In this document: piece after piece, positions 1 through 64,000 of the stretch | Layout: each line of letters opens with the position of its first letter | How positions within the stretch are numbered: the first letter of the stretch is position 1 | DNA from: a virus | Lineage: Duplodnaviria > Caudoviricetes | Virus record (IMG/VR): IMGVR_UViG_3300034111_001607 | Span: 880 to 64,879 of that record | Reading direction: 5' to 3' (one strand) | DNA length: 64,000 nucleotides | Notes under the pieces: generated by a model | What the model was told of the DNA's origin: nothing | The model's input: only the letters and a program-made list of their open reading frames with translations | The model's database searches: none | Made by a program: the position numbers and the translations under genes

Positions 1-84
1 GGACATCATAATGATTATACAAAGCCATTAGAAGTAGTTTGGTGTTGTCCACAGTGTCACAAAGATATACATAATTGCCTATAA
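1..84 (+). CDS. 3' end of HNH-like endonuclease (partial)
   Basis: Frame 1 reads GHHNDYTKPLEVVWCCPQCHKDIHNCL*, the HHxDYxKPLEVxWLCxxCH tail typical of phage HNH-like proteins. Confidence 0.65.
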   Translation, partial: GHHNDYTKPLEVVWCCPQCHKDIHNCL

Positions 85-176
85 GTTGCCATACCATTTT
101 AAAATGGTTTTTTTTAGTTTTTTTAAAATGCTTGACAAATAGACATTTATGAGTAACAATAACTTTGAATCGATCG

Positions 177-234
177 GCGGGCGTCCTTCTGTTGGTACAT
201 CTAACAGGCTAGCCCGCACTTTTGTGTATATATT
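177..234 (+). terminator. GC-rich hairpin between convergent genes; terminator or small RNA
   Basis: GCGGGC/GCCCGC outer stem and CTGTTGG/CTAACAG inner stem, followed by ACTTTTG. Confidence 0.45.
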
Positions 235-254
235 TAAAAAACTTACTTTTTGAA

Positions 255-545
255 TTACTTCCGAAATGCCTCAATTATACTAGGAAGAAATGCTTTATCA
301 TGTTGCGTTGTATAGTGGTAGTATGACAATATAATCAAACCTAGTACACAAAAGAATACTGCAAGTGAAATATAGATACCAATAAATACATATTCTAATG
401 CAATCAATCTTTCCGTTGGAATATTATAACATATTAACCAAGAAATAATAACATGTAATATAACGATGATAAACATTAATATTGAAGAACGCAGTGCAAT
501 TCTTCTTCTATATTTCCATAATGACTGATTATCTTGTATTTGCAT
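255..545 (-). CDS. Putative holin (2 TM)
   Basis: Two hydrophobic segments after RRRIA; adjacent to the endolysin. Confidence 0.5.
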   Translation of the reverse strand: MQIQDNQSLWKYRRRIALRSSILMFIIVILHVIISWLICYNIPTERLIALEYVFIGIYISLAVFFCVLGLIILSYYHYTTQHDKAFLPSIIEAFRK

Positions 546-1084
546 TAAATTCCCAAATAACCATTATTTAATTTTAGCACCCTTTTATAATCAAACACTG
601 GGCAAGTTTTACTTGAAACTTCACAATGTCCATGAAATGTTATCTTTCCATTATATGCTTTATTAATTGCAATACAAAGCATTTTAAGTGCTTCCATTGA
701 TTGGTTAGTGTACTCCTTTGAACCACTCACACAAATTGCAATAGAACCTGTATTATGCCCTTCCTGTGCGGCAGGAACATTTTCAATAGGTCTCCCATTT
801 TCAATTTGACCACTTTTACGAATAAAATAATGATAACCAACATCGTCAAACCCTCGTGCAATATGCCATTCACGCATTGTTTGAATATTATCGTGTGTTT
901 GATTATCTGAATCGGAGCAGTGAATAAATACTTTTGAGATTTTTCTTTGAGGTTTTTGAAAGCCCACATCGGCAGGGGTTTTATCAATAGGAACGCTATT
1001 GACTGGGACTTTTTCATTTTCCTGCCCTGCCGTTGCTTTGATAACTAACGCTTGATTATTATTTTGTTCTTTTTCATTTGTCAA
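545..1084 (-). CDS. Endolysin, N-acetylmuramoyl-L-alanine amidase (T7 lysozyme/Amidase_2 type)
   Basis: IHCS, WHIARGFDDVGYHY, GHN.GSIAIC, HGH and KTCP motifs. Confidence 0.92.
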   Translation of the reverse strand: MTNEKEQNNNQALVIKATAGQENEKVPVNSVPIDKTPADVGFQKPQRKISKVFIHCSDSDNQTHDNIQTMREWHIARGFDDVGYHYFIRKSGQIENGRPIENVPAAQEGHNTGSIAICVSGSKEYTNQSMEALKMLCIAINKAYNGKITFHGHCEVSSKTCPVFDYKRVLKLNNGYLGI

Positions 1085-1677
1085 GTCTTTTTTTTTTGAA
1101 TAATTTGCGAATAGCTTTGTGCTTCATCACTTTTTACAGCGAACCAATAACCAATCATAATAAAAATAATTGTTTCAAAATCGTGTAAAACAGCATTAAC
1201 CATATTAATGGTTTCAGGGTTTACATTTTTAAAAGCAATTGCACAAACACAACTAAGTTTAATAATTAAATAAATGATAAAACCAATAAATGTGAGAAGT
1301 GGTCTAGTTGCACCACGAAAAAAATTTACTGCATTTATTGCCTTTGAATTATAATCGTTTTCATAAAATGTATCATTTTGTTGTAAAAGTTTAAGATATT
1401 CATTTTTAGAATTTTGCTCTTCAATTCTTAATTGAATTTTTTCTTTTTCTAATTCGATTAAAAGATTAGCATTTGTTGCTGAAGATATTATTTTTTGCGT
1501 TTCCAATTCTGCATTTTTAATTTTTTCCTCGCTTACATTATTACTTCGTGCAATACAAATATCTTTAACAGTATCAAAACTTTTTGATAAAATATTTTTT
1601 AAAATTCCCAAACCAAAGCCACCAACGCCAGTTGTTAAAAGTTCAATTATATTCATACTATTTATAAAAAGTTTCAA
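1081..1677 (-). CDS. Holin, 3TM/GTA-holin-like (true start perhaps ATG 1656)
   Basis: RGATRPLLTF...TM...IGYWF signature; adjacent to the endolysin. Confidence 0.65.
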   Translation of the reverse strand: MKLFINSMNIIELLTTGVGGFGLGILKNILSKSFDTVKDICIARSNNVSEEKIKNAELETQKIISSATNANLLIELEKEKIQLRIEEQNSKNEYLKLLQQNDTFYENDYNSKAINAVNFFRGATRPLLTFIGFIIYLIIKLSCVCAIAFKNVNPETINMVNAVLHDFETIIFIMIGYWFAVKSDEAQSYSQIIQKKKT

Positions 1678-2492
1678 ACATTATATTCATTTAAAATCTT
1701 GTAAGTATCATTAAATACTTTTTCCATTTTTTCTTTTTCAATGCAATTATTTTTTGTATTTGTAAAAAATAATGTGATAAAACGAATCCTATTTACTTTT
1801 GGTTCATAAAGTGAATAAATATACACTTGTACATCTGAAGTAATATTATATTTTCCAAGCATAACATTACCAAAAATATATCTTAAAAAATTATAAGTTT
1901 CAATTTCTTCTTTTGTAATAATTTTTGGTTGAAAATGAGGTAAGGTATAAAAATAACTTTGCGATGTTGGGTCTATTCCACCAAGAGAAAAATTATAAGT
2001 TTGCGTATATATTGGGTTAAAATCTTGTCTTTTAATAATATTTTCCGCTAAAAATGCAATATTACTTATATTATGCAATGCTTCTAATTGCACAGGGTCT
2101 TTTGTAATTGTATCTAAATGTGTCGCAAGAAATCTAGCTTGTTCTGTTAACATTTGATGATTTGACACTAATGCAATCCAAGTACCCTTGCGTTCATCTG
2201 AAGAAAAATAACTTAAATAAACACCATCGTTACAATGTTCTTTTAATTTGCTTAATAATGCTTTATGTAAATCATTATTGTTAATAATAAGATTTACCAC
2301 CAAATCTTTGCGTTCTGCACTAAAAGTAGATTTTAATGTATAAATTTCTTTTTGTTGATTATAAAGTTCTTTTTGCTGAATATAATTCCACAATGTAAGA
2401 ATTGAAAAAAACGCCATTGTTAGCAAAGATATTACAATTTTTTGTAATACACTATATGTAATATTTTTAATAAATTTTTTTATAGATTCCAT
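1674..2492 (-). CDS. Membrane-anchored hypothetical protein
   Basis: 272-aa ORF with an N-terminal TM segment, coupled within the operon. Confidence 0.6.
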   Translation of the reverse strand: MESIKKFIKNITYSVLQKIVISLLTMAFFSILTLWNYIQQKELYNQQKEIYTLKSTFSAERKDLVVNLIINNNDLHKALLSKLKEHCNDGVYLSYFSSDERKGTWIALVSNHQMLTEQARFLATHLDTITKDPVQLEALHNISNIAFLAENIIKRQDFNPIYTQTYNFSLGGIDPTSQSYFYTLPHFQPKIITKEEIETYNFLRYIFGNVMLGKYNITSDVQVYIYSLYEPKVNRIRFITLFFTNTKNNCIEKEKMEKVFNDTYKILNEYNV

Positions 2493-3082
2493 TATATCAA
2501 AAAATAATTAACACTTATTCCAAACATTCTTTTTGTATTAAACTCTTTATTAGGTAAATAATATGTAAAAGAAATTGTTCCCTTATTCCCAAGCGGAGTT
2601 GCCAATCCAAACCCGTACATTGCAGTTAAACCTCTCGTAGTAAAGTTTAAGCCACTATTATAATATACTGTTGACTTGCTTTGAAGTCTTGAAGCAATAA
2701 TAAATGGTAAAACTCTTTTATGCACTGCGGTTGCAAGATATAAACTGTCTACTTCCGATTTTATATCAATTCTAACATTTTGTTTTGCAACAGTATCATA
2801 AACTTGTTGTTGAATAGGAAAGTTTATACCCCTATTCGTTCTTAAACCAATGTAAAATGGTTTGTCTTTTGTTATACGATATGAAGCATTCCAAGCAACC
2901 CTTGAAATAGTATGGTCAACAGGGTTATGTAATCCTTGGTATTTTTGAAATTTATATCTTTGTTCTTTATATTGGGTTTCAAATAAATCAAAACCAACAC
3001 CCAAGTGAAAACGGTTTCCAAGTTCTTCTTGATTAAACGCAAAACTTGAAAAGATTGTAAGAAGTGGTAAAAGAAAAATCAT
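2492..3082 (-). CDS. Putative outer-membrane beta-barrel protein
   Basis: Signal peptide, amphipathic strands (FHLGVGFDL, YGFGLA) and C-terminal FGISVNYF. Confidence 0.55.
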   Translation of the reverse strand: MIFLLPLLTIFSSFAFNQEELGNRFHLGVGFDLFETQYKEQRYKFQKYQGLHNPVDHTISRVAWNASYRITKDKPFYIGLRTNRGINFPIQQQVYDTVAKQNVRIDIKSEVDSLYLATAVHKRVLPFIIASRLQSKSTVYYNSGLNFTTRGLTAMYGFGLATPLGNKGTISFTYYLPNKEFNTKRMFGISVNYFLI

Positions 3083-3801
3083 TGATTTGTTAATAATTCC
3101 TTATCATACCATAAACATTCCTTATCATACCATAAACAAGAGCCATTCTCTATTTTTAATAATGGTTTTGGTGCATCTGCATTATAATTTTTAATTAAAT
3201 AATTGCATAATTCTTCTGGACTTGTTTGTATAGCAAGCTCACGGTCTATTTTTTGCTCCATAGCTTTTTGGATATTGATAAAATTTGAAGCAGAACAATG
3301 ATTATATGTACTTACCTTTGTCTTTATATTGAATTTTTTATAAAACCATTTTCCGATTTTTGTTTCATCAAACGCACAAAAAATAGCACTACCTATTGTA
3401 TATGGTTTTTTAAGATTATTGATATTGTCTTTTGCTGCTGTAAGTAATTTAATGTTTTCAATAGGCTGAATAAAAACAGTTCCACTCCATTTTGTTTTTT
3501 TATCAAATAAACCATTTAATCTTTTTTCCAATTTTTCAACAATGTTGCCATAATTTTTATTTGATTCAAAAACATAAAAATTATTTTGTTTTATCTCTGT
3601 ATAAGCGTGATTATCTCTTACCATTTGTGTTTTTATATCTTGTGGAATTACTTGACAAACTGCACAATGCTCAAGATTTGATTTGGTAAAAATTTGTGTA
3701 ATTAAACGAAATAAATATAATGTTTTTGAGTTACCTTCTGAATATACACTTGACCAATATAAAAGTGCATATTTTGGAAATTTTTCTTTAATAGGTTGCA
3801 T
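3079..3801 (-). CDS. Permuted papain-like (NlpC/P60, YiiX-like) enzyme
   Basis: His-before-Cys order: SNLEHCAV...KPY...HCS...TSPEEL. Confidence 0.5.
   Translation of the reverse strand: MQPIKEKFPKYALLYWSSVYSEGNSKTLYLFRLITQIFTKSNLEHCAVCQVIPQDIKTQMVRDNHAYTEIKQNNFYVFESNKNYGNIVEKLEKRLNGLFDKKTKWSGTVFIQPIENIKLLTAAKDNINNLKKPYTIGSAIFCAFDETKIGKWFYKKFNIKTKVSTYNHCSASNFINIQKAMEQKIDRELAIQTSPEELCNYLIKNYNADAPKPLLKIENGSCLWYDKECLWYDKELLTNQ
3097..3138. repeat. Perfect 21-bp tandem duplication, in frame (CLWYDKE x2)
   Basis: TTCCTTATCATACCATAAACA occurs twice in tandem. Confidence 0.9.
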
Positions 3802-3813
3802 ATTATCTTTTAT

Positions 3814-4737
3814 TCATATAAATTTTTCTATTAAATGAATTTCTCCGTTTTGTGTTCTATCTCTTATTAAATCTTTGATTTCTTGACTAACATTAATATC
3901 GTCAAGCATTTGAGTTGCCTTTGCACTTATATCAATTATTAATCCTTGTGGATTAATAAAGTTATAAGAAACGGCGTTTAATCCCTCAATTGTTTGTGAG
4001 TTTGTAATTCTAAATTTAGCAAAAGTGTACTCGCCTTCATTTTTGCTTCTTATTGATTCTTTAAATCCGCTTGACCTCTTAAATAAAAACAAATCATTAA
4101 ATAAATATTGCCATACAAAAGGAACTAGGGATATTCTATATTGACAATTATTTTCAATATCATTTTGACGATATGTTAATACGGCATGATTTTGAGTTGT
4201 TTCGTTACTCACAAGCTCAATATTTTTCCAAAAGTGTTCACGCTCATTTGTATCGTGTTTTATTGTTATTGTTTCTCCATTTTGAATAACAATAACTTTT
4301 GAGGCGTTATAATCGTTTTGAAGTTGCGTTAAACGTTCTTTTTTTGCAATTTCCAAAGCTTCAATGCGTTCTTTTTCAAGTAAAATTTCACCTTTTTCCA
4401 CATATTCCCAAGCTTGTAATTTGTTATTGAATTTTTGAATAGTGCCATTAAAAGCTTTTAGCGGTGGAATTTTAGTATATAAATCAATGTCTTTTTGAAA
4501 AACTGTATTAACCAATTCGCAATTGTCTTTTTTATAAAAAATATCATTTATCTCTTTTTCAAATAAAACCCACTCTTCGTTTTCTAAAACTAAATATTGA
4601 TTATTGTTTGGCAATACTGTTGGCAATATTTTTGTGCTGTTTGCTATTGTAAAATACTCTTCTCCAATTTTTGGTGCGTCAATGATTGCTTTAAAAACTT
4701 TTTTGTCATTAGTTATTTCAAAATCTGCAATTTTCAT
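3814..4737 (-). CDS. Tail fibre assembly-like protein
   Basis: Follows the tail fibre gene; N.T...P...W and LEIAKKERLTQL patterns. Confidence 0.5.
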   Translation of the reverse strand: MKIADFEITNDKKVFKAIIDAPKIGEEYFTIANSTKILPTVLPNNNQYLVLENEEWVLFEKEINDIFYKKDNCELVNTVFQKDIDLYTKIPPLKAFNGTIQKFNNKLQAWEYVEKGEILLEKERIEALEIAKKERLTQLQNDYNASKVIVIQNGETITIKHDTNEREHFWKNIELVSNETTQNHAVLTYRQNDIENNCQYRISLVPFVWQYLFNDLFLFKRSSGFKESIRSKNEGEYTFAKFRITNSQTIEGLNAVSYNFINPQGLIIDISAKATQMLDDINVSQEIKDLIRDRTQNGEIHLIEKFI

Positions 4738-4761
4738 ATATAATTTTTTATGTTAATTTGT

Positions 4762-7700
4762 TTATACACCAGTAAAAATGAATGTTGAACCGCCAAAAAG
4801 TGTCGGTTGCATAATGTTATGCACCATAGTGCCACCAGCTGATCCAGTATCTTGAATTGATGTACTTCTAAGCATATTTGTTGCATTTCCGTTAATATTT
4901 ACATCTAGCAAAGTAGAATATCTTGTATAAGAGTGGTTATGAGATGGCATTTCATTTTCTGTTAACAAGTGATCTTCTTGACCGACATTTATACCTAAAG
5001 TTCTGTTTGTTAATGTCACTGTTGCGGTGATAACACCAGTGCCTGTGGTTGTTAGATTAATATCTGACCCAGCATTAGCATTGGCCAAACTGCTCGCTAC
5101 TCTAATAGTTGTAGCGGAAACTTTTATAGCATAATATGTAGTGCCTGCTGTTAAGCCTGTTGGCACAGTGCCAGTTGAAGTAAATACAATAGGCGTTCCG
5201 GTATAAACATTATTTATTCCTGCTATAGTTATGATATCTGTTGCTATATCAACATTAGCAGGTGCAAAGGTGTAATTATTTATTTTCAGTCCGACATCTC
5301 CAAAAACACTGCTTCTAAAATCTGGCAAAGTAAATGTAGTTGAGCCATCTCCAATTCCAAAAGAAGTGCCTATTGCAATAAATAATTTAGTATAAGTTGT
5401 TCTTGATATATCCTGACCGATACATTTTAACCAACCAAAACTTTCCGTAGTATTTGCAAATTTTCGATATTCACCTATTGAGGCATTAGCATCAACCCAA
5501 GTTGCACTTGCAGTATATTTTAAGAATTTGGATTCAGTTTTATTGTAAATAATGTCATCTGTAGTCCAGCTTAAAGAACTAACTTCAGTCGTTGTAAGAA
5601 TTGCTATACTGCTACTACTTTTTGCAAAACTCTGTTTTTGTGCTGCAGTAGTTATAAGTCCAACAGACGTCAATGTGTCGTTAAGTGATATTAGTGCTTT
5701 ACCTGTTGCACCACTTATATTTGTTGCATTAACATTACCGCCAGACGAAGGTGATAATGTTACATACTCAATATTACCACTTGCATTCACTTGTGGAAAT
5801 TTACCATTGTCTGCAGGTGTTAATGCTACTGCACCAAATTTTACTAAAGTTTCAGGATTTGCAGTACTAGCGAGCGTTGTAAGTGTTGCACTTGAAGTTT
5901 GTTTGTCATTTAATTGAGTTTGTATATCGCTAGTAACATTGGCAAGATAGCTAAACTTAGTATTATCAACATTTCCACTACCAATCTTATTTGCATTAAT
6001 ACCAGCATTTGCTGCAATATTTGCGTCAGATATTTCAGATATTGTGTTGCTATCGCTTATATTGATTGTTGTGTTTTTTAATGTTTTTGTCGCTTCTGCA
6101 TATAAAACATTGTTGATATAATAATTTTTTCCGCTAACAACATTGATGTTTTCACTACTTGAAAAGTTACTAGGATTTGCACCTGCTGTATTAGTAAAAA
6201 GTATACTTTTATTTGTTGCACCCTTAACGATTAAACCTCCTGCGTCTGCACTTGCATCGGTAGAGTTTGAAGAGTTTAATAAAATTGTTTTATCTTTTAC
6301 ATTTAAAGTTTGTATAGTTGCACTTGTAATATCTGCAATTTTTGCAAAAACATTTGCAAATCTTTTAATTCTTGTGCTAGATATGTCAGTTCCGTTAATA
6401 GTAGATGTGGGGTCGTATTCGCAATTTTGTAAAGAATAATTAACTCCAGCTGGGATTGTTATAACCTGTGCCAAACCAGTAGCTGGGTTAATAAATTGCA
6501 CATTATCAAATAGGAAGTTGACACCAGAAGCACCAAAGACTGTATTAGCAGGGCAATAAATAATCATATTGCGTATAGCTAATGTTCCTGCCGTTAAAGA
6601 AATTGCACTAGTTGAAGATAAAGTCATAGCTCTACCTACGCCATTAAAAGACACGCTTACTAAAGCATTATTGATAGCTATAGTCCCATTTAATTCAAAA
6701 TCTTCAAATACTTTAATTCCAGTTCCAGTAATAGACAAATTCCCAATATTTCCATTTTTATATTTTAAATAACCAGCTGAAGTATCATTTAATGTTCCAG
6801 TAATATTAACATTTTCTAAATAAGCCTGCCCTGCACCAGTTTTAGTAAATGCACCAAAAACTAAATTACTATATCTTTGAGAGGAGCTTGCATTGGAGGA
6901 TGTTACCGCTCCGCTTGTTCCAGTTGCAGCACCTTTGTTTGAATTGTCTCCCTTAATATCAACATTTAATTGGTTAAATGTTACATTGGTGGAAAATTGT
7001 CCTACAAGCCAAATAAGAGCCTCTCCAGTATTACCAAGTAATGTAGTTGCTTTATCTAAAGTTAAAAAAGCATTATTTGGAGAATAGCCATTATTACTAT
7101 CGTTTCCATTAGTATTATGAACATACCAATTTTTAACATTCTTATCTTTTGACAAAATATAACTTGCAACCGATGACATTGTAAACTTTATTTTGCTAAA
7201 TAAGTTTGCACTATTCTCACCAAGAACAATATCTGTATCAATTAATGTAGCCTTGTTTGTCAAATTGTTAATTTCATTTGTTGTATTTTTATGTATAGCA
7301 TCTTTTGCTTGGTATTGTATTTTGTTTAATGCTACATCAAGAGTGTCGCCATTAACAAGAGTATTTGTGTTATCTGTGAAAGTTGTTTGCTGTATTTTTG
7401 CACTATTAACGCCTGTTGCAATTTTTTGGTCGGTAACATTATTATCTAAAATCTTATTTGTTGTTACCGCATTATTTGCCAATTTTGTAGCATCTATTGA
7501 ACCATCTTTTACACTACCTTCCAAGTTAGAGTTAGAAAAGGTAAGGTCGATGGTAGTGGTATCGGTAACACTAATATTGTTTTGCTTTGTAATTGAAAGA
7601 TTATCAATTCGACCTTCAGTTTTTTGTAAACCAACTTTTACTGTATCATTTGCTACAATCGCTGAATTTGTTGGAGTAAATGTGCCATCAATAATAACAT

Positions 7701-9417
7701 TACTTGCTTTTGTAGTATCAACATTTTCAACATTAGATAAACCTATGTCTGCTTTTGTAAGTTTAAAAGGTGTATGAATATGTGAGTCTATTTCGCCGTA
7801 AAATAATGTAAATAATACATTACCTACCTCTGTTGTTTTGGCATAAACTTTCACAACTAATCTCGTTGTAGAAGTAATGTTAAGTTGTTGCTGTGTTAAT
7901 ACTGCATTAACCTCTATTTTAGATAAACTTGTAATGGATTCTGTTGTAACCGAGCTTATTAGAGTTTCGGTAAGACCATCTCTTGTGTATAGCTCAATAA
8001 ATAAATTACTTACCTTGCCACTAGTAGGACTGGTATTGATGCTACAAGAAAAGTTAAACTCCCAAAACCCACTATTAACAATTGTTCTGTTAAGAGCAGC
8101 TGTTGCAAATGATTTTAGTAAAACTTGGTTATTGTTTGCGGTTGCCGTAAATGTACCTGTCGTTGCAAAAGGCGATGTCTCCAATACATTGTATGTTGAT
8201 ATATCACTTGCAGTGTTACCCAAATAATAAGATATTCCGCTGCCACCTCCTTGCGGTAAATTTGCAAGTCTGTCTTCAATAGTTGACGATGAGTAAGTTT
8301 GTGTAGTACTTGCAACACCATTATTAATAACAGCTTGTTGTGCTAAAGTTGTAATATCTGAGCTATTAGCTTTTGTATCAACTAAATCTTTTAATTGCTT
8401 ACCAGCAGAAGTTGCCAACGCATCAGTTGTAGAAGTGCTTGTTAAAGTATCTTTAACACTTGTTTTATCTAACTTGGTATCTTGTAAAACCTTACCTTGA
8501 GCAGCGGCTAAAGTATCCGTTGTTGATGTGCTTGTTAAAGTATTAACTACACTAGTTTTATCTAATTTTAAATTTAAGGCTGTATTGACATCTGTTGTAT
8601 TTGGTTTTAATGCAAGTTGCGTATTTACATAAGTTAAATCTGCTTTAGCGGTATCGGAGGGGTGAATATGGTCTAGTCTAGCAAGACTATCTTCTGTACC
8701 AACCGCAGCAACGCCATTTTGTTTTAATTTACTTTCATCTGTGCCATAATTTTTATTAAATGCAGTATTTTTTGTTGTTATTACAGGCTCAAAATCACCT
8801 AATGACTTGTTGGATTTAAATAAACTGCCATTTGCGTCCATTAATGGTATTTGATTTGCAACTGGATTGCTAATTTTAGTAATTTTTGTGTCCAATAATG
8901 TATCGGTAGCGGCTTTTTGGTATACATCAATATTTTGTGCAGCTGTAGATTTTGCAGTTGGTGTGTTAAACTCACTTAAAAAGTTAGCAATTTTTAATGA
9001 TGATAAATCACCACTACCTCCGCTATCAACCCAAACATTAGAAGTATTTACAAACCATTTTGTTCCAGTACTTAATACATCTGCCGTAGAACCAATATTT
9101 TGACTTGCAGCAGGGTATGTGCTTTCTAGTATTGCAGGCGTTGCGAATGTTCCTTTATAAACTTGCTGGTTATCACTTGCGGAACAAATCTCCCATTTTT
9201 CTATATCTTCATTAAAGTAAATAATTGTATTTTTTGTAGTACCTGCTGGTACATTATCTATATTTGTAATTGTAGAATTGTTTACAATAACATAAGTTCC
9301 GCCACCTCTTTTACCAGACACAACTTTGTTTGGCTCAAGCACTGGGTCCCATTGTAGAATGGCACCACCGCTACCCGAACCTTGTCCACCAAACATTTCA
9401 TTTATTATCTCACTCAT
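4762..9417 (-). CDS. Long tail fibre with tail-collar domain
   Basis: Fibre repeats (TLTSTSTTDxLAxxxGKxL x2; IDATKLANNAVTTNKI), collar motif GWLKCIGQDISRTTYTKLFIAIG..GDGSTTFTLPDFR, and EMPSHNH. Confidence 0.88.
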   Translation of the reverse strand: MSEIINEMFGGQGSGSGGAILQWDPVLEPNKVVSGKRGGGTYVIVNNSTITNIDNVPAGTTKNTIIYFNEDIEKWEICSASDNQQVYKGTFATPAILESTYPAASQNIGSTADVLSTGTKWFVNTSNVWVDSGGSGDLSSLKIANFLSEFNTPTAKSTAAQNIDVYQKAATDTLLDTKITKISNPVANQIPLMDANGSLFKSNKSLGDFEPVITTKNTAFNKNYGTDESKLKQNGVAAVGTEDSLARLDHIHPSDTAKADLTYVNTQLALKPNTTDVNTALNLKLDKTSVVNTLTSTSTTDTLAAAQGKVLQDTKLDKTSVKDTLTSTSTTDALATSAGKQLKDLVDTKANSSDITTLAQQAVINNGVASTTQTYSSSTIEDRLANLPQGGGSGISYYLGNTASDISTYNVLETSPFATTGTFTATANNNQVLLKSFATAALNRTIVNSGFWEFNFSCSINTSPTSGKVSNLFIELYTRDGLTETLISSVTTESITSLSKIEVNAVLTQQQLNITSTTRLVVKVYAKTTEVGNVLFTLFYGEIDSHIHTPFKLTKADIGLSNVENVDTTKASNVIIDGTFTPTNSAIVANDTVKVGLQKTEGRIDNLSITKQNNISVTDTTTIDLTFSNSNLEGSVKDGSIDATKLANNAVTTNKILDNNVTDQKIATGVNSAKIQQTTFTDNTNTLVNGDTLDVALNKIQYQAKDAIHKNTTNEINNLTNKATLIDTDIVLGENSANLFSKIKFTMSSVASYILSKDKNVKNWYVHNTNGNDSNNGYSPNNAFLTLDKATTLLGNTGEALIWLVGQFSTNVTFNQLNVDIKGDNSNKGAATGTSGAVTSSNASSSQRYSNLVFGAFTKTGAGQAYLENVNITGTLNDTSAGYLKYKNGNIGNLSITGTGIKVFEDFELNGTIAINNALVSVSFNGVGRAMTLSSTSAISLTAGTLAIRNMIIYCPANTVFGASGVNFLFDNVQFINPATGLAQVITIPAGVNYSLQNCEYDPTSTINGTDISSTRIKRFANVFAKIADITSATIQTLNVKDKTILLNSSNSTDASADAGGLIVKGATNKSILFTNTAGANPSNFSSSENINVVSGKNYYINNVLYAEATKTLKNTTINISDSNTISEISDANIAANAGINANKIGSGNVDNTKFSYLANVTSDIQTQLNDKQTSSATLTTLASTANPETLVKFGAVALTPADNGKFPQVNASGNIEYVTLSPSSGGNVNATNISGATGKALISLNDTLTSVGLITTAAQKQSFAKSSSSIAILTTTEVSSLSWTTDDIIYNKTESKFLKYTASATWVDANASIGEYRKFANTTESFGWLKCIGQDISRTTYTKLFIAIGTSFGIGDGSTTFTLPDFRSSVFGDVGLKINNYTFAPANVDIATDIITIAGINNVYTGTPIVFTSTGTVPTGLTAGTTYYAIKVSATTIRVASSLANANAGSDINLTTTGTGVITATVTLTNRTLGINVGQEDHLLTENEMPSHNHSYTRYSTLLDVNINGNATNMLRSTSIQDTGSAGGTMVHNIMQPTLFGGSTFIFTGV

Positions 9418-9776
9418 TATAGATTTTGAACACTTGTTGCGCTATATTTTATTTTAATTCCACTAACATCAAACTCGATATTTGTTGAGCCTGTAGAATT
9501 TTGCACTGTTAGAATATACCAACGGTCTTTTAAACTTGCACTGCGAGAATATTGCCCCGCTTGCGATATTTCAATTTGTGTTCCGTTTCCGTCTCTTAAT
9601 GGGACTTGCCTCCCAATATCTCCGCCTATAGTTGTTAATGCTGTTGTTTCAATTAATGAAGCACCATTTGCAAATGTTCCTGCAATATTACAAGATAAAA
9701 TATCTGTTTTATGTGAATCTGAACGAAATGCAATATATTGACCATTTTGAGTTAATATTATTTTTTGATATGCCAT
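9417..9776 (-). CDS. Hypothetical virion protein
   Basis: Beta-rich 119-aa ORF coupled to the fibre gene. Confidence 0.5.
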   Translation of the reverse strand: MAYQKIILTQNGQYIAFRSDSHKTDILSCNIAGTFANGASLIETTALTTIGGDIGRQVPLRDGNGTQIEISQAGQYSRSASLKDRWYILTVQNSTGSTNIEFDVSGIKIKYSATSVQNL

Positions 9777-9787
9777 ATATTATTAAA

Positions 9788-12169
9788 TTAACTTGCACAT
9801 ATTATAAATGTTAAAAGCTCTTCGTAACGAAGACCATAAATATAAGTTTTTTTATCTTCTTTTAAATCTTTACAAAACAAACCGTAACTTTCAGGGGTTA
9901 AACCATTATCAATAAAAACCTGTGCTACTTGTTGTGCAATAAAACCTGCGTGTAATCTTGCACTCTTACCCTTACTTTTAACTGCGTCTTTAAATTTAAA
10001 CATACAACCCATTGTTTTTAGTGTTTGTGCAACTGTGATTTCAGTAGGGGTAAAACCTCTTATATCTTGTTTTGCATTTTCATCTGAAGTGTTGATTGCA
10101 CCAGTTGTTGCAAAAACAGTAGTATATCTGCGTGCAGCCTCTCCAAGTGCAGTTGTATTGTCTACAATTGGACGTACTACGTTACCATTTCTTATTTGTA
10201 TTCCACCACCGCTTGCAACCGCTATTGACAAGTCTCCAATACTTGAATTGGAAAAAGTTGTTGCAAGACCTGCACTACCTACAACTCTTAAAAGCCCACC
10301 ATCTGTTGTTTTTAGCTCTTGATGAATAAAAGGGTATCTACCACTATTTTTATAACCTAAGATACCTTGCATTTGTGGGTTGAAATCACCCAAGCTATTT
10401 CCTGTGAAAGTTCCACTTCCTGAAAAATTGATATTTGCAAATTCTCCATTTACACCCCAGCCACCATTGTTTATTGAACTTGCATTATTTGCATCAATAG
10501 TCGCACCATTAAATTGATAAAAGCCATGACTAATATTGCCATCTGCTATTACACTATCAGCATCAAGGTTTGCACCATCGGTGGCAGAATAACCATTTGC
10601 ACCATTATTAAAAGATTTTGTACTATCACATAACATTCTTGTTGTACCTCTTCCTTCGTACCCATTTGTTAAATTTCCAACTGCAATACTTGAAGCTACA
10701 TTCAACATTGATAAACTTGTTGACCAGTAGCCATTTAACCCATTGCCACAAGAATAACCAAGTGAAAAAGCAGAATTACTACACTCATCTCCAATACAAC
10801 CGTCCTCCCCATTGCCATTTGTAATTGAAAATTTTGCACGCATATTACTTGAACCTGAGGTATAAATACCTCTTTTTCTGTTCGCACAAGAAATAATAAA
10901 GTTCATTGAAGCAAAAGCAGAACCTTCCATTGCAAAACCTTGTTCACCCCAACCATAAAGACATATATCAGCGTTTGTTCCAACTCCACCACCACCCATA
11001 GCAGTTGTATTTGAACTTGCACCACCAATAATTCTTGGTGCATTAATAACTATACCGTGTGCTCCTTGTGTTCCAGTGCCTGCTAATACATCCCAGTCTC
11101 CAATAAATACTGCACCGCCTGAAAAATCAAAAAATGCTCCATTATGAAATGAAAAGCCATTATCTCCAGTCCATTGAATTTTTGTAGGTAATTTTTTAAT
11201 AGTTACACCGGTTATTGACGCTAAACTTGGTGGGGTTGCACCGTGATATGTATTATTTACTGTTATTGTACTTGCGGTAACATTAGTCACTTTCCAACAA
11301 CCTGTTACCCATACTACATTTGTTGTAGAAGGCACAAGCGTTCTTATTAATACAAAATCGTTAATTGCTAAACCTGTAGTGCTTGAAATACCACTAAAAG
11401 TAACTGCATAATTTTTTGCACTTCCAGTATAAGAAGAACCTGTTGCACTATATGAAGTTCCACTTGTAAAAATAAATTTTAATGCGTTACCACTACAACC
11501 CTTAACATATCTTTCAGTGGTATAGTTATAAGAACCAGCAGTTACTATAATTTCACAATCAACTGCTTGTATATGATGACCATCAAAAGGCGGTATTCCG
11601 TTGTATACATAACTTTTACTTACTCCAAAATCAACATTTTTATTAAAAGCAATAGCATTATTAATTGCCGTTGTGTCATCTGTTACGCCATCGCCTACCG
11701 CTCCAAAATCTTGAACCGTTATTTGATTTGAAGCATTATTTAAAAGCAAATAAGCCGTGCCGTTATATCTAACATAAGCATCTTTATTCGGTGAAAGTTC
11801 GCCACCAGTTAATGGAGTTCCGCCCTCTGTTAGTAAATTTACGGCAGTTTGTCCGCTGACTGAAATTGTTGAAGCACCTGTATTTGCATTTAATGGACGG
11901 AAGCGAATTAATCCGCCGTTGATATTTTCATAAACTTCATAACGCCCACTATCTGCTATTAAATTATAAGCATTTACAATTCCAGTGTCTTCAAAAAAAT
12001 CTGCTGCGTTAATGTATGTTGTTAAAAGGCTTGCGTTTTGCTCGTAATCTGTAGTTGATGAAATACCATTATTAACAGATTGCATCATTAATTCAAGTGT
12101 TTTTGGTGCATCATTGAAATTATCCGTTGTAAGAGTAGTGCCGTTAGGAAGTGGATATTTATTAGCCAT
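9788..12169 (-). CDS. Tailspike, beta-helix with C-terminal intramolecular chaperone (peptidase S74)
   Basis: VQDFGAVGDGVTDDTTAI, N/G-rich beta-helix repeats, NTSDENAKQDI...HAGFIAQ...LRYEEL. Confidence 0.9.
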   Translation of the reverse strand: MANKYPLPNGTTLTTDNFNDAPKTLELMMQSVNNGISSTTDYEQNASLLTTYINAADFFEDTGIVNAYNLIADSGRYEVYENINGGLIRFRPLNANTGASTISVSGQTAVNLLTEGGTPLTGGELSPNKDAYVRYNGTAYLLLNNASNQITVQDFGAVGDGVTDDTTAINNAIAFNKNVDFGVSKSYVYNGIPPFDGHHIQAVDCEIIVTAGSYNYTTERYVKGCSGNALKFIFTSGTSYSATGSSYTGSAKNYAVTFSGISSTTGLAINDFVLIRTLVPSTTNVVWVTGCWKVTNVTASTITVNNTYHGATPPSLASITGVTIKKLPTKIQWTGDNGFSFHNGAFFDFSGGAVFIGDWDVLAGTGTQGAHGIVINAPRIIGGASSNTTAMGGGGVGTNADICLYGWGEQGFAMEGSAFASMNFIISCANRKRGIYTSGSSNMRAKFSITNGNGEDGCIGDECSNSAFSLGYSCGNGLNGYWSTSLSMLNVASSIAVGNLTNGYEGRGTTRMLCDSTKSFNNGANGYSATDGANLDADSVIADGNISHGFYQFNGATIDANNASSINNGGWGVNGEFANINFSGSGTFTGNSLGDFNPQMQGILGYKNSGRYPFIHQELKTTDGGLLRVVGSAGLATTFSNSSIGDLSIAVASGGGIQIRNGNVVRPIVDNTTALGEAARRYTTVFATTGAINTSDENAKQDIRGFTPTEITVAQTLKTMGCMFKFKDAVKSKGKSARLHAGFIAQQVAQVFIDNGLTPESYGLFCKDLKEDKKTYIYGLRYEELLTFIICAS

Positions 12170-12207
12170 TTTTCTTTATATTTGTTATATAAAGACTTAT
12201 ACAATAT

Positions 12208-12268
12208 CAAATCCGCCATTCAATTTTTTAACCTGTATTGAAAAACAGGCGGACTTGTTGCCAAGTCC
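12208..12268 (-). ncRNA. Candidate cis-regulatory pseudoknot/switch RNA, copy A
   Basis: 27/29-nt core shared with 55071-55099, with a compensatory pair change; lies just downstream of a TTGACT promoter. Confidence 0.6.
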
Positions 12269-12274
12269 ATATAA

Positions 12275-12302
12275 GAAATAATTTACTCTTTTATAAAGTC
12301 AA
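12275..12302 (-). promoter_or_regulatory. sigma70-type promoter for the tailspike/fibre/lysis genes
   Basis: TTGACT-N16-TATTTC. Confidence 0.45.
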
Positions 12303-12997
12303 GTAAAAATCGCAAAACCATTGTCTGTTAATATTGAATACCCATCATCATTTGTTATTACATATTGGTATTCATTATCATTAAAAAATTGATATAATAT
12401 TTGAACATGAGCAGGTTTTAATTTATTAATCAAACATTTAATAGTTTCAAGCGTTGCATTCCCAAGTGTTGTTTGTCCTAAAATAGCAGTGCCAAGCGTG
12501 TCGCCTTTTAAATAAAATGGCAGTGTAATAATCATTGTATAATTAATGACTTCACTACTCAAAAGAATTATTCCTAAAATAGCATTCCCAAGTGTAGCCT
12601 GCTCCGAATTACTTTGAATTTCAAAATCTATAATTTCAAATAAATTTAAAATATATTCAACTTGTTTTTTAAAGTTTCCTTGCAACCACGCAAATTTGAG
12701 TAAAATATTTCTTCTTCTTAATTCAATTGTATCCTCAATAGGCAAACAATCATCTGGTATTCCAACAAGGGTTTCATAAAAATCTAACAAAGCATTTGCC
12801 TTGTTAATATCCATTTCCGTTTCAAGCAATATCAAATTATTTCTAAAATCTAAAAATAAAGTTGCTAATGCTTGTAAAATTTGCCTTAATGGGTGTCCGT
12901 CAATATTTTTTCCTGAATGCAATATATCATCACGCAAATATTGTGCTAAAATATTTACCTGCTCTTGTTTTGTTATTATTTTCAATTTTGTAGGCAT
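12299..12997 (-). CDS. Baseplate wedge protein (Mu gp48/DUF2313-like)
   Basis: LLDFYETLVGIPDDC, TIELRR and CLINKLKPAH motifs; follows baseplate J. Confidence 0.85.
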   Translation of the reverse strand: MPTKLKIITKQEQVNILAQYLRDDILHSGKNIDGHPLRQILQALATLFLDFRNNLILLETEMDINKANALLDFYETLVGIPDDCLPIEDTIELRRRNILLKFAWLQGNFKKQVEYILNLFEIIDFEIQSNSEQATLGNAILGIILLSSEVINYTMIITLPFYLKGDTLGTAILGQTTLGNATLETIKCLINKLKPAHVQILYQFFNDNEYQYVITNDDGYSILTDNGFAIFT

Positions 12998-14334
12998 TAT
13001 GGGAATGTAATAGTTCCAAGCACTGGCATCTCACCATTATTTATTTGAATATTTGTTGCAGGAAAGGCTAATCTAAATGATTGAACGGTATTGGATTGAA
13101 TATCTGTTGAGGTTGAAATTGGTATTTCATAATTGCTTCTACTAATATTAGTTTCAAACTCAGCATCATTTCTAAAAAAAGCTTTCAAGTTATTTGTAAT
13201 AGCTTCTTGCATAATTGCAGTGTTTGGCGTCAATTCAGTAAATTGAAAATTTATAACTCTTGGCGTTGGTGCAAGCACTATGACATTGCTTGATGGAAGT
13301 TCGGCAGGTTTTATACCAGTATCAGGGTCAATTAATGCGTTTTTAGTGTCAATAACTTGTTGTGATGTTGGTATATTATCCGTGTCCCCATCTCTTAAAA
13401 AATAAATTGTAACAAACCCAGCGGACGGCGTTGTTTCTTTTACATAAACTCTTGTAATGCCAGAAATCCCACTTAATTTTTCATCTTTTAAAAATGCTTT
13501 AATTCCACCAACATTAAAGCCAGTTGAAGGATTATTGAAATATTCTAATTTTCTATTAATAAAATCATCATCACTTTCCTCATCAAGCCCACCAGTAATA
13601 CCATCAAAAACAGCATAAACCTCATCGTCTACATTAATGATTGGACTTGTTAAGCCTAAAATACTATCATTATTTAAGTTTTTATCACTTCCAACCTCAC
13701 TTGAAATAATACCAACCGTAACGCCATTATAATTCAAGAATAAAGTGCCTGTTGCAGGTGTTAAAGGGCTTCCACTAACTTCAAATGTAAAAGTAGTGGG
13801 ACTTGTAATTGATATAGTTTGATTTATAATATTATATTCCGTTTGTCCTGCCCCTGTAATACTTGCTAAAACGCTATTTGTCAAGTTGTGTTCCGTTGCC
13901 GTTTCAACAGTAGCGGTATCGCCAACTCTATTAATTGAAATAATTGAAATATTTTGCGTTGCAATAATGCCTTCCGCTTGCGTTGTATATTCAAGCCCAT
14001 CAATGTTGTTTAATGTAGTGCCTACTGGAATCGTTCCGCCAACAGTTCCAGTAAATGTAACATTTCCACTTGCAAGCTCTGCATCATTTTTTGTTAATCC
14101 AAGTGTTATTTTTTCTAAAAATAATTCAACTAACCCGTCCTCAACTTTTTGCAAATTTCTATTGTTATCATTCATTCCAAAGGAAAGTGAATCAACCAAA
14201 CCCTTAATATAGCTATTTTTTTTTGTAGGGTCTATTTTCTTTGTAATGTCCGTTTGCCCAGTATTCACACTTTGTACAAGTGCGGTTGACATTTTCCGTT
14301 GCGTTTGTACCAGCGTGTCAATTGGTATAGCCAT
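12997..14334 (-). CDS. Baseplate J-like protein (Mu gp47)
   Basis: ASGNVTFTG..GTIPVGT, ITGGLDEESDD, GFVTIYF. Confidence 0.9.
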   Translation of the reverse strand: MAIPIDTLVQTQRKMSTALVQSVNTGQTDITKKIDPTKKNSYIKGLVDSLSFGMNDNNRNLQKVEDGLVELFLEKITLGLTKNDAELASGNVTFTGTVGGTIPVGTTLNNIDGLEYTTQAEGIIATQNISIISINRVGDTATVETATEHNLTNSVLASITGAGQTEYNIINQTISITSPTTFTFEVSGSPLTPATGTLFLNYNGVTVGIISSEVGSDKNLNNDSILGLTSPIINVDDEVYAVFDGITGGLDEESDDDFINRKLEYFNNPSTGFNVGGIKAFLKDEKLSGISGITRVYVKETTPSAGFVTIYFLRDGDTDNIPTSQQVIDTKNALIDPDTGIKPAELPSSNVIVLAPTPRVINFQFTELTPNTAIMQEAITNNLKAFFRNDAEFETNISRSNYEIPISTSTDIQSNTVQSFRLAFPATNIQINNGEMPVLGTITFP

Positions 14335-14335
14335 A

Positions 14336-14761
14336 TTACACTATATTGAAAAAATCATAATTTTCTTTAATTCCAGTTTGTGTGTTTGTCAATTGAATAT
14401 TTATATTGAGTTTATTTTGCTCACGGCTTGTTTCAACTTGAATATCACTTGCTAAATTATCATCAATTAACCATTGCAAGCCTTCTAAAATAGCATTTTC
14501 CATAGCTTGGGCATTTTGTGGTGTATTTTTCTGTTTTGAGTAATACCAAAACAAAGAACCAACTTCGTAATTTTGGTAAAATTCATTAACAGGGTCGCCC
14601 TCTCTATAAAATGGGTTTTCAACAAGCCCTGCTTCCGCTCTTTTTTTACAAAAAATAGACATACAAACGGCAGGTTCTAAACTTTGTGTTAATTCAAAAT
14701 CTCCATTTTTCCAATTCCAAGCAAAAACAGAATTTGCTTGAATTAAATTAATGTCTGCCAT
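14336..14761 (-). CDS. Mu gp46-like baseplate protein
   Basis: LEPAVCMSIF, GSLFW, LQWLIDDNLA. Confidence 0.85.
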   Translation of the reverse strand: MADINLIQANSVFAWNWKNGDFELTQSLEPAVCMSIFCKKRAEAGLVENPFYREGDPVNEFYQNYEVGSLFWYYSKQKNTPQNAQAMENAILEGLQWLIDDNLASDIQVETSREQNKLNINIQLTNTQTGIKENYDFFNIV

Positions 14762-14789
14762 ACATACAATATATATGTTATTTTCCTAA

Positions 14790-15422
14790 ATGTATAGTAT
14801 AGTAAAAGGTAGTATTTTAAAAGTCAACAACGATAAACGAACAGTTCAAGTTCAAACCTCCGAAAGCACAGAGCCTTTTAATGTTAAATTGCATCAAATA
14901 ATTGGAAGTGCGTTTATTCCATTAATAAAAGATAGTTCATTATGTTATGTTTTTAAGATTAACGGAAGTAAATCAAACGCTTTTTGTATTCCATTTGATA
15001 TTTTAGAACAAGAAGTAAATTTAGAGTTTGGTGAAAATGGAGACTTTGTTCAAGGAAATATATATTCAGGTTGCAAAATAACATACAAAGTTAATGGAGA
15101 CATTGAAGTTCAAGCAACTGGTGAAAATCAACAAATATCAATAAATGGTAAAACGATTTCAATGAACGGTGAAAATATTGCAATAAATGGAAGTAATGAA
15201 ATAAATCTTAATAGTGAAGTTTGTAATATTGAAAATCAAACTACAAATATTAATAGTAGTGCAATGGTTAATATTAATGGAATTATGGTTAATATAGCAG
15301 ACGCAGTGAGTTTTGCATTAAATCAAAATGCACAAATGCAAGTTGTTATTCCGAGTGGTAGTAGTGCTGGCACATACCCAGTTCAAATAATGAATGCAGG
15401 TCAGGTTAAAGTCAAAATTTAA
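14790..15422 (+). CDS. Baseplate spike protein (Mu gp45/gpV-like)
   Basis: N-terminal OB-like region (RTVQV..HQIIGSAFIP) followed by short beta repeats. Confidence 0.65.
   Translation: MYSIVKGSILKVNNDKRTVQVQTSESTEPFNVKLHQIIGSAFIPLIKDSSLCYVFKINGSKSNAFCIPFDILEQEVNLEFGENGDFVQGNIYSGCKITYKVNGDIEVQATGENQQISINGKTISMNGENIAINGSNEINLNSEVCNIENQTTNINSSAMVNINGIMVNIADAVSFALNQNAQMQVVIPSGSSAGTYPVQIMNAGQVKVKI
14799..14827 (-). promoter_or_regulatory. sigma70-type promoter for the gp46-J-gp48 genes, inside the start of the opposite-strand spike gene
   Basis: TTGACT-N17-TACTAT. Confidence 0.55.
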
Positions 15423-15472
15423 TTGACATTTTGTTATTTTCATTTAAAAAACATTAACTACATATAAAAAAA

Positions 15473-16702
15473 ATGGCAGATTTAGGTTATTTTGCAACTT
15501 TAAATGATTTAACAACGGCACACCCAACGGCAACGGTCGGTGATAATGCAATAGTCGGCGTTGATACCGCACAAACAATATATTTTTGGAGTGCAGCAGG
15601 CGGCGGTACTTGGTATGATGCTCTAAAAGTAAAAGGGATTCAAGCTTCAAGTTTTGGCTATGAAAACAATCCGTCATTCACCGATGAAGTGGGATATTTA
15701 AGAAAAGCAGATGGCTCTTCTCGTAGATTAACATTAAAAAAAGCATGGAAGGGTATAATGACACAAAAGGGAGACTTGACTACACTTGATGCAGATAATC
15801 AAACACCAATTAGAGTGCTAGCGGGTGCAAATGATACCGTTTTAAGATATGTTAATGGAGTGCCAACGCCATCTAACCTTGATGATTTGTATTATGCAAT
15901 AGGTTCGCTACCAATATCAAGTGAAACAACACGAGGCATTATTGAAATTGCAACACAAACAGAATATTTTAACAAAGATAACACAAAAGCAATAACTGCT
16001 GAAAATATTGCAAATGATGTTAGACAAGCTTCATTTTCAATAGTAAATAAATCATATAATGGTGTTCAAGAAACAGACTTTGGCGATAGTGCAACTTGGC
16101 TACCAATTGCTGCACCACAATTAATACCAACAGGCGATGAAACTTTGGACGGCACGGGGGTTTTTGTATCAGGTCTTAACCTTTTAGGCACTATGTTATC
16201 AGTGAACGAAGACAACACAGATTTAGTGGATTATGCAGGTTTTGAATTTAAAGATACTGCAAACGCTTTATTAAATGGAAATGGAAAATGGTTTAATGAT
16301 GCAGATAAGAAATGGCTTGCACCAAGTCCATTAAACACTTTTAATCAAGGTTCTAACAAAAAATTATTTTTTAGAATAAGAATACCTGAATTTATGATTA
16401 CAACGCAAAATGGATTTAATGGTAACGCAATATATCTATATATAAGGCTATTACGATATAATTTTAATGCACAAGATAGAAAAATAATATCCCAAATACC
16501 AATTGTACTGTCGGACATTAATGCAACAAGTAATATACCATATACATTTTTATATTCAACTAATATTAAAGGTGAAACTGACCCTTTTGTGTCGGCAGGT
16601 AATGGTTTTTATATGGATATAATTAAATCAAATAAAAGCTCTGCTGATGGTGGGAACCCAGTGTATTTAAGACATATAAGAATTGATATTGAAAGAAATT
16701 AA
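15473..16702 (+). CDS. Fibre-like virion protein
   Basis: GYFATLNDLTTAHPTATVGD, TQKGDL, and the SETTRGIIEIATQTE..DNTKAIT fibre repeat. Confidence 0.6.
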   Translation: MADLGYFATLNDLTTAHPTATVGDNAIVGVDTAQTIYFWSAAGGGTWYDALKVKGIQASSFGYENNPSFTDEVGYLRKADGSSRRLTLKKAWKGIMTQKGDLTTLDADNQTPIRVLAGANDTVLRYVNGVPTPSNLDDLYYAIGSLPISSETTRGIIEIATQTEYFNKDNTKAITAENIANDVRQASFSIVNKSYNGVQETDFGDSATWLPIAAPQLIPTGDETLDGTGVFVSGLNLLGTMLSVNEDNTDLVDYAGFEFKDTANALLNGNGKWFNDADKKWLAPSPLNTFNQGSNKKLFFRIRIPEFMITTQNGFNGNAIYLYIRLLRYNFNAQDRKIISQIPIVLSDINATSNIPYTFLYSTNIKGETDPFVSAGNGFYMDIIKSNKSSADGGNPVYLRHIRIDIERN

Positions 16703-17811
16703 ATATAAATCTTGTCAATTTGTTGGCTTTTTGCAATTCTTTTTGTTGCACTTGCAATATCTTTTGTGAAAGTTCCTCTATTACACAAAACAAGGTCGGT
16801 AATAGTTCCGCCTCCTTCGTCTTTGCGGAAAACAACCTCGGTAATTAAAAACTCACTATCAATTTTTTGCAATTCATTTTGATAACGCACTAATGTATTT
16901 ATACCCCACGGCATTTTATCATCTCGTTTTCTTCTAAAGCCTTCTACTGTAATAGGTATTTTACCACTTTCGGCACGCTTCCTATTCATTATATATTTTG
17001 CAATATCATTTAAAGTTGCATTATTTGATTGTGTTGTTGCCTGTTGTATGAGTTGAATATTATTACTTAAAAGCTCGTCAATAGCTTCGCCAGTTTGCAA
17101 AACACTATTTTTTGTGAAATCATTCACATCACTTTCGGCAAATAATTTTATCTTTTTTGCACGCCTTATTGTTGAAAATGTTGAATTTTTAACATTATTT
17201 AAAATAGTGTTGCCATTTGCAATTGAATAAAGTTCAACGCCCGAGCTTTCATTTGATTCATTTAAAAATACAAGGTTGCCTTTTGCATTTGTAATAATAG
17301 TTGTTTGAGTTTGAGAAGCGTATCTTCCAATAAAATTTAAAATAGTCTCTCCAACCTCAAAAACAATATCTTCCTTTGTTGTAATTGGAATGTTGCCAAT
17401 TTGATTGTCAATCTTAATATCTGTAAAACCATTGCCATCTAAAACCGCCCTAACAAGGCTTTCAAGCGTTCTTTGTTTATATGTTTTTGGCAGTCCATTA
17501 CTTTCTTCCAAGTCCTTTGTTTTACTTGCAATATCTAAAGAATAGGATATACCATCACTGGTTTCAGTTACGGTTGCACTCCATATATACCCCGTCAATT
17601 GCAAAATATCATTTATGTAAATTTGTACTTCACTTTCATTATTAACCTCAACTAACGCTCTTTTTTTACCGTCAATAATTAGTTGCCTTACAACACCTGT
17701 AACTGTGCAAGTGTTATAAAAACTTGACAATGATTGAGTAAGTTGGAAAGTTTCAAATGTATTAAAGCCAATATCTGTGCCATTTACGAGTATTTTAACT
17801 AAGTCCGTCAT
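16699..17811 (-). CDS. Baseplate hub protein (Mu gpP/gp44-like)
   Basis: LTGYI, SKTKDL, GETILNFI, TVEGFR..PWGINTLV. Confidence 0.8.
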   Translation of the reverse strand: MTDLVKILVNGTDIGFNTFETFQLTQSLSSFYNTCTVTGVVRQLIIDGKKRALVEVNNESEVQIYINDILQLTGYIWSATVTETSDGISYSLDIASKTKDLEESNGLPKTYKQRTLESLVRAVLDGNGFTDIKIDNQIGNIPITTKEDIVFEVGETILNFIGRYASQTQTTIITNAKGNLVFLNESNESSGVELYSIANGNTILNNVKNSTFSTIRRAKKIKLFAESDVNDFTKNSVLQTGEAIDELLSNNIQLIQQATTQSNNATLNDIAKYIMNRKRAESGKIPITVEGFRRKRDDKMPWGINTLVRYQNELQKIDSEFLITEVVFRKDEGGGTITDLVLCNRGTFTKDIASATKRIAKSQQIDKIYI

Positions 17812-19019
17812 ACCAACGCTAAAACTCCACCACTTAAAGAACTAACATCTTTTGTATTGTTAATGTTATCTATCAAATCAAGATTGTCAAGGTTGCCATA
17901 TAATCCATATACAAATTTTGCAAGTGGTCTTTGTGTTATATTATAAGATTGTATCTTTGGAAGTTGCAATGTAATTAAATCAAGTGTTTTATTGGCAACC
18001 GTTCTTAATTCTATAAGAGTTTGATATAAATCCTCATCAAGTCTTTCAGCGTCAAGACTTTGGAATGTTTGCTCCAAAAATTCCCTATTTTCTTGTAAGT
18101 TATCAACACTTTGGTAATCAATATTAACACTTGCAAAATAGCATAATGCAAGCGAGGTTGTTTTAACATTATCATTTATGATATTCCTATTTGTGTCAAT
18201 AATTTCTTTTGTTGTAGAGTCTATATAATACGCATCATTGCTAACTTGAAAAGCAGTCATTTCCCTTGAAACACCAAACAACTCTAACGCCCCATCAAAA
18301 GCCGTTTCAAGACTAAAAAGAGAAGAGTTTAAACTATCAGCTAAAATAGATGGACTGCCTGCAAGAATGCCCGCATTTACATTAAAAACATTAAGTGTGC
18401 TTGTAAAGTCGCTAAACCCCGTTGCACTTCCTTGCACTGTTTTTGCACGCCTTAACATTTCATTACCAATATTAGGTATTATAAACATCGCATCTTTTGT
18501 TGCGGTTATATTTTTTGCAATATTCGGGTATTTTTTTGTTAATTCTGCCTTTTTATTGATTAATGCTTGAACATTTTGCGTAAAAACACGGTCTTTCAAC
18601 CTTCTAATAAAACCTTTATTGACATCATTGTTTGTTGAAGTTATAGTCGGTTCTGTTTGGTAAAATGTTAATGAATAATTCCATTTTCCAACCTCTGAAA
18701 TAAGGTTGACATCTGGCGTTATACCCTCACAAATCATTTTTGTGTATTTTTGCCTTCCAATAACTAAGTCACCAACCCCCTCCTGTGTTGTTATTTTTAT
18801 TAATTCATTTATTGCATTGTCATTTCTTGGAACATAAACCTCACCAGTAATTGAAATTGAAAGCCCTTTTAAACCCAACTCTTCTACATAAGCACGGTCT
18901 CTATTTGGAAACTCATGAACTTTTATTTTTTTTAAAAGTGGTGCAGTTTGTGTAATAACACGCCCCAGTGAAACACCCTTATAAGTTGCTTCCTGAAAGT
19001 TGCCAGTGTTAATAGACAT
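17808..19019 (-). CDS. Mu gpN-like DNA circularisation/tail protein
   Basis: QEATYKGV, VHEFPNRDRAYVEELG, C-terminal LYGNLD. Confidence 0.85.
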   Translation of the reverse strand: MSINTGNFQEATYKGVSLGRVITQTAPLLKKIKVHEFPNRDRAYVEELGLKGLSISITGEVYVPRNDNAINELIKITTQEGVGDLVIGRQKYTKMICEGITPDVNLISEVGKWNYSLTFYQTEPTITSTNNDVNKGFIRRLKDRVFTQNVQALINKKAELTKKYPNIAKNITATKDAMFIIPNIGNEMLRRAKTVQGSATGFSDFTSTLNVFNVNAGILAGSPSILADSLNSSLFSLETAFDGALELFGVSREMTAFQVSNDAYYIDSTTKEIIDTNRNIINDNVKTTSLALCYFASVNIDYQSVDNLQENREFLEQTFQSLDAERLDEDLYQTLIELRTVANKTLDLITLQLPKIQSYNITQRPLAKFVYGLYGNLDNLDLIDNINNTKDVSSLSGGVLALV

Positions 19020-19021
19020 AT

Positions 19022-20596
19022 TTAAAATCCTAAGTTATAATTAGTTGCAACACTCATTCCATTTGGAATATTATTTGCTTTTGTTTTTACTTCACTTCCC
19101 TTTGGAATACCATTTACATTTAAGTCAATACCTATTTGTGAATTTGTTGTTGTATTGTTATTGACTGTTTGGGTTTGCATAAGTCGTTGCAATGGGGATG
19201 CCTGCGGTAGACTGTCATTTATTTTGCTTTGTGGCAATTGTAATGTAGTTTCTAAACTTTGACCACCAGTAAAAAAATCACCAATTTTACTTGCTATATT
19301 TGTTAAACCTTCAAATTTTGATATAAAACTTGTCAACATATCCGAAAGCCATTGTATTTTATCTCCAACCCAGTTAAAAATTGGTTTTATTATGTTTTCC
19401 ATTATAAAACCAAGCCCAGACCATTTATAAATAAATTCTCCAGTTATCATTAACATATCCCATATTTGTTTTCTAAAGGCATATAATGCTACGCCAGCAG
19501 CAGTAATAAGAATTGGTATTGCAACCCAAGGCGATAATAATAAAGCCACTCCTGTAGCCATAATTCCTATTAAAGACGATATTAAACCAAGTGTAATTAA
19601 TATCGGTGGTAATGTTATAACAAGAAGTGTAAAATAAGTCCAGAATTTTTTTGCCTGTGGTGAAAGATTATCAATCGTTACCTTGAGTTTTGCAAAAAAA
19701 TCAGCAAGATTATTAATCATCTTACTAACTCCGCCAGTATCTAACATTTCACCAAAAGAAATCTTAAATTGCTTATATGTTTCCCCCAATCTATCCATAG
19801 CACCACTTGATGATTGTGCATATCTTGTTATAGAATCAGCATATTTTGGGTCAAGTGCAAACTTTTTCATAGTGTCTTGTAACATTTTTGGTGTTATACC
19901 AGCACCACCTTTTTCTGAAATCATATTCATAACATCCGCAGTGGTCACTCCTAATGTTTCAGCAATCATTTTTTTAATTGGTAAGCCCCATGATTCTATT
20001 ACTTTAATATCCACTAATTCAAATTTGCCCTTACCAAGACCTTGTTTAATTTGTTCTGTAATGGCATCAAAGTTCTTACCTGCACCCATACCATACAATG
20101 CGGTTGTATAATCTTCAATGAAAGGCATAATTTCTTCCGTTCCCATTCCAACTGATTGTTTTAATGAAGTCATTAAACCAAAAACCTGTTCTGTACTTAG
20201 AGCAGTTTTCATTGCAAAGTCTTGTCCAGATTTTGTCATTTTATCAGAATTTTCTTGAAATGAAACTGCCATTCTTGTTTGTAGTTGCTCAAATTCTGCA
20301 AAATCTTGATATGCACTTTTAGCAAATAACCCAGTTGGAATTGAAGCAAACAAACCTTTTGTTCCAAATGAACGCATATTACTACCAGCATTATTCATAT
20401 TATCACCCATTTTTTTTGTCTTTTGTATCAACATATCCATTTTTGAAATGGTTTTTTGCGTTGATTCTTGCATTTTTTCTTGACCGCGAACAAAAGCCCT
20501 TTCCATTTTGTCAATCTGCCCTGCCATTTTATTGATTGTAGGGCTTATCTTATCAATCAGCGTAAAAAGGTATTCGTATGTTATTTGATTTGCCAT
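19022..20596 (-). CDS. Tape measure protein
   Basis: Helical protein with a tape-measure domain (QGLGKGK..) and hydrophobic segments; position in the tail module. Confidence 0.85.
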   Translation of the reverse strand: MANQITYEYLFTLIDKISPTINKMAGQIDKMERAFVRGQEKMQESTQKTISKMDMLIQKTKKMGDNMNNAGSNMRSFGTKGLFASIPTGLFAKSAYQDFAEFEQLQTRMAVSFQENSDKMTKSGQDFAMKTALSTEQVFGLMTSLKQSVGMGTEEIMPFIEDYTTALYGMGAGKNFDAITEQIKQGLGKGKFELVDIKVIESWGLPIKKMIAETLGVTTADVMNMISEKGGAGITPKMLQDTMKKFALDPKYADSITRYAQSSSGAMDRLGETYKQFKISFGEMLDTGGVSKMINNLADFFAKLKVTIDNLSPQAKKFWTYFTLLVITLPPILITLGLISSLIGIMATGVALLLSPWVAIPILITAAGVALYAFRKQIWDMLMITGEFIYKWSGLGFIMENIIKPIFNWVGDKIQWLSDMLTSFISKFEGLTNIASKIGDFFTGGQSLETTLQLPQSKINDSLPQASPLQRLMQTQTVNNNTTTNSQIGIDLNVNGIPKGSEVKTKANNIPNGMSVATNYNLGF

Positions 20597-20597
20597 T

Positions 20598-20846
20598 TTA
20601 TTTTCTTTTTTTACTTTCTGCTTCTAATTTTTTTGAATACTCTATCAAGCTATCAATTCTTGGGTTTAGCAACGGAAGCTCAAACTCTAAAAATTCAATG
20701 TATGGCATATTTTCATAGTCTTTAATTGCAAAATAGCCTTGACAATTTGTTTGGAAAAATAAAAGCCTATCATATATTTCTAAAAATCTTATATAGGCTT
20801 CCTCAAAACATTTTACTTGTAAAGTTCCGAGAAAAAACCCAAAAAA
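20598..20846 (-). CDS. -1 frameshift extension of the tail assembly chaperone (G-T type product)
   Basis: Slippery run T TTT TTG GGT TTT TTC; the -1 frame is open for ~80 codons and stops 1 nt before the TMP ATG. Confidence 0.75.
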   Translation of the reverse strand, partial: FFGFFLGTLQVKCFEEAYIRFLEIYDRLLFFQTNCQGYFAIKDYENMPYIEFLEFELPLLNPRIDSLIEYSKKLEAESKKRK

Positions 20847-21319
20847 CTTAAAATCAATTCATCTTTTGTTTTAACACCAAGCGTTGCCAAAAATTCTTGT
20901 TTTGTAGAGTGTGTAATACCGTCTTCGCTTTTCAATGATGAAGTTTTTACAAGTATCTTGTCAACTTCATTTTCAAACTCTTCAAAAAGTTCTGCATCGT
21001 AAAGTATATCAATCAAATCGGCAGGCGTTGTTTCTATTTTTTTTACTTCCTCCGTTTTTACACTATTCTTATAAGATTGCTGTACTTCTACAAAATTCTT
21101 ACCAAGTGCACGAGCCATTGTTTCTATGTGGTTTTGTTGAAGTTTAGATTGACTTTTCTTGATATATTGTACAACCTTTCTAACATAAGTTCTTACCGTT
21201 CCAACATCAATGTCGCCAAACTCAATTGAGATAATTGCAATATCCTCAAACTCTTTTTCTTTTTGAACTCTAAAAGAAATTGGTTTTGAAAAATGAAAAA
21301 TCTTTTTTTCTTCTTGCAT
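20813..21319 (-). CDS. Tail assembly chaperone
   Basis: Between tail tube and TMP, with a slippery site near its end. Confidence 0.7.
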   Translation of the reverse strand: MQEEKKIFHFSKPISFRVQKEKEFEDIAIISIEFGDIDVGTVRTYVRKVVQYIKKSQSKLQQNHIETMARALGKNFVEVQQSYKNSVKTEEVKKIETTPADLIDILYDAELFEEFENEVDKILVKTSSLKSEDGITHSTKQEFLATLGVKTKDELILSFLGFFSELYK

Positions 21320-21332
21320 AAAACTTTATTAA

Positions 21333-21716
21333 TTACACTTTTAAAAGCGGGTCAGCACTACATTCAAGAGTAATGTCGTCTTTACCAAACTCAACACTAC
21401 CAAAGTTATCAACACCAAAATTTACGAAATCATAAGACTGGTCGTTATCATCAAATACAGATGCGGTAAAAGAGCCATTGTTTGGGCTACCAGCGACTTC
21501 TTTTGCATATTTTTCAGCACGAGCAGTAGGTTTAAAGGTTATCATTATTTTTGAATAATGCTCATCAACATTTTGCGTTCTATTGACCGTACCATTTACA
21601 TTACCCGAAACATCAAATGTTATGCTACCATAAGTTATTTTACAATCAATTAAATCAGGGAAAAGACCCTTGCCACCAATATTGATTTTTTTAATTACAA
21701 TGTTTCCACCTGCCAT
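21333..21716 (-). CDS. Tail tube protein
   Basis: 127-aa beta-rich ORF directly after the sheath gene, as in Mu. Confidence 0.65.
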   Translation of the reverse strand: MAGGNIVIKKINIGGKGLFPDLIDCKITYGSITFDVSGNVNGTVNRTQNVDEHYSKIMITFKPTARAEKYAKEVAGSPNNGSFTASVFDDNDQSYDFVNFGVDNFGSVEFGKDDITLECSADPLLKV

Positions 21717-21728
21717 ATATTATTTTAA

Positions 21729-23237
21729 TTAAATTTTTACCACAAATGTTATATCGATAAATCTAACTTGCCCAACAAGATATAATCTTAATGTTGTTGC
21801 ATAAGAACCAGCACCAAGATCAATTACTGCCGTTTGGTCAATAACATTTTCAACATCTGTGAATAAATTATTGTCGTCAATCAGTATACCATATTCCTGT
21901 GCTAACTGCTTATAAAGTCGCATAATAGCAGATTTCATTGTTCCATAACTTGCAAGCCTATCACCAGCAACACCAGTGGTTAATTTATACCTTTGGAATT
22001 GGCTTTGTAATGATTTCAAGATAAACCTTCTTGAATATGTAACGCCGTCAACAGTTGATTGGTATTTGAAAGTATCATTATCAATACCTAAATCGTCTTT
22101 TACCGAGCCAGTAAATAATTCACCAAGAAGAACTGCGGTATTACTTTCATTATTGTAAAAAGTAAAACTTCCAAGACCATCAAGAACTTCATTTTCTTCT
22201 TTTGAAAAACCAGTGCCTGTTGGAAGTGGCTGTATATCATTAAAAACAAGTTGTGCGTATGGCAAACCAATATTTTTAATTGCACCTTTTGTAATATCTT
22301 GTGCGAAGTCAACATCAGCGTCTGGTGTTAAAAATAAACTTAATTTTGATGCAAGTTGTGCCGACATAACATCAGGGTTTTCAACTAAGAAATCAGGGTG
22401 CAGTCTTCCTCTTAAAACCGCCTTATCTGTTGGGTAAAGTGCATATAATGCAGAAAGATTTGAATATGTATCTACCTTTGTTTGAATTGCAGTACTGTAT
22501 TTTAAGCCCCTTGTTACATTGAAGTTGTCATTTGTGTAATCGCTAATAAACTCATAATTATAAGTTGCAGGATATACAATAAACTTAAATGACTGGTCAG
22601 CAATAACATCAAACAAGCCAGTCAAAACTGGGTCTGTTGCACCGCTTGCTAAATAATCGGCACTTTTTGCAACTGTTAAACCTGCAACACTGCCTTCAAA
22701 ATCAAGCAATATTGTATTACCGTTCGTTCCTGCGTTTAATGCTGTAATGGTAACCGTTCCAGTTGTATTTGAAGCTGAATAATTTCTGTTAAGGTAGTTT
22801 GTAACCGCAGTTTGAAGTTTTGCACCTACTTGGGTTGCTGTTTCACCACTTAAAACATCAATTGCAAACTTTCCATTTGTTTTACTATCTACATAAAAAA
22901 TCAATGTGCCTTGCTCTGTTGCTGTGCCCGTTATCGTAAAAGTTCCCGTTGCCTTAGTGATGCCATTGTCTGCCAATGAAATTGCACTTAGTTTTGACTT
23001 TACAGTAGACTTATTAAAATCTTTTAAAACTGCACGCAAAAGCTTTGCAATATGTGAAGTTCTTCCAAAATATGTATTAACCTCACTTTCACTAATAATA
23101 TTTTCTATTAATGCACCAGCTGTTGCCGTTCCCCCTATTTTTTGCCCTACAACAAGAACATCAAAATTATTAAGACCGCCTACTTGTGCTTGCTGAACGA
23201 TTGTGCCTCGTGTTGCTGGAAATGGTTTATTTATCAT
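21729..23237 (-). CDS. Tail sheath protein (Mu gpL-like)
   Basis: VLVVGQK, FGRTSHIA, ATGTFTITGTAT..GTL, GATDPVL. Confidence 0.88.
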   Translation of the reverse strand: MINKPFPATRGTIVQQAQVGGLNNFDVLVVGQKIGGTATAGALIENIISESEVNTYFGRTSHIAKLLRAVLKDFNKSTVKSKLSAISLADNGITKATGTFTITGTATEQGTLIFYVDSKTNGKFAIDVLSGETATQVGAKLQTAVTNYLNRNYSASNTTGTVTITALNAGTNGNTILLDFEGSVAGLTVAKSADYLASGATDPVLTGLFDVIADQSFKFIVYPATYNYEFISDYTNDNFNVTRGLKYSTAIQTKVDTYSNLSALYALYPTDKAVLRGRLHPDFLVENPDVMSAQLASKLSLFLTPDADVDFAQDITKGAIKNIGLPYAQLVFNDIQPLPTGTGFSKEENEVLDGLGSFTFYNNESNTAVLLGELFTGSVKDDLGIDNDTFKYQSTVDGVTYSRRFILKSLQSQFQRYKLTTGVAGDRLASYGTMKSAIMRLYKQLAQEYGILIDDNNLFTDVENVIDQTAVIDLGAGSYATTLRLYLVGQVRFIDITFVVKI

Positions 23238-23638
23238 TTGTCTTTTTTATTAATTTCTTCTTGTTGTTTTTTAATATTTTCTATTAATTCTTTATGTTCT
23301 TTTAACAAAGCTTCAGTACTTTTCAATGTTTTTTTATCATCATCACTTCTATCTTTTTCATTCATTGCTTTGATATTTTTTAGAGTTGTTTCTAACATCT
23401 CACTAAAAATATTTGAACTTTCAAAAAATTTATCAAATTGCAATGTTTGTGCAAAATATTCACACTTTTCTTTTACACACAGTGCATGAACGCAGTTGTC
23501 TTTTATAGCGTCTTTTAACCTTGCACGCCAAAACTTGTCAAGTGGAACTCCTTGATTGTCTTTAATTTCTATGATTTGACCTTCCTCAAATTTATTTTTA
23601 TTCAAATCAAGAAATGGTGTATTGATTTTTAAAAGCAT
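23234..23638 (-). CDS. Mu gp38/DUF2635-like protein with C-terminal coiled coil
   Basis: GVPLDKFWRARLKD, directly upstream of the sheath gene. Confidence 0.55.
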   Translation of the reverse strand: MLLKINTPFLDLNKNKFEEGQIIEIKDNQGVPLDKFWRARLKDAIKDNCVHALCVKEKCEYFAQTLQFDKFFESSNIFSEMLETTLKNIKAMNEKDRSDDDKKTLKSTEALLKEHKELIENIKKQQEEINKKDK

Positions 23639-23692
23639 ATGTAACTAACTAACAGTTAAAAATAATTATGTTTTTTCACTTGTCAAGTGTTT

Positions 23693-24787
23693 TTATATAT
23701 CATCTGTAACACTTGCCAATAATTCATTGTTTTGATTTTCAAATGTCAATGATATTTCTTTAAATGGCACGCCTTCGTATGGAGTAAATTTGTCTTGATA
23801 TGTTACATATCCTAACGCTACAAAATTATAAACATGTATATACCTTTTTCCACTTTCATCGGATTCTCCATCGTGGCTTGATAAAACAAGTCTATTAGTT
23901 TTACCACTTGCATAAACGCTTGAAAATTTTGCATTACATAATGATTTTTCTAAAATCCACGCAAATTCATTCATTGCTAAATCTTTTACTGCATAAGGTT
24001 TGGTATTATTATCAATTTCAAAGGAAACAACAATTGAAAACTCTGTTTTTTGTTGTATAACTTGCTCATTGCTTAAATTTTCTACCTGCTGGGCATCTGT
24101 GAACTCTATACCATTGTTTGAATTAACAACAGAATTAACAATTGCGTACATTGAAGTTTCAAGGCTTTGGTCGCCGTTTAAATACCTACGCAACCTTTCA
24201 ATTGAAATAAACGGAATAATTTTTGTTTTTTTGTAATCAATAACCGTTGGAGTACCCCCTATAATTGTATTTGTGGTTTTTAATTGGTATGTAAATGTGT
24301 TTGCATTGACAACGTTCACTTTCTTAACTCCGTTGACATTGTCTGTATCTTGCGTTAAAATTTGACCATTTACCGTTGCAAGTGCTGGTGCGGTATTGAT
24401 TTTATAAAAAAATGTGTAATCATCAACAACTTGGAATATTTCAAACAAACCGTTATATTCAGTAGGTGTGCAACCTGCTATTTTTACATATTTGTCCGTT
24501 GCCGTGTTTATAAAGTGCATTTCATCTGTTATCACCTTTACAAGACCGTTGCCATTATATTTTAAGGAGTTTATTTGAACTGCATTGAAGGCGTTTGTTA
24601 TAATAACTTCTTGACCATTTATAAAGCCATGTGGGTTTGTTGTAATAAATGTTACCAAGCCTGTATTTACTGTAAAGGAGTTTAATGGTATTGTATTGGC
24701 AAAATATGTTAATAAACTTGGGTAGTAATACTGTGCTATTTTTGGAAACCACTCTCTTAAATGGTTAGAAATGTCAACTGTTTTCAT
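23693..24787 (-). CDS. Putative tail terminator/neck protein with inserted beta-barrel modules
   Basis: Position in the neck region; TTNPHGFINGQEV and EYNGLFEI..TFFY (FCCH-like) motifs. Confidence 0.5.
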   Translation of the reverse strand: MKTVDISNHLREWFPKIAQYYYPSLLTYFANTIPLNSFTVNTGLVTFITTNPHGFINGQEVIITNAFNAVQINSLKYNGNGLVKVITDEMHFINTATDKYVKIAGCTPTEYNGLFEIFQVVDDYTFFYKINTAPALATVNGQILTQDTDNVNGVKKVNVVNANTFTYQLKTTNTIIGGTPTVIDYKKTKIIPFISIERLRRYLNGDQSLETSMYAIVNSVVNSNNGIEFTDAQQVENLSNEQVIQQKTEFSIVVSFEIDNNTKPYAVKDLAMNEFAWILEKSLCNAKFSSVYASGKTNRLVLSSHDGESDESGKRYIHVYNFVALGYVTYQDKFTPYEGVPFKEISLTFENQNNELLASVTDDI

Positions 24788-25263
24788 ACTTTCCTCACTA
24801 AAATACCTTTTGATTTCAACGCACTATTGATTTGATTTTCAACATTCGTTTCAACTCTTTTTTCATTTGTTTTTGCTGTTCTTTCTAAAAAGTGCCTTGT
24901 TTCTTCTAAGTCTTTTGCGTAATCAATATTGCTATTTCCTGCCCCTATAACAAGCTTTCTTGACCCTTGCGTTTTTGAGTTTATTGTTTTTACAAGACCA
25001 CCAGTTCTAACTGCTGGAAAGTCTGTATTACTTCTATTTTCTGCACTCGTTGGACTTGACGCTCTAACATTTTGACCCTTACGCAAACCACTTGTAACTG
25101 GGTATATAACACCAGTTTTTACGCCATTAAACATTGCATTTTTAATATAACCAGTCAACTGTTGTCCACTTTGTTGCATACCTCTTGACATACCAGCCTT
25201 TGCAAGTTCTAATATTTCTTTTACATCGGGGCGTTTGCCAGTTATCTTTTTTTGAATAGTCAT
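24784..25263 (-). CDS. HK97 gp10-like tail completion protein
   Basis: PAVRTGGLVKTI, DYAKDLE, RHFL. Confidence 0.7.
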   Translation of the reverse strand: MTIQKKITGKRPDVKEILELAKAGMSRGMQQSGQQLTGYIKNAMFNGVKTGVIYPVTSGLRKGQNVRASSPTSAENRSNTDFPAVRTGGLVKTINSKTQGSRKLVIGAGNSNIDYAKDLEETRHFLERTAKTNEKRVETNVENQINSALKSKGILVRKV

Positions 25264-25556
25264 AAATTTAATAGTATTGCCAATTGATACGCAACTTCCA
25301 ACATTTGCTCTTTTCTATCAAATTTCCATACAACTGAACGCCCCTCTGTTGTTAAAAATACTATTGTATCATAAGTGATTTCTTTTTCTTCAATTTGTGT
25401 AGGTTTTATTTCTACAATATTTGGTATATATACATTACTATAAGAATGTTCCGATTTTGCATTTAATGAAAGACTGTTATATTTTGTAATTTTTACAATA
25501 AAATCTCTTTTAGGTATAATGTTGGCAATGGTGTTGCTAGTAGCTTTTATTAACAT
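25260..25556 (-). CDS. Hypothetical protein
   Basis: ORF within the operon. Confidence 0.5.
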   Translation of the reverse strand: MLIKATSNTIANIIPKRDFIVKITKYNSLSLNAKSEHSYSNVYIPNIVEIKPTQIEEKEITYDTIVFLTTEGRSVVWKFDRKEQMLEVAYQLAILLNL

Positions 25557-25602
25557 ATATTTTTTTTAGTTATAAATATACTTATATTATTATTTTAGAA
25601 AG

Positions 25603-25998
25603 TCAAAATTTATTTGCTTCAATATCATCTTCCCCCCTTTCAACAGTTGTAAATTTGATATACTTATCTTCTTCGTTTATGTTTTCAATATTTCTAACCT
25701 TGAAATTCTTATTTTTGAATTTAATGTAATATGACTTTGTATCATCAAAAGTTGCACGCCATCTTATTGTAAAAACAGTGGTTATCGTATCACCAAGATT
25801 TACACCGTTGTCAAAATTCCTTGTTGTTTTAGTTTTAATATTTGCTTCCGCACTTAAAACCAGTGTATGAATTTTTTCAGGCACGCCATCAATTGTATTC
25901 GGTAATTCAACGCTTACGGTGTAAATTCCAATAAGTTTGTCAAAAATCAAGCCGTCTTCGGGAATTTGTGAACCAATACAACATTTGGGTTTCCACAT
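25603..25998 (-). CDS. Head closure/head-tail adaptor (SPP1 gp16-like)
   Basis: ITTVFTIRW..IKFKNKNFKVRNIENINE. Confidence 0.75.
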   Translation of the reverse strand: MWKPKCCIGSQIPEDGLIFDKLIGIYTVSVELPNTIDGVPEKIHTLVLSAEANIKTKTTRNFDNGVNLGDTITTVFTIRWRATFDDTKSYYIKFKNKNFKVRNIENINEEDKYIKFTTVERGEDDIEANKF

Positions 25999-26001
25999 AC
26001 A

Positions 26002-26652
26002 TTAAAGTAAATCTTTTATTCTTGAATATTTATTGATTGTTTGCGAAATCCAACCATCGTGAAAACCCGAACAGTCGCATAGATTTTTTCTTATATCAAC
26101 AATATCTGCTGAATACATTTTTAAGGCTTCAATTATGTCTATTGGTAAATTTGTAAAATCGTTGTCCTCAAAACCACCAGCATAAGAGGTTTGAATATTG
26201 TTTTGAACTTCATAAAAAGAAAGGTAGCAACTTTTTAAGTTAAAAATGTATGGTGTGTTGCTTTGTTCTGTGGTAAAGTAGTAATTTTCAGTATCAAGTA
26301 CTGTTTTTGCATCTGTGTTATTCCAGTCACAAGGGTGGTATAAAACATCATTAACACTTCTTATGTTCAAATGTATTAACTCCGCTTGAAATGTCTCGTA
26401 TATAGGGCTTTGTAGGCTTCGTATTGATGCTTGAAATGTTTGGTCAAGTATAAGATAACCTGAAACGGCTTCAAACTGTTCAACTGCCTTTGGTATCACA
26501 AAGTTTTCAATCCAAGTATCAAGGCTTGTATCTGTTGGGCTTGCTTCAAACCATTTTGAATACTCCTTGACATCGACAAGTGTAATAGGGTAGCTTGTTT
26601 GGTTGTAAGTTAATCTTTTTACATTGCCAAAACTGAATTTCATTTTAACCAA
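26002..26652 (-). CDS. Head-tail connector (HK97 gp6/phiE125 gp8-like)
   Basis: PITLVDVKEY, ILDQTF, YAGGF..LPIDIIEALK. Confidence 0.75.
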   Translation of the reverse strand: MVKMKFSFGNVKRLTYNQTSYPITLVDVKEYSKWFEASPTDTSLDTWIENFVIPKAVEQFEAVSGYLILDQTFQASIRSLQSPIYETFQAELIHLNIRSVNDVLYHPCDWNNTDAKTVLDTENYYFTTEQSNTPYIFNLKSCYLSFYEVQNNIQTSYAGGFEDNDFTNLPIDIIEALKMYSADIVDIRKNLCDCSGFHDGWISQTINKYSRIKDLL

Positions 26653-27092
26653 GTAATAGCTTCTTTGTCAAATAATTCTTGAATATCAAGACCTGCTTCT
26701 TTTATTTCAGTTTCCGTGTAAATTGAGTTTTTACGGAATGCTGAACCGTCTTTTTGTTTATATCCACTTGTTTCAAAACGGTATTGAGTTTCTTGAATTT
26801 CCTCCTGTGGTTCAATTTCAAGTTCTTGAATTTGTTGTAATGTAATTATTGGTGTTTTAATTTCCGCATTTGCAATAATTTTGAACGCATCTTTTTGTTT
26901 TGTGCAAGTTAAAGTGAAGTGGTTAATAACCGTTCCAACACTTTTTGCAAATTCTATTGAGTAGATATTGTCTTTTTTAAATTCAAAAGCCCCTGCTTGT
27001 TTTTTATAATCTTGCAAACATAAAACCGCTATATGTTTGTCAATTTCAAAAGCTTGGTTTGAAATGTGAATTATTGAATTTATATCTATCAT
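26640..27092 (-). CDS. Hypothetical protein
   Basis: ORF in the head operon. Confidence 0.55.
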   Translation of the reverse strand: MIDINSIIHISNQAFEIDKHIAVLCLQDYKKQAGAFEFKKDNIYSIEFAKSVGTVINHFTLTCTKQKDAFKIIANAEIKTPIITLQQIQELEIEPQEEIQETQYRFETSGYKQKDGSAFRKNSIYTETEIKEAGLDIQELFDKEAITWLK

Positions 27093-27102
27093 ATATTTTT
27101 TA

Positions 27103-27134
27103 AAAAGTTAAAGGCGTGGGGTTTATTCCACGCC
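27103..27134 (-). terminator. Intrinsic terminator after the capsid genes
   Basis: GGCGTGG/CCACGCC stem followed by TTTAACTTTTT on the minus strand. Confidence 0.7.
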
Positions 27135-27141
27135 GTATCAA

Positions 27142-27606
27142 CTAAGCTTGTACTGGGCTAATTGGTGCTTCTGTTTCAAGTTTTTCAACAATAACGAAAG
27201 CAGACAATGCAACCGTTCCGCCAACAGTAACAATTCTTGGACGAACGAATGCTTGCCCATTTACACCCAATGAACGGAAATGAATTGCTTTAATTCCATT
27301 TGCATTCAAAAGCGTTTGAGTGAAGGCGTCAACAGTAGAAGAGCGGTCATTTCCAAGCACTTGCTCAGGATTTGAACTTGCACTAAATGTTGAAACATTA
27401 ACGCTAAAAGCGTTGTCATCTGCAACTTGCAAATCTTGAATTTGTGCCGTTCCATTTGTTCTTGAATAAACAACAAGAGACATTTTGTAAGAGACACCTT
27501 TTTCAAGTGAAATTGGTAAACCGTTTGTAACAGTAGCGGAGTTTAGTGCAACTGGCAAAAGTGCAACCACTGTTCTCGTGCCGTAAAAATAATCTGTATT
27601 AGTCAT
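27142..27606 (-). CDS. Putative capsid decoration/cement protein
   Basis: Beta-rich ORF directly after the MCP and before the terminator. Confidence 0.5.
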   Translation of the reverse strand: MTNTDYFYGTRTVVALLPVALNSATVTNGLPISLEKGVSYKMSLVVYSRTNGTAQIQDLQVADDNAFSVNVSTFSASSNPEQVLGNDRSSTVDAFTQTLLNANGIKAIHFRSLGVNGQAFVRPRIVTVGGTVALSAFVIVEKLETEAPISPVQA

Positions 27607-27632
27607 TTTATTATAAAAAAAGTTATTAATTA

Positions 27633-29036
27633 TTAAGATATGTAACCAACTACAATCCCTTCTTGACGGACGATGTTACCACCAATGTAGTCAATCATAC
27701 CATACACATTGAGCCCATCAACAAGTCTGTCTTTGAAGCTATCATCAAGCCCCACTTCCCTTGTTGTTGTTCTTGTAAGCGTATAAGCATCACGGAAGTT
27801 TGCAAATACTGCATAAGCCTTACCTGTATTTGTACCATCAATGATATAACCTTCGTTAATATCACCTGCCGCACTTGGGAAAGATTTATAGCCTGCAAAA
27901 CCATCGTGTTGAGACGCTGGCACAGACGCTGGGAAACTTTGAACACCAATTAATGGGAAAGTTCCATCAGCAGTTCTAATTCTTGCAATACCGTTTGTGT
28001 AATCAAAGTATTCAATTTTCAAGTGTCCATCAGAAGCAGGCTCGTTGTATATTTGTTGCAACGCTTGTCTGTCAATTAAACAAACCGCACCACGAAGATA
28101 CTCACTTTTCAAGCGTGAAACAAGAAGTGATACATCTGTCAAAGACAATGTATCCGCTACTTGCGTTGGAACAACTTGATTGGCTGGGAAAGTTAGTGCT
28201 TTTGGTAAAATACCTTGGATACCTTTACCAGATACTACTTTACCATTTAAAATCTTCCTTGCAATTTGTTTAGATAGTTGTACATCTAATGCACGCAATT
28301 CAGCGTCAATTGGATTTGAACGGTATTCACCTGCACGAATGCCGTGTATAACTGTGTCTGTGATGTAATTCCAAGCCTTAACTTTTTCAGGTTGAATATC
28401 AATTTGTCCCCTTTTGATAACATCTTTTTTTTGCTCAACAGACATACCTTCAAGAACTTCTTGCGGTGGTAGAACACTTATGTCAATTGTATCATATACA
28501 ACACCTTTAATAGAAGAGGCAGTTACTATATTTACAAGGTTCACAACAGGGGAGGAAGTTTGCAGGTTAATATCAATTTCACCAAGATTTCTCATTTCAC
28601 GCTGTAATGCACCAACACTTGTATTGTTATAAGAAACCAAAGATTTAAATACATCGCAGTCAATTTGTGCTTTTTCACCACTAATTGATTTTGCAATAGC
28701 GTCTTTTACTTCTGCTTTTTCCAAAATTGAAGTGTTTTCTCCACCACTCATCTTGCCTTGTGTCCTGCTTGATTTCTCAATTTCTTGAAATCTCAAGTCG
28801 TGTTCTTGCAATTTTTCATTGTTAGACTTTTGAATTTCAGCAACCTTAGCAACCTTTGCTTCCATTTTTTCTTCCATTGATTTTTCAATTTCTTCTTTTG
28901 ATTTTGCAATTTCAGCGTTTTTTACTTGAAATTCAACAAGTTTAGAAACTGATTTTGTTAGCTCAGCTTGGCTTTCCATTAATGCTGGAATTTGTGCCAA
29001 ATGTTCTGCCACTTTTTGTGGTATCATTTCGGACAT
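27633..29036 (-). CDS. Major capsid protein, HK97 fold
   Basis: N-terminal coiled-coil delta domain, ILNG...GIQGIL, AVFANFRDAY, GGNIV; follows the prohead protease. Confidence 0.88.
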   Translation of the reverse strand: MSEMIPQKVAEHLAQIPALMESQAELTKSVSKLVEFQVKNAEIAKSKEEIEKSMEEKMEAKVAKVAEIQKSNNEKLQEHDLRFQEIEKSSRTQGKMSGGENTSILEKAEVKDAIAKSISGEKAQIDCDVFKSLVSYNNTSVGALQREMRNLGEIDINLQTSSPVVNLVNIVTASSIKGVVYDTIDISVLPPQEVLEGMSVEQKKDVIKRGQIDIQPEKVKAWNYITDTVIHGIRAGEYRSNPIDAELRALDVQLSKQIARKILNGKVVSGKGIQGILPKALTFPANQVVPTQVADTLSLTDVSLLVSRLKSEYLRGAVCLIDRQALQQIYNEPASDGHLKIEYFDYTNGIARIRTADGTFPLIGVQSFPASVPASQHDGFAGYKSFPSAAGDINEGYIIDGTNTGKAYAVFANFRDAYTLTRTTTREVGLDDSFKDRLVDGLNVYGMIDYIGGNIVRQEGIVVGYIS

Positions 29037-29051
29037 ATAGTTTATAAATAA

Positions 29052-29816
29052 TTATTTTTTTGTTAAAAGATTGTCAACTTCACTCCAAAAGGAAGCTTCG
29101 TTGTTTTGAACCTGTGCAGGCTCTTTAGATTGGCAGTCCTGTGCAGGACTTGAATTTCTTTTTTCAATAACACCTTGATATGCTCTTAAAAATTCTGTGC
29201 ATTGACTTTGTGTTAAATTTGTGTTTTTACGCAAAAACTCTTCGGCTCTTGAAAACGAAGTTATGTTTTTTAAAATATTATCAAAGTCTTCCATATTTTT
29301 CATAATATCTGCCCTTGCTTTCAAGTTGGCAGGGTTTTTTGTTGTTGAAAATTCTTTCATTATACCTTTGTGTATGATAAAACGACCTCCCTCAAGTGGT
29401 GTTGTCATTGCTTTTTGAATACCAACTGAAAAGCCAAGCTCTCCGTCTTTGTATAATTGTGGTAGTTTTTCCCAAGTGCTTTTGTGAATTTCTTTTGCTT
29501 CGTTTGCAACCTGAAACAAACCATAAACACCTTTATTGGTATCTTTTATTTCAATAGGCTCTGCAGATAAAACAATATAAGGGTTGTGTTCGTGGAACAC
29601 TGAAATTGTTTTTTCTTTGTTGTAAAATTTTTCAATATCTTCGGCAAACGCACCTTTTTTAATAATATCTCCTTGACGGTCTTTATTTTCATAGTATGCT
29701 ACATATCCACCAAAAACACCTTTAATCTTGTCAAATTCATCTAAAGAAATTCCTTGACTTTTATTAATATACTCAACTTCTTGAAATTGCATATTTTCTG
29801 CCACTTTATAAAACAA
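29052..29816 (-). CDS. Prohead maturation protease (HK97 family, S78)
   Basis: FGGYVAYYENKDRQGDIIKKGAF, HEH, GFSVG, EFSTTKNPAN. Confidence 0.92.
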   Translation of the reverse strand: MFYKVAENMQFQEVEYINKSQGISLDEFDKIKGVFGGYVAYYENKDRQGDIIKKGAFAEDIEKFYNKEKTISVFHEHNPYIVLSAEPIEIKDTNKGVYGLFQVANEAKEIHKSTWEKLPQLYKDGELGFSVGIQKAMTTPLEGGRFIIHKGIMKEFSTTKNPANLKARADIMKNMEDFDNILKNITSFSRAEEFLRKNTNLTQSQCTEFLRAYQGVIEKRNSSPAQDCQSKEPAQVQNNEASFWSEVDNLLTKK

Positions 29817-29855
29817 ACTTGACTTTTACTAAAGTAAATATAATAATTATTTGAT

Positions 29856-30230
29856 TTGTCAAGCAAAATTGTGAAAACCAATATTTTAAAAAGCCTATTT
29901 TCTAAAAATATATCTTTTGCAACACTATATATTACCAATTGGAAGGGTTCTTGTTTGTTGCTTTACTTTGTTACATCTTACTTATTTTTACTGTTTTCGG
30001 CTTTTATTCAGCAATACATTAGAATGCTTCCACAGCCATTATTCTTAAATATTATTATCAGTGCAATTTTAATAATAACAATGGCTTTTAAAAGTTATAC
30101 AGACTATATGTTATCAAAAAACTTTATCGTAAATGAAAAACAAGCATTCGGTGGGTTTGTATTTGCAATACATTTCGTAGTAAACTTCCTTAATATAATA
30201 TTTCACTGTATAACAACTTATGTTTCTTAA
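29856..30230 (+). CDS. Small membrane protein upstream of the portal (start uncertain)
   Basis: 3-4 hydrophobic segments; overlaps the portal start. Confidence 0.45.
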   Translation: MSSKIVKTNILKSLFSKNISFATLYITNWKGSCLLLYFVTSYLFLLFSAFIQQYIRMLPQPLFLNIIISAILIITMAFKSYTDYMLSKNFIVNEKQAFGGFVFAIHFVVNFLNIIFHCITTYVS

Positions 30231-31731
30231 AGAAATTGAAACCATCACTACAAAAAACATCAACAAAAGTGTATTGCAAGGAGGGTGGAATAATGGCACT
30301 CCAACCGTTTCATTTATGTATAACAATGCAACTGGTAGCATACTTGGTACACCAAGATATAAAACATTTCAAGACGAAATACATATCAATCCAACAATAC
30401 AAACTATAATCAACAAACAAACATCAATTATCACCGAAGCAGATTTAAGATTAATGGAAAGGGTAAATGGAAAAGATGTTGATGTAAAAAACACAGAAAT
30501 AAAAAAGCTTTTAGATATATTGCTAAGTCCAAACACTGCCCCTGCAATGTTGTCTTGGAATCAAATTGTAACATATTTTTTCCAAAGATATTTTTATTAT
30601 GGAATTGGGGCTTTGGTATTTACCTATAACGAAGACTTAGAAAGAGATGAACAAGGGAGGATTTTAAGAAGACAAATAATTGAAAGTTACGATAGTGAAG
30701 AAGAAAAGCAAAGAAAAATGCGTGCAAATTTACGGTATTTACGCAACTTAAATATTGATAACATACAACCTGCAAAAACCGTTCAATATTCAGATACATT
30801 TGGTAAAATAGAATATAAGATTTCATTATATGAACAGTATACTCAAGAGCTTTCATTCACGCAAGACAAAGAATTGCAAGGATTTTATACAGCAAGGGCA
30901 AACGGAAAATATTATATTGCATTAATCTTTGGAAATTATGATTTTTACACTTGTAAATATCAAACTTTTTTAGAACATATTAAGCCTTCCATTTTGCTTG
31001 AAAATCATATTGCAAGTACACATCAAAGCTTTTACCAAAACGCTTGCATGCCTTCTTCTATTATTGAGGTAATGCCATCATCAAATAACGAAGATGTAAT
31101 TAAATACTTTTTTTCCAAGTTTGGAACTGCAAACGATGATAGTGAGAAATTCAAGGAAGACATGCGTGAAATTGAAAAACAATTAAAAGGCAGTGCCAAT
31201 GCAGGTAAAACAATTGTTTCAAAAGACCCTCGTGTTAAATTCAATGTCATACCACTACAAATCACACCTGATGCAAATAATGCTGAAAAGTTAGTTGGAA
31301 TGGCAAAGAATGATATATATTCCTTTTTTGCAGGTGGTAGCCGTACAGCATTTGAAGGTCAAACCGAATATGCAAATAATGCACAAACTAAAATCAAGGA
31401 GCTTTATGATGGTGCTATTGGATTTATAAACAGCAATTTAATTGATGAGCTTGATAACTTCCTAAAACTTTACTTAAATGTTTTTAAAATAGTTCCACTC
31501 ACTCAATTAAACAATTACTATTTTTCATTAGATACTTCACAAATTCAATTCTATAAAGAATATAAAAAAGAAGAATTAAATCTAATGTATTCACAAAATC
31601 AATTGACTTTGAATGAAATAAGGCAGAAAAAAGGATTGCTTGACGACAACCTATCCGATTTAACCGATTTACCAAATGGAGATAAAATTTTAATTGAGCT
31701 TGGTAAAAATACAGGAATAGGTGGGGCTTAA
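30220..31731 (+). CDS. Portal protein (HK97 family)
   Basis: LLSPN, FYQNACMPSSII, GSANAGKTIV, LTLNEIRQKKGL..LPNGD. Confidence 0.88.
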   Translation: MFLKEIETITTKNINKSVLQGGWNNGTPTVSFMYNNATGSILGTPRYKTFQDEIHINPTIQTIINKQTSIITEADLRLMERVNGKDVDVKNTEIKKLLDILLSPNTAPAMLSWNQIVTYFFQRYFYYGIGALVFTYNEDLERDEQGRILRRQIIESYDSEEEKQRKMRANLRYLRNLNIDNIQPAKTVQYSDTFGKIEYKISLYEQYTQELSFTQDKELQGFYTARANGKYYIALIFGNYDFYTCKYQTFLEHIKPSILLENHIASTHQSFYQNACMPSSIIEVMPSSNNEDVIKYFFSKFGTANDDSEKFKEDMREIEKQLKGSANAGKTIVSKDPRVKFNVIPLQITPDANNAEKLVGMAKNDIYSFFAGGSRTAFEGQTEYANNAQTKIKELYDGAIGFINSNLIDELDNFLKLYLNVFKIVPLTQLNNYYFSLDTSQIQFYKEYKKEELNLMYSQNQLTLNEIRQKKGLLDDNLSDLTDLPNGDKILIELGKNTGIGGA

Positions 31732-31925
31732 GGTAACTGAATAATCTTACTTTTTGTAAGTCCATTATGTGTAACAAAGATTTTTTGATTGCCTTCACTT
31801 AATATTTCTATTTCATATTTTGCATCAGGTCTTTTTGTTATAAATGGTTTACCATTTCTCCAATTCAAAAGTTCGCTTTCAAAATCTTGTAAAAATTCTT
31901 CACAGTTTATTTCATTTTCATTCAT
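31728..31925 (-). CDS. Hypothetical protein
   Basis: Small ORF in a minus-strand mini-operon. Confidence 0.5.
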   Translation of the reverse strand: MNENEINCEEFLQDFESELLNWRNGKPFITKRPDAKYEIEILSEGNQKIFVTHNGLTKSKIIQLP

Positions 31926-31930
31926 ATACT

Positions 31931-32131
31931 TTACTTCTTAAATAATTCATTAACCTCCTCTTTTCTTTTAACTACCCACATTTGTGCATCGGATATTTTA
32001 ACTTTTGGATTGTCTATGTTATCCCACATAAGATGACAATATTTTCCTTGTGCGGTTTCATTTGAGGGTTTGCTTTGACCCTTTTTCCAACCGAGTAAGA
32101 TAAAAAGATTTTCAAGTGTTGGTTTTTTCAT
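31931..32131 (-). CDS. Hypothetical protein
   Basis: Small ORF in the mini-operon. Confidence 0.5.
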   Translation of the reverse strand: MKKPTLENLFILLGWKKGQSKPSNETAQGKYCHLMWDNIDNPKVKISDAQMWVVKRKEEVNELFKK

Positions 32132-32140
32132 ATACTATGT

Positions 32141-32758
32141 TTATTTTACAGTAACAACTTGAACATTATCCAAAACTCCACACGCATCAAAACACTCTTC
32201 GAGTATCGACTCCATATTATTATCAAGAAAATCTTGTAATTCCTCTACAAAGGAGTTCATTTCGTCATGTTTGTTAATAAAAGCGTGGTGTTCTTCTGGT
32301 GTTAGAAGTGTAGTGCTATGATATTGTTTCAAAATTGTGGTCAATTCGCTATCTTCATTCACCCTTTTATACAATTCTTCATAATTTATACTTTTATAGC
32401 TCTGTATTTTCGTTTCGGGATATTTATGCTGTATCACATTGAATAGCTCTGAGATATTAATTCTGTCGTATACACTACCTCCATAAATACGGTCTAATGG
32501 GTATTTTTTATTTATCTCCGAAGTTAGAAAGTCTTTTGTTTTTTCAACAGCACCACGAATTACTTCCCTTGACCAACCAAGTATATCATGAGGCAAGCTC
32601 TCTCGTAGGTAGTGTGCGGCAATTTTTTTAAAATTCTCTTTGTTTACTATACATTCCCTTGATACGACGCTGTCTTTATCTCTCACGAGTTGGTATCTTA
32701 TATAAATATCTTTATCATTGTTTGTCATATTATTTTGTATTAGTTGTTTATATATCAA
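32141..32758 (-). CDS. Hypothetical protein
   Basis: 205-aa ORF. Confidence 0.6.
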   Translation of the reverse strand: MIYKQLIQNNMTNNDKDIYIRYQLVRDKDSVVSRECIVNKENFKKIAAHYLRESLPHDILGWSREVIRGAVEKTKDFLTSEINKKYPLDRIYGGSVYDRINISELFNVIQHKYPETKIQSYKSINYEELYKRVNEDSELTTILKQYHSTTLLTPEEHHAFINKHDEMNSFVEELQDFLDNNMESILEECFDACGVLDNVQVVTVK

Positions 32759-32939
32759 AAATTTTGCATAAAACCTTATGTATGTCGTGCATTATAACGC
32801 CACCAATGGCAATGTAAAAAGTATGGGAACTTTCTACTTGGAAGAAGTGTTTCACTGTTATAAGTAATATAACCCATAGCGGTATACAAATCAAAAATCG
32901 TAATAATATTTTCATATATTTTATAATAACTATATTCAA
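32748..32939 (-). CDS. Small membrane protein
   Basis: Hydrophobic ORF downstream of a TTGACA promoter. Confidence 0.4.
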   Translation of the reverse strand: MNIVIIKYMKILLRFLICIPLWVILLITVKHFFQVESSHTFYIAIGGVIMHDIHKVLCKIFDI

Positions 32940-33040
32940 TATATAAACATACTTTTTAAAATGTCAAGTCTTTTTTACAATATTTGTAAAAAAAGTCCGG
33001 AGAATTTGACATTTATTGTAAATTCAGCCCCAAACTGTTT

Positions 33041-33098
33041 ATAACTTGACATTTCCTGCATCGGAAGTTATAAGAAGTTATCGGAAGTTATCGGGAAT
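33041..33098 (+). promoter_or_regulatory. Promoter overlapped by 10-bp-period repeats
   Basis: TTGACA-N17-TATAAG; TCGGAAGTTA TAAGAAGTTA TCGGAAGTTA TCGGGAAT. Confidence 0.55.
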
Positions 33099-34094
33099 AT
33101 GCAACAAGGTGCGAACTTCATTCGTGAAATAGATAAAACAAAACAAATAATTGAAGCAAGATATACAAGAGAGTTTATCCGTCTTTACAAACGCATCGGA
33201 AACGACTTGATTAACTTATTGCAGAAAAACCAATCAATAAACTTTCAAGAGACTTTCAAGAACTACACGCCAGATTATGTATATCTTTTTAGAAATATCT
33301 TTAATGATACCAAAAAAGAGCTTGGTTATGGAATAAGAACGAAATTGAACTTCAACCTTTCAAATCAAGTGCTTTTAAAAAGCGTTGTAGTGAGTGAAAC
33401 AGAACAGGAAAAAGTAAATGATTTATTTGATGAAAAATACACGCTCCTTCTTAACAATAGAACTGAAGAGCTTGCAAATAATAATTTTACAAACAGTGAA
33501 GCAAATTACTTTGAAAATCTATACACAAAATCAATAGGAATGTATGATAATTTTATTGCAGGTCAAAGACAAGAACAGTCTACACTTGGAACTGAACTTT
33601 TGGGACTTCTTTTAATTACAAATCCATCTAAAGCAGAAAAAACACGCATAAAGTATTTACAAAGACGAACGGAAACACTAAAGCAAAATACAGAAATGCT
33701 TGTTGAGAAACGCAATAAAACGGTTTTAAACTACTTCAAAGACAACCTTGAGGAAAAAATACCAGTTCGTTCGCAAAGCAACGCAGAATACGGCACAGGG
33801 CAAGCCTCAAGTGAGGTTAGAGAGGTAGAATATAATGCCATAAAAGAAAGCAACGCACAAACAAGCTCAGGGGTACTGGTCGCCAGTCTTATAAAAAAAG
33901 TTTGGTGGGAGCGTTCGCAGTTTATAAGAGGTGCAAGTCCAAGAATAAACCACCTTGCATTAAGTGGAAGTCAATCAAATTCGCAAGGAAACTTTTATGT
34001 TGGTGGTTATGAAGTGCCAAGCCCAAGACACTATAATTTACCAGCCGAAGAAAGTGCAAGGTGTAGGTGTGAGGTTGAATATATGATTAATTAA
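33099..34094 (+). CDS. Minor head/head morphogenesis protein (Mu gpF/SPP1 gp7-like)
   Basis: KKVW...R.NH...FYVGG...P...LPAEESARCRC. Confidence 0.8.
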   Translation: MQQGANFIREIDKTKQIIEARYTREFIRLYKRIGNDLINLLQKNQSINFQETFKNYTPDYVYLFRNIFNDTKKELGYGIRTKLNFNLSNQVLLKSVVVSETEQEKVNDLFDEKYTLLLNNRTEELANNNFTNSEANYFENLYTKSIGMYDNFIAGQRQEQSTLGTELLGLLLITNPSKAEKTRIKYLQRRTETLKQNTEMLVEKRNKTVLNYFKDNLEEKIPVRSQSNAEYGTGQASSEVREVEYNAIKESNAQTSSGVLVASLIKKVWWERSQFIRGASPRINHLALSGSQSNSQGNFYVGGYEVPSPRHYNLPAEESARCRCEVEYMIN

Positions 34095-34557
34095 GGTTTA
34101 GCTCGTAAATCATATAACCATTTTCACTTTTCATTATAGCTACTTCGCCGTTTTTAGTTTTAGTTGTAGCGTTGATAAAGTTAAGATTATAATAAATGTC
34201 TGGGTTGCCCTTGCTTAATGTTACAATTTTACTACACTTTTTATTGCATTTAACATACTCTATCAAGTGTGTTCTTAACTTGTTAGCAATTCCACGCCTT
34301 CTGTATTTTTTATTAACAAATAGGCTCCAAATTCTAAAACAATTGCTATTTTTAAAACGATCGTGAAGCCAAACCCCGCCGTATATATAAGCAATTGGTT
34401 TGTTATTTTTAAAATAGATAAAACACGGATCACTATTTAATGTGGAAATATGCAGTGGTACGAATGCCCCAGTCTCTTTACAAAAAGCCCGTGCCATACC
34501 ATAAATTCTTTTTTTAGTTTTTTTGGTAAATTCACTATCTTGACTACTTAATATCAT
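34087..34557 (-). CDS. GNAT family acetyltransferase
   Basis: LFVNKKYRRRGIA acetyl-CoA motif; YYNLNF. Confidence 0.8.
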   Translation of the reverse strand: MILSSQDSEFTKKTKKRIYGMARAFCKETGAFVPLHISTLNSDPCFIYFKNNKPIAYIYGGVWLHDRFKNSNCFRIWSLFVNKKYRRRGIANKLRTHLIEYVKCNKKCSKIVTLSKGNPDIYYNLNFINATTKTKNGEVAIMKSENGYMIYELNLN

Positions 34558-34811
34558 ACCGTTTTCATCAACTCAATGGGAGGCTCTTCACTGCCAAGAC
34601 TAATCTCGCTTACTTTAATCATTTCTAAAACTTTTTTATAAACTTCTTGTCTTTCTTCTTTGGTTGGAAATTCCCACCAACAAACACGCATATTTTCGCT
34701 ATAAAACTCTATTATGTATGACATACCATAACATTCTTTTTGCTCGTGAAATCTAATACAATATATCAGGAAGGTATTAATTGGCGGTTGGCTTTTGTAT
34801 TTTATAAACAT
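34554..34811 (-). CDS. Hypothetical protein
   Basis: First ORF after a promoter. Confidence 0.5.
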   Translation of the reverse strand: MFIKYKSQPPINTFLIYCIRFHEQKECYGMSYIIEFYSENMRVCWWEFPTKEERQEVYKKVLEMIKVSEISLGSEEPPIELMKTV

Positions 34812-34990
34812 ATAATTTGTATTAGTTATACATCATATAAACACACTATTTTTAAAAAGTCAAGAAGTTTTTTATTATTTAATTATATATTGTTGCGGTA
34901 AAATATTATTATTTAATTAAACAAAACTTGACATTTAAATTTTTGCTTTATAAAAAAGTATATGACTAATATATTTTATAAAAAAACTTA

Positions 34991-35218
34991 ATGAAGCAAA
35001 ATAAATATAGAAGAATAGCTCACAAAATGGGCTATTATAAAAACTTTGAAAATAGATATTCAAAAACCCCACCAGAAAAAACGGGCTTGCAAGGCGTTGC
35101 TATATATTTACTTGATGAAATAGAAAGCATAAATGAAAGGCGTGCAAATAAGGGTATTTTAGATGAATACGAGCTTATGAAAAACTTTTTTAATGAAATG
35201 AAAAACTATTATAAATAA
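34991..35218 (+). CDS. Hypothetical protein
   Basis: ORF after a TTGACA promoter. Confidence 0.5.
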   Translation: MKQNKYRRIAHKMGYYKNFENRYSKTPPEKTGLQGVAIYLLDEIESINERRANKGILDEYELMKNFFNEMKNYYK

Positions 35219-35220
35219 TT

Positions 35221-35592
35221 ATGTTTAAATGTCTTAAAATTAAAAAGCTGCGTAAGCTGAGGTTAAATAAACAATACCAATGGTGTAAAAAAGAATACCA
35301 AACTTTAAATGAAGCAGGTAAAACAGCCTTTTCAACATTTAAGGAATATGCAATAAAATACAAATACCAACACTATTTGAATAACTCTTTTGTTTTTGAC
35401 ACTCTTGAAGCTAAAACAAGAAGAAATTATGCAACCCCGTTGCGTTCATTTTATTTACATTCTAAGTGGGTAGGATATCACACAAAGGACTTAAATAGTG
35501 CAGAATATATGGCAACACAAATAGACAATTATATTGATTGGGCTACTGCTATAAAATTAAAGCCATCTTATCACACTTGTTGCAAAAAATAA
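35221..35592 (+). CDS. Hypothetical protein
   Basis: Coupled ORF. Confidence 0.5.
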   Translation: MFKCLKIKKLRKLRLNKQYQWCKKEYQTLNEAGKTAFSTFKEYAIKYKYQHYLNNSFVFDTLEAKTRRNYATPLRSFYLHSKWVGYHTKDLNSAEYMATQIDNYIDWATAIKLKPSYHTCCKK

Positions 35593-35593
35593 T

Positions 35594-37300
35594 TCAACCA
35601 AAAATACCTGAGAAGTTCATATTGAATTGAGGTTTTGTTGAAAGTATATAGCAGGCATCAATTAATGTGTCTACCATATCATCATTTTCATAATCACTTT
35701 CTTCTTCGGTAAAAGCCTCACACTCGTCTAAAAATGGCTCTACAAATGATTTTGCAATTCCACCATTTCTAACCATTATATCATTATTCGGTAAGTACAC
35801 ACGCCCCTTGCCATTTGCATTGCAGATAACAAACTGTACCTCATAAAACCTTAATATTTTGCTTTTTGTTCTTGGAATTGGTTTTATTAAATAAGAAAAT
35901 GGGCTGTTTGAATGTTCCATAATATCAAGTGTTTGTGCGTTTCCGCTTTTTTCAAGGTAAATACCTGAAATTGTAGTATTTGGTATTGCATTATTCCAAA
36001 CTTGATGGACGGTTTCAAGCTTTTTAAAGTATGCAGTTCCACGCCCCTTAAAACGGTGCAAGTCAAGTAAATATAAATTCCTTAACTTGTTTATCCCCCA
36101 TACTGCAATAACACTATAATCACTCTTTTTGTTATCTGTATAAGCAAGGTCAACTGTAATAAATACATCGTCAAACTGTTGTGTTAAATCTTCCTCAGAA
36201 TATCTATTGAACATATTCCTTGACATAAGAATGCTATCGGCAAGCATTGGTTTTCCCTGCATTTGAGCATTAAAGTCTTTTAAAGACATTTGAGAGCGTG
36301 CTTGTAGTATTTTCCTTTGTGTAAGTGTTCCTGCCTCTGTATAAGCTCCCTGTGGGGCATTATAAGTTGTACCACTCTTTGGAAAAATATAACTTGTTGC
36401 TTTTTCTTGAATTGATGGAATATTTACCCAAGTTGTATTCATTTTTACACCCGCCTCTTCCATTTTTTCTATAATGTCGCCAACAATATAACAAAAATCT
36501 TTTGGGAAAAGTCTTTGCATTGCAATCATAAGCCTTGGTTCTTTTGTTTTAACAACGCCGTCTTTTTGTAATTCTTCCGTAAGTCTCGCTTGTTTTATAG
36601 CATCGTTTTTTTGCGACTTTGTAAGTTGTTGAAAATATTCGCCTTCAAAATCACTACTTGAATAAGAGTAGTCAACTGTTCTTATGGCTCTTAAAAGTCC
36701 ATTAATAAAGAAATTTTCAAGCGTTCTTCTTTTTGCTTCACTTCGGTAATGTTCTTGAGTTTGCGGGTCGTCAATTATAGCAAGTGTTAAATCTGAACCA
36801 ACGGAAGAGGAAAGACAAGAACCAACACGCCTATACCCTTTTTGCGGTGTTTTGAAAATCAAAGCATTGTATTCCGTCTTTATTTCATTAATGAATGTTT
36901 TACTAAAATCTAAGTTAAGAATGTCGTGTGCTTGATTATGCCATAGCTTTGCATCTTCTGTTAAGGCTCTTGAATAGCAACCAATACGCTCCGAAGGGTC
37001 TCTAAGTAACGCCCACGCACTTGCAAGAACTGAAATAAAAACAGACTTCCCCCAACCCCTTGGAAAGTTATAAATACCCCACTGGAAATAGCCTTTTATG
37101 TTATACTCAATATGTTCGCAAGCAAGCTGTGTTGTATAGTGTGGCTTGTATGGAGTGCCAAAGGCTTCTTGGAATACATCTTTTACAAATGAATGGAAGT
37201 CGTCTTTATAAAACTCACGCATTAATGCAAGTTTATATTGATATTCTTGCTCTGGTGAAAGTGTTGTCTTTGTATTTGATATTTCTTGAATAAGGTTCAT
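35594..37300 (-). CDS. terL: Terminase large subunit
   Basis: Walker A NFPRGWGKS, Walker B IIDDP, MQRL, RuvC-like TVDLA..SDYS and DDMVD. Confidence 0.93.
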   Translation of the reverse strand: MNLIQEISNTKTTLSPEQEYQYKLALMREFYKDDFHSFVKDVFQEAFGTPYKPHYTTQLACEHIEYNIKGYFQWGIYNFPRGWGKSVFISVLASAWALLRDPSERIGCYSRALTEDAKLWHNQAHDILNLDFSKTFINEIKTEYNALIFKTPQKGYRRVGSCLSSSVGSDLTLAIIDDPQTQEHYRSEAKRRTLENFFINGLLRAIRTVDYSYSSSDFEGEYFQQLTKSQKNDAIKQARLTEELQKDGVVKTKEPRLMIAMQRLFPKDFCYIVGDIIEKMEEAGVKMNTTWVNIPSIQEKATSYIFPKSGTTYNAPQGAYTEAGTLTQRKILQARSQMSLKDFNAQMQGKPMLADSILMSRNMFNRYSEEDLTQQFDDVFITVDLAYTDNKKSDYSVIAVWGINKLRNLYLLDLHRFKGRGTAYFKKLETVHQVWNNAIPNTTISGIYLEKSGNAQTLDIMEHSNSPFSYLIKPIPRTKSKILRFYEVQFVICNANGKGRVYLPNNDIMVRNGGIAKSFVEPFLDECEAFTEEESDYENDDMVDTLIDACYILSTKPQFNMNFSGIFG

Positions 37301-38025
37301 TTTGCTATTTTTTTACAAAACTCTTGGAATGCTTCTTGCTCTGATATTTTAGAAAACTGTGTTTCAACTTTTATGTCTGTATTGTTATTCTGCTGAGCGT
37401 TTGTGTTGTTGACTTGCATTGCTACCGTTGGTGTAGTTTGTAAAACCCCCAACCCATAAAGTGTTTTGATTATCATTTCACTTGCACGCACTACTTCGGG
37501 TATTTTATGCTCCTCAACTGTTTTAGTTTGTTTTTTCTCACCTGTTTTCACGCCACCAAAAGACACAATATCCTCCTCAACCATTTTTGCAGTTCGTCCT
37601 TTTTTAACAAGGTCAAGAATGTATTGATTGACAATATAAGCATTTTCAAGCGTTTCCTTTGTGAGTTTATTGCGTTCTTTTTCAAGATTTACCAAAACTA
37701 TTGCTTCTTGCGTTGCATCTACTGTTGCTTGTTTTGTTATAATATCGTCTTTTATTTGCTCCTCTTGTTTTTTAAACTGTTTCATAATCTTTTCTTTATG
37801 CACTATTTTTTGTGCATCGTAAATTCTATTTTCGGAAGGGTTTCTTATTTGCCAAACATCATTTGCGTCTTCGTTAATCCATTTTGCAAGCGTTTGCCTT
37901 GATACTGAACCACCACTTTTTTTAATAGCTTCGCAAATTTCTTCCAGTGTATATTTACCCAACTCAAATAATGCTCTTGCTTGTAGTTTCACTTTTAATG
38001 TTTGTTCCCTTGAGGCTTTTGGCAT
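37297..38025 (-). CDS. Putative terminase small subunit
   Basis: N-terminal HTH (TLEEIC..VSRQTLAKW); overlaps the terL start. Confidence 0.65.
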   Translation of the reverse strand: MPKASREQTLKVKLQARALFELGKYTLEEICEAIKKSGGSVSRQTLAKWINEDANDVWQIRNPSENRIYDAQKIVHKEKIMKQFKKQEEQIKDDIITKQATVDATQEAIVLVNLEKERNKLTKETLENAYIVNQYILDLVKKGRTAKMVEEDIVSFGGVKTGEKKQTKTVEEHKIPEVVRASEMIIKTLYGLGVLQTTPTVAMQVNNTNAQQNNNTDIKVETQFSKISEQEAFQEFCKKIAK

Positions 38026-38028
38026 AAA

Positions 38029-39003
38029 TTATAATAATGTATTTTCTTGATAACTTACCTTGTGTTTTACATCACTTTCAAAATCCATAACACCCCTTTC
38101 GTTCAACCATTTGTCTTGCCGTTCAAGGTCTTCTTTCCAGTTTGCAAGACGGTCATTAGCTATTTTTATATACCCTTCGTCTCGTTCACAACAAAGGAAG
38201 TTTCTACCCTCTTGAATACTTGCTAAAGCAGTTGTTCCACTCCCTGAAAAACAATCTAAAATAGTGTCGCCTTGCTGTGTAAAAAGTTTGATTAATCTTC
38301 TAAAAAGTAAAGTTGGTTTAACAGTAGGATGTGTGATGTTATGGTTTGAACGATGCATTTGATTTTCTTTGCAAAAAGACCATATACTTGGAAGATTGAT
38401 ATTTTCTTCAAAGCGACCTTTACTTCTTGGAATGTTGTTTTTATCAAAATTATAGAATTCATCATTTTTGTTTGAAGTTTCTAAAATTTGTGGCTTTTCT
38501 TTTCCTGATTTTAAAAAAGCGATATATCTCTTTATTGTTTCAAAATTTGCTATTCCGTGGAACGCATTGTCCACTGTAATATCCTCAAAAGGTGCCTTGT
38601 TTGCATAAGTTTGTGGCTTTCCTTTTTGAAATACAAAAATATTTTCGTGTATTCTTGCAAGCTTTTGAAATGGACTTGATAAAATTCGTTTACACCATAC
38701 AATTTCATTACACATTTGCCAAGGTTTAAATCTTACCTCCATTGTTATTCTTCCAAAATCCCACGCTGATGGAAACTGCCCAAAAAAAATAAACCAACCA
38801 TCTTGTTTCAATACCCGCATTGCTTCAATTCTTACTTGTTTTGCAATATCAAGATTATATCCTTCTTCTATTTTATGCCCCTTGAGTAGCATATAAGGTT
38901 CATCAATAAGCACGCATTCTGTGCATTCATCAGGAAGGCTTTTAAGATATTCCAAGCAGTCCATTTGAATTATCTTATTTAACTTACTCCCTAATTCTTG
39001 CAT
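38029..39003 (-). CDS. DNA N6-adenine/N4-cytosine methyltransferase, beta class
   Basis: DEPY (DPPY variant), HPTVKP, LDCFSGSGTT. Confidence 0.9.
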   Translation of the reverse strand: MQELGSKLNKIIQMDCLEYLKSLPDECTECVLIDEPYMLLKGHKIEEGYNLDIAKQVRIEAMRVLKQDGWFIFFGQFPSAWDFGRITMEVRFKPWQMCNEIVWCKRILSSPFQKLARIHENIFVFQKGKPQTYANKAPFEDITVDNAFHGIANFETIKRYIAFLKSGKEKPQILETSNKNDEFYNFDKNNIPRSKGRFEENINLPSIWSFCKENQMHRSNHNITHPTVKPTLLFRRLIKLFTQQGDTILDCFSGSGTTALASIQEGRNFLCCERDEGYIKIANDRLANWKEDLERQDKWLNERGVMDFESDVKHKVSYQENTLL

Positions 39004-39006
39004 TAA

Positions 39007-39077
39007 ATGTTAAATAAAAAAGTTTTATGTTAAATAAAATGTTAAATAAACTTAAAATGTCAAGTGTTATTTAACAT
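39007..39077. repeat. ATGTTAAATAA repeats (3 direct, 1 inverted) around the promoter of the MTase-terminase operon
   Basis: Direct copies at 39007, 39027 and 39039; inverted copy at 39067; TTGACA on the minus strand at about 39058-39063. Confidence 0.65.
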
Positions 39078-39121
39078 TGCTATTTCTTAAACCATTGTAG
39101 ATATATTTGATGTGAAAGTTG

Positions 39122-39146
39122 TGCCAAGGGAGAGAGCCCCTTGGCA
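39122..39146 (-). terminator. Hairpin, probable terminator
   Basis: TGCCAAGGG/CCCTTGGCA stem; the U-tract is weak. Confidence 0.5.
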
Positions 39147-39169
39147 AGCTGTTTGTAAAGTATAACTAG

Positions 39170-39685
39170 CTATATTTCCAATTCAAGCTTAAAATTACTG
39201 TTTGTAAAGTTTATAAAAAGCATTTTCTTGCAAGTAAGGTATCCTGTGGAAATATCTTTAATTTCAAAAGAAAATCTTGAGAAATCTTTTATGTTTTTAT
39301 TTTGTGCAAAATGTTTGCAAATTCCACGCAATGTGTTATGATAAAAACCATAAAATGGACTTCGGAAATTATATTCAATATCCATATCAAATACATTTCC
39401 TAAAAAGTTTATCATTCTATAATGTGCATGTTTTGTATTTAACTTACATTCAACAGAAACCATTTGTGTCAAGTAGTTTGGATGTTCTTTATCCTGCGTT
39501 CCTCCGTCTTTTATTTTTACACTCTTATAAAAATAATGTCCGTGCTTTTCTTTGCGTTCAAAAAACTCTTGTAATGTCATATCTACTTTTATAATTTTTT
39601 CGTGTTCAATTTTTCTCCAGTCAAGTTTATTCATTATTTTTGCAAACTGCTGAAGTTTTTTAATGTCAATATTTTCGCATTTCAT
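39170..39685 (-). CDS. Hypothetical protein
   Basis: 171-aa ORF. Confidence 0.55.
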   Translation of the reverse strand: MKCENIDIKKLQQFAKIMNKLDWRKIEHEKIIKVDMTLQEFFERKEKHGHYFYKSVKIKDGGTQDKEHPNYLTQMVSVECKLNTKHAHYRMINFLGNVFDMDIEYNFRSPFYGFYHNTLRGICKHFAQNKNIKDFSRFSFEIKDISTGYLTCKKMLFINFTNSNFKLELEI

Positions 39686-39700
39686 ATAGTAAGATAAAAA

Positions 39701-40045
39701 TTAATTATTAGAATTAACCCTATAGTTGTAAACTCTTTGTACGCTTCCAAACTCTAAGAAACATATAATTTCATTGTGTTTACAAGCCAGCTTGACAATG
39801 TTTTTTAAATTTATAAAATCACCCTCATTTTTCATATAAGATGAGGGTATAAGCATTGTGCGTGCATTGTAGCTTTTTCCATCAAAAATAACATTACTTG
39901 CCTCTGTTATAAAATAACACTCCATCTTGCGTGCAATATAGTCCACTGTTTTTGTGTAAAACATATCAAAATCTTGCAATAAAAATGTTATCTTAACTGG
40001 TGAGGTTAAAGTTAAGTTAAAAGCTGGTTTTTGAATAATAGACAT
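39701..40045 (-). CDS. Hypothetical protein
   Basis: 114-aa ORF. Confidence 0.5.
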   Translation of the reverse strand: MSIIQKPAFNLTLTSPVKITFLLQDFDMFYTKTVDYIARKMECYFITEASNVIFDGKSYNARTMLIPSSYMKNEGDFINLKNIVKLACKHNEIICFLEFGSVQRVYNYRVNSNN

Positions 40046-40073
40046 AAAAAATATAAAAAATTAACATAAATAC

Positions 40074-40103
40074 AAGGGGCGGTTCACCACTCCGCCCTTT
40101 TTT
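40074..40103. terminator. Hairpin, possibly a bidirectional terminator
   Basis: GGGCGG/CCGCCC stem with T-rich flanks. Confidence 0.55.
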
Positions 40104-40108
40104 AACAA

Positions 40109-40426
40109 TTAAAAAAACTTCATTTCATTGTTAATGATAACAGCAATACACTCTTGATTGTATTTTTCTTTTACTTCTAAAACAAAATCAAAAAATGGAG
40201 TTAAGTTGGTATCAAACTTTGTGTATGAAGTAATTGAAACATTTTGTTCATACATCATTTTGCCACATTCCATAACATAACAACCATCTTGAACGGTGCT
40301 TGAGGTTGCACCGCCAAAAATATTGCCCATTACTGTTAAGCATTCTTGTTTATTTCTTGCTAAAGAAAGCCTTTCGCCGTCTTTTGTTTTTGAGGGAACT
40401 ATTAAAGTAATTTGTAAATTTAACAT
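40109..40426 (-). CDS. Phage protein (DUF3574-like)
   Basis: FGGAT..G.YVM..G...E and YNQECIAV pattern. Confidence 0.5.
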   Translation of the reverse strand: MLNLQITLIVPSKTKDGERLSLARNKQECLTVMGNIFGGATSSTVQDGCYVMECGKMMYEQNVSITSYTKFDTNLTPFFDFVLEVKEKYNQECIAVIINNEMKFF

Positions 40427-40494
40427 AGATTTTTAAAAAAATTAACTTAGATTTTTCAAGTGGTGAACTTGATATATATTTATATACTATGTTT

Positions 40495-41016
40495 TCAAAA
40501 AGTCAAGCAATTTCCTTGTATTTTCTTAATTTTTTCCTGTTCTTTCAGGTCTATTGCAAGATTATATTTTCCCTTAATGTGTAACCATTTTGCAATATAC
40601 TCGCAAATATACTCTTTATGTGGTGGTAGCCATTCCGCAGGGTCTTTGTCGCTTTTTTGTCTGTTTAATGATTTGTTAACCGCAATAAGATTTTCATAAT
40701 CATTTGCAAAGACTTCCCTTTGTTTTGCTGTCCATTTATCCGCTCCGCTTTCCCAAGCCTCGTGAAGTGGTACAATATGGTCAATGTCAAGACTTGAAGG
40801 TTGTGTGTAAAACTGCCCGCCATAATCATCATACCATTTTCCTTGAATAACACGGCAATCTTGAATTTTAACAGGTTTTAAACTGTCTTTTTGTAACACC
40901 TCTTGTCTTGTATTCAAACAGTCTCCGTCATCATCAATCCAGTGTTTGAAAGAACTTCTTGTATAACTTGCAAAAGCTATTTGTGAAAGAAGAAGGGTTA
41001 TGAGGAGGGTTTTCAT
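40495..41016 (-). CDS. Secreted HNH nuclease (DUF1524/GmrSD C-terminal-like)
   Basis: Signal peptide; HWIDDDGDCLNTRQEVL, LDIDHIVPL.EAW.SGA, NLIAV...NRQKSD. Confidence 0.85.
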   Translation of the reverse strand: MKTLLITLLLSQIAFASYTRSSFKHWIDDDGDCLNTRQEVLQKDSLKPVKIQDCRVIQGKWYDDYGGQFYTQPSSLDIDHIVPLHEAWESGADKWTAKQREVFANDYENLIAVNKSLNRQKSDKDPAEWLPPHKEYICEYIAKWLHIKGKYNLAIDLKEQEKIKKIQGNCLTF

Positions 41017-41193
41017 ATTTTTGGTTAAAAATTATTTTTCATATCATTTAATTCATTCCATTTTTTCAAAAACTCTTGCATTGCAATATAAGGATTTTCT
41101 ATTTGAAGTAAATCAAAATATTCGTGTGCGAGTTTGCTTGCTGGTTTTTTTGTGTAATAGTTATCATAAACTGCTAAATTAATTAATTTTTTG

Positions 41194-41799
41194 TTAAATA
41201 GTTGTTTTTCTTATATAGTTTATGTAATTAAGGCAATGTTTTATTGCAGTATCGTATTTATATTCATGAGTATAATCGGTAGGCACTAGTTTTTCATATC
41301 CATAATTTCCCTTACTCCATTCCTCATACTCCATAGCAGGCACAAAAACATAGCCTCCTGCATCAATAACATAAGTACAAAATACCTGATACAATATTTC
41401 TCTTAGTTCATTTATAAATATTTGTTTTGGTGTTTGTAAAATTTTAATGCTATAAATAATAAATTCAGCTTTAATATTATTTTGTGTTGAAAAATTTTGT
41501 ATTATTATTTTTTTACATTTTTCAAAATATTGTATTTCTTTATTCGACCATATAAATACAAATTCATGTACTTTTTCCTGTTCAGGAATTTGACATAAAA
41601 CTTTAACTTCATATTTTGTATAGTATGAAATATTCTGTAATTTTGATTTTATGTTAAATTGAAAACCAAACTCAGTTTTTGATTTTTCTTTTTTCATTGC
41701 ACGATAAAGACCTTTTAACTGCTGTAAGTTAAACTTTCTCAATTCTATTTTTACCAAACCTTCATTGTAAAATAATGGTTCTTTAATTTCAACTTTCAT
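41194..41799 (-). CDS. Hypothetical protein
   Basis: 201-aa ORF. Confidence 0.55.
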   Translation of the reverse strand: MKVEIKEPLFYNEGLVKIELRKFNLQQLKGLYRAMKKEKSKTEFGFQFNIKSKLQNISYYTKYEVKVLCQIPEQEKVHEFVFIWSNKEIQYFEKCKKIIIQNFSTQNNIKAEFIIYSIKILQTPKQIFINELREILYQVFCTYVIDAGGYVFVPAMEYEEWSKGNYGYEKLVPTDYTHEYKYDTAIKHCLNYINYIRKTTI

Positions 41800-41813
41800 A
41801 TAGTTTAAAAAAA

Positions 41814-42659
41814 TTAAATTACTTTTTCTGGGCTTGTTATAATAATGTCTTTTGCACCAATCTTGCTTAATGTTTTTAGAACTTTAAAAAGCTCTTTTTC
41901 ATCACAAAGGGCATGTATTGCAACCATATCATCTTGAACGAGTGGCAAAATTGTCGGCGTGTGGCTTGGTAAATAATGACATATTAACTCAATACTTTTC
42001 TTTTCACAGTTTAACATAACATATTTCTTGTTTTTAGCGTTTTCAGTGGCTTCTATTTTAAACAGAATGTCTTTTATAACATCACTATTTGAACCGATTA
42101 AAACTGCTTGTGAGTGCATTAATGTTTCCCCTTCTACCAGTCCGCTTTTTCTTAGAGTTTCGCCAGTTTCCACTATATCAAAAATAGCATCTGCAATTCC
42201 AAGCTCAATAGCGTGTTCTACTGAGCCAGTTAAATCAATAACATTAAGAAGATAGTCAGGAAAGTTAATATTATTATACAATATATTTTGATAAGAAGTT
42301 GCAACTTTGATGTATTGTAAATCATTGCGTTTTAAGTATGTCTTACCTGCAATAGAAAGTCTACAATGTCCAAAAGGTAGTTTTTGAATTAATGGTATTA
42401 CATCTTTTAATGCCATAGCATAGTAATTAAACGATTCCAGTGTATTTTGTCCACATATACCATTATTTACACCTTTTTCTTCAAGTAGAAGCGGTATATC
42501 TTTTTCACGCATTAAAACTAAATCAAAGTCTCCATTTATACATTGTAATTGAAAACCTGTGTTGTCTTTTTTAAATTCAAAACCTGCTTCGGTAAAACAT
42601 TTTAAAGTATCATTATGTAACCTACCGTTTTTTGGTATTGCTATTTTTATTCTGTTCAT
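41814..42659 (-). CDS. hisG: ATP phosphoribosyltransferase, long form
   Basis: IAIPKNGRL, R.KDIP, LPFGHCRLSIA, VATSY, GSVE...LGIADAIFDIVETGETL, and C-terminal regulatory domain with PTILPL. Confidence 0.95.
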   Translation of the reverse strand: MNRIKIAIPKNGRLHNDTLKCFTEAGFEFKKDNTGFQLQCINGDFDLVLMREKDIPLLLEEKGVNNGICGQNTLESFNYYAMALKDVIPLIQKLPFGHCRLSIAGKTYLKRNDLQYIKVATSYQNILYNNINFPDYLLNVIDLTGSVEHAIELGIADAIFDIVETGETLRKSGLVEGETLMHSQAVLIGSNSDVIKDILFKIEATENAKNKKYVMLNCEKKSIELICHYLPSHTPTILPLVQDDMVAIHALCDEKELFKVLKTLSKIGAKDIIITSPEKVI

Positions 42660-42667
42660 ATATTTTT

Positions 42668-43093
42668 TTAAATTCTTCTATAATTATTATTTATTTTACA
42701 CCATTCAAAAGTATAGTTATAGAATTTTTGTGTATTTAAGATTACCCGTGCTTTTGCAAGCTCAGTTTGCATTTTTTTTGCATCATTTTTATAAAATTCT
42801 TGAATTTCTTTAAATTGTTTAAGTCTTTTTATTTTGAGTATATTTGCAAATATATAAACATTTGGATCATTTTTTTTTATAGTGCTAGATATTACTTTTG
42901 CTGCTTTTTTTTCATTTACAATCCGCAAATATTCTTCTTCAGATATCATTGAAAATTTATAATGTGGACTATCAAAACCATTTAACCCACGACTAACAGT
43001 CGATACAACAACATTCATTTTATTAGCAAGTTTTCCTATACTGTCTGCAACAAAAACTGTATTATGTCCTCGTAAAATTCCTTTGTAAAACAT
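42668..43093 (-). CDS. NUMOD1-like DNA-binding domain protein
   Basis: SIGKLANKMNV..STVSRGLNG. Confidence 0.45.
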   Translation of the reverse strand: MFYKGILRGHNTVFVADSIGKLANKMNVVVSTVSRGLNGFDSPHYKFSMISEEEYLRIVNEKKAAKVISSTIKKNDPNVYIFANILKIKRLKQFKEIQEFYKNDAKKMQTELAKARVILNTQKFYNYTFEWCKINNNYRRI

Positions 43094-43108
43094 ATTATTT
43101 TCTAAAAA

Positions 43109-43723
43109 TTAATCCATTTTTAATGCCATCTCTATTTGATATGGATCGTACCATTGCACTTGATTTTCTTTAAATTTTACCTTTTGTATCTTATCATAAA
43201 AACACCATTTTTTTCCATCACCACGCCAACACACATTTGAAAATAACATTGAATGATTATGGTCTGTGAGATATTTGTGCCATTTTGTAAAATTACCGCC
43301 AAAAGTTGGTATTTTATAAGGCTCGTAAACACAATAAACTAATTTCATTTTATCATATAAATTTTGGTATGTTTCAGCATCATAATATGTTGCTGGCGGA
43401 AACACTTCATACCTACCTGTTTTACAATCAGAATACTCTTCTTGAAAATCTTTAATAAGATTCTTAATTTTTATATTTTCTAAAATATCAACCAAGTCGC
43501 CACTACTTACTTTGATAATTTCTTTTTGGTGTAATGTTTCTGTCTTTTTTCGTGTTCTTTTTAATTCTTTTTCATTATATAACCCAACAACACTTGTATG
43601 ATGAAACATTGCATCATTATCTGCTTCTTTACTTCTCAATTGATATTTTGGATATAATATGTGAATAGTATCTACCGGTTGTTTTTCTCGCTCTAAATAT
43701 AATTCTAATTCTTTTGTAAGCAT
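43109..43723 (-). CDS. Hypothetical protein
   Basis: 204-aa ORF. Confidence 0.6.
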   Translation of the reverse strand: MLTKELELYLEREKQPVDTIHILYPKYQLRSKEADNDAMFHHTSVVGLYNEKELKRTRKKTETLHQKEIIKVSSGDLVDILENIKIKNLIKDFQEEYSDCKTGRYEVFPPATYYDAETYQNLYDKMKLVYCVYEPYKIPTFGGNFTKWHKYLTDHNHSMLFSNVCWRGDGKKWCFYDKIQKVKFKENQVQWYDPYQIEMALKMD

Positions 43724-43737
43724 ATATATTTTTACAA

Positions 43738-44052
43738 TTAATCTTTTTTCAATGCTTCTTTTACATTATTTATTATTGAATGCCTATATTCGGGGTTTTT
43801 CAAAAGATATTTCCAATATACTTCATTGTTATGAAGTTTAAAGACATGTGTTTTTATAAATAATGGAAATTTATCTAATATTTTAAATACAAAATCGTAT
43901 TGTCTTTTCTTTTTCATTTTAAATATAGTTTGTATTTCATACTCTTCGCCATCAAAAGTACCTATATCTTTTATCTTTAATGAACATTTATTGCGTTTGG
44001 GTTCAATATAACGCCAGCAGTCGCCTAATTTTTTTAAAAACTCTTCATTCAT
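43738..44052 (-). CDS. Hypothetical protein
   Basis: 104-aa ORF. Confidence 0.5.
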   Translation of the reverse strand: MNEEFLKKLGDCWRYIEPKRNKCSLKIKDIGTFDGEEYEIQTIFKMKKKRQYDFVFKILDKFPLFIKTHVFKLHNNEVYWKYLLKNPEYRHSIINNVKEALKKD

Positions 44053-44066
44053 ATAATTGTTATTAG

Positions 44067-44351
44067 TTAATCTTTTTGAAGTGCTTCCTCAATTGCTTTT
44101 TGGTTTTCAAGAAAAGCCTCTGCATGCATTGCAATCTGGTCTTGAAAGCTTTGGTTGTCTAAAAGCCAGTCAATAAACTCTTGCATATTTTCATCACATA
44201 CACCACCAACTTTTGCTTGCGATGAAAGGTTTGTAGTTGTTTGATGGCAAAACAGTAGATATCTACCAATAGACATTTCCAGTAATGAAGCTTGTGATTT
44301 TATTTGATTATGTTCGCCTTTTTCAATATCAATTCCAATTCTTTTTTTCAT
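44067..44351 (-). CDS. Ribbon-helix-helix DNA-binding protein
   Basis: KRIGIDI..EHNQIKSQASLLEMSIGRYL. Confidence 0.6.
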   Translation of the reverse strand: MKKRIGIDIEKGEHNQIKSQASLLEMSIGRYLLFCHQTTTNLSSQAKVGGVCDENMQEFIDWLLDNQSFQDQIAMHAEAFLENQKAIEEALQKD

Positions 44352-44524
44352 AAAGCTTTAATAAAATTTTGAGTTTCGTTAAAATTTCCAATAGATAGAA
44401 AATTATTTACACCTTCAAGGGTTATTGTGAAAGTGTTTTCACCATGTTGTTCTATTTCTGCATTTAATCTTTTTTTATTTAGTAATTTTTGTAAAAAATT
44501 TAATTCCCAAGAAATTATTTTCAT
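44348..44524 (-). CDS. Hypothetical protein (likely start ATG 44524)
   Basis: ATG follows the promoter and TAACTAA motif. Confidence 0.45.
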   Translation of the reverse strand: MKIISWELNFLQKLLNKKRLNAEIEQHGENTFTITLEGVNNFLSIGNFNETQNFIKAL

Positions 44525-44673
44525 ATTTTGTATATTAGTTATACACAATATAATATCATTGTTTTTCAAATGTCAAGTGTTTTTTTACATTTTTTACATT
44601 TTTGTATTTTTTTACTTTTTTACTTGACTTTTTGATTTTATACTTTATACATTCATATAACTAATTTATTTTT

Positions 44674-44913
44674 ATGAAAAAACTTTTAAATTATTACTTA
44701 ACAGACAAAGAACTCTTTGCTGTATTTCCTATATTATTTGTAGTAATTTTAATTATATGGTCTGTATTATTTCCAAGGAATGCAAACGCTGGTGATTTTA
44801 ATTGGCATGAAAAAGATTTTGCATTAATTTTAAATGAAGACGGTGAATTACATTGTATTGACAAAGAAAACAATAAAAGAGTGCATTTAAAAAACTGCCC
44901 AGAAATTTTTTAA
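44674..44913 (+). CDS. Small membrane protein
   Basis: One TM segment; follows a promoter. Confidence 0.5.
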   Translation: MKKLLNYYLTDKELFAVFPILFVVILIIWSVLFPRNANAGDFNWHEKDFALILNEDGELHCIDKENNKRVHLKNCPEIF

Positions 44914-44919
44914 ATATAT

Positions 44920-45303
44920 ATGAAAAAAGAAAACTTTATACAAGTATGTTTAAATACCGCAGAAATTCTTGAAAACTTAAAAAATGAATTGCTAAATGTT
45001 GATAATTTTGATTATCAATTGACTAAATTAATTCAGCAAATCAATCAACATAATTATCGGATTGAAATACAAAGTATTGACAATAATGGTATTTGTTTTG
45101 TTGCAAGAAATCAAAATAGGATTAAATATCCAAAAATGATTATTACTTTTTGGGAAAAAGCTATTAAAAAAGATATGCTTATAGTGTATAAAGACAATAC
45201 TATTATGTATAAAAATGAATATTATGATAAAGATTATTCAATTGATGATATTATTGAGGCTGTAGAATTACAGCAAACCAACTGTTATGGAACTACAATT
45301 TAA
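44920..45303 (+). CDS. Hypothetical protein
   Basis: 127-aa ORF. Confidence 0.5.
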   Translation: MKKENFIQVCLNTAEILENLKNELLNVDNFDYQLTKLIQQINQHNYRIEIQSIDNNGICFVARNQNRIKYPKMIITFWEKAIKKDMLIVYKDNTIMYKNEYYDKDYSIDDIIEAVELQQTNCYGTTI

Positions 45304-45404
45304 TTTATAATTTATGAAAAATATACCTTTGTTGACAGCAATCATTGTTGCTTTTTCAATTTTTTTTGGAGCTAAATGGTGTTCAGATAATTTAGATAAA
45401 AATT

Positions 45405-45647
45405 ATGAAAAATATCATATTAGCAACAACAGTAATCAGTAGTCTTTTTTGTTTTTCAGGAAAAAATATTATAAATTATTCCCATAAACACAAAAATGTG
45501 GGTGTAAAAAATTTAAAAGATTATTTCCCAAAAACATTTTCTACACATCAAACACCTAGATTAACACAGCCTAGAGAATTAACAGCAAAAGAACATAAAG
45601 AAGTTTTAGAGTATGTTAATTCTCTTGTTGATGTAATTGAAACTTAA
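45405..45647 (+). CDS. Hypothetical exported protein
   Basis: Signal-like N-terminus. Confidence 0.4.
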   Translation: MKNIILATTVISSLFCFSGKNIINYSHKHKNVGVKNLKDYFPKTFSTHQTPRLTQPRELTAKEHKEVLEYVNSLVDVIET

Positions 45648-45960
45648 GCATTGTTTGTTTATTTATTTCTTCTTGGTCCATTTTTACTTTATCATAATCA
45701 AACCCTTGTAAATATTTTTTTTTAGAAATTTCATAATGCGATTTCCAGTAAATACCCCAAGCACGGCTTGCAAGATCTTTTAACTGCTTTTTTTCAATTT
45801 CAATAGCAAATTTTTCTTGAATTTCAATTGGAAGTTCTGCTAATAATGTTTCTACTATTTCAATATACCCGTCTGGTAAAGTTGAAATAAATTCATTAAT
45901 CAATGATATGATGTTGTCATCTGGAGAAATTAAAGTGTCGCCTCGTTCATTAGTTTGCAT
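45616..45960 (-). CDS. Hypothetical protein
   Basis: ORF downstream of nrdA. Confidence 0.5.
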   Translation of the reverse strand: MQTNERGDTLISPDDNIISLINEFISTLPDGYIEIVETLLAELPIEIQEKFAIEIEKKQLKDLASRAWGIYWKSHYEISKKKYLQGFDYDKVKMDQEEINKQTMLKFQLHQQEN

Positions 45961-45975
45961 AAAGTTATAATAAAA

Positions 45976-47955
45976 TTATTGACAAGCTAAACATTCATCA
46001 TTTGCATTCAAGCCACCAATTCCAACTTCTTTTTGTGTAGAAGGCAACTCTTCCGTTTTTGGTTCATTGGTTTTTTCTGCTCTTTGAATTGATGCAGAAC
46101 GACAGTAGTAAAGGCTTTTTATACCTTTTTTCCAAGCTTGAAAGTGAATTTTGTGAAGCTCCGCTTTGGCAACATTTGACGGAACAAAAATATTTAAAGA
46201 TTGTGCTTGGTCAATAAATGGTTGACGGTCAGCGGCGTGGTCAATTAACCACATTTGATTTAATTCCATTGCAGTTTTGAAAACATCTTTTTCTTCTGGC
46301 GTTAAAAAATCTAAGTGCATAATAGAACCTTCATTCATTGAAATTGAACTCCACACTTCACTTGTATTTTTACCTTTGCTTTCAAGAAGTTTTGCAAGGT
46401 GCTTATTCCTTACAATAAATGTTCCAGAAAGCGTTTTGTGTGTATAGCAGTTTGCAATAAATGGCTCAATACCAGGGCTTGAATTTCCACAAATAATTGA
46501 AATTGAGGCGGTCGGTGCAATTGCAGTGCAATTTGAAAATCTTAAATTAAGTCCCAAATCTTTTGCATCTGGGCAAGCCTCCCTTTGTCTTTCCCAGTCA
46601 TTTGCAAGCTTTTCATTTGCTAAATCGCATTTTTCTTTTATATGTTTAAAAATTATTTTATTCCAAGATTTTGCCGCAACTCCTTCAAACGGTGTATTTT
46701 TGCTTTGAAGGAAAGAGTGAAAACCCATAACGCCCAAGCCAACCGAACGCTCACGCATTGCAGAATATTTTGCTTTTTCCATTGTGTCAGGTGCTCTATT
46801 AATGAAATCCGTCAATACATTATCAAGGAAACGCATAATGTCTTCAATAAAAAGTTCATTGTCTTTCCACTCTTCAAAATATTCAAGGTTTAAACTTGAA
46901 AGGCAACACACGGCGGTTCTTTCTTTTTGTAATTGGTCAAGTCCAGTAAATAGGGTAATTTCCGAACACAAATTTGATGTCTTTGGCTTCATACCGTATT
47001 TTTCTTCCATTGCTTGATAAACGGGGCTTTTATTCTTTTGCATATTACCCTCGTAAAGAATGTATGGCTCGCCCGTCTCAACCCTTGCTGAAAGGATTTT
47101 TATCCACAAATCTCGTGCTGAAACTTCCGCAATAGCCTTATTATCTTTTGGGCTTCTAAACCAATAAGTGCTACCATTTTCTACTGCTTTCATAAAATCA
47201 TCTGTTAAAACAACACCGTGGTGAAGGTTTAAACATCGGCGGTTTGGGTCTCCACCAGTTGGGCGGCGAATATCAATAAATTCTTCAGTTTCAGGGTGTG
47301 AAATAGGAAGGTATGCAGCACTGCTTCCCCTACGAATACCAGACTGTGTGTCTGCTAAAATCATTGAATCTTGAACTTTCATTTGTGGAACAATGCCAAG
47401 GGCGTCTCCTCTCTTACCTATTTTTGAGCCCATTTCACGCACATTCCCCCAGTATGTTCCAATTCCTCCTCCAGATGTTGCCAAATAACCATTTTCCGTG
47501 CGTAATTTTGCAATTTGCTCCGATGAAAGAACTATTTCATCAATATCGTGAAGTAAATTGTTATTTTCTACATTGTTTGAAAATATATTTGTAATGGTTC
47601 CAACTGTTGCCCCCTCTTCCCTTGCATTTATAACATTTACAAGTTTATCAAGAACTTCATTCAAGTAGCAAGAAATAGGCAATGAATGGCTGTCTTTTAA
47701 CCCTCCATTTGCAAGAACTGGTGTTGCAGGCATAAACCAGCATTTTGACATATAATCATAAATGCGTTGACCGTGTGCATCATCGTCTTTGTACGCTTCG
47801 GCAACTCTTTTGAAAAGTTCTTGAAAGGTTTCGTCTTCTTGAATAATATTACCTTCCTCGTCTTTTATTTCTTTTAAAAGGTATCTATCTTCTAATATTG
47901 CCTTACTAAAATCTGTTAAATTGGCGTCTCGACTGTTGTCTATTTGTATTGTCAT
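45976..47955 (-). CDS. nrdA: Ribonucleoside-diphosphate reductase class I alpha subunit
   Basis: PATPVLAN, LPISC, GGGIG, SNLCSEI, AVCCLSS, APTASIS, SLYYCR, C-terminal CLACQ; no ATP cone. Confidence 0.96.
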   Translation of the reverse strand: MTIQIDNSRDANLTDFSKAILEDRYLLKEIKDEEGNIIQEDETFQELFKRVAEAYKDDDAHGQRIYDYMSKCWFMPATPVLANGGLKDSHSLPISCYLNEVLDKLVNVINAREEGATVGTITNIFSNNVENNNLLHDIDEIVLSSEQIAKLRTENGYLATSGGGIGTYWGNVREMGSKIGKRGDALGIVPQMKVQDSMILADTQSGIRRGSSAAYLPISHPETEEFIDIRRPTGGDPNRRCLNLHHGVVLTDDFMKAVENGSTYWFRSPKDNKAIAEVSARDLWIKILSARVETGEPYILYEGNMQKNKSPVYQAMEEKYGMKPKTSNLCSEITLFTGLDQLQKERTAVCCLSSLNLEYFEEWKDNELFIEDIMRFLDNVLTDFINRAPDTMEKAKYSAMRERSVGLGVMGFHSFLQSKNTPFEGVAAKSWNKIIFKHIKEKCDLANEKLANDWERQREACPDAKDLGLNLRFSNCTAIAPTASISIICGNSSPGIEPFIANCYTHKTLSGTFIVRNKHLAKLLESKGKNTSEVWSSISMNEGSIMHLDFLTPEEKDVFKTAMELNQMWLIDHAADRQPFIDQAQSLNIFVPSNVAKAELHKIHFQAWKKGIKSLYYCRSASIQRAEKTNEPKTEELPSTQKEVGIGGLNANDECLACQ

Positions 47956-47970
47956 TTTGTTTTTAAAAAA

Positions 47971-48186
47971 TTAATAAATAATAAATGTATAGCCAGATAA
48001 AGTATATTTTTCAATACCTCTTTTAGTATACTTTAAAACATAATGCACTGCTTCCTCTGTAATATTAGCAACTTCACTTGCTTTGCTAATAGTCGGGAAT
48101 ACACCAATAAATATTTTTTTACTTCCTTCTTTTTTATATACTTTTGTTGGCGTTCCTAAAAGGCGTTTGTCTATTTTTTGTTGCAT
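47971..48186 (-). CDS. NUMOD1-like domain protein
   Basis: FIGVFPTISKASEV...GYTF. Confidence 0.5.
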   Translation of the reverse strand: MQQKIDKRLLGTPTKVYKKEGSKKIFIGVFPTISKASEVANITEEAVHYVLKYTKRGIEKYTLSGYTFIIY

Positions 48187-48193
48187 AAATCAT

Positions 48194-48547
48194 TCAATGA
48201 ATTTTTTTCAATATTTTATTCATTTTATTACTACTATTCGGCATATTGCTTTCTATAATCTTAAGAAATAATCTTAATTTCTTAAAAGCTAATTCGCAAT
48301 GCTTCCACGAAGTGCCATTTGTAGGATTGTAATGTGCAAGAAAAAATGACGCAATTTGATTATAATAATGACTCATATTTCTTGCAATTGGTTCATAGAC
48401 CTCACGACTGTATTGCACTGCAAGTTCTTTATCCTTAAGATTAAGTTTTGTTAATATTTTTGCTGATGCTCTCTCTTTTTCGAGTGCAATAAAATAAAAA
48501 CGCAATGAAAGAAATAATCGTTGTTTTATACTATTTTTGATATACAT
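48194..48547 (-). CDS. Hypothetical protein
   Basis: 117-aa ORF. Confidence 0.5.
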   Translation of the reverse strand: MYIKNSIKQRLFLSLRFYFIALEKERASAKILTKLNLKDKELAVQYSREVYEPIARNMSHYYNQIASFFLAHYNPTNGTSWKHCELAFKKLRLFLKIIESNMPNSSNKMNKILKKIH

Positions 48548-48560
48548 TTTTTTGAATTAC

Positions 48561-49310
48561 TTAATTATTTTCCTTCAAATACTCCTCAAATATTTCCTTA
48601 GCGTCAATAACTTGTAAGCGGTCATTACCGTCAACTGGTAAAATACCTGTGGAGTTTGTTGTTATGATTTTGTTGATTACCCATTTATTTTTAAATCCCA
48701 AACCACAGACATAATCACATTTACTAAAATCAATATACCGTTCAAAACAATGCAACACACACACATTCACTTCCAAAACTCCATATTTTTCTTTTAGTTC
48801 TTTTGCTACTTTATTTGCTTTTTGAAATTCGGATTGTGTGCCGTGAGGGAGGAAGATGGTTATTGCTTTCCAGTCTCTTATGTCCATTTCAGAGTTTAAT
48901 TCTCTTTTGGGAAAATCTTTTTGATATAAAAACCACGCATCACAATCGTTGGCACATTTGTCAGCTTCCTCCTCACTCAAAAACAAAACCGCATTGTCTT
49001 CTGGTATGTATTTTGAGAGGTTGACATTACTTGACTCCTCGCCATCTAAAACATCGTTTAAAGTTACAAGTGGCGTTTGCGGACTTATTCCATCACGCCA
49101 GCCTAAATTCCAAATTGGTGTGAATATTCTTGCTTTGATACCAAGCCATGAAAGTTTATGTGAAAGTGCAAAAATTGGCGTGCAATCTCCATTCAGTCCG
49201 TCAATATACAAATTCTTTGCATTCGTAAAGTCAAAAGCCTCTGTGCATTCCTTATCTTGGTAAAACTCAATTTCAAGGAGTTCGTTTTTTTTGTGGTGTA
49301 TTTGTTGCAT
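48561..49310 (-). CDS. Degenerate ribose-phosphate pyrophosphokinase (PRPS)-fold protein
   Basis: IFTPIWNLGWRD (cf. PYxxYARQD), AKELKEKYG..V.VCVLHC, INKIITTNS..LQVID; the canonical VDDxxxTGGT loop is absent. Confidence 0.55.
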   Translation of the reverse strand: MQQIHHKKNELLEIEFYQDKECTEAFDFTNAKNLYIDGLNGDCTPIFALSHKLSWLGIKARIFTPIWNLGWRDGISPQTPLVTLNDVLDGEESSNVNLSKYIPEDNAVLFLSEEEADKCANDCDAWFLYQKDFPKRELNSEMDIRDWKAITIFLPHGTQSEFQKANKVAKELKEKYGVLEVNVCVLHCFERYIDFSKCDYVCGLGFKNKWVINKIITTNSTGILPVDGNDRLQVIDAKEIFEEYLKENN

Positions 49311-49325
49311 ATATTTAAGTTTAGT

Positions 49326-49541
49326 TTAAAAAAATAATTCAGAATAAAATTCCTCTTTTTCTTTTATTCTTTGTTTTTTGTTTTCATTAAAACAGGAGCA
49401 ACGAAACTGGTGTGTTAATATTTCAATTTCAACAAGTGCTTCACAATAATGACGGAGTAAAGTTTTTACACGATTTGTCAAAATTTCATTTTCCTTCTGA
49501 AGCTCTCTGTTACTTCTAATATATTTTTTTATATTTTGCAT
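49326..49541 (-). CDS. Hypothetical protein
   Basis: Small coiled-coil ORF. Confidence 0.45.
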   Translation of the reverse strand: MQNIKKYIRSNRELQKENEILTNRVKTLLRHYCEALVEIEILTHQFRCSCFNENKKQRIKEKEEFYSELFF

Positions 49542-49548
49542 AAATCAA

Positions 49549-50085
49549 TCAATTAAATAAATTAGCTATTTTCTCCCAAGTTTCAGGGGTTTGTTCTTCT
49601 AAAAGGTTTGTGTTAAAATCACAAAACTTTCCAACTGGAAGTATATGAATTATTTGGTGTATTTCTAAACCTTTTGCAATATAAATATGGTCTTTTTTGT
49701 TTGTATTTAGTAAATTAAGAACATCAAAAAGTGTTATTGGTCTGCCAAGAATTTGAAAATCTATTACCTTGCCGTGGTTTTGTCGTATTTTATCGGTTAA
49801 ATACAATTGCATATTCCCCCAGTATTCTGTTACAAAAACTTGTTTATACACATCGTTATAATTAGTCGGTTTACTCGCTCCACAAGCAATACCGATTGCT
49901 GAACCATTTATAAAATCTCCTTTAAAATTTACATAGACTCTACATAAATTACCTGCATCGGTATTGCCAAAATTAAAAAACTCCCTCTCCAAAGCCTCAT
50001 CTAAGGTTTTTGCCGTGGGGTTATTATTCATAATTACTTTTTCCCATATCTTTTTGTAGTGTGGGTTTTGTAGTGCGTTTTGCAT
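49549..50085 (-). CDS. Hypothetical protein, tandem paralogue 2
   Basis: Shares KKIWEKVIMN, ILGRPITLFDVL and EEQTPETWEKIANL with 50089-50547. Confidence 0.7.
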   Translation of the reverse strand: MQNALQNPHYKKIWEKVIMNNNPTAKTLDEALEREFFNFGNTDAGNLCRVYVNFKGDFINGSAIGIACGASKPTNYNDVYKQVFVTEYWGNMQLYLTDKIRQNHGKVIDFQILGRPITLFDVLNLLNTNKKDHIYIAKGLEIHQIIHILPVGKFCDFNTNLLEEQTPETWEKIANLFN

Positions 50086-50088
50086 AAA

Positions 50089-50547
50089 TCAATCAATTAA
50101 ATTAGCTATTTTCTCCCAAGTTTCAGGTGTTTGTTCTTCAATTAAATTACTTTTATTGTTTATATCGCATATCTTTTTTACAAAATATTGGAATATATCA
50201 TTAGAAGTATTGCGTGTGACATCAATATTACACAACACAACACAGTTGGTCATTAACGCAAACTCACCGTTCTCTATATTTTTTTGTAACAATTTTAAAA
50301 CATCAAAAAGAGTTATTGGTCTTCCTAAGATATTATAGGTTTTGTCGTAAATTTTTCCCATCTTATTAGACATATCAAAATTTACAATATTTATATGTGA
50401 CGTCGTCTTTGTTAAACCATAATAACACCCAACTTGTGAAAATTCTAATACCAAAGCCTCCTCCAAAGACTCCGCCTCTGGGTGTCTATTCATTATTACT
50501 TTTTCCCAAATCTTTTTGAAGTGGAGGTTGTTAAGTGCTTCTTGCAT
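50089..50547 (-). CDS. Hypothetical protein, tandem paralogue 1
   Basis: Same three conserved blocks as 49549-50085. Confidence 0.7.
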   Translation of the reverse strand: MQEALNNLHFKKIWEKVIMNRHPEAESLEEALVLEFSQVGCYYGLTKTTSHINIVNFDMSNKMGKIYDKTYNILGRPITLFDVLKLLQKNIENGEFALMTNCVVLCNIDVTRNTSNDIFQYFVKKICDINNKSNLIEEQTPETWEKIANLID

Positions 50548-50641
50548 AATATTTTTGATTAATTATTTTCTTAAAGTGATTGGTATCATTTCAGAGCAAA
50601 GGATTTTTATTTCTTGTTTTATCATAAACATATTAAATAGT

Positions 50642-50956
50642 TTAACCTTGTTTGTTGGTGTAATATTTAGCTCCTTTTTCAGAACAAAATGTTTTTATAA
50701 AATTTTTTTCATTAACTTGTTTAGTCATATATGCTTCATAAGTTGTAGTATCATAACAACATTTACCAAGAAATAATTGATTGGGTGCATACCTTTTACA
50801 GTTATTCATATATTCTTCAGATAAAACACAATTATTTATTTGTGGCTTTTCATTACTATTGTTAGTAGTTCCATTTAAAAAATACATTATAAGAGCTGTT
50901 ATTATAGTACCCACTATTGCACCTATTAAAGCATATATTTCAGGTTCTCTGTTCAT
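50642..50956 (-). CDS. Membrane-anchored Cys-rich hypothetical protein
   Basis: N-terminal TM segment and five Cys. Confidence 0.5.
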   Translation of the reverse strand: MNREPEIYALIGAIVGTIITALIMYFLNGTTNNSNEKPQINNCVLSEEYMNNCKRYAPNQLFLGKCCYDTTTYEAYMTKQVNEKNFIKTFCSEKGAKYYTNKQG

Positions 50957-50960
50957 ATAG

Positions 50961-51128
50961 TTATTTATAAATTAATGATTGTTTAGATTTTAAACATACT
51001 TCTGCGTATGATTCTAGGTGCTGCAAACTAAGTTCTTGTAATTCTTTTATACAGTCTACTGAAGCCTGCAAACCTGCTAATTTTGCATCTTGCTCAATCT
51101 TATACATATAGTTAGTAAATTGTTCCAT
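50961..51128 (-). CDS. Small hypothetical protein (55 aa, not in the ORF track)
   Basis: MEQFTNYMYKIEQDAKLAG...LIYK* fills the gap between neighbouring genes. Confidence 0.5.
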   Translation of the reverse strand: MEQFTNYMYKIEQDAKLAGLQASVDCIKELQELSLQHLESYAEVCLKSKQSLIYK

Positions 51129-51134
51129 ATAATT

Positions 51135-51341
51135 TTAATAAATTCCATCTTCATCTGTTTGCTTGAAACCATTGCCAAAAATACCTTGCATACTTTGTAC
51201 AAACATATCTTCATCTTTGTTTTCTTTTTGGTTTTGAAAGCTTTCTTGTAATTTTTTTTGGTTTATAGCAAAATCTTTTTGTGATTGAATAAATTCAGGA
51301 CTGTTGATTATCTCATCTAAAAAAGTTTGAAAGTTTTTCAT
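51135..51341 (-). CDS. Hypothetical protein
   Basis: First ORF after a promoter. Confidence 0.5.
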   Translation of the reverse strand: MKNFQTFLDEIINSPEFIQSQKDFAINQKKLQESFQNQKENKDEDMFVQSMQGIFGNGFKQTDEDGIY

Positions 51342-51389
51342 ATTTTTTTTTGTTAGTTATATATATTTATATAGTGTGTTTTTTAAAAG

Positions 51390-51812
51390 TCAAGTATTTT
51401 CTTTGTTTTTTTCTTTGTTTTTTTCTTGCATTATTTGGTATATATTATCAAAATATTTCATATCATTTTCACGCAACTTTTCAAGCATTTCCCACCCAAG
51501 TAATGCAACACCTTTTTTTGGCTTTTTTACTTTATCAATAATAAATCCATTTCCATTTAAAAATCCTGCAATATCACCGCCATATTCAATACGAATTGCG
51601 TCTCTCAAGCCATTTAGTCTGTTTTGATTTTGCATTAGAATAGCATAAAGTATATCAATACACACACTACCGATGCCATTTTCATACGACCTGTTATACC
51701 AATCTGTTTTAAATCTATATGGAGTAGTTTGAATATATTTGTTATCTTTTAAGATTTTATAAAGACCATCAAGATATTCTGTTAATTTGTGTTTTTGTGT
51801 GCTATGGTGCAT
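51390..51812 (-). CDS. Hypothetical protein
   Basis: 140-aa ORF after the exonuclease gene. Confidence 0.55.
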   Translation of the reverse strand: MHHSTQKHKLTEYLDGLYKILKDNKYIQTTPYRFKTDWYNRSYENGIGSVCIDILYAILMQNQNRLNGLRDAIRIEYGGDIAGFLNGNGFIIDKVKKPKKGVALLGWEMLEKLRENDMKYFDNIYQIMQEKNKEKNKENT

Positions 51813-51819
51813 ATTATTT

Positions 51820-52509
51820 TTATAAATTAATTTGCTTCTTGATATCGTTTTTAATTTTTATTATTTGATATAATGAATTTGCAAACTTTTCAATATCTTC
51901 CTCATTTCGTTCAATTCTGAAAATTGAAAAGCGTTCATCAATGTTTTTAAAACTTGCCGTGTGAATTATGTAATCACAAAACTTGAATTTCTTCTCAACA
52001 AAAAAGCCCATTAAAATTTGTGTATAATACTCTTCATCAATTAAAAAATTCATAATTCCATCACGCTTAACTTTTAAATGCTTCCCTGCATTAATTGTTT
52101 TTATTTCAATAAATCCATCTTTAACCAAACCATCTGGACTAAACCCAAAATTATTACATTCACTTTCAATAAACCCACATTTTTCAACATTTACTAAATT
52201 TTGCTCTTCATAAAAATTAATTGCATCTTGCTCACCTGCATAACCTCGCTCCTGTGCATAAGATGGAATGCGTGGAAACTCTAAAATATCATTTTCATCA
52301 TAAACTACACGCTCTTGACCTATTAATTTAAAAACTTCATCATAAACTGATTGTGCAATTTCCGTTGTTTTACGAACGCTTTTTACCGTCAATTCAGTTT
52401 GTTTGATAAATTTTTTTGCAATAGAACCCGTTATTTTACCGCAACGAATTTCAAACCATTCTTGTGTTCCTTGTTGCATTATTTTGTGTTGTATTGCTTT
52501 GTGTTGCAT
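51820..52509 (-). CDS. YqaJ/lambda-exonuclease family protein
   Basis: QGTQEWFEIRCGKITGS, GFSPDGLV..IEIK, YYTQI. Confidence 0.9.
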   Translation of the reverse strand: MQHKAIQHKIMQQGTQEWFEIRCGKITGSIAKKFIKQTELTVKSVRKTTEIAQSVYDEVFKLIGQERVVYDENDILEFPRIPSYAQERGYAGEQDAINFYEEQNLVNVEKCGFIESECNNFGFSPDGLVKDGFIEIKTINAGKHLKVKRDGIMNFLIDEEYYTQILMGFFVEKKFKFCDYIIHTASFKNIDERFSIFRIERNEEDIEKFANSLYQIIKIKNDIKKQINL

Positions 52510-52516
52510 AAAATTG

Positions 52517-53191
52517 TTAATTACCTTCTTTTTCTTCGTTTACTTTTTGTTGGTTCATCTTTTCTGTTGCAATTTGCACTAATCTTGTTTTTACACCCTC
52601 AAACTTTTCAACAGACAAATCATTTAAGCTTTTAACTTTGTATGCGTTACTAATATCCAACTCGCTTTTTCCTGCACTTTTGCAAAGGTTTTGAAGTTCG
52701 GTATATTGTTCATTTGTGATTTTTACTACATTTGGCAATGTTATATTTGCAATTCTAATTCCACCAGAAACATCTTTACCTATTTTTACAGTTTCATCGT
52801 AAAATATTTCAATTACAAATCCAATGTTTTGTTTCATATCAAGTTTTCCCGTTTTTGATAAAATATGTTTTGCGTTTGTTGTATTTAAAGCCAAAGGTAA
52901 AGACCAAACCTCTTTTTCTTCTGTGTTACCGTTTTTGAAAATGTAAAAATATTTTTCTTTAAAGTGTAAAACCCATTGTTTTTTTTGGCTTGTTTTTTTA
53001 TCTATTGGGTTAATATATGTATTTATACGCATTTCAACATTTTGTATAGTTAAACAAACACTTGCCATTTTACCTGTGCGGGTGTCAACTGGTAATTGTT
53101 CTTTTCTAATAAGACCGTCATCTGTTTTTTTATAATCAGGGCGTGGTGTATAATGTTGTCTTTCATTGTCATTGTATACCATTGTTTCCAT
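52517..53191 (-). CDS. Putative single-strand annealing/recombination protein
   Basis: LALNTTNAKHI..G..IEIF...GGIRI; directly upstream of the exonuclease. Confidence 0.5.
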   Translation of the reverse strand: METMVYNDNERQHYTPRPDYKKTDDGLIRKEQLPVDTRTGKMASVCLTIQNVEMRINTYINPIDKKTSQKKQWVLHFKEKYFYIFKNGNTEEKEVWSLPLALNTTNAKHILSKTGKLDMKQNIGFVIEIFYDETVKIGKDVSGGIRIANITLPNVVKITNEQYTELQNLCKSAGKSELDISNAYKVKSLNDLSVEKFEGVKTRLVQIATEKMNQQKVNEEKEGN

Positions 53192-53316
53192 AATGTTATA
53201 TATTAGTTATACTCAATATAACAACATACTTTTTTAAATGTCAAGTAATTTCTTTGTTTTTTTCTTTGTTTTTTTCTTGACTTTATAAAAACAATAATTT
53301 AATACTTTCATAACTA

Positions 53317-53901
53317 ATGCTGAATAATATGCAAAATATGAAACTTTTAGATTTACAAACAGGTAAATATCTTGAACTTGGGAAAGATTTTTTATACGGT
53401 GGAGGGTATATTACTATATGTGATGGTGCAATGGATATTGCTTGTGGGCAAATTAAAAACCAACCGAATAAATTAAACTTTATACAAGAATATTTTCATG
53501 TATATAAACAATCCGAACCACAAGAACCACTTAAAACCCTTTGTGAAAAAACTGGTGCTGTTATATATGGTGGAAGGTATGTTTTGATGGATAAGATGGA
53601 TGGAACTGTAATGCAAGAAACTCAATATTTTTATAAGAAGCCCAATATAACTTCAAAAAGTAAATCTACTGTAAAATATTATTTGAATAACAATTCTTGT
53701 TTTAAAGTGTTTTGTAGTACATGGCAAGAATTAAGATGGATATGTAATGATGAAGAAGCGAAATTTATTAAAGATGGATATATATTTTGTAAAACATCCG
53801 ATAATGTAATTGTTGAATACGGAAATATCTTTGAAGAATACTCTAAACAACTCCGGAACGAACCAAATAAATTTGAGGAATTAATGGCACTTATTAAATA
53901 A
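53317..53901 (+). CDS. Hypothetical protein
   Basis: 194-aa ORF after a promoter. Confidence 0.55.
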   Translation: MLNNMQNMKLLDLQTGKYLELGKDFLYGGGYITICDGAMDIACGQIKNQPNKLNFIQEYFHVYKQSEPQEPLKTLCEKTGAVIYGGRYVLMDKMDGTVMQETQYFYKKPNITSKSKSTVKYYLNNNSCFKVFCSTWQELRWICNDEEAKFIKDGYIFCKTSDNVIVEYGNIFEEYSKQLRNEPNKFEELMALIK

Positions 53902-54363
53902 ATGAAACTCAAACAATGTAAATCTTGCAAGCAGGAATTTACACCCCATAAATACGCTATTTGTAAAACAAAGTGTAAAGATTGTATATTTGTGAAGCAC
54001 AAGCAAAGGTTGTGCATTTACGCCAAAAAACAAGCAGAAAAACCAAAAAAACCTCAATCTGGCTCCGCCCCAAAAATAGACAAAAAATGGATTGAACTTT
54101 CAAAAGCCATTAAAAAACGAGATGCAGGGCTTCCTTGTATATCTTGTGGAAAATTTATGCAAGAATATGAAATACAAGCAGGGCATTATATAGCAAGAGG
54201 AAAAAGTGTAAAGTTGAAATACGAACCGAGGAATATTCATGCACAGTGTTGGAACTGTAATAATAACCACCAAATGCAACAACAAATGCAAGAGGGGTTT
54301 ACAAAAGGCTTGATTGCACGGTATGGTTTGGAATATGTGGAGTGGTTGGAAAATAATAAATAA
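53902..54363 (+). CDS. ninG: NinG/Rap-like recombination endonuclease
   Basis: RDAGLPCISCG, QAGHYIARG, YEPRNIHAQCWNCN, LIARYG. Confidence 0.85.
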   Translation: MKLKQCKSCKQEFTPHKYAICKTKCKDCIFVKHKQRLCIYAKKQAEKPKKPQSGSAPKIDKKWIELSKAIKKRDAGLPCISCGKFMQEYEIQAGHYIARGKSVKLKYEPRNIHAQCWNCNNNHQMQQQMQEGFTKGLIARYGLEYVEWLENNK

Positions 54364-54366
54364 AAA

Positions 54367-54645
54367 ATGATAACAGAAAAACAAGTAGAGAATTTTTTTG
54401 ATATTCATTGTGTAGAATATGATTATAAACAATATCAATTTACATTTACACATAGAAAGAAAAGGAGAGCAATTGCTATCATTGCTTATTCAGCAAGTTG
54501 TTACACTCAAAGTGAAATAGAAAAATGTATAAAGAAAGCAATAAGATTATTTCATAGACAATATATTTTAAAAGAAAAATGTTATTTTATTAATTACCGT
54601 AATATTTCAAAAATTTTGCCGAAACCTCGTTTTATTCACTATTAA
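54367..54645 (+). CDS. Hypothetical protein
   Basis: Coupled ORF. Confidence 0.45.
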   Translation: MITEKQVENFFDIHCVEYDYKQYQFTFTHRKKRRAIAIIAYSASCYTQSEIEKCIKKAIRLFHRQYILKEKCYFINYRNISKILPKPRFIHY

Positions 54646-54650
54646 GTTAT

Positions 54651-54860
54651 GTGGGTTTTGTAATAAGCAAAGTATAGCCCCACTTACTCTAATTTAACAA
54701 AATGTTAAAACCCCAAAGGCAAAACCTAAGACTTCAATTAGGTAAAGCTATACAACCGCCTCCAGCCCGAGTTTCCACATTTCAAGAATGTGGCAGGTTA
54801 AGCCTACGCTTCCCACGGTTTGATTTACAATTAAGAAACCTTAAAATGCTAGCAATTGCG
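54651..54860 (-). ncRNA. Candidate multi-stem structured ncRNA
   Basis: ORF-free and GC-enriched; several helices whose G-U pairs work only on the minus strand. Confidence 0.5.
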
Positions 54861-54867
54861 ATATAAT

Positions 54868-54941
54868 ATTCACAGGCTGGATTTGAACCAGCGTCATTAA
54901 GTTATTACCCCTAATATGCTTCCAGACTACACCACTGTCAA
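54868..54941 (-). tRNA. Aberrant tRNA-like element (Met/Ile-like; pseudo-tRNA or decoy)
   Basis: Cloverleaf with T arm GCTGG-TTCAAAT-CCAGC and D arm GTGT-AGTCTGGAA-GCAT; 8-nt anticodon loop GGTAATAA; G3:G70 mismatch; no CCA. Confidence 0.65.
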
Positions 54942-54951
54942 TATCTTGGAT

Positions 54952-54980
54952 ATTATAAGATTCTACTTTTTTAATGTCAA
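54952..54980 (-). promoter_or_regulatory. Perfect sigma70 consensus promoter for the tRNA-like/ncRNA transcript
   Basis: TTGACA-N17-TATAAT. Confidence 0.85.
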
Positions 54981-54991
54981 CTTTTTTTTTC

Positions 54992-55019
54992 TTGACTTTT
55001 TAAAATTATAAAATATTCA
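54992..55019 (+). promoter_or_regulatory. Rightward promoter, back-to-back with the previous one
   Basis: TTGACT-N16-TATTCA. Confidence 0.45.
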
Positions 55020-55043
55020 TATTCATAATTCTTGCAAGGAATT

Positions 55044-55117
55044 GTACCATAATCAAAAGTTATGGTACACCCTCTTTTTCAATAGAGGTTAAAAAATTGG
55101 AAGGGTGTACTATTAAC
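55044..55117 (+). ncRNA. Candidate cis-regulatory pseudoknot/switch RNA, copy B
   Basis: Same core and architecture as 12208-12268. Confidence 0.6.
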
Positions 55118-55131
55118 TTATATAAACGATT

Positions 55132-55587
55132 ATGTCAAAAGATATTGATTTTTCTTTTCAAAAAGAACTAAGGCGGGATATAACAAAACTTCAACAAGAA
55201 CTTGAACGCAAGCAGAGTATTTTAAATAAATACCGAAATGAAATGCCAACATTAAATCTTAATGAATTTGAATACTTATATTTCACAGATGAATTTGTAC
55301 TTGAAAAAACAAAAAGAGCAGGATTTTGGTTAAGATGTGAAAAAGCACAAAAAATAATATACGATTTAAAAGATATGTATAATATTGACGGTGTGTTGAA
55401 ATTAGACAAATTTTCAAAAACTAAAATGTTTTCAGGACTATATTTACATTATGCAGAGTGGCTTGGAGAAGAGTATTACAAGTCTGCAAAAATACAAATA
55501 TTTGAAGTATTGCGTAAGCATTCTCTTGAATTAGAATGTTATGTAACAACTTATGGAGATATTGCTACTATACTTGGTGTAATTTAA
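55132..55587 (+). CDS. Hypothetical protein
   Basis: 151-aa ORF directly downstream of RNA element B. Confidence 0.6.
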   Translation: MSKDIDFSFQKELRRDITKLQQELERKQSILNKYRNEMPTLNLNEFEYLYFTDEFVLEKTKRAGFWLRCEKAQKIIYDLKDMYNIDGVLKLDKFSKTKMFSGLYLHYAEWLGEEYYKSAKIQIFEVLRKHSLELECYVTTYGDIATILGVI

Positions 55588-55716
55588 TACTAAAAATTTA
55601 TGAACAAAACGATTATGCCAAATCTTGAAAAAGAGTGGGAGAAAAAAGAAATATCAAAATAATGGTTGACTTTTTGGGAAAAGGCTTTTTAAAAATATTA
55701 AACCTATTGAATTTAT

Positions 55717-56433
55717 ATGTCAGATATTATTAATTTTACCTTTTCTGAAAAAAACTCAAATGTTCGGATTGTTTTAATAAATGCACAGCCATACTTTTCC
55801 TTGCAAGATGTTTGTAATATTTTAAAGATTAACAATATTACAACGCTACGAGAAAGGCTTGACCAAAAAGGGGTTATGTCAAAACTAACCCCTACAAATG
55901 GAGGTGAGCAAAAAATGTATTTTATAAATGAAAAGAATTTATATAAGTGTATTTTTAAATCCAAGAAAAAAGAAGCAGAGAAATTTCAAGATTGGGTATT
56001 TGAAGATGTTTTGCCAACCATTCGTAAAACAGGAAAATATGATATAAGTAAATCAAATTATTTTTTACAACAAACCGAACGCACTACGCAAGTTGAAAAT
56101 TCAAAAAATATTAATTCAATGCAATATCGTAATGGAGGCGTTGAAAATATAAAAGAGTATAATAGATTGAATTGTATTCTTCATTCAAAAAAAACACCAT
56201 CACAATTAAAAAAAGAAGGTAAAGAGCGTGGCTTAAAATCTACACAAATAGCAAGTGGTAAAGAAGTATTGAGAAATATACAGCCTGAGGTTGCTTGCAG
56301 TATGAGTTTAGCAGATGATATTGTGTTAAATGGTGCTTCATTATGGCAAGCATACGAAATTACAAAAGACACACTACCAATTTATGCAAAGCTTTTAAAA
56401 TTGGGTATAGATATTAATGAACTAAAAAAATAA
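55717..56433 (+). CDS. BRO-N domain antirepressor-like protein
   Basis: PYFSLQDVCNIL, GGEQKMYFINEKNLY..S.K.EA.KFQDWVFEDVLPTIRKTG.Y. Confidence 0.9.
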   Translation: MSDIINFTFSEKNSNVRIVLINAQPYFSLQDVCNILKINNITTLRERLDQKGVMSKLTPTNGGEQKMYFINEKNLYKCIFKSKKKEAEKFQDWVFEDVLPTIRKTGKYDISKSNYFLQQTERTTQVENSKNINSMQYRNGGVENIKEYNRLNCILHSKKTPSQLKKEGKERGLKSTQIASGKEVLRNIQPEVACSMSLADDIVLNGASLWQAYEITKDTLPIYAKLLKLGIDINELKK

Positions 56434-56437
56434 ATTT

Positions 56438-56722
56438 ATGAACGAAATGCAAGAAAAATATATAGAAGAAATTCAGATAAAAATAACAGAAGCTTTCGTA
56501 AAAAAGTATTTTAATAAAGATGCAACATATTGGTGGGTAAATGATAAAGTGGGAACTGTATTTTTCATTAATGATTTTTGGGTCGATTGGGAAGTGATAT
56601 TATTTTGTATTTGTAAAAATATTTCAAGCAAGAAGTTTTTCCAATGTTATTCAAGGTTTGAAGAAAATATTGATATAACAAGCCAATTAGAGTCAAAGCC
56701 ATTAATTGAATTTTTAAAATAA
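56438..56722 (+). CDS. Hypothetical protein
   Basis: 94-aa ORF. Confidence 0.5.
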   Translation: MNEMQEKYIEEIQIKITEAFVKKYFNKDATYWWVNDKVGTVFFINDFWVDWEVILFCICKNISSKKFFQCYSRFEENIDITSQLESKPLIEFLK

Positions 56723-56725
56723 AAT

Positions 56726-57832
56726 ATGAAGGATAGAGTCCATAAAAAACATACCACAAAATTTACAACAACGAGCAATAAAATATTGCAAGATAGCAGG
56801 CTTTCTTACGAAGCAATAGGAGTTTTTATGTATTTATGGTCAATGCCAGATGATTGGCAAGTTATGGTAAAACAAGTTATGAAACATAACAATTCAAGTG
56901 AATATAGTGTAAGAAAAGCTCTCCGTGAACTGCGTGATTTTGGTTATATGAAGTGGATAAGAACGCAGGGGTATTTTATATATGATATGTGTGAAGATGG
57001 AACTTTTCACTGTGGCGATATTCAACATAATGAAAGTCATTATAGTGATAGTCAACACAATGATATATATATACAAAACAATAACATTAACAAAACAATA
57101 AATGAAACAAACACCGCAAGCGGTTTTTCTTCTTCTCAAAGTAGTTATTCCGAAATTCCTAATAGCTCAGTTTGTAAGGAAAGCTTACATACTCAAGAGC
57201 AAAAAAATGAAGAGTTTAATCAATTTTGGGAAGAGTACGGTAAAAAAGTAAAAAAACTAAAGGCGGAGGAAAGTTTTAAAAAAGCACTTTCCAAAGCGTC
57301 TTTTGAGGAAATTATGCACGGAGTAAAAGAATACCAAAGATATTTGAAAGTTGCAAATGAAAAAAAGCAATGGCTAGGGAAAGCTGAACCGCACAAATGG
57401 TTAAATGAAGAGCGTTGGAATGATGATTATGAAGATTTGATAAAACAAGAGTATAAGAAGAACAATAAAACCCCACCAGTCGCACAGAAAAGCCCCGAGA
57501 AGCAACAAGAGGAGGTTAAAATGAATGAAGACAAACAAAAGAAGCGTGAAAGCGTTATAAAGCATTTAAACAGTGATGAGACGCAATTTATGAACTATAT
57601 TAAAGAAGTATTAAAACCATACTTTACAGAGTTACATAAATCTTGGATTAATGATTTTGTTTTTTCTTGTAGAAATAAAGTTGCATATTTTGGCTTTACC
57701 GAGCAAAAAAATATTGACACGGTAGATAGAAATTTTGTAAAATTTGAACAAATTATTCTGCGTGAAATTGCAAGCACGGAGCTGGTAAAACAAGGGGGCA
57801 ATTTAAAAATAGAATTGAAATTAATTGATTGA
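56726..57832 (+). CDS. Replication initiator-like protein (N-terminal HTH)
   Basis: FT..SN.ILQDSRLSYEAIGV..YLWSMPDDW, FNQFWEEY.KKV.K..A, P.KWLN.ERW.D. Confidence 0.8.
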   Translation: MKDRVHKKHTTKFTTTSNKILQDSRLSYEAIGVFMYLWSMPDDWQVMVKQVMKHNNSSEYSVRKALRELRDFGYMKWIRTQGYFIYDMCEDGTFHCGDIQHNESHYSDSQHNDIYIQNNNINKTINETNTASGFSSSQSSYSEIPNSSVCKESLHTQEQKNEEFNQFWEEYGKKVKKLKAEESFKKALSKASFEEIMHGVKEYQRYLKVANEKKQWLGKAEPHKWLNEERWNDDYEDLIKQEYKKNNKTPPVAQKSPEKQQEEVKMNEDKQKKRESVIKHLNSDETQFMNYIKEVLKPYFTELHKSWINDFVFSCRNKVAYFGFTEQKNIDTVDRNFVKFEQIILREIASTELVKQGGNLKIELKLID

Positions 57833-57835
57833 AAT

Positions 57836-58111
57836 ATGAGTATATTTTGTAGACACAATTATGTATTGTTAAGAAAAACAACACTAAATCATTATGAAAA
57901 TACATTACCATATTATCAGATTTCATATCAAATCAAAATTATATGTGAAAAATGTGGAAAAGTTAAAATATTTGAAACAAAGAGAATAATAACTGAACCT
58001 TATTATAGCATAGGTGGATATACTTTAAATGATGAACAACAAATACAATTTAAAATCAACAAAAATATTATAATACAAAAAGTAAAAAAATACGGTATAA
58101 CTATTGATTGA
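57836..58111 (+). CDS. Small Zn-ribbon-like hypothetical protein
   Basis: FCRH...CEKCGK; flanked by 16-bp direct repeats. Confidence 0.55.
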   Translation: MSIFCRHNYVLLRKTTLNHYENTLPYYQISYQIKIICEKCGKVKIFETKRIITEPYYSIGGYTLNDEQQIQFKINKNIIIQKVKKYGITID

Positions 58112-58114
58112 AAT

Positions 58115-58345
58115 ATGAAAAAATATAGTGCTATATTTTGCATTATGCAATGCAGTCCATGGATAATATTAAATATTAATGGAGAAGAACAAAATCTTCG
58201 CCCTCAGTCAACTAATTTACAGTCTGAATTTAATCGTATTAATGAAATAATGAGAAAGATGAAATTGCCACAATTTAAAAATTTTAATAAATCTAAAATT
58301 GAATATTATATTGTAAAAACTAAAAATTACAGATATTTTTACTAA
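58115..58345 (+). CDS. Hypothetical protein
   Basis: Coupled ORF. Confidence 0.45.
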   Translation: MKKYSAIFCIMQCSPWIILNINGEEQNLRPQSTNLQSEFNRINEIMRKMKLPQFKNFNKSKIEYYIVKTKNYRYFY

Positions 58346-58348
58346 ACT

Positions 58349-58561
58349 ATGGAAAAGATAACAATTGAAAACACTTCGCTTGCAAAAGCTTATGATGATG
58401 CAGTGAAGAAGTGGAGATTTAAAGATAGAGAAGCAATGCTGAAATATGCAGTTGCAGTTATGCTAGAGGCGGATGTGAGTACTTTAATAATTAAAAAGCG
58501 TAATGATTTTGGATTACACGACCGCTTTGAATACGACCCATCTGATGATTTAATTGAATGA
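58349..58561 (+). CDS. Hypothetical protein
   Basis: Coupled ORF. Confidence 0.5.
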   Translation: MEKITIENTSLAKAYDDAVKKWRFKDREAMLKYAVAVMLEADVSTLIIKKRNDFGLHDRFEYDPSDDLIE

Positions 58562-58564
58562 TAT

Positions 58565-58735
58565 ATGGCAAGAATTAAAGAACTTAAAGAATACCTTTCA
58601 CAATTCCCAGATGATATGGAAACAGATATTGATATTGTAAAACTTGAACCGTGGAGACTTGAACTTTTGGAATTAATGGAAAAGACCGGATATAATAAGA
58701 AATTGGAAAAATATAATCAAAAAATAACTTTTTAA
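58565..58735 (+). CDS. Small hypothetical protein (56 aa, not in the ORF track)
   Basis: MARIKELKEYLSQFPDDME...ITF* fills the gap. Confidence 0.55.
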   Translation: MARIKELKEYLSQFPDDMETDIDIVKLEPWRLELLELMEKTGYNKKLEKYNQKITF

Positions 58736-58742
58736 ATATAAA

Positions 58743-59258
58743 ATGCAAAACATTATTGAAAATCTTAACGAAAAAGAACTTGAATTTGCACTTCAAAATG
58801 CAAAACAACAGGTTGAAGTTATTAATGAAAATTTAAAACTGATGGAAAGCCGTACAAAGCTTTTAATTGCATTTCTTGTTGTGTCAATTATTTTTTACAT
58901 AGGAATACTACTGTTGCAAGATATATCATTATATGTTAAAATATGTGTAGATGTTGCAATATTATTTTACACTTTTATAATATCAATTATTGTGCATTGT
59001 TATTTTTCCAAAGCGTTGCCATCGCAAGCTCCAAAAACGGAAAGCATATTGGAATTTATAAGATATTACAAACAAATTAACAATGAACAGCCACTGTTTT
59101 TAACAAAAAAAGATGTTTTAGAAACAATACTTTATACAACAATTCCTGAACTTGAAAAACTCAAACGGAAAAGAGCAAATATTTTCAATTATTCCATAAA
59201 AACTGTTTTTGCATTTTTTGCAATTACAAATATTGCTATATGTATATTAACTTTTTAA
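58743..59258 (+). CDS. Membrane protein (3 TM)
   Basis: Two adjacent TM segments plus a C-terminal TM segment. Confidence 0.6.
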   Translation: MQNIIENLNEKELEFALQNAKQQVEVINENLKLMESRTKLLIAFLVVSIIFYIGILLLQDISLYVKICVDVAILFYTFIISIIVHCYFSKALPSQAPKTESILEFIRYYKQINNEQPLFLTKKDVLETILYTTIPELEKLKRKRANIFNYSIKTVFAFFAITNIAICILTF

Positions 59259-59265
59259 ACTCAAA

Positions 59266-59544
59266 ATGAAAAAAACTACAAATAAGAAAAAACTAAAAAA
59301 TAATGTTATAAATAAAAACTACGAAGCATTCGTAAAAATATTGCCACAACTTATACAATTATATTATGGTAAATTTGCTCTGTTACGAGATGAAAAAATA
59401 ATTAAAATTTTTGATACATTACCAGATGCTTACGAAACTGGGAAATTATTATATAATGATGGTTTATTTTCTGTACAAGAAATTAAACATAACACAGCTA
59501 CGAATCTTGGATTTTTTGCTAGCATTTTACATGCAAATGTATGA
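59266..59544 (+). CDS. DUF5678-like protein
   Basis: NYEAF...L...YYGKFALLRDEKII..FDT..DAY..G. Confidence 0.5.
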   Translation: MKKTTNKKKLKNNVINKNYEAFVKILPQLIQLYYGKFALLRDEKIIKIFDTLPDAYETGKLLYNDGLFSVQEIKHNTATNLGFFASILHANV

Positions 59545-59662
59545 TGTTTATTGCAACTGGAAAGCTTTTAGAAAGCAATAATCATCACATTGTTTTGAAA
59601 CAACAAAGAAAAAATACTTAAAAAATTAAAAGAATATTACCAAAAAAATATAACAAAAAAAT

Positions 59663-60130
59663 ATGAAATTTGAAGTGCCAATACACCAAAAACCAATTAT
59701 CTATAATAAAGATATTATAAAAGATGTTATCTTAGTTATGCAAAAACCCCAAGAGACTTATATCCAACAGTCTTGCAAGGTAATATTTGATAGAACAAAA
59801 CTTGAAATGCGAGACAAGTTTGAAATGGACTTTATGCAGGTAGATAACGGCGGAAAGCAAACGCAGGGTGGCAAGTTTAGAAAAAAAGCAGAAGGCACTA
59901 TAAAAGGTGCTTCCGATGTGCAATTATGGTTTCACTGTAAAAAAACTGGATTTTCAAAAATGGTTTTGTGTGAATTTAAGCGTATTGGAACGCCGTCTCA
60001 AATTGATATTAAAGATGAGCAGGTTTCCTTTCAAGAGCGGTGGAAAGCATTTTATAATTGCGAAGGCTTTATTACTAACAACCCACTTTATTTTGAGTGG
60101 AAAATATATGATATTTTAAAAAACTTTTGA
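59663..60130 (+). CDS. VRR-NUC-like PD-(D/E)xK nuclease/resolvase
   Basis: KAEG..KGASDV...CEFK....EQ..FQ. Confidence 0.7.
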   Translation: MKFEVPIHQKPIIYNKDIIKDVILVMQKPQETYIQQSCKVIFDRTKLEMRDKFEMDFMQVDNGGKQTQGGKFRKKAEGTIKGASDVQLWFHCKKTGFSKMVLCEFKRIGTPSQIDIKDEQVSFQERWKAFYNCEGFITNNPLYFEWKIYDILKNF

Positions 60131-60137
60131 AAAGTGC

Positions 60138-60179
60138 TTGATATAGTGCAAAAAATATGTTATAGTTAAATATAACTAA
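60138..60179 (+). promoter_or_regulatory. sigma70 promoter with downstream TAACTAA motif
   Basis: TTGATA-N17-TATAGT. Confidence 0.6.
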
Positions 60180-60189
60180 TACAAATTTT

Positions 60190-60900
60190 ATGCAAAAACT
60201 AACACAACTACAAAAGTTAAATACTTTTCACAAAATTATTCAAAGAAATTTTGGATACCATTTAAAAAAGTATGATTACAATTCATACAAAGATTTTCAA
60301 TTAGCGTCAAATTTAATTATTGAAAATATACAATATTCAGCACTTCAAAGATATTTACCAGTACATGAGCTTGATATTACAAATGAAGCACAAGTAAAAG
60401 AATTTTTTAAAAATCCTGATAATTTCGAAAAATTAAAAGATGCTTTTGCTTATATAGCTAAAAATAATGACAAAGTTGACAATATTGGTTATCATAAAGT
60501 ATACAATGATAATTTTGATTTTATTGGAAATGCTGGGTTTATTATTCACAAAGCAGAAAATGGAAAAGCTTCATATATTGAAAGAGGTATTCACTTGGAT
60601 GAAAAAACACGAAATTCACAAGATGGCAAAAGCAAAAAACAAGGTTCACAAATAATGCGTTTGGTTGTTGAAAATTTAGAAGATAATCTAGACAAAGTTG
60701 ATATGAATGGTACAATACTTTCGTCAATTTTAAAAAGTAATACAAGAAGTCAAAACTTTACACTAAAACATAAGTTGAATATAGGAAATCCAACAAGTGA
60801 AGATGATTTAACTTATAAATGGGAACAACCAATTAAAAGTTTTGTTTCAAGAATGAGTGAAATTAAAAAATCATTAGACAATGATATTCGTAAAATGTGA
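60190..60900 (+). CDS. GNAT (RimJ/RimL-like) fold protein
   Basis: FIGNAGF, IERGIHL, QGSQIM, ILKSNTRSQ. Confidence 0.5.
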   Translation: MQKLTQLQKLNTFHKIIQRNFGYHLKKYDYNSYKDFQLASNLIIENIQYSALQRYLPVHELDITNEAQVKEFFKNPDNFEKLKDAFAYIAKNNDKVDNIGYHKVYNDNFDFIGNAGFIIHKAENGKASYIERGIHLDEKTRNSQDGKSKKQGSQIMRLVVENLEDNLDKVDMNGTILSSILKSNTRSQNFTLKHKLNIGNPTSEDDLTYKWEQPIKSFVSRMSEIKKSLDNDIRKM

Positions 60901-60915
60901 AATAATATTATTAAA

Positions 60916-61030
60916 TCTCAGGGCGTCCAGAGTGTTCTAGAGTTGGAAACTGGACGCAAAAATACAAGAGACTAAAAAACAGCTTATATGAAAATATTAA
61001 CTCGTAAGAGATGAACTGTGTAAGCTCGAT
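60916..61030. other. Structured intergenic element (terminator and/or antisense sRNA)
   Basis: GCGTCCAG/CTGGACGC hairpin; AGCTTA/TAAGCT stem enclosing CTC-GTAA-GAG. Confidence 0.4.
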
Positions 61031-61141
61031 AATTGAATATACTGTAATTTATAAAAGTCAAGGAAAATTATTTTAAATATAATAAAAAAGTTCTTGACTT
61101 TAGAAAGTTAATTATTATTATTGATTGTTAATATAACAACA

Positions 61142-61357
61142 ATGCGTAAAATACTTAAAAAAAAAATTGAAATTTATTGTGCTGAAAATGAAATTACACA
61201 AGCACAACTTTGTAAAAAAGTAGGAATTTCACACTCAACATTAATACGCTGGTGTAATGAAAAACAGTTAAGTAATATTGATAATTTATTAAGTTTGATG
61301 ATTGAACTTAAATTACAGCCAAAAGATTTTGAAATAGTTAATAATTTAGAAAAATAA
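61142..61357 (+). CDS. XRE-family HTH regulator
   Basis: ITQAQLCKKVGISHSTLIRW. Confidence 0.8.
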   Translation: MRKILKKKIEIYCAENEITQAQLCKKVGISHSTLIRWCNEKQLSNIDNLLSLMIELKLQPKDFEIVNNLEK

Positions 61358-61358
61358 T

Positions 61359-61796
61359 ATGCAACAAAATTTAGATAAGCTTCAGTTTAGAGTTTGGGAT
61401 AAGGGAAGTTCAAATGTAAAAGCACAGATGATTTATTGCTCTGGCTTTAGTGTACTTGATGGTAATATTATAAGACTGTACGACGAATATGGACACATTA
61501 TTGATTCTTGTTGTGCTACAATACAAAACCTTATGCAATCTACAGGCTTAAAAGACAAAAATGGAAAGTTAGTTTTTGAGGGAGATGTTGTTCAAGAAAA
61601 ATACGAAAATCATTTAGGGAATATTGAATACGAAAATCATCTTGTAATCTTTAAAAACAGTTGTTTTCAATTCGCAATACAAGGGGATTTAGATAATCTT
61701 GAAATAATGTGCAGTATGAAAGAGCAAGAAGATGAAAATCTTGATGTTGAAATTATCGGAAATATTTACGAACATAGTTTTTTACTTGACAAATAA
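61359..61796 (+). CDS. YopX family protein
   Basis: FRVWDK, LMQSTGLKDKNGKLVFEGDVV, EIIGNIYE. Confidence 0.9.
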   Translation: MQQNLDKLQFRVWDKGSSNVKAQMIYCSGFSVLDGNIIRLYDEYGHIIDSCCATIQNLMQSTGLKDKNGKLVFEGDVVQEKYENHLGNIEYENHLVIFKNSCFQFAIQGDLDNLEIMCSMKEQEDENLDVEIIGNIYEHSFLLDK

Positions 61797-61842
61797 TTCT
61801 GTATTTATATATATTTATATTATAAAAATCTTAATATATTGT

Positions 61843-62418
61843 ATGGCTAGAATAAAAGGAAAAACTGGTTTCCCATTGTCAGAAGAAACAAAAAAGAAAA
61901 TTGGTTTGGCAAATAAAGGAGTGTGGATTAAATATAATTGTGATTATTGTAATCAAGAAAATGAAGAAAAAGAATCACATTACAAAAAAAAGAAAAGGCA
62001 CTTTTGTAATATAAAATGTTATGGATTATTTAGAAAAGAAAAAATGCACTTTACCGAACAACCTTCATATAAAGGTGTGAGAAAAATAGATGATACTAAA
62101 CAGATTTATCATCAAAATTATTGCAAGAAAAAGCCAAACATTATTGCTCATTTAAAAGCAAGAAGGTATGCAAAAGAAAGAAATGCAGAAGGCAAACATA
62201 CATTAGAAGAGTGGGAAATGTTAAAAGACAGTTATGGGAACGCATGTGCATTTTGTAAAAAAAATATAAAACTCACAAAAGACCATATTATACCATTAAG
62301 CAAAAATGGTACTGATTATATAGAGAATATTCAACCATTATGTCATTCATGTAATAGTAAAAAACATAACAAAGAAAAATACATTTACGAAACACCACAA
62401 CTCTTAAAAAAAATATGA
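61843..62418 (+). CDS. HNH homing endonuclease with NUMOD3 motif
   Basis: LSEETKKKIG, CAFC..LTKDHIIPLSKNG.D.IENIQPLCHSCNSKK. Confidence 0.88.
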   Translation: MARIKGKTGFPLSEETKKKIGLANKGVWIKYNCDYCNQENEEKESHYKKKKRHFCNIKCYGLFRKEKMHFTEQPSYKGVRKIDDTKQIYHQNYCKKKPNIIAHLKARRYAKERNAEGKHTLEEWEMLKDSYGNACAFCKKNIKLTKDHIIPLSKNGTDYIENIQPLCHSCNSKKHNKEKYIYETPQLLKKI

Positions 62419-62645
62419 TAGAACAACTATTTCCACAAATTTATACATACCAAGGTAAAAGATACCGCACTAAGATAATAGAAGATAAAACAGAAAGTGA
62501 TGGAATATTGTTGGTTATTTTAAATAACTATGTAGCTTATGAAACAATAAATCAAGATAACCAAAATGTAGATGGTAGGGTATATTTTAGATGCCGTTAT
62601 GATTTTGAGGAAAAATTTAAAAAAGAAATAATTAATCAAAAATAG
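62415..62645 (+). CDS. Hypothetical protein (DUF1653-like)
   Basis: Y.YQGKRY...VAYE....YFR...DFEEKF. Confidence 0.45.
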   Translation: MIEQLFPQIYTYQGKRYRTKIIEDKTESDGILLVILNNYVAYETINQDNQNVDGRVYFRCRYDFEEKFKKEIINQK

Positions 62646-62646
62646 T

Positions 62647-63198
62647 ATGAAACTGAACTTTACAATTTTAGAAAAAAGCCGTAAAATAATAAAGTTTTTT
62701 TATATAATAGGACAAGAGCCTTTGTTTCAAGCCAGTGGTATAATATTAGCATTTGCTATACCAAATAATACAGTTAAAATAATAGTATTATTGATAACAT
62801 TAGCCCTACTTCTTAGAAATAAACAAAGTGTAGTTAATAACAATAATTTCCACCTCAAAGAGCCAATGCGTGTAAATCATTTAATGTTTAGTAATAATGA
62901 AGTTTTACAAAAAGCATTAAATAGACAACTTGACAACGGATATAAAGTGAATATGATTTTAGAGCTTATTGAAAACGATGATGTTTCTTCGTGGGAAGAT
63001 GATGAGTTGCAGACATTGATAGACTTATATGAGAAGGCAAGGTGGAATTGTTTTAAACAAAGAGATACGCGAGATTACGAAACAAAAGAAATTACAAAAA
63101 CGGAAACTAAAACAGAAGAAGAGTATCAAAAAGCATTATTGCACAAAGAGAAATGTCTTAAGGAACTTAAGGAATATTTGGAAAATAAATTTAATTGA
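62647..63198 (+). CDS. Hypothetical membrane protein
   Basis: N-terminal hydrophobic hairpin. Confidence 0.5.
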   Translation: MKLNFTILEKSRKIIKFFYIIGQEPLFQASGIILAFAIPNNTVKIIVLLITLALLLRNKQSVVNNNNFHLKEPMRVNHLMFSNNEVLQKALNRQLDNGYKVNMILELIENDDVSSWEDDELQTLIDLYEKARWNCFKQRDTRDYETKEITKTETKTEEEYQKALLHKEKCLKELKEYLENKFN

Positions 63199-63208
63199 TA
63201 AAAATAAT

Positions 63209-63847
63209 ATGATACACCCACTTAAACTGCAACGCAGTAATATGATTGCATACGAACAAATTGACAAAGACGGAAATCACATTATAATTGATGGTAAAAG
63301 CCAAATGCCCGATTATTTAAGTGAAAAGTTTTTATTAGAAGAGTATCAAGAAAAAATACAAGCTGAAAGTGATTTAAAAATAATTGAAAGCATTAAAGAT
63401 GTTTTAAGTCAAAACTACTATTTTAAAATTATTGAAGTAGGCGAGTTGCTGCACGCAGATGCACTTGGTGATATTCTTATATGCACAGCAGGGGCAGGTA
63501 TTCAACACAAAATATCTTTAGAAGATTTCCCAGAACATTTTCACAAAAACCAATGGGAAGTAAGCCCAACGGACAATAAAGTTGATATTTTAAAAACAGT
63601 TGAATTAATACAAAATGATTTATCAAGTAAGCATGCAACCGCACAAAAATTACATTTAATATGGAATACCATTATTATTGAAGCAAAAGAACATTGCTTT
63701 GATATTGAGGGAATTTATAATGCAATTGCAGAAAATAACCTTGCAAGAATTATTTACGATGAAAATGGAAAACCAAAACGCAATTCAGAAACTAATAAAA
63801 TTATGCGTAAAGATATGCACCCAGATTTAACACCTTTTATTTTATAA
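63209..63847 (+). CDS. MazG-like/PRA-PH family NTP pyrophosphohydrolase
   Basis: LLEEYQE, ADALGDIL, FDIEGIYNAIAENNLAR..DENGKPKR..NKIM...PDL. Confidence 0.75.
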   Translation: MIHPLKLQRSNMIAYEQIDKDGNHIIIDGKSQMPDYLSEKFLLEEYQEKIQAESDLKIIESIKDVLSQNYYFKIIEVGELLHADALGDILICTAGAGIQHKISLEDFPEHFHKNQWEVSPTDNKVDILKTVELIQNDLSSKHATAQKLHLIWNTIIIEAKEHCFDIEGIYNAIAENNLARIIYDENGKPKRNSETNKIMRKDMHPDLTPFIL

Positions 63848-63850
63848 TTT

Positions 63851-64000
63851 ATGTCATACATAATAATACCAAAAGCCAAAATCATACATTACATATATAA
63901 TGGAGAAGAAAAGAACCCTCCAAAAATAACCGAATACGAAGGTAAAAAATATGCCTCTTTTACCATTGAAGAAAAAATTGCAGTGTGGAATAAAAAAGAG
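63851..64000 (+). CDS. 5' part of a hypothetical protein (partial)
   Basis: MSYIIIPKAK... open to the window end. Confidence 0.5.
   Translation, partial: MSYIIIPKAKIIHYIYNGEEKNPPKITEYEGKKYASFTIEEKIAVWNKKE

Follow-up and report, generated by a model that had tools for sequence, protein, structure and literature searches.

What kind of RNA is the short element that stands twice in the DNA of this freshwater phage, does it belong to a known class, and what could it do ahead of the genes which it precedes? A first reading of the letters described it as a conserved two-state pseudoknot and suggested an undescribed riboswitch, protein-responsive switch or antitermination RNA. The window, i.e., the entire stretch of 64,000 nucleotides analysed here, comprises bases 880-64879 of a 64,879-bp IMG/VR virus record (IMGVR_UViG_3300034111_001607) with direct terminal repeats at its ends. 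By its genes the virus is a phage with a contractile tail: it encodes a tail sheath, a tape measure and the Mu-type baseplate proteins gp46, J and gp48, in addition tail fibres, an amidase, a large terminase (TerL), a ribonucleotide reductase and a replication initiator. The G+C content is 30.8%. TerL is less than 24% identical to that of any cultured phage, and cultured-phage DNA contained nothing similar to locus A or locus B. Near-identical DNA is present in metagenomes of lakes and other waters from 22 studies; among the 24 runs listed with the phage there is no RNA run.

Copy A (12208-12268, minus strand) is located between the gp48-like baseplate gene (12299-12997) and a gene for a tail fibre of 793 aa (9788-12169, minus strand). 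Its distance from the baseplate stop codon is 30 nt. Copy B (55043-55119, plus strand) is positioned 13 nt 5' of an ORF of 151 aa (55132-55587, plus strand), which leads a plus-strand block containing a Bro-N protein and the replication initiator; the nearest upstream gene on the same strand ends at 54645. Each copy is co-oriented with its own downstream genes. The parts of both copies are collected in Table 1. A tRNA-Ile with the anticodon AAU (54867-54942, minus strand) is divergent from copy B and sits directly behind a perfect TTGACA-17-TATAAT promoter (54952-54980).

Table 1. Parts of copies A and B of the element, in window coordinates.
Copy	Feature	Positions	Strand	Remarks
A	-35-like word CTTGACTTTATAAAA	12289-12303	-	extends over the stop codon of baseplate gene 12299-12997; -10 hexamer at 16-18 nt absent
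A	hairpin 1 (P2-like)	12251-12268	-	arm a GGACUUG, loop GCAA, arm a' CAAGUCC
A	H-type pseudoknot	12219-12249	-	S1 12245-12249 with 12232-12236; S2 12237-12242 with 12219-12224
A	knot loops	12243-12244; 12225-12231	-	U-rich loop; A-rich loop
A	tail UGGCGGAUUUG	12208-12218	-	a2 part 12208-12217 pairs with 12248-12257 (outer helix)
A	downstream platform	12173-12199	-	a'' UAAGUCU (12193-12199); hairpin H3, 12187-12195 with 12173-12181; predicted folds only
A	hairpin H3	ends 4 nt ahead of AUG 12167-12169	-	predicted fold
B	-35-like word CTTGACTTTTTAAAA	54991-55005	+	no -10 hexamer at 16-18 nt
B	hairpin 1	55043-55069	+	arm a 55043-55052, loop 55053-55059, arm a' 55060-55069
B	pseudoknot	55071-55101	+	S1 55071-55075 with 55084-55088; S2 55078-55083 with 55096-55101 (one U-G pair); A-rich loop 55089-55095
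B	a2 segment	55102-55119	+	pairs with 55057-55073; 17-bp outer helix, one bulge
B	GAUUAUG	55128-55134	+	spans the AUG that opens ORF 55132-55587; complement of CAUAAUC of arm a (55048-55054)

The 29-nt core has exactly two matches in the window, 12221-12249 (minus) and 55071-55099 (plus), with none expected from 100 shuffles; the whole record contains the same two and no more. The two copies differ at two positions which constitute a G-C to C-G swap in stem S1. The stems S1 (CCUSU/ASAGG) and S2 (UUCAAU/AUUGRA), a U-rich first loop and an A-rich third loop would make up the pseudoknot unit. The variable pair of S2 is U-A in copy A, U-G in copy B and again U-A in the relative L005. All 11 pairs of both stems are standard in three distinct sequences, with one compensatory pair and one change from U-A to U-G, and the G-U pairs of the element work on the sense strand only. 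The sequence-only reading had asserted the recurrence of the core, the compensatory nature of its two differences, the H-type pairing of S1 with S2 and the fit of the G-U pairs to the transcribed strand; all four assertions stand.

Within this lineage the support for S1 amounts to one compensatory pair because there are only three distinct sequences, and 156 of 500 shuffles do equally well. A generic descriptor of the knot identifies only loci A and B in the window; since shuffled windows yield 1.15 matches on average, the shape alone is weak evidence. Compared with shuffles both stretches fold better (z = -3.4 and -3.6).

The flanks of A and B have no common sequence, yet each gives a 5' hairpin, of 7 bp in A and of 10 bp in B, and in A and B alike the 3' arm of this hairpin together with the first bases of S1 is complementary to a stretch past S2. 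The 3' arm a' has two possible partners in either copy, the 5' arm a and the tail segment a2. State 1 consists of the folded hairpin together with the pseudoknot; state 2 consists of the outer helix a':a2, which uses up 2-3 bases of S1. This helix has 8 aligned pairs; 5 are compensatory and the pairing is 100%, a result matched by 2 of 500 shuffles. This bears out the earlier proposition that the flanks differ in sequence and keep the same logic, i.e., pairing of the hairpin's 3' arm with the sequence behind the core. Because the linker after S2 has only 3 nt, the geometry of H-type knots suggests that the outer helix is unable to close around a coaxial stack of S1 and S2. The predicted energies, in which a pseudoknot bonus is not counted, are -31.6 kcal/mol for state 1 vs -29.6 kcal/mol for state 2 in copy A, i.e., within 2 kcal/mol, and -23.5 vs -31.4 kcal/mol in copy B, where state 2 is favoured by about 8. 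For copy A a rod of about 32 bp is predicted. Thus, the copies are a real, constrained RNA element, and the conserved pairing potential supports a predicted structure that is cis-acting, pseudoknotted and two-state.

Both copies offer a link to the start codon which follows. In copy B, state 2 sets free the word CAUAAUC, which is perfectly complementary to the GAUUAUG around the start codon (P about 0.013-0.015). L005 retains this pair of words, though the gene differs past the first four codons. In copy A, a 9-bp hairpin remains in the predicted state 1 and ends 4 nt 5' of the AUG; in the predicted state 2 the whole 5' leader pairs with the 5' arm of H3 and H3 is opened. The complementarity between leader and H3 arm is not significant alone (P = 0.28).

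Contigs of X2, X6 and X11 cover the element with 17-36 differences from the window over 801 positions (512 in X6; the 36 are those of X11). The differences listed leave the segment 12152-12257 untouched; the single position that they affect inside the element is base 12258 in the hairpin loop, which is also the only variant of hairpin 1 of copy A seen in related lake populations; X2 and X6 have an extra base behind 12275 and a changed 12286. A 574-nt contig of X11 carries a B-like core with other flanks again. Read by eye, its 30-nt ends allow a hairpin and a partly complementary 3' segment. In X8, two 67-nt contigs join across 73 nt (12181 to 12255; 12193 to 12267), with flanks of only 25-30 nt, and no X8 contig with the element was found. 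The element thus looks dispensable at site A, a conclusion of low certainty given the short flanks. Words of the type TCTT(T)ATAT flank the 73-nt segment which is skipped in X8. Behind copy B the downstream gene is swapped in L005.

Pattern scans of IMG/VR yielded no match for the core, and a pattern scan for AT-rich wcaG-like variants likewise gave none. A scan with a free S2 returned 12 core matches which were rejected, as none has an S2 partner. Among five matches of the core in a metagenome scan two are close relatives, L004 and L005, and the other three are chance, as are all four matches of a genome scan. Searches with single proteins found no related loci. A profile of the baseplate protein led to 53 IMG/VR loci at up to 40% identity; in the records of 50 of these (L057, L058 and L060 left out) the Rfam wcaG model gave only 15-19 bits, in coding sequence, and the lineage model R3 (see below) gave 9 matches in all 53 loci, of which the best 6 all lie in coding sequence without an S1 partner. 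More distant homologues were not found in the IMG/VR, metagenome or genome collections scanned.

Is the RNA then undescribed, as had been supposed? At gathering scores a full Rfam scan reports only tRNA. A permissive scan of 141 nt around copy A against all 4227 families, however, identified wcaG (RF01761) with 26.8 bits and E = 0.0015, all other families having E >= 0.9; against the whole record copy A reached 28.3 bits (E = 7e-5). Both scores are under the gathering score of 42. For comparison, RF01761 scores 92.7 bits in S-CREM1 and 37.2 bits in S-SCSM1. Copy B had no wcaG match in Rfam at E <= 10. The wcaG motif is an orphan cis-regulatory or riboswitch candidate from marine metagenomes and T4-like cyanophages where it adjoins exopolysaccharide or high-light genes (Weinberg et al. 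2010, PMC2864571). The parts of the main text seen make no mention of a pseudoknot for wcaG (PMC2864571), and in the literature searched only cyanophage genome papers which repeat the guess of that study came up besides it.

The family model aligns to copy A as its last hairpin (P2), a pseudoknot unit and the UGGCG tail. P1 is placed over an AT-rich, promoter-like stretch and its pairing is poor. The Rfam consensus has the hairpins P1, P2 and P3, i.e., two knot units joined by P2, and only P2 and one unit are convincing here. The order in copy A is hairpin, CCGCC, S1, U-run, 6-bp stem, S1 partner, A-rich loop, stem partner and UGGCG; GCC and UGGCG delimit 37 nt in copy A as in wcaG units, and the four conserved wcaG words CCGCC, UUU, A-run and UGGCG are all present. 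Copy B keeps UUU and the A-run and has ACACCC/GGGUGU in place of CCGCC/GGCGG, words which are again mutually complementary. Both copies satisfy a descriptor of the wcaG knot (first loop 3, junction 1, S1 of 4 bp) and are 100% paired in it.

A pattern derived from the family consensus retrieved at least 120 IMG/VR loci (L072-L191); among the matches listed, 118 have enough flank and provide 101 distinct contexts of 119 nt and 51 distinct units of 47 nt. The invariance of GUUUC, AAAGA and GUGGCG in this set is not independent because the search pattern fixes these words. The wcaG of S-CREM1 and the 51 distinct units (among the matches listed) consist of CCGCC, S1, UUU, a 6-bp hairpin and UGGCG. 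The loop of the hairpin (P3) carries the S1 partner and an A-run, so that the 4 nt before UUU pair with 4 nt inside this loop. Pairing holds in 99.6% of the 510 cells of the 51 units (among the matches listed), with compensatory changes at 6 of the 10 pairs, counts that are inflated by relatedness. This comparison shows the core of the wcaG family to be a repeated unit with the predicted fold of an H-type pseudoknot.

Three covariance models were built: R1 from the 51 distinct wcaG units, R2 from a widened alignment, and R3 only from A, B, L004 and L005. R1 has 7 matches in the 64-kb window, and copy A leads them at full length (14.8 bits, E = 0.05); with the same model, true wcaG units from upstream positions reach 12.7-25 bits, and one reaches 40. 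Copy A is again first with R2 (14.7 bits, E = 0.12). A second R2 match at 28083-28131 was rejected as a copy of the element; it lies in a coding region and lacks the knot. Copy B was found in the window neither by R1 nor by R2. In the reverse direction, R3 was searched in 330 kb of 34 cyanophage-type loci, and the top 3 and altogether 9 of 20 matches are in register on wcaG units. The sequence-only reading had advised building a covariance model from both copies and searching with it. That reading had also named an Rfam hit as a result which would speak against it: copy A does match wcaG, yet only below the gathering score. What did not survive is the word undescribed, in view of the sub-threshold match, the common knot geometry and the CCGCC and UGGCG words. 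Judged by its sequence, copy A is one unit of the wcaG type that has diverged, and copy B is tied to wcaG only via copy A, through the common core. Because the Rfam match is only sub-threshold, the element is filed as a variant: it represents a novel form of this known orphan RNA, with a single unit, and by the Rfam threshold it is not a family member.

The arrangement of wcaG in the cyanophage-type loci deserves a description of its own. H-type pseudoknot units are strung together there in a tandem array; UGGYG and a linker hairpin come after each unit, and the Rfam motif corresponds to the end of the array. In 20 of the 34 loci R1 detected a second unit immediately before the last, and judged by eye three or four units make up some of the arrays. 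The closest long open frame on the upstream side stops 37-168 nt ahead of the last unit in 71 of 91 contexts (among the matches listed), the distances forming three clusters, and by eye its stop codon often overlaps S1 of the first unit. Because this frame ends just before or within the array, the array looks like a 3' trailer of the upstream gene. On the other side, a T-run of at least 5 follows UGGCG in 90 of 101 distinct contexts, with the motif 31-49 nt before the T-run; TAnnnT occurs within 4 nt past the T-run in 80 of 101 and TTGMMW-N15-19-TAnnnT in 63 of 101 contexts (all among the matches listed). The next ORF starts 65-88 nt past UGGCG in 62 of 100 contexts (among the matches listed). 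This segment reads as a putative terminator hairpin with promoter boxes, like the cassette known as PeSL. PeSLs are composite terminator/promoter sequences of T4-like phages which are reported to be implicated in indels and gene exchange (PMC4122927). With a stop codon on one side and a terminator-promoter cassette on the other, the arrays raise the question whether wcaG is a 5' leader in the first place. By eye, wcaG arrays often adjoin tRNA genes (L063 746-843, L095, L163, L085, L140): in S-CREM1 the motif is 47 nt before tRNA-Met, and in L095 and L163 a tRNA-like sequence comes after it.

Set against these arrays, the phage element, in its copy A, shares with wcaG the P2-like hairpin, CCGCC, the H-type pseudoknot with its UUU first loop, 6-bp second stem and A-rich third loop, and UGGCG; in addition the covariance models of either recognise the other. 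The differences are equally clear. The phage element has one unit and wcaG two (up to four by eye). In the phage S1 has 5 bp and no junction base, the third loop is 1 nt longer, and the outer helix comprises 10-17 bp, in contrast to at most 4-5 possible pairs in wcaG. A start codon follows the phage element whereas a terminator follows wcaG. The virus that carries it, a freshwater phage of 65 kb whose baseplate is of the Mu type, is no T4-like cyanophage, and the genes downstream are for a tail fibre and replication, in place of the exopolysaccharide or high-light neighbours reported for wcaG (PMC2864571). With PeSLs the phage copies have in common that a regulatory cassette is repeated at gene boundaries with indel and gene-swap variation adjoining it. 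PeSLs are terminator hairpins with promoter boxes (PMC4122927), unlike the phage repeat, which is the knot itself; in the cyanophage-type loci the PeSL-like cassette comes after the wcaG array.

Other pseudoknots and repeated phage RNAs invite comparison as well. PreQ1-I, SAM-II and SAM-V are small H-type pseudoknot riboswitches, and the element resembles them as an H-type pseudoknot of about 35 nt with an A-rich third loop in a leader. In contrast to these, it has no ligand-related genes downstream of either copy, and Rfam gave no match at E <= 10 to preQ1-I, SAM-II, SAM-V or other riboswitch families for either copy; the mismatch to the first three, already stated in the sequence-only reading, is confirmed. 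The pseudoknot in the leader of T4 gene 32 is a translational operator which acts through binding of the gene's own product. The likeness is one of description, an H-type pseudoknot in a phage mRNA leader, which in T4 governs downstream translation. With HK022 put and lambda nut the element shares the presence of two copies near divergent operon heads. The put RNAs of HK022, which render RNA polymerase resistant to downstream terminators, are two stem-loops without a pseudoknot; in the phage, by contrast, the competing strand is downstream of the element and no terminator was found after it within the scanned regions.

From where would the element be transcribed? A -35-like word, CTTGACTTTWTAAAA, is present 5' of both copies, with 16 such sites in the window vs 3.05 expected. 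A good -10 hexamer 16-18 nt downstream of it is found neither for copy A nor for copy B, which at 16 nt have only TATTTC and TATTCA; several of the 16 sites have TATAnn hexamers at 16-18 nt and are at the heads of gene blocks. Of the TTGACT promoters that had been placed just upstream of both copies, the -35-like half is there and a good -10 half was not found, so that they are no more than candidate promoters. Copy A may equally be an intercistronic element of a late transcript. The promoter-like family CTTGACWTTTNAAAA (16 window sites) heads most gene blocks, and several of its sites continue with TATATT and then a common GTATAACTAATA leader (repeat families D1-D3). Shine-Dalgarno-like words precede just 5 of the 46 genes, whose leaders are rich in A and T; the host probably starts translation without Shine-Dalgarno pairing.

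Presently, we prefer, tentatively, the reading that each copy is a single-unit RNA of the wcaG type whose helix-exchange platform would gate translation starts; gating of starts by such a platform is, in the model, the most likely output. Each copy would act in cis on the basis of one wcaG unit, composed of a P2-like hairpin, an H-type pseudoknot and a G-rich tail. A stabiliser of the knot, be it a small ligand, a protein or the folding order during transcription, would choose the state, and the state would set the access to the start of the first downstream gene. In copy B, state 2 would release CAUAAUC, which could then cover the start-codon GAUUAUG; in copy A, state 2 would open H3 immediately ahead of the AUG. 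Should start access indeed depend on the state, the response of the tail-fibre block would be opposite to that of the early block. An extended form of this proposal, i.e., a minimal single-unit wcaG sensor that feeds one signal into two opposite translational platforms such that the early replication block is active and the tail-fibre block silent while the knot is stabilised, and the reverse otherwise, is in our opinion unlikely. If true, a single RNA would serve as a timing switch, and its 60 nt would offer a handle on the signal sensed by the orphan wcaG class.

Other explanations have to be weighed against the gating of translation starts. The element might be a constitutive structural module that does not switch, a fixed stabiliser, insulator or processing site at operon boundaries, e.g., for an RNase III-type cut in the 17-32-bp rod or as a block to exonucleases; we consider this possible, if on the unlikely side. 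The 3'-trailer position of the cyanophage-type arrays between stop codon and terminator agrees with it (71 of 91 and 90 of 101 contexts among the matches listed, see above), and so do the start of copy A 30 nt past the baseplate stop codon, its predicted rod of about 32 bp and, tentatively, the variants of X8 which lack the element. Yet a fixed module needs one pairing, and here two mutually exclusive pairings are both kept through a complete change of sequence; copy B, moreover, is not behind a same-strand gene, the nearest ending at 54645. A role in transcription appears quite improbable, be it as an attenuator made of hairpin 1 and the U-run or as a put- or nut-like processive antiterminator heading two operons, even though a consensus scan calls both hairpins terminator-like, the two copies stand at the heads of divergent gene blocks and the cyanophage-type motif precedes a terminator T-run by 31-49 nt (among the matches listed). 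The U-run begins 4-5 nt past the stem and is the conserved UUU first loop of the wcaG pseudoknot, and the competing strand a2 is located downstream of it. Lying 3' of the U-run, a2 cannot act before the polymerase has passed. Hairpin 1 with the U-run was therefore rejected as a terminator, and no terminator is present after either copy in the scanned regions. On sequence grounds, control of translation starts is favoured over control of termination.

Could the repeat function as DNA? A PeSL-like recombination cassette or a site for a DNA-binding protein would be in keeping with a 34-nt inverted repeat 42.8 kb apart, with the 73-nt presence/absence variation in X8, the gene swap past copy B in L005 and the reported involvement of PeSLs in indels and gene exchange of T4-like phages (PMC4122927). 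However, the G-U pairs work on one strand only, S1 has a compensatory change and not a conserved half-site, and the element is homologous to an RNA motif whose covariation is strong; further, the core is conserved and the inverted flanks vary, the reverse of a transposon-like element. A function at the DNA level is highly doubtful on this account. Finally, short ORFs start from AUGs inside the element, and translation of such leader peptides would remodel the fold. Each copy has such an ORF, of 16 codons in A and 7 in B, and the frame in which S1 is read is identical. Their length and start position differ between the copies, the common codons are those of the conserved core, and no conserved ORF with an AUG start was seen by eye across wcaG units (contexts among the matches listed), which leaves a leader-peptide device barely credible.

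For wcaG, an orphan RNA class since 2010, the phage element represents a shorter, similar motif outside the cyanophages, with one knot, unusually clear competing helices and start codons as the likely output. As a single unit it is easier to probe and to mutate than the cyanophage arrays of two and, by eye, up to four units. Elsewhere in the window, two neighbouring minus-strand ORFs (49549-50085 and 50089-50547; window 49544-50549) have end stretches which are 77-93% identical (repeats D5, D11 and D16), and the pair looks like a tandem gene duplication.

Follow-up and report, generated by a model that had tools for sequence, protein, structure and literature searches.

A stand-alone long-form HisG under purifying selection in a lineage of lake phages

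The DNA analysed here, called the window throughout, is a stretch of 64,000 nucleotides from an IMG/VR virus record that is 64,879 b long. This record carries direct terminal repeats and represents the 64.9-kb genome of a myovirus; among the phage proteins encoded in the window are sheath, tape measure, baseplate, protease and large terminase. On the minus strand lies hisG, the gene for ATP phosphoribosyltransferase, with the terminase 4.5 kb away on one side and ribonucleotide reductase and recombination genes 3.3 kb away on the other. The features of the locus, together with one distant candidate, are listed below with the basis of each call in brackets.

41814..42659, minus strand: hisG, long-form ATP phosphoribosyltransferase, 281 aa (ORF, Pfam and NCBIfam matches, AF2, Foldseek)
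42078..42659, minus strand: catalytic domains of HisG, residues 1-194 (TIGR00070, clade-invariant residues, dN/dS)
42153..42218, minus strand: PRPP-binding loop region, E148...D161-I-V-E-T-G-E-T-L169 (conserved columns)
41817..42077, minus strand: C-terminal regulatory domain of the histidine-binding type, residues 195-281 (HisG_C, TIGR03455, match to 2vd3)
41940..41972, minus strand: loop L230-P-S-H-T-P-T236-I-L-P-L240, one residue short (alignment gap)
42668..43093, minus strand: 141-aa gene immediately upstream of hisG, probably encoding a helix-turn-helix protein (homologues near hisG)
43109..44524, minus strand: four small upstream genes of the hisG unit, whose products have 58 (44348-44524, in its 58-aa form), 94, 104 and 204 aa (ORFs)
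41194..41799, minus strand: 201-aa gene directly downstream of hisG (ORF)
44547..44576, minus strand: predicted sigma-70-like promoter (TTGACA, 18 nt, TATATT) at the head of the leftward unit with hisG (11 of 12 matches)
40472..40535, minus strand: following copy of the promoter element, where the hisG unit likely ends (repeat family D2, six-copy alignment)
63239..63847, plus strand: weak candidate for a nucleotide pyrophosphohydrolase of the MazG/HisE superfamily (PRA-PH, phrog_671, Atlas)

HisG, the first enzyme of histidine synthesis, joins ATP to PRPP. The product is phosphoribosyl-ATP, and this committed step is normally held in check by histidine. The phage ORF begins with ATG, has no internal stop and matched curated models over both of its parts. 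The catalytic region was recognised by Pfam HisG (PF01634; 5e-32, 111.5 bits for a cut-off of 25.5) and by the equivalog model TIGR00070 (131 bits, cut-off 75.75), the latter spanning model positions 1-182 of 183 and protein residues 4-188. The C-terminal regulatory domain was recognised by Pfam HisG_C (PF08029; 6e-18, 65.2 bits, cut-off 23.5) and by TIGR03455 (75 bits, cut-off 40.05). A HisG_C domain on the same chain as the catalytic domain is what separates the long form, HisG-L (EC 2.4.2.17), from the short form. The C-terminal domain alone retrieved the long-form structures 2vd3 (best solved match, 1.1e-11), 4yb5, 7dah and 1h3d. The AF2 model built from a 40-row alignment (pLDDT 93.3, pTM 0.83) showed the three-domain HisG fold; an earlier model from a 7-row alignment had been poor (pLDDT 54.9). 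The best Foldseek matches in the PDB were long-form enzymes with histidine and/or AMP bound (4yb6, E 6.6e-31, TM 0.79; 2vd3, TM 0.81; 1nh8, TM 0.79). With 281 aa, both domains above their curated cut-offs and a pLDDT of 93, the gene is an intact long-form hisG, as the original prediction had it.

We then compared the protein with solved HisG-L enzymes (C. jejuni 4YB5-7, V. cholerae 7DAH, E. coli 1H3D, M. thermautotrophicus 2VD3, M. tuberculosis 1NH8), which have the same two catalytic domains and C-terminal regulatory domain. Solved long-form proteins matched residues 2-280 with E values of 3e-36 to 1e-31, sequence matches over the solved set ran from 3e-36 to 8e-22, and the predicted fold superposed with TM 0.79-0.81. 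In the phage protein the PRPP loop is kept, as are the core residues R13/R51/D54/C99/E148/D161 and, at the histidine site, the P-T motif. However, it is only 25-33% identical to the solved enzymes, is about 7 residues shorter after the strand at 185-189, lacks the near-universal proline after A104, and is encoded alone rather than in or near a his operon.

At the residue level, the phage clade (8 full-length members) was set against 113 cellular homologues. R13, R51, D54, C99, E148, D161, G166 and T168 are invariant in the clade. The segment E148...D161-IVETGETL fits the PRPP loop signature of PROSITE and the structure papers; within it, E148, G154, D157, I159, D161, V163, G166, T168 and L169 match columns that are at least 94% conserved in the cellular enzymes. 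The clade majority keeps 25 of the 26 fully invariant cellular columns, including R51, D54, C99, E148, D161, G166 and L169. Such conservation suggests an enzyme competent to condense ATP with PRPP. Among columns conserved at 90% or above, 54 of 74 are kept by the clade majority, whereas the remaining 20 carry clade-fixed replacements. Several positions that hardly vary in the nearest cellular family are changed and fixed in the clade, namely Q9P, D52E, D53K, N172S, V251L, W258F, L273I/V and D271, to which S164E can be added in 7 of the 8 members. Kinetics or ligand response may be altered as a result of these fixed changes.

The original prediction had named a chimeric assembly as something that would undermine it, and contigs from other sequencing runs speak against one. 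Error-free contigs from three other lake runs bridge both hisG junctions: a 1,780-b contig from run X3 covers 41604-43383 with 0 mismatches, and runs X4 and X5 each bridge both junctions, again with 0 mismatches. At least half of the stretch's sampled words were found in twelve runs, two of which are possibly the source; no RNA run is listed among the holders. Seven metagenome contigs carry hisG, or a remnant of it, amid homologues of the window's phage genes. That the gene might instead reflect host contamination, a prophage flank or misassembly was worth weighing, because most other inspected "viral" HisG matches are such artefacts: in L009, L010 and L013 a his operon of the host adjoins an integrase, and the "UNVERIFIED" record MT835496, with a GC content of 72.8%, is a piece of bacterial DNA that carries fmt, rsmB, rpe and pnuC. 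Yet hisG is flanked by virus genes and separated by 20 kb from each terminus of the terminally repeated genome, no integrase was found among the window's ORFs in family scans, and the GC content of hisG (0.307) and its GC3 equal those of the genome (window GC 0.308). Given these features, the bridging contigs and the twelve runs, we assign a negligible probability to an artefact; hisG belongs to the phage.

A 12.4-kb megablast query matched none of the phage records, and tblastn gave a single partial match at 29% for the terminase and none for the capsid, so that neither a cultured relative nor a host came from that route. IMG/VR scans with the HisG protein, the clade alignment and the large terminase returned no relative, the window's own record being possibly excluded by design. 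The window's HisG belongs to a small and very divergent phage clade. At least 11 distinct full-length sequences are intact (including the window's, P0001, P0003-P0007 and the L002 copy); clade members are 60-87% identical to one another, and the nearest named cellular HisG is 39% identical. A first scan of species genomes gave no match, and the best of 579 matches in the later scan reached 37% identity. In the phylogeny, the phage clade was monophyletic (SH-aLRT 100) on a long stem. Monophyly, stem length and low identity to cellular enzymes together suggest that hisG has resided in phages for a long time.

The clade is under purifying selection, regulatory domain included. Full-length dN/dS was 0.20-0.26 in six pairs, and stayed at about 0.2 between intact alleles at dS up to above 1. 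By segment, values were 0.08-0.29 for residues 1-72, 0.34-0.53 for the fast-evolving middle segment (73-140), 0.10-0.21 around the PRPP loop (141-194) and 0.15-0.30 for the regulatory domain, a constraint equal to that of the catalytic core. Two of the seven related contigs carry only remnants, namely the first 34 codons in L008 and about the first 120 in L006, which makes hisG an accessory and dispensable gene. The concern raised beforehand that relatives might be losing it was thus correct for these two contigs, but the intact copies are clearly constrained.

As to its expression, the best promoter-like site of the region, at 44547..44576, belongs to a conserved element of which the genome has six copies that align with one another. 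From this sigma-70-like, host-type promoter, hisG would be transcribed with a handful of small genes, presumably early. The start of the 58-aa gene at 44524 is likewise suggested by the promoter alignment. None of the four small upstream proteins (58, 94, 104 and 204 aa) gave a family match. Homologues of the 94-aa gene lie upstream of hisG in L007 and L008, and a 91-aa ORF of L002 resembles it by eye only. The 201-aa downstream protein had no Pfam or PHROG family and no homologue in the related loci; its best Atlas score, 0.85, is a lead only. For the 141-aa protein of the window there was no significant family match, although its L008 homologue matched HTH_3 (1.4e-5, 25.5 bits, cut-off 23).

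Homologues of that 141-aa gene stand beside hisG or its remnant in L003, L007 and L008, and this small HTH protein is the sole recurrent neighbour, persisting where hisG is deleted. Otherwise, relatives hold hisG in shuffled cassettes whose neighbours differ in each of four intact contexts. Because they vary between contexts, we rejected the neighbours as HisG partners. In one relative, L002, a prephenate dehydrogenase gene (PDH_N 8.5e-12) directly follows hisG. All in all, this lineage of lake phages carries hisG as an accessory cassette at a recombining hot spot; the gene is kept where present and lost in some relatives.

Clues to the host were mixed. By their titles, the best 80 of the 579 matches in the species-genome scan were mostly Bacteroidota (32-37% identity), but the search pattern favours that N-terminus, so this excess may be biased. 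A Shine-Dalgarno motif precedes 3 of 77 phage genes against a background of 3.5%, meaning that none is used, and a Bacteroidota host would fit this. Against such a host, the repeated promoter is sigma-70-like and one relative, at 39% identity, is labelled as a Rickettsiales MAG.

The original prediction regarded hisG as uncommon in phages, and this agrees with what we found: the gene is rare, and no paper naming hisG as a phage gene came out of our literature search, to which supplementary gene lists were external. The jumbo-phage review PMC7824862 does not mention HisG, and PHROGs has no family for this HisG. A soil virome paper (PMC13365211) lists "histidine biosynthesis" as a category of auxiliary metabolic genes with the gene unnamed. 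Nearly all other "viral" HisG database matches that we inspected were host DNA. One bona fide phage case is that of the Lak megaphages (Prevotella phages, 540-550 kb), which carry a HisG-family gene; the 8.6 kb inspected contained no further his gene. Their protein, in contrast, is a short form of 217 aa without HisG_C (Pfam 5.5e-26), 25-29% identical over 62-70% of the query, and it lies among genes for an RNA ligase, a Ham1 NTPase, a cytidylyltransferase-like and a SAICAR-synthetase-like protein. It is an acquisition independent of the window's. In BFVD, the only viral structural matches with E below 1e-5 came from giant viruses (Satyrvirus and Barrevirus; E 3.5e-14 and 1.3e-10, TM 0.51-0.55, about 215 columns), where a HisG-like domain is fused to HisIE. 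These are multi-domain proteins of eukaryotic viruses (491-641 aa, annotated HisIE, 15-18% identical), neither stand-alone nor from phages.

Since the original prediction had drawn attention to the regulatory loop, we examined the histidine site. The loop, LPSHTPTILPL, aligned with LPGAERPTILPL of E. coli with one gap, and the same gap appeared against the C. jejuni and V. cholerae enzymes. Three residues separate LP from PT in the window, a spacing seen in 0 of 113 cellular homologues, 109 of which have four. The loop is indeed one residue shorter, as had been noticed. However, the shortening is found in only 3 of the 8 clade members, the other 5 having the usual length, and P235 and T236 are clade-invariant throughout.

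For the pocket itself, we compared the M. tuberculosis residues D216, D218, T238, A249, L253, A273 and L275, the numbering being mapped by eye from primer peptide contexts. T236 (M. tuberculosis T238), the universally conserved threonine of the histidine site, is invariant in the clade, and so are A247 (A249), L251 (L253) and E254 (E. coli E271), with T236, A247 and L251 being the same residues as in M. tuberculosis. Mutation of the corresponding residues abolishes histidine inhibition in the M. tuberculosis or E. coli enzyme (PMC13018310, PMC5852967). At 217 the phage enzyme has N, which is also what most cellular homologues have (77/113). Other positions differ: at 251 the clade has L where 110 of 113 cellular homologues have V; at 271 it has D as against G, S or D; at 273 it has I or V as against L in all 113; and 219 is variable where 108 of 113 have P. 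The N217/D271 pair also occurs in the solved "histidine inhibited" archaeal enzyme 2VD3.

Feedback-resistant mutants offer a direct comparison. Histidine inhibition is abolished in M. tuberculosis HisG by D216V, T238V and A249K (PMC13018310), E. coli E271K HisG is feedback-resistant (PMC5852967), and so are the C. glutamicum variants N215K/L231F/T235A and G233H/T235Q (PMC10464499). C. glutamicum L231, G233 and T235 and M. tuberculosis T238 all fall within the LP..PT segment to which the window's shortened or altered loop belongs (PMC10464499, PMC13018310). Yet the phage enzyme keeps the equivalents of the residues changed in such mutants, E254, T236, A247 and N217, and hence gives no sequence evidence of deregulation. 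Feedback resistance arising from the short loop, as proposed originally, was not supported: the loop is short in a minority of the clade, T236, A247, L251 and E254 are invariant, the regulatory domain is constrained, and 2VD3 shares the N217/D271 pair. The conserved regulatory domain probably still binds a ligand, most likely histidine, and the enzyme is thus not obviously deregulated.

We next looked for other genes of the pathway. Pfam scans of 70 further ORFs of the record found no other his gene, in agreement with the observation that none accompanies hisG. Whole-record searches gave no match for PRA-CH or for the N domain of PRPP synthetase, and for PRA-PH a sub-threshold match only (15 bits against a cut-off of 21.3, window 63323-63550). 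The protein at 63239..63847 also matched phrog_671, "nucleotide pyrophosphohydrolase", with E 0.0013, and scored 0.89 in Atlas to a viral cluster of which 25% of members have PRA-PH; all three matches are leads only. Any benefit from hisG would accordingly rest wholly on the host. Histidine makes up 1.44% of the phage proteome and 0.91% of the structural block, so that no special histidine demand is evident.

Phage auxiliary metabolic genes usually aim at bottleneck steps. Like them, the phage hisG encodes a single rate-controlling enzyme of a host pathway, is flanked by phage genes, matches the phage in composition, and is conserved in relatives with variable presence. Having its own HisG and no other histidine gene, the phage probably pushes the infected cell's own pathway. 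Expressed from its sigma-70-like promoter, the enzyme would convert ATP and PRPP into phosphoribosyl-ATP and, added to the host's own gate enzyme, would send more flux into the rest of the host's histidine pathway, for which the host would have to supply HisE, I, A, F, H, B, C and D. The regulatory domain would probably still bind its ligand. The prephenate dehydrogenase beside hisG in L002, another enzyme of an amino-acid pathway, suggests a metabolic role as well. We give this reading in full, an auxiliary metabolic gene opening the host histidine pathway, an even chance; it is the best explanation we have. It retains the auxiliary role foreseen originally, but not the supply of AICAR for purines, which is weak: every AICAR released is paid for with the purine ring of one ATP, and purines show no net gain.

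Other explanations deserve attention. The gene could be a passenger, an old cassette pickup without present function and now decaying, as the two truncated copies, the surrounding recombination hot spot with its borders of repeated promoter elements, and the fast middle segment might indicate. But a dN/dS of about 0.2 up to dS above 1, the at least 11 distinct intact sequences, the phage-matched composition and the 25 of 26 invariant columns retained make this very improbable. To a similar degree, we doubt a role outside histidine synthesis. The original prediction had offered a non-biosynthetic role as its alternative, and the evidence neither favours nor contradicts it. In such a role, the HisG fold would make or modify another N-ribosylated nucleotide, as homologues do in clusters of the nucleoside-antibiotic type, or would act in counter-defence on nucleotide signals or NAD-related metabolites. 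The short-form HisG of the Lak megaphages does sit in a nucleotide rather than histidine context, and the neighbours of the window's hisG have no assigned function. Still, no partner enzyme travels with hisG through the four intact contexts, TIGR00070 is passed by a wide margin at equivalog level, and the ATP/PRPP core and histidine-type regulatory domain are both retained.

A different kind of benefit would be metabolic diversion. Altered allostery would force ATP and PRPP through phosphoribosyl-ATP to AICAR (ZMP), draining or rewiring host energy, purine and one-carbon control during takeover, or turning adenine into guanine nucleotides via the histidine pathway. In M. tuberculosis, a HisG engineered to be histidine-insensitive slows growth by depleting nutrients and energy (PMC13018310), and AICAR, an AMP analogue, acts as a regulatory signal with feedback on HisG (PMC5852967). 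The clade-fixed changes at pocket-lining positions 251, 271 and 273, the variable 219 and the low histidine content of the phage proteome fit this scenario. So does the MazG/HisE-like candidate: a HisE-like activity would draw the HisG reaction onward and might render it irreversible. However, T236, A247 and E254, whose mutation removes histidine inhibition, are kept, the N217/D271 pair is present in a histidine-inhibited enzyme, and a regulatory domain constrained like the catalytic core fits retained regulation. Moreover, a genome of 31% GC has no evident need for extra guanine, and the pyrophosphohydrolase lead is under every curated threshold and 20 kb from hisG. We therefore consider diversion unlikely. 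A more specific and bolder proposal is that the pocket has been re-tuned (L251, D271, I/V273, variable 219, a short loop in some alleles), is deaf to the host's histidine signal and turns ATP and PRPP into phosphoribosyl-ATP and ZMP early in infection, which we hold to be quite unlikely. If true, it would be a virus-encoded override of end-product feedback, perhaps with its own MazG/HisE-like pyrophosphohydrolase, and would reprogram host energy and purine signalling instead of feeding histidine into virions.

A phage lineage widespread in lakes carries, alone, the enzyme by which cells throttle the costly histidine pathway, and its relative L002 adds an enzyme of the tyrosine branch beside it. 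If the phage HisG is active, it would offer a clean test of whether phages override or respect the end-product feedback of their hosts. The clade is also a natural set of very divergent long-form HisG enzymes with varied regulatory loops, which could inform efforts on deregulated HisG for histidine production as well as the idea of HisG activation as an antibacterial strategy.

The original prediction had read one ORF of the phage as an intact ATP phosphoribosyltransferase, and comparison with curated families agreed:

41814-42659, minus strand: hisG, long-form ATP phosphoribosyltransferase (ORF of 281 aa, ATG start, no internal stop)

Both long-form parts of the product scored far over the Pfam cut-offs (HisG 111.5 bits, HisG_C 65.2 bits), and it reached 131 bits against TIGR00070 (cut-off 75.75) and 75 bits against TIGR03455 (cut-off 40.05). 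Residues 2-280 aligned with long-form HisG of known structure from V. cholerae, C. jejuni, E. coli, M. thermautotrophicus and M. tuberculosis. The structure predicted from a 40-row alignment had a pLDDT of 93.3 and superposed on structures of histidine-bound and AMP-bound HisG (TM 0.79-0.81).

The IMG/VR record is 64,879 b long and has direct terminal repeats, and the window is all of it except the first 879 bases. The virion genes are those of a contractile-tailed phage (sheath, tape measure, Mu-like baseplate, tail fibres, protease, portal-like, capsid-like, large terminase), and further genes encode a DNA methylase, ribonucleotide reductase, YqaJ exonuclease, NinG, Bro/antirepressor and a replication initiator. 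We found no integrase and no further histidine, purine or PRPP-synthesis gene across the phage record, in keeping with the lack of other his genes nearby noted at the outset. The composition of hisG matched that of the genome (GC 0.307 vs 0.308; GC3 0.199 vs 0.214 +/- 0.05 in other genes). The stretch occurred in many lake and freshwater metagenomes, with at least half of the sampled words present in 12 runs, 2 of them possibly the source. Contigs from 3 runs not marked as source bridged both hisG ends without mismatch, and a single 1,780-b contig from one of these runs covered 41604-43383 with 0 mismatches. Thus, a chimeric assembly, which the original prediction had named as fatal to it, and host contamination were excluded for practical purposes, and we give an artefact next to no weight. 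The window also carries the following:

54867-54942, minus strand: the only tRNA gene, called tRNA-Ile by ARAGORN, with the unusual anticodon AAT
34087-34557, minus strand: GNAT acetyltransferase gene (Acetyltransf_1 2.7e-10), between the head-morphogenesis and terminase regions
49549-50085 and 50089-50547, minus strand: two adjacent genes of 178 and 152 aa, with common repeats of 56-99 nt at 77-93% identity (families D3, D5, D7)

The adjacent genes resemble tandem duplicates of one gene with no known function. A homologue adjoins hisG in L004, one of seven related metagenome contigs (L002-L008) with hisG or its remnant among homologues of the window's phage genes.

At 60-100% identity to the window HisG, there were only 7 clusters among 5.8 billion clustered proteins, and the next matches were at most 37% identical. 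When 1.84 billion representatives were scanned exhaustively without a profile, 2,353 proteins matched and this clade was confined to one 50%-identity cluster; P0121, an unnamed protein of 291 aa, was 47% identical and all remaining matches at most 39%. In trees, all clade members grouped together (SH-aLRT 100) at the end of a long stem; their sister was P0121 (SH-aLRT 99), and they fell outside both the Bacteroidota-type and the gammaproteobacterial-type groups of best matches. The hisG clade is small, old and phage-associated. Its majority sequence retains 54 of the 74 columns conserved at >= 90% in 113 cellular homologues, and 25 of the 26 that are fully invariant. The 20 departures are mostly clade-fixed and include Q9P, D52E, D53K, S164E, N172S, V251L, W258F and L273I/V; several of the fixed states (P9, K53, E164) are presumably those of other HisG subfamilies.

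As originally supposed, hisG is uncommon in phages: tblastn found a HisG-like match in 26 of 50,697 phage records, all below 32% identity. We inspected two of them, MT835496 and Lak-B5, the other 24 being 14 further Lak genomes and 10 contigs, most of them short. MT835496.1, a 159-kb record titled 'UNVERIFIED: Bacteriophage sp.', was rejected as a phage with hisG. Its 51613-62446 stretch has 72.8% GC and carries bacterial genes (fmt, rsmB, rpe, pnuC, hisG, a PafC-like regulator), and the record looks like a bacterial chromosome fragment. The other match was as follows:

L015:3989-4642 (L015 being Prevotella phage Lak-B5, MK250024.1 132996-141601): short-form HisG homologue of 217 aa

Its neighbours are genes for an RNA ligase and a Ham1 NTPase, together with cytidylyltransferase-like (nucleotidyltransferase-like) and SAICAR-synthetase-like genes, and the HisG neighbourhood in Lak megaphages looks like a nucleotide-metabolism cluster. 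In contrast to this short-form homologue, for which we found no description in the literature searched, the window HisG is long-form. IMG/VR, pattern-scanned with a broad alignment, yielded five loci. Three were rejected as viral HisG, being host his operons beside integrases; the fourth had a cut gene accompanied only by integrases, and the fifth was a short-form HisG adjoining a Mu Gp36 gene. BFVD matches to the window model with E <1e-5 were only giant-virus HisIE fusion proteins. No paper naming hisG as a phage gene was found in the literature searched; supplementary gene tables, outside that scope, may list it. A virome paper gives 'histidine biosynthesis' as an auxiliary metabolic gene category (PMC13365211).

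A conserved intergenic element, with CTTGAC(A/T)TTT..AAAA invariant and a TATAxT box ~18 nt downstream, recurs in the window:

32916-33001, 34812-34897, 40472-40535, 44525-44610, 51359-51422 and 53193-53278, minus strand: six element copies (conserved-sequence alignment)
40495-41016, minus strand, and L008:4186-4719: GmrSD_C/HNH-type nuclease domain protein (2.6e-18; 72% conserved between the two)

The six copies are probably the leftward early promoters of the phage, and the one at 44576-44547 was the region's best match to a sigma-70-like promoter. hisG is the sixth gene in a leftward unit starting at the 44.5-kb copy; past it lie a 201-aa gene of unknown function and the nuclease, and the unit reaches as far as the 40.5-kb copy, its likely end. 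The gaps flanking hisG are 8 and 14 nt. This layout fits early genes transcribed by host polymerase. The nuclease's N-terminus resembles a signal peptide (MKTLLITLLLSQIAFA...), making it an unusual candidate secreted phage nuclease. As for the host, Shine-Dalgarno motifs were practically absent (GGAG, GAGG or AGGA at -18 to -5 in 3 of 77 genes vs 3.5% background) and leaders at these 77 gene starts were A/T-rich. When one genome per prokaryote species was scanned, 579 HisG relatives emerged (best 37% identity), and the best 80 were mostly from Bacteroidota by their titles. The missing Shine-Dalgarno motif and these matches hint at a Bacteroidota host, but the sigma-70-like look of the promoters runs counter to it.

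The promoter-like element also borders shared and unshared DNA in L002, L004-L006 and L008. Behind it, the order is HTH gene then hisG in the window and L007, a 134-aa gene then hisG in L004 and L005, and hisG, HTH gene, sliding clamp, type I methylase and specificity subunit in L003. Over 608 b, L005 matches the window at 98.8% identity, after which it enters a hisG allele ~67% identical in protein; L007 is 92% identical over the initial 215 b of hisG and 77% beyond.

L003:3433-5501, plus strand: type I restriction-modification methylase and specificity subunit near the hisG cassette
L007:2-547, plus strand: TnpB/Cas12f-like fragment near the hisG cassette (Cas12f1-like_TNB 5.8e-8, OrfB_IS605)
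L002:2011-2520, plus strand: prephenate dehydrogenase gene directly after hisG (PDH_N 8.5e-12), ending at the contig edge
L008:1341-1523: hisG remnant, first 34 codons, running into the next gene; then HTH and clamp genes
L006:415-843: hisG remnant, ~120 codons identical to L004, then unrelated sequence, on a 1-kb contig where an assembly join is possible

The L002 prephenate dehydrogenase is a second amino-acid-pathway enzyme at the same cassette position. Given the differing cassettes, the allele switches and the two remnants, hisG is an accessory, recombining cassette, repeatedly retained and sometimes lost. Loss in relatives, which the original prediction had counted against itself, was thus seen in part, in L008 and L006. 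We hold it improbable that hisG is a decaying passenger: dN/dS was 0.20-0.26 among four full-length alleles (dS 0.3 to >1), with 0.08-0.29 for residues 1-72, 0.34-0.53 for 73-140, 0.10-0.21 for the PRPP-loop segment 141-194 and 0.15-0.30 for the regulatory domain 195-281.

The shortened regulatory loop noticed at the outset is real: it has one gap against E. coli LPGAERPTILPL, and in none of the 113 cellular homologues are LP and PT separated by only three residues. The short form occurs in 3 of 8 clade members (the window, the full-length protein P0005 and the L002 copy); in the remaining 5 the loop has the usual length. The window HisG is closest overall to another full-length protein, P0001, and has a P0005-like C-terminal part, which points to recombination inside hisG. 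As regards histidine binding, a 2026 study of M. tuberculosis HisG (PMC13018310) lists D216, D218, T238, A249, L253, A273 and L275, calls T238 fully conserved and reports that D216V, T238V and A249K abolish inhibition; a feedback-resistant E. coli mutant, E271K, is described in PMC5852967. We mapped these residues onto the clade by eye, from peptide contexts. T236, A247, L251, E254 and D271 are each invariant, as is N217, the commonest cellular state (77/113); position 219 is variable, and 273 is I or V. The N217/D271 pair is shared, in the alignment, with 2VD3, titled 'histidine inhibited HisG'. Since T236, A247, L251 and E254 are retained and the pair is present in 2VD3, we see no reason in the sequence to call the window HisG feedback-resistant, and the resistance suggested from the loop lost its footing. 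The conserved regulatory domain suggests that the enzyme still senses a ligand. The clade pocket nonetheless differs from that of its nearest cellular relatives, and its histidine sensitivity may differ as well.

What the enzyme does in infection can be read in several ways. We give roughly even chances to a gene that boosts entry into the host histidine pathway. By making additional gate enzyme early in infection, the phage would let more ATP and PRPP enter the pathway. The L002 contig, in which a prephenate dehydrogenase gene adjoins hisG, speaks for an amino-acid-supply theme. However, phage proteins are histidine-poor (1.44% overall, 0.91% in the structural block) and hisG is dispensable, which weakens a plain histidine-supply story. 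The HisG equilibrium favours substrates, and HisE and pyrophosphatase pull the reaction forward, which makes one candidate worth noting:

63239-63847, inside ORF 63029-63847, plus strand: candidate MazG/HisE-superfamily nucleotide pyrophosphohydrolase, all evidence below curated thresholds

Its product gave 14-15 bits for PRA-PH (below cut-off), E 0.0013 for phrog_671 and an Atlas score of 0.89 to a viral cluster partly carrying PRA-PH, and its segment IIEVGELLHADALGDIL resembles what we take to be the metal-binding helix motif of the superfamily. That the enzyme diverts ATP and PRPP, or serves ZMP signalling, is rather unlikely, although deregulated HisG starves M. tuberculosis according to PMC13018310. 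A nucleotide-derivative or counter-defence role strikes us as a long shot.

Of the original interpretation, the auxiliary metabolic reading thus stands and feedback resistance is left without support. The gene represents a divergent subfamily of long-form HisG and is a phage auxiliary metabolic gene, a known kind of gene.

Follow-up and report, generated by a model that had tools for sequence, protein, structure and literature searches.

A small conserved structured RNA module in the variable slot next to ninG of an uncultured lake phage

Introduction

Does the DNA between the ninG gene and the rightward operon of a lake phage encode a structured RNA and, if so, how far does it extend and what might it do? 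The question is raised by positions 54651-54860 of the stretch analysed here (the window, 64,000 nt, 31% GC), which constitutes nearly all of a 64,879-bp IMG/VR record (64.9 kb; IMGVR_UViG_3300034111_001607) with direct terminal repeats. A first-pass annotation made from the letters alone had described there, on the minus strand, a structured RNA of about 200 nt downstream of a tRNA-like element, and had proposed it as a new class of phage non-coding RNA. The phage recurs in many lake and freshwater metagenomes (24 runs listed, none of them RNA), and its terminase is ~24% identical to those of cultured phages.

Phage accessory hotspots harbor anti-defence and host-takeover functions, and their known cargo is almost entirely protein. 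A self-contained RNA cassette of ~108 nt, swapping places alongside tRNA and methyltransferase genes, would add an RNA-only type of cargo. In this work, we compared the locus with those of its ninG relatives, evaluated the strand, coding status, fold and conservation of the element, and searched for known families and further copies.

Results

Organization of the locus

The following features were identified in the window:

53902-54363, plus strand: ninG/rap-like endonuclease gene (Pfam NinG, 3.5e-21; PHROG 171)
54367-54645, plus strand: 92-aa gene (ORF92), between ninG and the element
54671-54753, minus strand: D2, a 12-bp helix around two hairpins
54755-54862, minus strand: D1, conserved structured RNA core of ~108 nt (homologues, pairing counts and RNAalifold)
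54867-54942, minus strand: unusual tRNA gene (ARAGORN and Rfam tRNA model)
54952-54980, minus strand: consensus sigma-70 promoter, TTGACA-17-TATAAT (12/12 positions match)
55043-55079, plus strand: hairpin with a T-run in the leader of the rightward operon (context only, outside the RNA)

The ninG gene is the conserved anchor adjoining D1, which is convergently oriented to it. Beyond the leader, the rightward operon encodes a KilA-N-like protein, Ant and a replication initiator; by its orientation, the minus-strand element would be transcribed opposite to both flanking operons. As for translation signals in general, a Shine-Dalgarno-like motif was observed in only 5 of the 71 listed ORFs of the window, and many genes display instead TTAAnTTTTT-like motifs 8-20 nt upstream of the start.

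The helices on which the ~200-nt proposal was built are all present here on the minus strand, namely AACCGU/GCGGUU, GUAGG/CCUGC, CCACAUU/AAUGUGG, ACCUAA/UUAGGU, UUUAACA/UGUUAAA and GGGUUUU...AAAACCC, together with the 12-bp helix GUAUAGCUUUAC/GUGGGGCUAUAC and its three G-U pairs. The region is likewise GC-rich for this genome, with a local maximum of 0.40 at 54700-54899 vs 0.31 in the window. Its description as free of ORFs was accurate in part: a 54-aa plus-strand ORF overlaps D1 at 54702-54866, and this ORF is not conserved.

D1 is a separable module in a hypervariable slot

NinG relatives at 67-91% identity, found on 10 metagenome contigs, were compared by BLAST and with a covariance model (R1), which detected D1 in 4 of the 12 sources searched: the window and the contigs L011, L013 and L014. 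The homologues, which comprise two distinct sequences with 69-82% identity, are located as follows:

L013, 2346-2457, minus strand: D1 homologue (covariance model R1 and BLAST)
L014, minus strand: D1 homologue, identical to that of L013 in this region
L011, 3433-3545, minus strand: D1 homologue (covariance model R1 and BLAST)

In these three contigs, the counterpart of window positions 54755-54866 follows ninG directly, abutting or overlapping its stop codon, and the loci contain neither ORF92, nor the region of the 12-bp helix, nor a tRNA. A further arrangement was found in L006, where ninG is followed directly by the tRNA and its promoter; here, positions 54364-54862 are missing to within a 4-nt overlap, and the break coincides with the first base of P1, the closing helix of D1. 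Neither D1 nor the tRNA element was found after ninG in L007/L008, L009/L010, L012 and L015. The three arrangements across relatives thus indicate that ORF92 with D2, D1, and the tRNA are three separable modules of one hypervariable slot, which in relatives is also occupied by tRNA or methyltransferase genes. The location downstream of a tRNA, part of the original description, is not a trait of the family, as three homologous loci lack a tRNA and L006 has the tRNA without the RNA.

Two observations concern other occupants of the slot. In L009, a convergent gene for an EcoRI-type adenine methyltransferase (714-1598, minus strand; Pfam, 4.6e-124) lies in the slot, which fits an accessory or anti-restriction hotspot. 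In L013, the slot contains an ORF of 212 aa that matches no Pfam family; it has an NPPF motif and was judged by eye to be a methyltransferase.

The boundaries of the conserved unit differ from those of the element as originally reported: it starts 2 nt outside the reported start and stops at 54755. The intergenic DNA around D1 is unalignable between the window, L011 and L013. In the window phage itself, the arrangement recurs letter for letter in contig pieces from 4 runs of 4 studies; the fragments that cover the element in these contigs are all identical to the window, so there is no population variation to exploit.

D1 is non-coding and strand-specific

The window copy of D1 has at least one stop in each of the six frames, and its homologues differ by 4-nt and 1-nt indels; D1 is therefore non-coding. 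With respect to strand, the pairs of the full 34-pair model described below comprise 12 G-U and 0 A-C cells, which establishes the minus strand as the RNA sense. The three pairings of D1 sequences are 82, 69 and 84% identical over 108 columns, above the 67, 58 and 68% of the third codon positions of ninG in the same pairings; the neighbouring coding DNA overall is 76, 72 and 78% identical, and D1 is not much more conserved than this DNA. Variable columns are distributed unevenly in D1, affecting 12/19 columns in hairpin loops, 8/29 in the junction and 13/60 in paired positions, and all 13 variable paired columns retain pairing. The junction strands CAAACCGUGGG and GGAARCUCGGGCUGG are highly conserved.

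Fold of D1

The fold was evaluated on an alignment (A4) of the three distinct D1 sequences, with 108 columns, and comprises the following elements:

54862-54858/54759-54755, minus strand: P1, closing helix
54854/54760, minus strand: single pair between P1 and P2
54852-54848/54766-54762, minus strand: P2
54840-54836/54826-54822, minus strand: P3 hairpin
54818-54816/54769-54767, minus strand: invariant CCG/CGG helix
54806-54803/54797-54794, minus strand: hairpin A
54793-54787/54781-54775, minus strand: hairpin B
54844-54841/54785-54782, minus strand: possible pseudoknot of the hairpin-B loop with the junction

RNAalifold independently yielded the same helices as the manual reading, and hairpins A and B are equated with the two hairpins of the first-pass annotation. 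A core of 26 pairs with P1 at 54862-54858 had 78/78 cells paired and 4 compensatory pairs and was matched by 3/500 shuffles, with slid controls 30-46% paired. When the CCG/CGG helix, the 54854/54760 pair and the possible pseudoknot were added, the resulting 34-pair model had 102/102 cells paired, 4 compensatory pairs and 6 one-sided changes, and was matched by 8/500 shuffles (slid controls, 30-51%); all these counts are to be read considering that related sequences can outscore shuffles even without structure. The hairpins GUAGG/CCUGC and CCACAUU/AAUGUGG show one compensatory change apiece in the homologues. Compensatory changes on one strand across homologues, as expected of a conserved structured non-coding RNA, were thus found in D1 among three distinct sequences, and the covariation is thin because there are just three.

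The closing helix as originally drawn, AACCGU/GCGGUU, fared less well than the distal P1: this version (25 pairs) had 97.3% of cells paired and 3 compensatory pairs, and was matched by 21/500 shuffles vs 3/500. Furthermore, L011 has a G-to-A change in the 3' strand, for which a C-to-U change in the distal 5' strand compensates; this favours the distal P1. The proximal AACCGU, which does not vary, could alternatively pair with the 3' strand in the way first drawn.

Folding energy did not distinguish the proposed ~200-nt RNA from shuffled controls, as the 231-nt minus-strand sequence had a z of -0.65 and 50/200 shuffles folded at least as well. Its junction half had a z of -1.51 and its 12-bp-helix half of -2.11, and the plus strand folded with better z values than the minus strand (-1.75, -3.50 and -3.06). 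Folding energy against shuffles had been named in the first-pass annotation as a refuting test, and the element does not pass it. The minimum free energy z values of the three homologous RNAs of 112-117 nt were weak (-0.93, -1.65 and -1.18).

With the integration of these findings, D1 is a discrete, mobile, strand-specific and structurally conserved non-coding module.

D2 and ORF92

The length of about 200 nt has to be revised: the conserved RNA spans ~108 nt, and the 3' half corresponds to a separate module that goes with the 92-aa gene. D2 (54671-54753) was absent from all 10 ninG-relative loci and from every D1 homologue, and no homologue was found in the DNA searched, leaving the window as its only occurrence; the same applies to the proposed GGGUUUU/AAAACCC pseudoknot and the 12-bp-helix half, which have no homologue at all. 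For D2, the minus strand folds with a z of -2.11 and the plus strand with one of -3.50. Helices as long as its 12-bp helix are common in the window: with G-U pairs allowed and a span of up to 124 nt, those of at least 12 bp number 62 on the minus and 70 on the plus strand.

D2 starts 26 nt past the stop of ORF92, and the insertion made up of ORF92 and D2 fills precisely the interval from ninG to the 3' end of P1, so that, compared with L013, the ORF92 block enters at the D1/D2 boundary (54754/54755). From this arrangement, D2 appears to be separate from the conserved RNA and to have arrived with the 92-aa gene. ORF92 itself has three clusters of homologues at 80-91% identity with conserved length, which indicates a real gene; it matches no Pfam or PHROG family, is absent from L006, L011, L013 and L014, and its AlphaFold model is poor (mean pLDDT, 51.7). 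Its product was observed to be a conserved small basic protein.

On the minus strand, D2 is followed by the U-rich tail UUUGCUUAUU (54670-54661). In the relatives, P1/P2 is itself followed by a U-rich tail, the sequence after P1 being UUAUUUAUUUUUUU in L013 and UUAUUUAUUAU in L011, and the window copy of D1 lacks such a tail. D2 is probably the 3' end or terminator of a minus-strand transcript in the window phage, where it would replace the lost 3' tail as the transcript end.

tRNA, promoters and leader

The tRNA gene (54867-54942, minus strand) ends 4 nt upstream of the D1 core and is retained in L006, from which D1 is missing. ARAGORN reads it as tRNA-Ile(aat), with anticodon AAU, and the Rfam tRNA model aligns with it at 38.2 bits when the anticodon loop is allowed one additional base (8 nt) and the acceptor one mismatch. 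A G-G mismatch was noted in the acceptor stem, and CCA is not encoded. In the L006 tRNA (552-627, minus strand), two adjacent bases of the 5' acceptor strand differ and full pairing is restored (by eye).

Perfect 12/12 sigma-70 sites occur twice in the window vs 0.1 expected in shuffles, and sites with at least 11 matches occur 17 times vs 6.35. Near-consensus sites with a shared spacer precede other operons of the window, which makes the tRNA promoter credible; the same promoter stands before the tRNA in L006 (by eye). The promoter scan found none for the RNA in L013 or L011. The promoter family, seen at 54980, 53244 and 32967 (minus strand) and at ~54995 and 53290 (plus strand), shares the spacer TTGACAtTtaAAAAAGTA...TATAaT and lies back to back with opposite-strand TTGACT promoters (AAAGTCAAG motif).

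The plus-strand terminator-like hairpin of the rightward leader is also present in L013 and L011, with a different stem sequence. In the leaders (55000-55131, plus strand; L013, 2700-2805; L011, 3860-3960), overlapping hairpins ending in a T-run were observed directly after the promoter, possibly an attenuator or antitermination site. Between D1 and the rightward promoter, L013 (2610-2720) and L011 (3640-3830) carry iteron arrays of TGCAATGCTA...CTTGTATAAC units in 3-4 copies, in opposite orientation in the two contigs; this array is not present in the window (29 motif matches vs 21 expected). Elsewhere in the window, the gene at 59266-59544 contains, on the opposite DNA strand, a 14-nt copy of the P2 region (TTGCTAGCATTTTA; ~59516-59529, plus strand). 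This copy has a partly palindromic sequence and is probably due to chance.

Searches for known families and further copies

Consistent with the original observation that the element could not be matched to a number of known RNA types, Rfam 15 at the gathering score found only the tRNA in the window, and ARAGORN called nothing but the tRNA at 54867-54942, with no tRNA or tmRNA in 54651-54862 even at relaxed thresholds and no tRNA in L011, L013 or L014. The Rfam families covered include riboswitches, small ribozymes, 6S, SRP, RNase P, c4-type RNAs, GOLLD and ROOL. At E values up to 10, Rfam gave only weak, unconvincing matches at the three D1 loci. L013 D1 matched DUF3800-VII (RF02967) at 16.2 bits (E 0.82 in 146 nt; gathering score, 36.2), and the window and L011 copies had no match to this family at E up to 10. 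D2 matched DUF3800-VIII (RF03075) at 25.0 bits (E 0.049 in 801 nt; gathering score, 40.2), in an alignment with a 14-nt insertion and several non-pairs. A DUF3800 gene (PF12686) was found neither in the 64.9-kb record at E up to 1 nor with Pfam among the 8 neighbouring ORFs scanned in L007, L009, L011 and L013, and a Ro/TROVE gene is absent from the phage. The terminator scan, which accepts loops of 3-8 nt only, lists no terminator on the minus strand at the places of D1.

No close relatives were recovered from IMG/VR by means of the 151-aa neighbour, NinG, the terminase or the NinG alignment, and an RNR search returned one phage at 42% identity, which has neither the element nor the tRNA. DNA pattern scans of viral and genome contigs yielded no matches, or chance matches in GC-rich DNA only; on the 120 genome and 7 viral loci obtained by these scans, the best score of the covariance model was 15.1 bits. 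The same model matched nothing in a sample of 151 Pseudomonadota genomes, nor a second copy in the window with filters off, and BLAST against phage and plasmid records gave nothing, or AT-rich chance matches of 24-27 nt. With regard to targets, no conserved complementarity of at least 9 nt was found between D1 and other parts of the three loci, where 9-mers were scattered and unshared, and the duplex scan returned self-antisense only; these searches yielded neither a partner protein nor a target for D1. A search of the full-text literature returned nothing on an RNA next to ninG.

Discussion

The best overall explanation for these results, to which we assign a probability of about 0.5, is that D1 is a folded RNA gene in the slot after ninG that acts in trans. 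That D1 is a genuine functional structured RNA we consider likely, and the more specific proposal of a trans-acting binder is offered tentatively, at odds well below even. According to this explanation, the 5' and 3' ends of D1 would pair as P1 and P2, two helices stacked on either side of an asymmetric internal loop, and would close a multi-helix junction with P3, the short CCG/CGG helix and the adjacent hairpins A and B. The promoter at 54980-54952 may drive a single transcript with the tRNA, then D1, then D2, from which the 3'-end processing of the tRNA would free D1, 4 nt upstream of P1; the transcript would end at the D2 hairpin and U-rich tail in the window phage and, in the relatives, in the U-rich tail directly after P1. 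The product would be a stable folded RNA, most likely operating in trans, whose conserved junction may bind a protein or a small ligand, with a function of the host-takeover or anti-defence accessory type rather than long antisense pairing. Transcription, processing, 3' ends and function in trans are what we infer from the layout and conservation of the locus.

Several other explanations have to be weighed. D1 might have no function as a free RNA and serve instead, where the ninG operon and the leftward small-RNA unit converge, as an elaborate intrinsic terminator or a stabiliser of 3' ends, perhaps in both directions. The way in which P1 and P2 close the whole structure just before a U-rich tail speaks for this, as do the abutment or overlap with the ninG stop codon and the flanking tracts in the relatives (AAAAAA upstream and UUAUUUAUUUUUUU downstream in L013; AAAA and UUAUUUAUUAU in L011). 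Yet the minus-strand terminator scan is empty at the places of D1, the window copy has neither an A-tract nor a U-tract, the plus-strand version would be weaker, with 12 G-U cells turned into A-C, and a terminator does not need the invariant unpaired junction strands (21/29 junction columns are invariant); on balance, we regard a terminator as unlikely. A cis-antisense regulator, fully complementary to the 3' untranslated end of the ninG-operon transcript and triggering or blocking its decay in the way of lambda OOP RNA on cII, is improbable in our judgement. D1 is convergent with ninG and abuts it in 4 loci, and no plus-strand terminator was found before 55043, so the transcript of the ninG operon would contain D1 antisense; however, pure antisense requires neither a conserved fold nor compensatory changes, and in the window the ORF92 block puts 390 nt between D1 and ninG. 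To the notion that D1 has no function, its conservation being recent shared ancestry of intergenic DNA and its pairing a matter of luck in three sequences, we give very little credence: while the distinct sequences are only three, the z values are weak, and 3-21 of 500 shuffles reach the observed pairing depending on the model, the surrounding intergenic DNA is unalignable between the same contigs, the variable paired columns stay paired in 13 of 13 cases, and D1 exceeds the third codon positions of ninG in identity.

The remaining explanations involve D2. A single RNA of ~200 nt, in which D1 and D2 are domains of one functional molecule of a new class, would account for their adjacency in the window, where they would be co-transcribed, for the identical arrangement in contig pieces from 4 runs of 4 studies and for the z of D2 (-2.11). 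This is nevertheless very improbable, considering that every D1 homologue lacks D2, that, compared with L013, the ORF92 block has gone in right at the D1/D2 boundary (54754/54755), and that 12-bp helices are common in the window and the 231-nt fold has a z of -0.65. Finally, D1 and D2 might be very distant relatives of the orphan motifs DUF3800-VII and DUF3800-VIII, which are often terminator-ended. L013 D1 aligns end to end with RF02967 (16.2 bits), sharing the closing stem, the bulge, CGCCNG...CNGGGGGC and CUCGGG, and D2 aligns with RF03075 (25 bits, E 0.049), two weak matches to one series of motifs being odd. Nonetheless, both scores are far under gathering (36.2 and 40.2), at E up to 10 only one of the three D1 sequences matches, L013 D1 does not form the innermost RF02967 helix, and no DUF3800 gene was found in the phage or the 8 neighbouring ORFs scanned; such a relationship is doubtful in the extreme.

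Taking D1 as a folded RNA gene acting in trans, a bolder version may be formulated, in which D1 founds a new class of phage accessory RNA, released from a tRNA co-transcript, with an invariant junction that neutralises a host factor (e.g., a defence or tRNA-targeting enzyme) or performs catalysis. This version is quite unlikely; if true, a bare RNA cassette moving between phages without a protein gene would constitute an RNA-only moron, a new kind of element. As to the new class initially proposed, the conserved structured non-coding RNA holds, but the term class is generous for 4 loci and 3 distinct sequences. D1 is rare (4 loci), belongs to an uncultured lake phage and comes with no functional lead; it is also a small, tractable candidate for probing, cleavage and pull-down assays, with a native promoter of perfect sigma-70 consensus.

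Among known systems, the P1/P7 c4 and P4 CI immunity RNAs are small, stable, folded RNAs processed from a longer transcript and encoded next to the ant region. The phage studied here has an Ant gene in the divergent operon; however, D1 is oriented opposite to the ant operon, matches no Rfam family of this kind at E up to 10, and displays no conserved complementarity to the operon leader. The OOP RNA of phage lambda is a short transcript convergent with a phage gene, cII, ending at or over its 3' end and acting by antisense pairing; OOP is a plain antisense RNA, in contrast to D1 with its conserved multi-helix fold and conserved unpaired strands. The Y-RNA-like YrlA, of ~100 nt and sometimes phage-encoded, has a structured module closed by the pairing of its 5' and 3' ends in a long, bulged stem; unlike the YrlA systems, the phage has no Ro/TROVE gene, and no T-loop-like motif or Rfam match was seen in D1. 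GOLLD and ROOL are, like D1, phage-borne structured RNAs, sometimes located beside tRNAs, and are ~5-8 times larger than D1; moreover, D1 has no Rfam match to them and its tRNA adjacency is not conserved.

Both DUF3800-VII (RF02967) and D1 are small orphan motifs in which a closing stem and an asymmetric bulge are combined with a 3' strand rich in G and a U-rich tail. Conversely, the inner helix of RF02967 is not formed in D1, which has three extra hairpins, and for DUF3800-VII and -VIII against D1 and D2 there is no DUF3800 gene nearby and the 16.2 and 25 bits are below gathering. In PMC5737381, which gives ROOL as 581 nt, the DUF3800 motifs are assigned no function and several have Rho-independent terminators after them, and DUF3800 is tied to an RNase H2-like fold in type VII retrons in PMC7736814. 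The resemblance may thus serve as a lead, as distinct from membership. Taken together, D1 is a rare, small structured phage RNA in an accessory-gene hotspot, a new motif of a familiar kind, the orphan phage sRNA.

Follow-up and report, generated by a model that had tools for sequence, protein, structure and literature searches.

Two copies of a small structured RNA element are present in the genome of the phage examined here, and the pseudoknot at the centre of the element represents, as judged from its sequence and predicted fold, one unit of the wcaG RNA motif in diverged form. Each copy comprises an upstream hairpin, a pseudoknot and a clamp helix that closes the pseudoknot. The 5′ strand of the clamp doubles as the 3′ arm of the upstream hairpin (7 bp in copy A and 9 bp in copy B), so hairpin and clamp are mutually exclusive. 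The kinship to the wcaG pseudoknot unit is new, having been absent from the earlier note on this DNA, in which copy B was described as one of two copies of a switch RNA.

The phage record is 64,879 bp in length and has direct terminal repeats; the window, i.e. the whole 64,000-nt stretch that was analysed, covers nearly all of it, and the G+C content across the window is 30.8%. Sheath, baseplate, tape-measure, terminase, tail-fibre, anti-repressor, replication-initiator and amidase genes are encoded. The DNA runs listed as containing the stretch bear the labels lake water, freshwater or plain metagenome, except for one with a small share, which is labelled fungus metagenome; no RNA run is among the runs listed. 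When nearest phages were sought by DNA, none was found in the phage collection. Two adjacent ORFs, at 49549–50085 and 50089–50547 (−; region 49544–50549), contain stretches that are 77–93% identical (repeat families D5, D11 and D16) and look like a tandem gene duplication. A Shine–Dalgarno-like tetramer was observed upstream of only 6 of the 75 ORF starts in the window. The motif TAAYT precedes 38 of the 75 ORFs (14.5 in shuffles, sd 3.3), with a sharp peak at −18/−17 (25 cases), and frequently constitutes the stop codon of the preceding gene, the spacing being fixed. TAACT is found at −18 of the gene after copy B, and TAACA at that position for the gene after copy A.

Copy B is located at 55044–55117 (+), where the sequence quoted in the earlier note is found exactly as given, and copy A is located at 12208–12268 (−). 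These are the only two occurrences in the 64,879-bp record. They lie in opposite orientation, 43 kb apart, and have in common a core of 30 nt, CCUNUUUUUCAAUANAGGUUAAAAAAUUG, that is identical at 29 of 30 positions. The ungapped alignment of the two copies has 53 columns, and the core differs at one position in each S1 arm. An 18-nt core with no more than three mismatches occurs twice, as compared with 0.06 occurrences expected, and two or more were obtained in only 1 of 100 shuffles.

A cTTGACTTTnTAAAA promoter box is situated approximately 30 nt upstream of each copy. That of copy B, a −35-like TTGACT at 54992–54997 (+), belongs to a box family (repeat family D14) and is conserved in the orthologous metagenome stretch L109; that of copy A, TTGACT at 12297–12302 (−), overlaps the TGA stop codon of a 232-aa baseplate gene and is present in the orthologous stretch L108. 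The box also precedes many other blocks of genes on either strand, frequently in divergent pairs. Examples are found at 53277 (+), 53244 (−), 44576 (−), 44624 (+), 34863 (−) and 51393 (−), and many of the boxes are followed, about 27 nt further on, by a conserved TATAACTAAT box to which no role has been assigned. We infer that elements A and B are 5′ leaders, the transcripts of which would begin at the upstream hairpin or immediately before it. Adjoining the copy B box, back to back, is a perfect TTGACA-N17-TATAAT promoter (54952–54980, −) for the tRNA gene at 54867–54942 (−), the single tRNA gene in the record (ARAGORN: Ile, anticodon AAT; Rfam tRNA, 38.2 bits).

The core folds as an H-type pseudoknot, with S1 CCUNU/ANAGG and S2 UUCAAU/AUUGRA. 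It consists of a 5-bp S1, a UU loop, a 6-bp S2 and an A-rich loop of 7 nt, and the enclosing clamp has eight pairs, with 10–11 possible at the cost of two S1 pairs. In copy B, the upstream hairpin (55044–55068, +) has 9 bp and a 7-nt loop, TCAAAAG, between the arms GTACCATAA (55044–55052) and TTATGGTAC (55060–55068). The pseudoknot core follows at 55071–55101 (+): S1 is formed by CCTCT (55071–55075) and AGAGG (55084–55088), L1 is at 55076–55077, S2 is formed by TTCAAT (55078–55083) and ATTGGA (55096–55101), and the A-rich L3 is at 55089–55095. The clamp helix (55063–55112, +), which encloses the pseudoknot, pairs 55063–55070 with 55105–55112. In its extended form, it pairs 55063–55073 with 55102–55112 (TGGTACACCCT with AGGGTGTACTA); the alternative helix that had been described as 11–12 bp in length and about 20 nt before the ATG is 11 bp long and ends 19 nt before ATG 55132. 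An additional small 5′ hairpin, AAUUCUUGCAAGGAAUU (55027–55043, +), is confined to copy B, was observed in every fold computed and is identical in L109. The ORF after copy B (55132–55587, +) encodes a protein of 151 aa, which was called unknown in the earlier note and indeed has no Pfam or PHROG family.

Copy A is situated between the 232-aa baseplate-wedge gene and a tail-fibre/tail-spike-like ORF of 793 aa (9788–12169, −; phrog_7121, phrog_1171) that lies downstream of it. Its upstream hairpin, GGACUUG-GCAA-CAAGUCC (12251–12268, −), has 7 bp, and its clamp and knot extend over 12208–12257 (−), with 12250–12257 paired to 12208–12215 and the helix extendable to 10 bp. S1 (12245–12249/12232–12236) and S2 (12237–12242/12219–12224) of this copy are at the site of the wcaG model matches described below. 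The helices read CCUGU/ACAGG (S1) and UUCAAU/AUUGAA (S2) in copy A, and CCUCU/AGAGG and UUCAAU/AUUGGA in copy B. The core of each copy is read through by a short ORF, in the same frame in both, of 16 codons in copy A (12219–12269, −) and 7 codons in copy B (55062–55085, +). A leader peptide was considered as a candidate and rejected, as the S1 covariation changes Tyr to a stop codon.

Both regions fold considerably better than their shuffled counterparts (z −4.44 and −4.35), and none of 200 shuffles of either region folded as well. An alignment was constructed from copies A and B and the metagenome orthologues L108 and L109, i.e. two paralogues and two near-identical orthologues. Standard pairs were found in 76 of 76 pair cells; the paired share and the covariation score were reached by none of 500 shuffles, and controls in which the positions were slid paired in 29–47% of cells. 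Seven pairs change on both sides, comprising six of the eight clamp pairs and one S1 pair. Between the two copies the clamp has diverged at seven of its eight pairs, as compared with the nearly perfect identity of the core, a contrast that points to recognition of the core by its sequence, and to a clamp in which only the pairing is constrained. In L109, one S2 pair changes from U.G to U-A, and the other change lies in the loop of the copy B hairpin; the sole change in L108 is within the loop of the copy A upstream hairpin. Contigs from two of four further sequencing runs contain the element in identical form, and therefore add no covariation. At three pair positions G.U is used in one copy or the other, where the opposite strand would have a C.A mismatch, so the structure is attributable to sense-strand RNA.

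It is apparent from the pairings, the shuffles and the covariation that the claim of a structured RNA element in two copies was correct, and comparative data of this kind indicate that it is a real, selected RNA structure. The flanks of the two copies, which had been reported to be unrelated in sequence and yet to keep both the hairpin and the mutually exclusive clamp, do so with changes on both sides in six of the eight clamp pairs. The preservation of two helices through these six double changes likewise upholds the argument made there for selection on structure over recent duplication.

A metagenome scan returned 18 stretches, of which only L108 and L109 carry the element; their source is a phage approximately 94.5% identical to the one studied here. 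The leader in L109 is 94.6% identical over 277 nt, up to the first codons, and the ORF behind it encodes an unrelated protein of 113 aa (L109 60–401, −). The leader has been kept while the ORF has been replaced, which marks the RNA as the conserved unit and the gene as a swappable cassette. An ORF of 20 codons at 55600–55662 (+), MNKTIMPNLEKEWEKKEISK, ends in 16 residues that match the C-terminus of the 113-aa ORF of L109; it is apparently a scar of cassette exchange. Positions 54364–54862 of the window, containing an ORF of 92 aa and its flank, are missing from L109. For the tail-fibre gene, only the first 430 nt or so are common to L108, the rest being unmatched (L108 1–1250 against 9788–11736), a divergence that probably represents the usual mosaic of receptor-binding parts. 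Only two homologues of the 151-aa protein were found, with 68% (P0043) and 62% (P0044) identity, and locus searches with the 151-aa or the 232-aa protein singly yielded nothing.

Further searches for the element were negative. With our own model of the element (R1) and a model of the wcaG core (R2, described below), no element was detected in 80 loci around relatives of the baseplate protein (33–47% identity) or in 16 further loci from pattern scans, and the wcaG cut-off was reached by none of 50 whole related viral records (of 80 baseplate-relative records). Exact core patterns were absent from viral contigs; loosened patterns yielded no matches and then six chance matches. A clamp-anchored pattern returned 35 stretches, none of which contained the knot on inspection, and none of 16 stretches from a genome scan was real. 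Among these 16, a Neobacillus record with 25 nt of identity was rejected, as it is without S1 and the clamp.

The wcaG RNA motif (RF01761) was described in 2010 (Weinberg et al., PMC2864571). In a permissive Rfam scan, the copy A region matched this family with 26.8 bits (E 0.0016 for the region), and copy A scored 28.3 bits (E 7e–5) when the wcaG model was run against the whole record. The gathering score of the family is 42 bits; the true wcaG RNAs of phages Syn9 and S-RSM4 score 78.6 and 92 bits, respectively, and no wcaG RNA was found in P-SSM2. A set of 80 viral loci was collected by a pattern for the wcaG 5′ linker, UGGUGCGGA, and R2 was built solely from 48 distinct 3′ cores of the cyanophage type, leaving out three truncated or broken loci, cores running off the end of the locus and duplicates. 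The 48 cores form a covarying H-type pseudoknot with 99.4% of cells paired; none of 500 shuffles reached their paired share or covariation score, and both partners have changed in five S2 pairs and in two S1 pairs. In the window, searched on both strands with filters off, R2 ranks copy A first (23.6 bits, E 0.0022), and the next match scores 10.9 bits. Over 707 kb of other loci, true wcaG RNAs scored 61.8 and 45.8 bits and L108 scored 23.6 bits, while the best unrelated match reached 15.1 bits.

The likeness between the two cores is apparent when they are divided into their parts. The wcaG core reads GC/CUGG/UUU/CCAAUU/U/CCAG/UCAAAG/AAUUGG/U/GGCG and that of copy A reads GC/CUGU/UU/UUCAAU/-/ACAGG/UUAAAAA/AUUGAA/U/GGCG; both are 37 nt in length, with the same order of parts and near-equal part lengths. 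As in copies A and B (12251–12268 and 55044–55068), a hairpin is found directly 5′ of the pseudoknot unit of wcaG, and both RNAs are viral and aquatic. Copy B has no match to wcaG with either the Rfam model or R2 at E values of up to 10, since its clamp has ACCC/GGGU in place of CGCC/GGCG. It corresponds to the wcaG 3′ unit in part, S1, S2 and the loops being kept, and R1 gave no match to true wcaG. Any link of copy B to wcaG is solely through copy A.

R2 also matches the 5′ half of a true wcaG RNA (27.3 bits; locus L008, 1559–1599, −), and S1-like covariation (GAG/CUC, AGG/CCU and AGAG/CUCU) is observed in the 5′ half of canonical wcaG. Together, these two results indicate that canonical wcaG consists of two tandem knot units, whereas the element described here consists of one. 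Upstream of copies A and B, the UGGUGCGGA linker and the 5′ unit are absent; all 80 canonical loci have them, as the pattern by which these loci were collected requires. The closing helix of wcaG is a fixed 3–4-bp CGC(C)/(G)GCG; here its place is taken by an 8–11-bp clamp that competes with a hairpin. A hairpin and T-run after the knot, defined as a perfect stem, 5 bp or longer, abutting a run of T5 or longer within 75 nt, was found in 47 of 67 distinct canonical loci and in neither copy here. A TAnnnT box comes after the T-run in 45 of the 67, and the hairpin loop contains a TTGCAT/TTGACA box; the two boxes suggest that the terminator overlaps the promoter of the next gene, of which no mention was found in the available portions of the wcaG literature.

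The genomic settings differ as well. Among 23 representatives of the ORFs downstream of canonical wcaG, 18 match Pfam, mostly as nucleotide-sugar or glycosyl enzymes, and five have no match. Epimerase, GDP_Man_Dehyd, CTP_transf_like, NTP_transferase and glycosyltransferases are included, together with several 2OG-Fe(II) oxygenases, one methyltransferase and one S-layer homology protein. The neighbours here are a tail-fibre gene and an early gene of no known family, and the carrier is a 65-kb myovirus-type phage of 31% G+C, rather than a T4-like cyanophage. The element is accordingly not a member of wcaG, as it scores below 42 bits and lacks the 5′ unit and linker, the usual neighbours and the usual tail. 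In the available portions of the wcaG literature, only the 2010 description and cyanophage genome papers repeating it were found, and the corresponding portions of PMC2864571, PMC9964418 and PMC9602691 give no ligand or function.

The energies of the two states were calculated from nested folds in which either the hairpin or the clamp was enforced; the knot, which is compatible with both, was ignored. The ensemble energies for the hairpin and clamp states were −34.0 and −30.5 kcal/mol in copy A, and −30.7 and −33.6 kcal/mol in copy B. In these nested folds, therefore, the states are 3–3.5 kcal/mol apart but in opposite directions, A favouring the hairpin and B the clamp. In the clamp state of copy B, the freed CAUAAUC is predicted to pair with GAUUAUG at the start codon, leaving it with a probability of 0.02 of being unpaired. 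Nothing comparable was observed at the start codon of copy A (0.64 versus 0.74 unpaired). Consistent masking of the start codon was therefore rejected, occlusion being predicted in copy B only. Since the favoured state differs between the copies and the start is occluded in just one of them, no common output is visible. A hairpin plus T-run 3′ of the knot is absent in both copies, and scans of the sense strand downstream of them turned up no site resembling an intrinsic terminator. A loose terminator scan flags both upstream hairpins, with a U5 run beginning 4–6 nt past an A+U-rich stem; the numbers of terminator-like sites are not above those in shuffles (12 versus 9.0, and 4 versus 2.6).

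The reading tentatively preferred here, to which we would give slightly less than an even chance, is that copies A and B are a cis-acting 5′-leader module that switches between hairpin and clamp, with the knot recognized by some input. They would be paralogous leader RNAs, each transcribed from a cTTGACTTT-type phage promoter and composed of a variable hairpin, a 30-nt sequence-constrained knot and a variable clamp closing the knot. The knot may serve as the recognition module for a trans-acting input, such as a small molecule, a protein, the polymerase or the ribosome. By virtue of the strand shared by hairpin and clamp, the knot could be accompanied in the leader by either the hairpin or the clamp, giving two states, and the choice of state would set the fate of the downstream message, through either access to the translation start or the stability of the 5′ end. 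The coupling of the knot to a terminator in canonical wcaG, and to a hairpin and clamp here, represents a modularity that is typical of sensor RNAs.

Several known systems resemble the element in part. The preQ1-I and SAM-II/SAM-V riboswitches are small H-type pseudoknots of 35–50 nt with a short S1 and an A-rich third loop along S1. The element has in common with them the short S1, the A-rich third loop and the size range, and no Rfam match to preQ1-I, SAM-II, SAM-V or other catalogued pseudoknot riboswitches was obtained for either region at E values of up to 10. The leader of the T4 gene 32 mRNA contains a 5′ pseudoknot, and there the ligand is the product of the downstream gene. As in the element, the pseudoknot is at the 5′ end of a phage message without strong ribosome-binding signals; the difference is that the downstream gene here is exchangeable.

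The chief competitor of the switching leader is a fold that is static and mechanically stable and serves to protect or mark transcript ends, with neither ligand nor switching and with the upstream hairpin merely guiding folding. It could shield the message from 5′-end-dependent RNases as a 5′ stabilizer, or else lie between the baseplate message and that of the tail fibre as a barrier or a site of processing. Such a fold is consistent with the position of the copy A hairpin, which begins about where the transcript should start, with the exchangeable downstream gene, as expected of a portable module, with the location of canonical wcaG units, which in 47 of 67 loci immediately precede terminators and are close to the ends of transcripts, and with the failure to discern a consistent output platform. 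We nevertheless consider it somewhat unlikely, because it leaves unexplained the full-length competitor hairpin in both copies, in addition to a clamp much longer than the 3–4-bp closing helix of wcaG, and because a near-perfect core beside a freely varying clamp suggests specific recognition. An action in cis on RNA polymerase that renders two divergent operons resistant to termination appears improbable. The putL and putR RNAs of phage HK022 reportedly act in this way against termination; the put RNAs are found as two promoter-proximal copies in divergent operons, with compensatory differences between them. The element resembles them in copy number and placement, having two opposite copies, each just behind a promoter, with compensatory differences, and it is likewise independent of the adjacent gene. 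However, the put RNAs consist of two stem-loops rather than a pseudoknot, and the sense strand downstream of both copies is devoid of recognizable intrinsic terminators.

Still less probable is a repeat that functions at the level of DNA, as a site of protein binding or recombination, or a recent duplication without RNA function. A 30-bp near-identical core, inverted and 43 kb apart, might be expected of such a repeat, but it would not account for unrelated flanks that keep two helices through six double changes, nor for G.U pairs that would be C.A mismatches on the other strand; in addition, as weak evidence, no rearranged junction was found in the run contigs examined. It is scarcely credible that the 151-aa protein binds both RNAs and autoregulates its own synthesis. 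The earlier note had put forward the 55132 protein as a candidate autoregulatory ligand, and its gene does adjoin copy B, although copy B only; no such gene is found beside copy A, which speaks against a ligand of both RNAs. L109 keeps the RNA and carries the unrelated 113-aa ORF in place of the gene, and no RNA-binding or other family was found for the protein, of which just two homologues are known. The comparison of genes downstream of homologous elements that had been suggested there revealed no constant partner.

If the switching leader is considered further, the knot might be a ligand-sensing aptamer shared with wcaG that has been rewired from a terminator to the hairpin/clamp platform, so that tail-fibre production and the early-gene slot would respond to a metabolite of the host, perhaps a sugar precursor of the cell envelope. 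This extension is speculative and rather unlikely; the idea of a sugar precursor derives from the genes that accompany wcaG in cyanophages. The exchange of the gene behind copy B in a close relative is a caution against reading gene neighbours as partners. The occurrence of the knot in a different type of phage, with different genes and a different downstream part, suggests that it is a portable module. The wcaG RNA, a riboswitch candidate, has awaited an explanation since 2010, and the element described here would represent a minimal, single-unit version of it. Copies A and B are a pair of short natural variants suited to probing and to reporter assays and, if the aptamer is indeed shared, no simpler natural form than these two small copies would be available in the search for the wcaG ligand.
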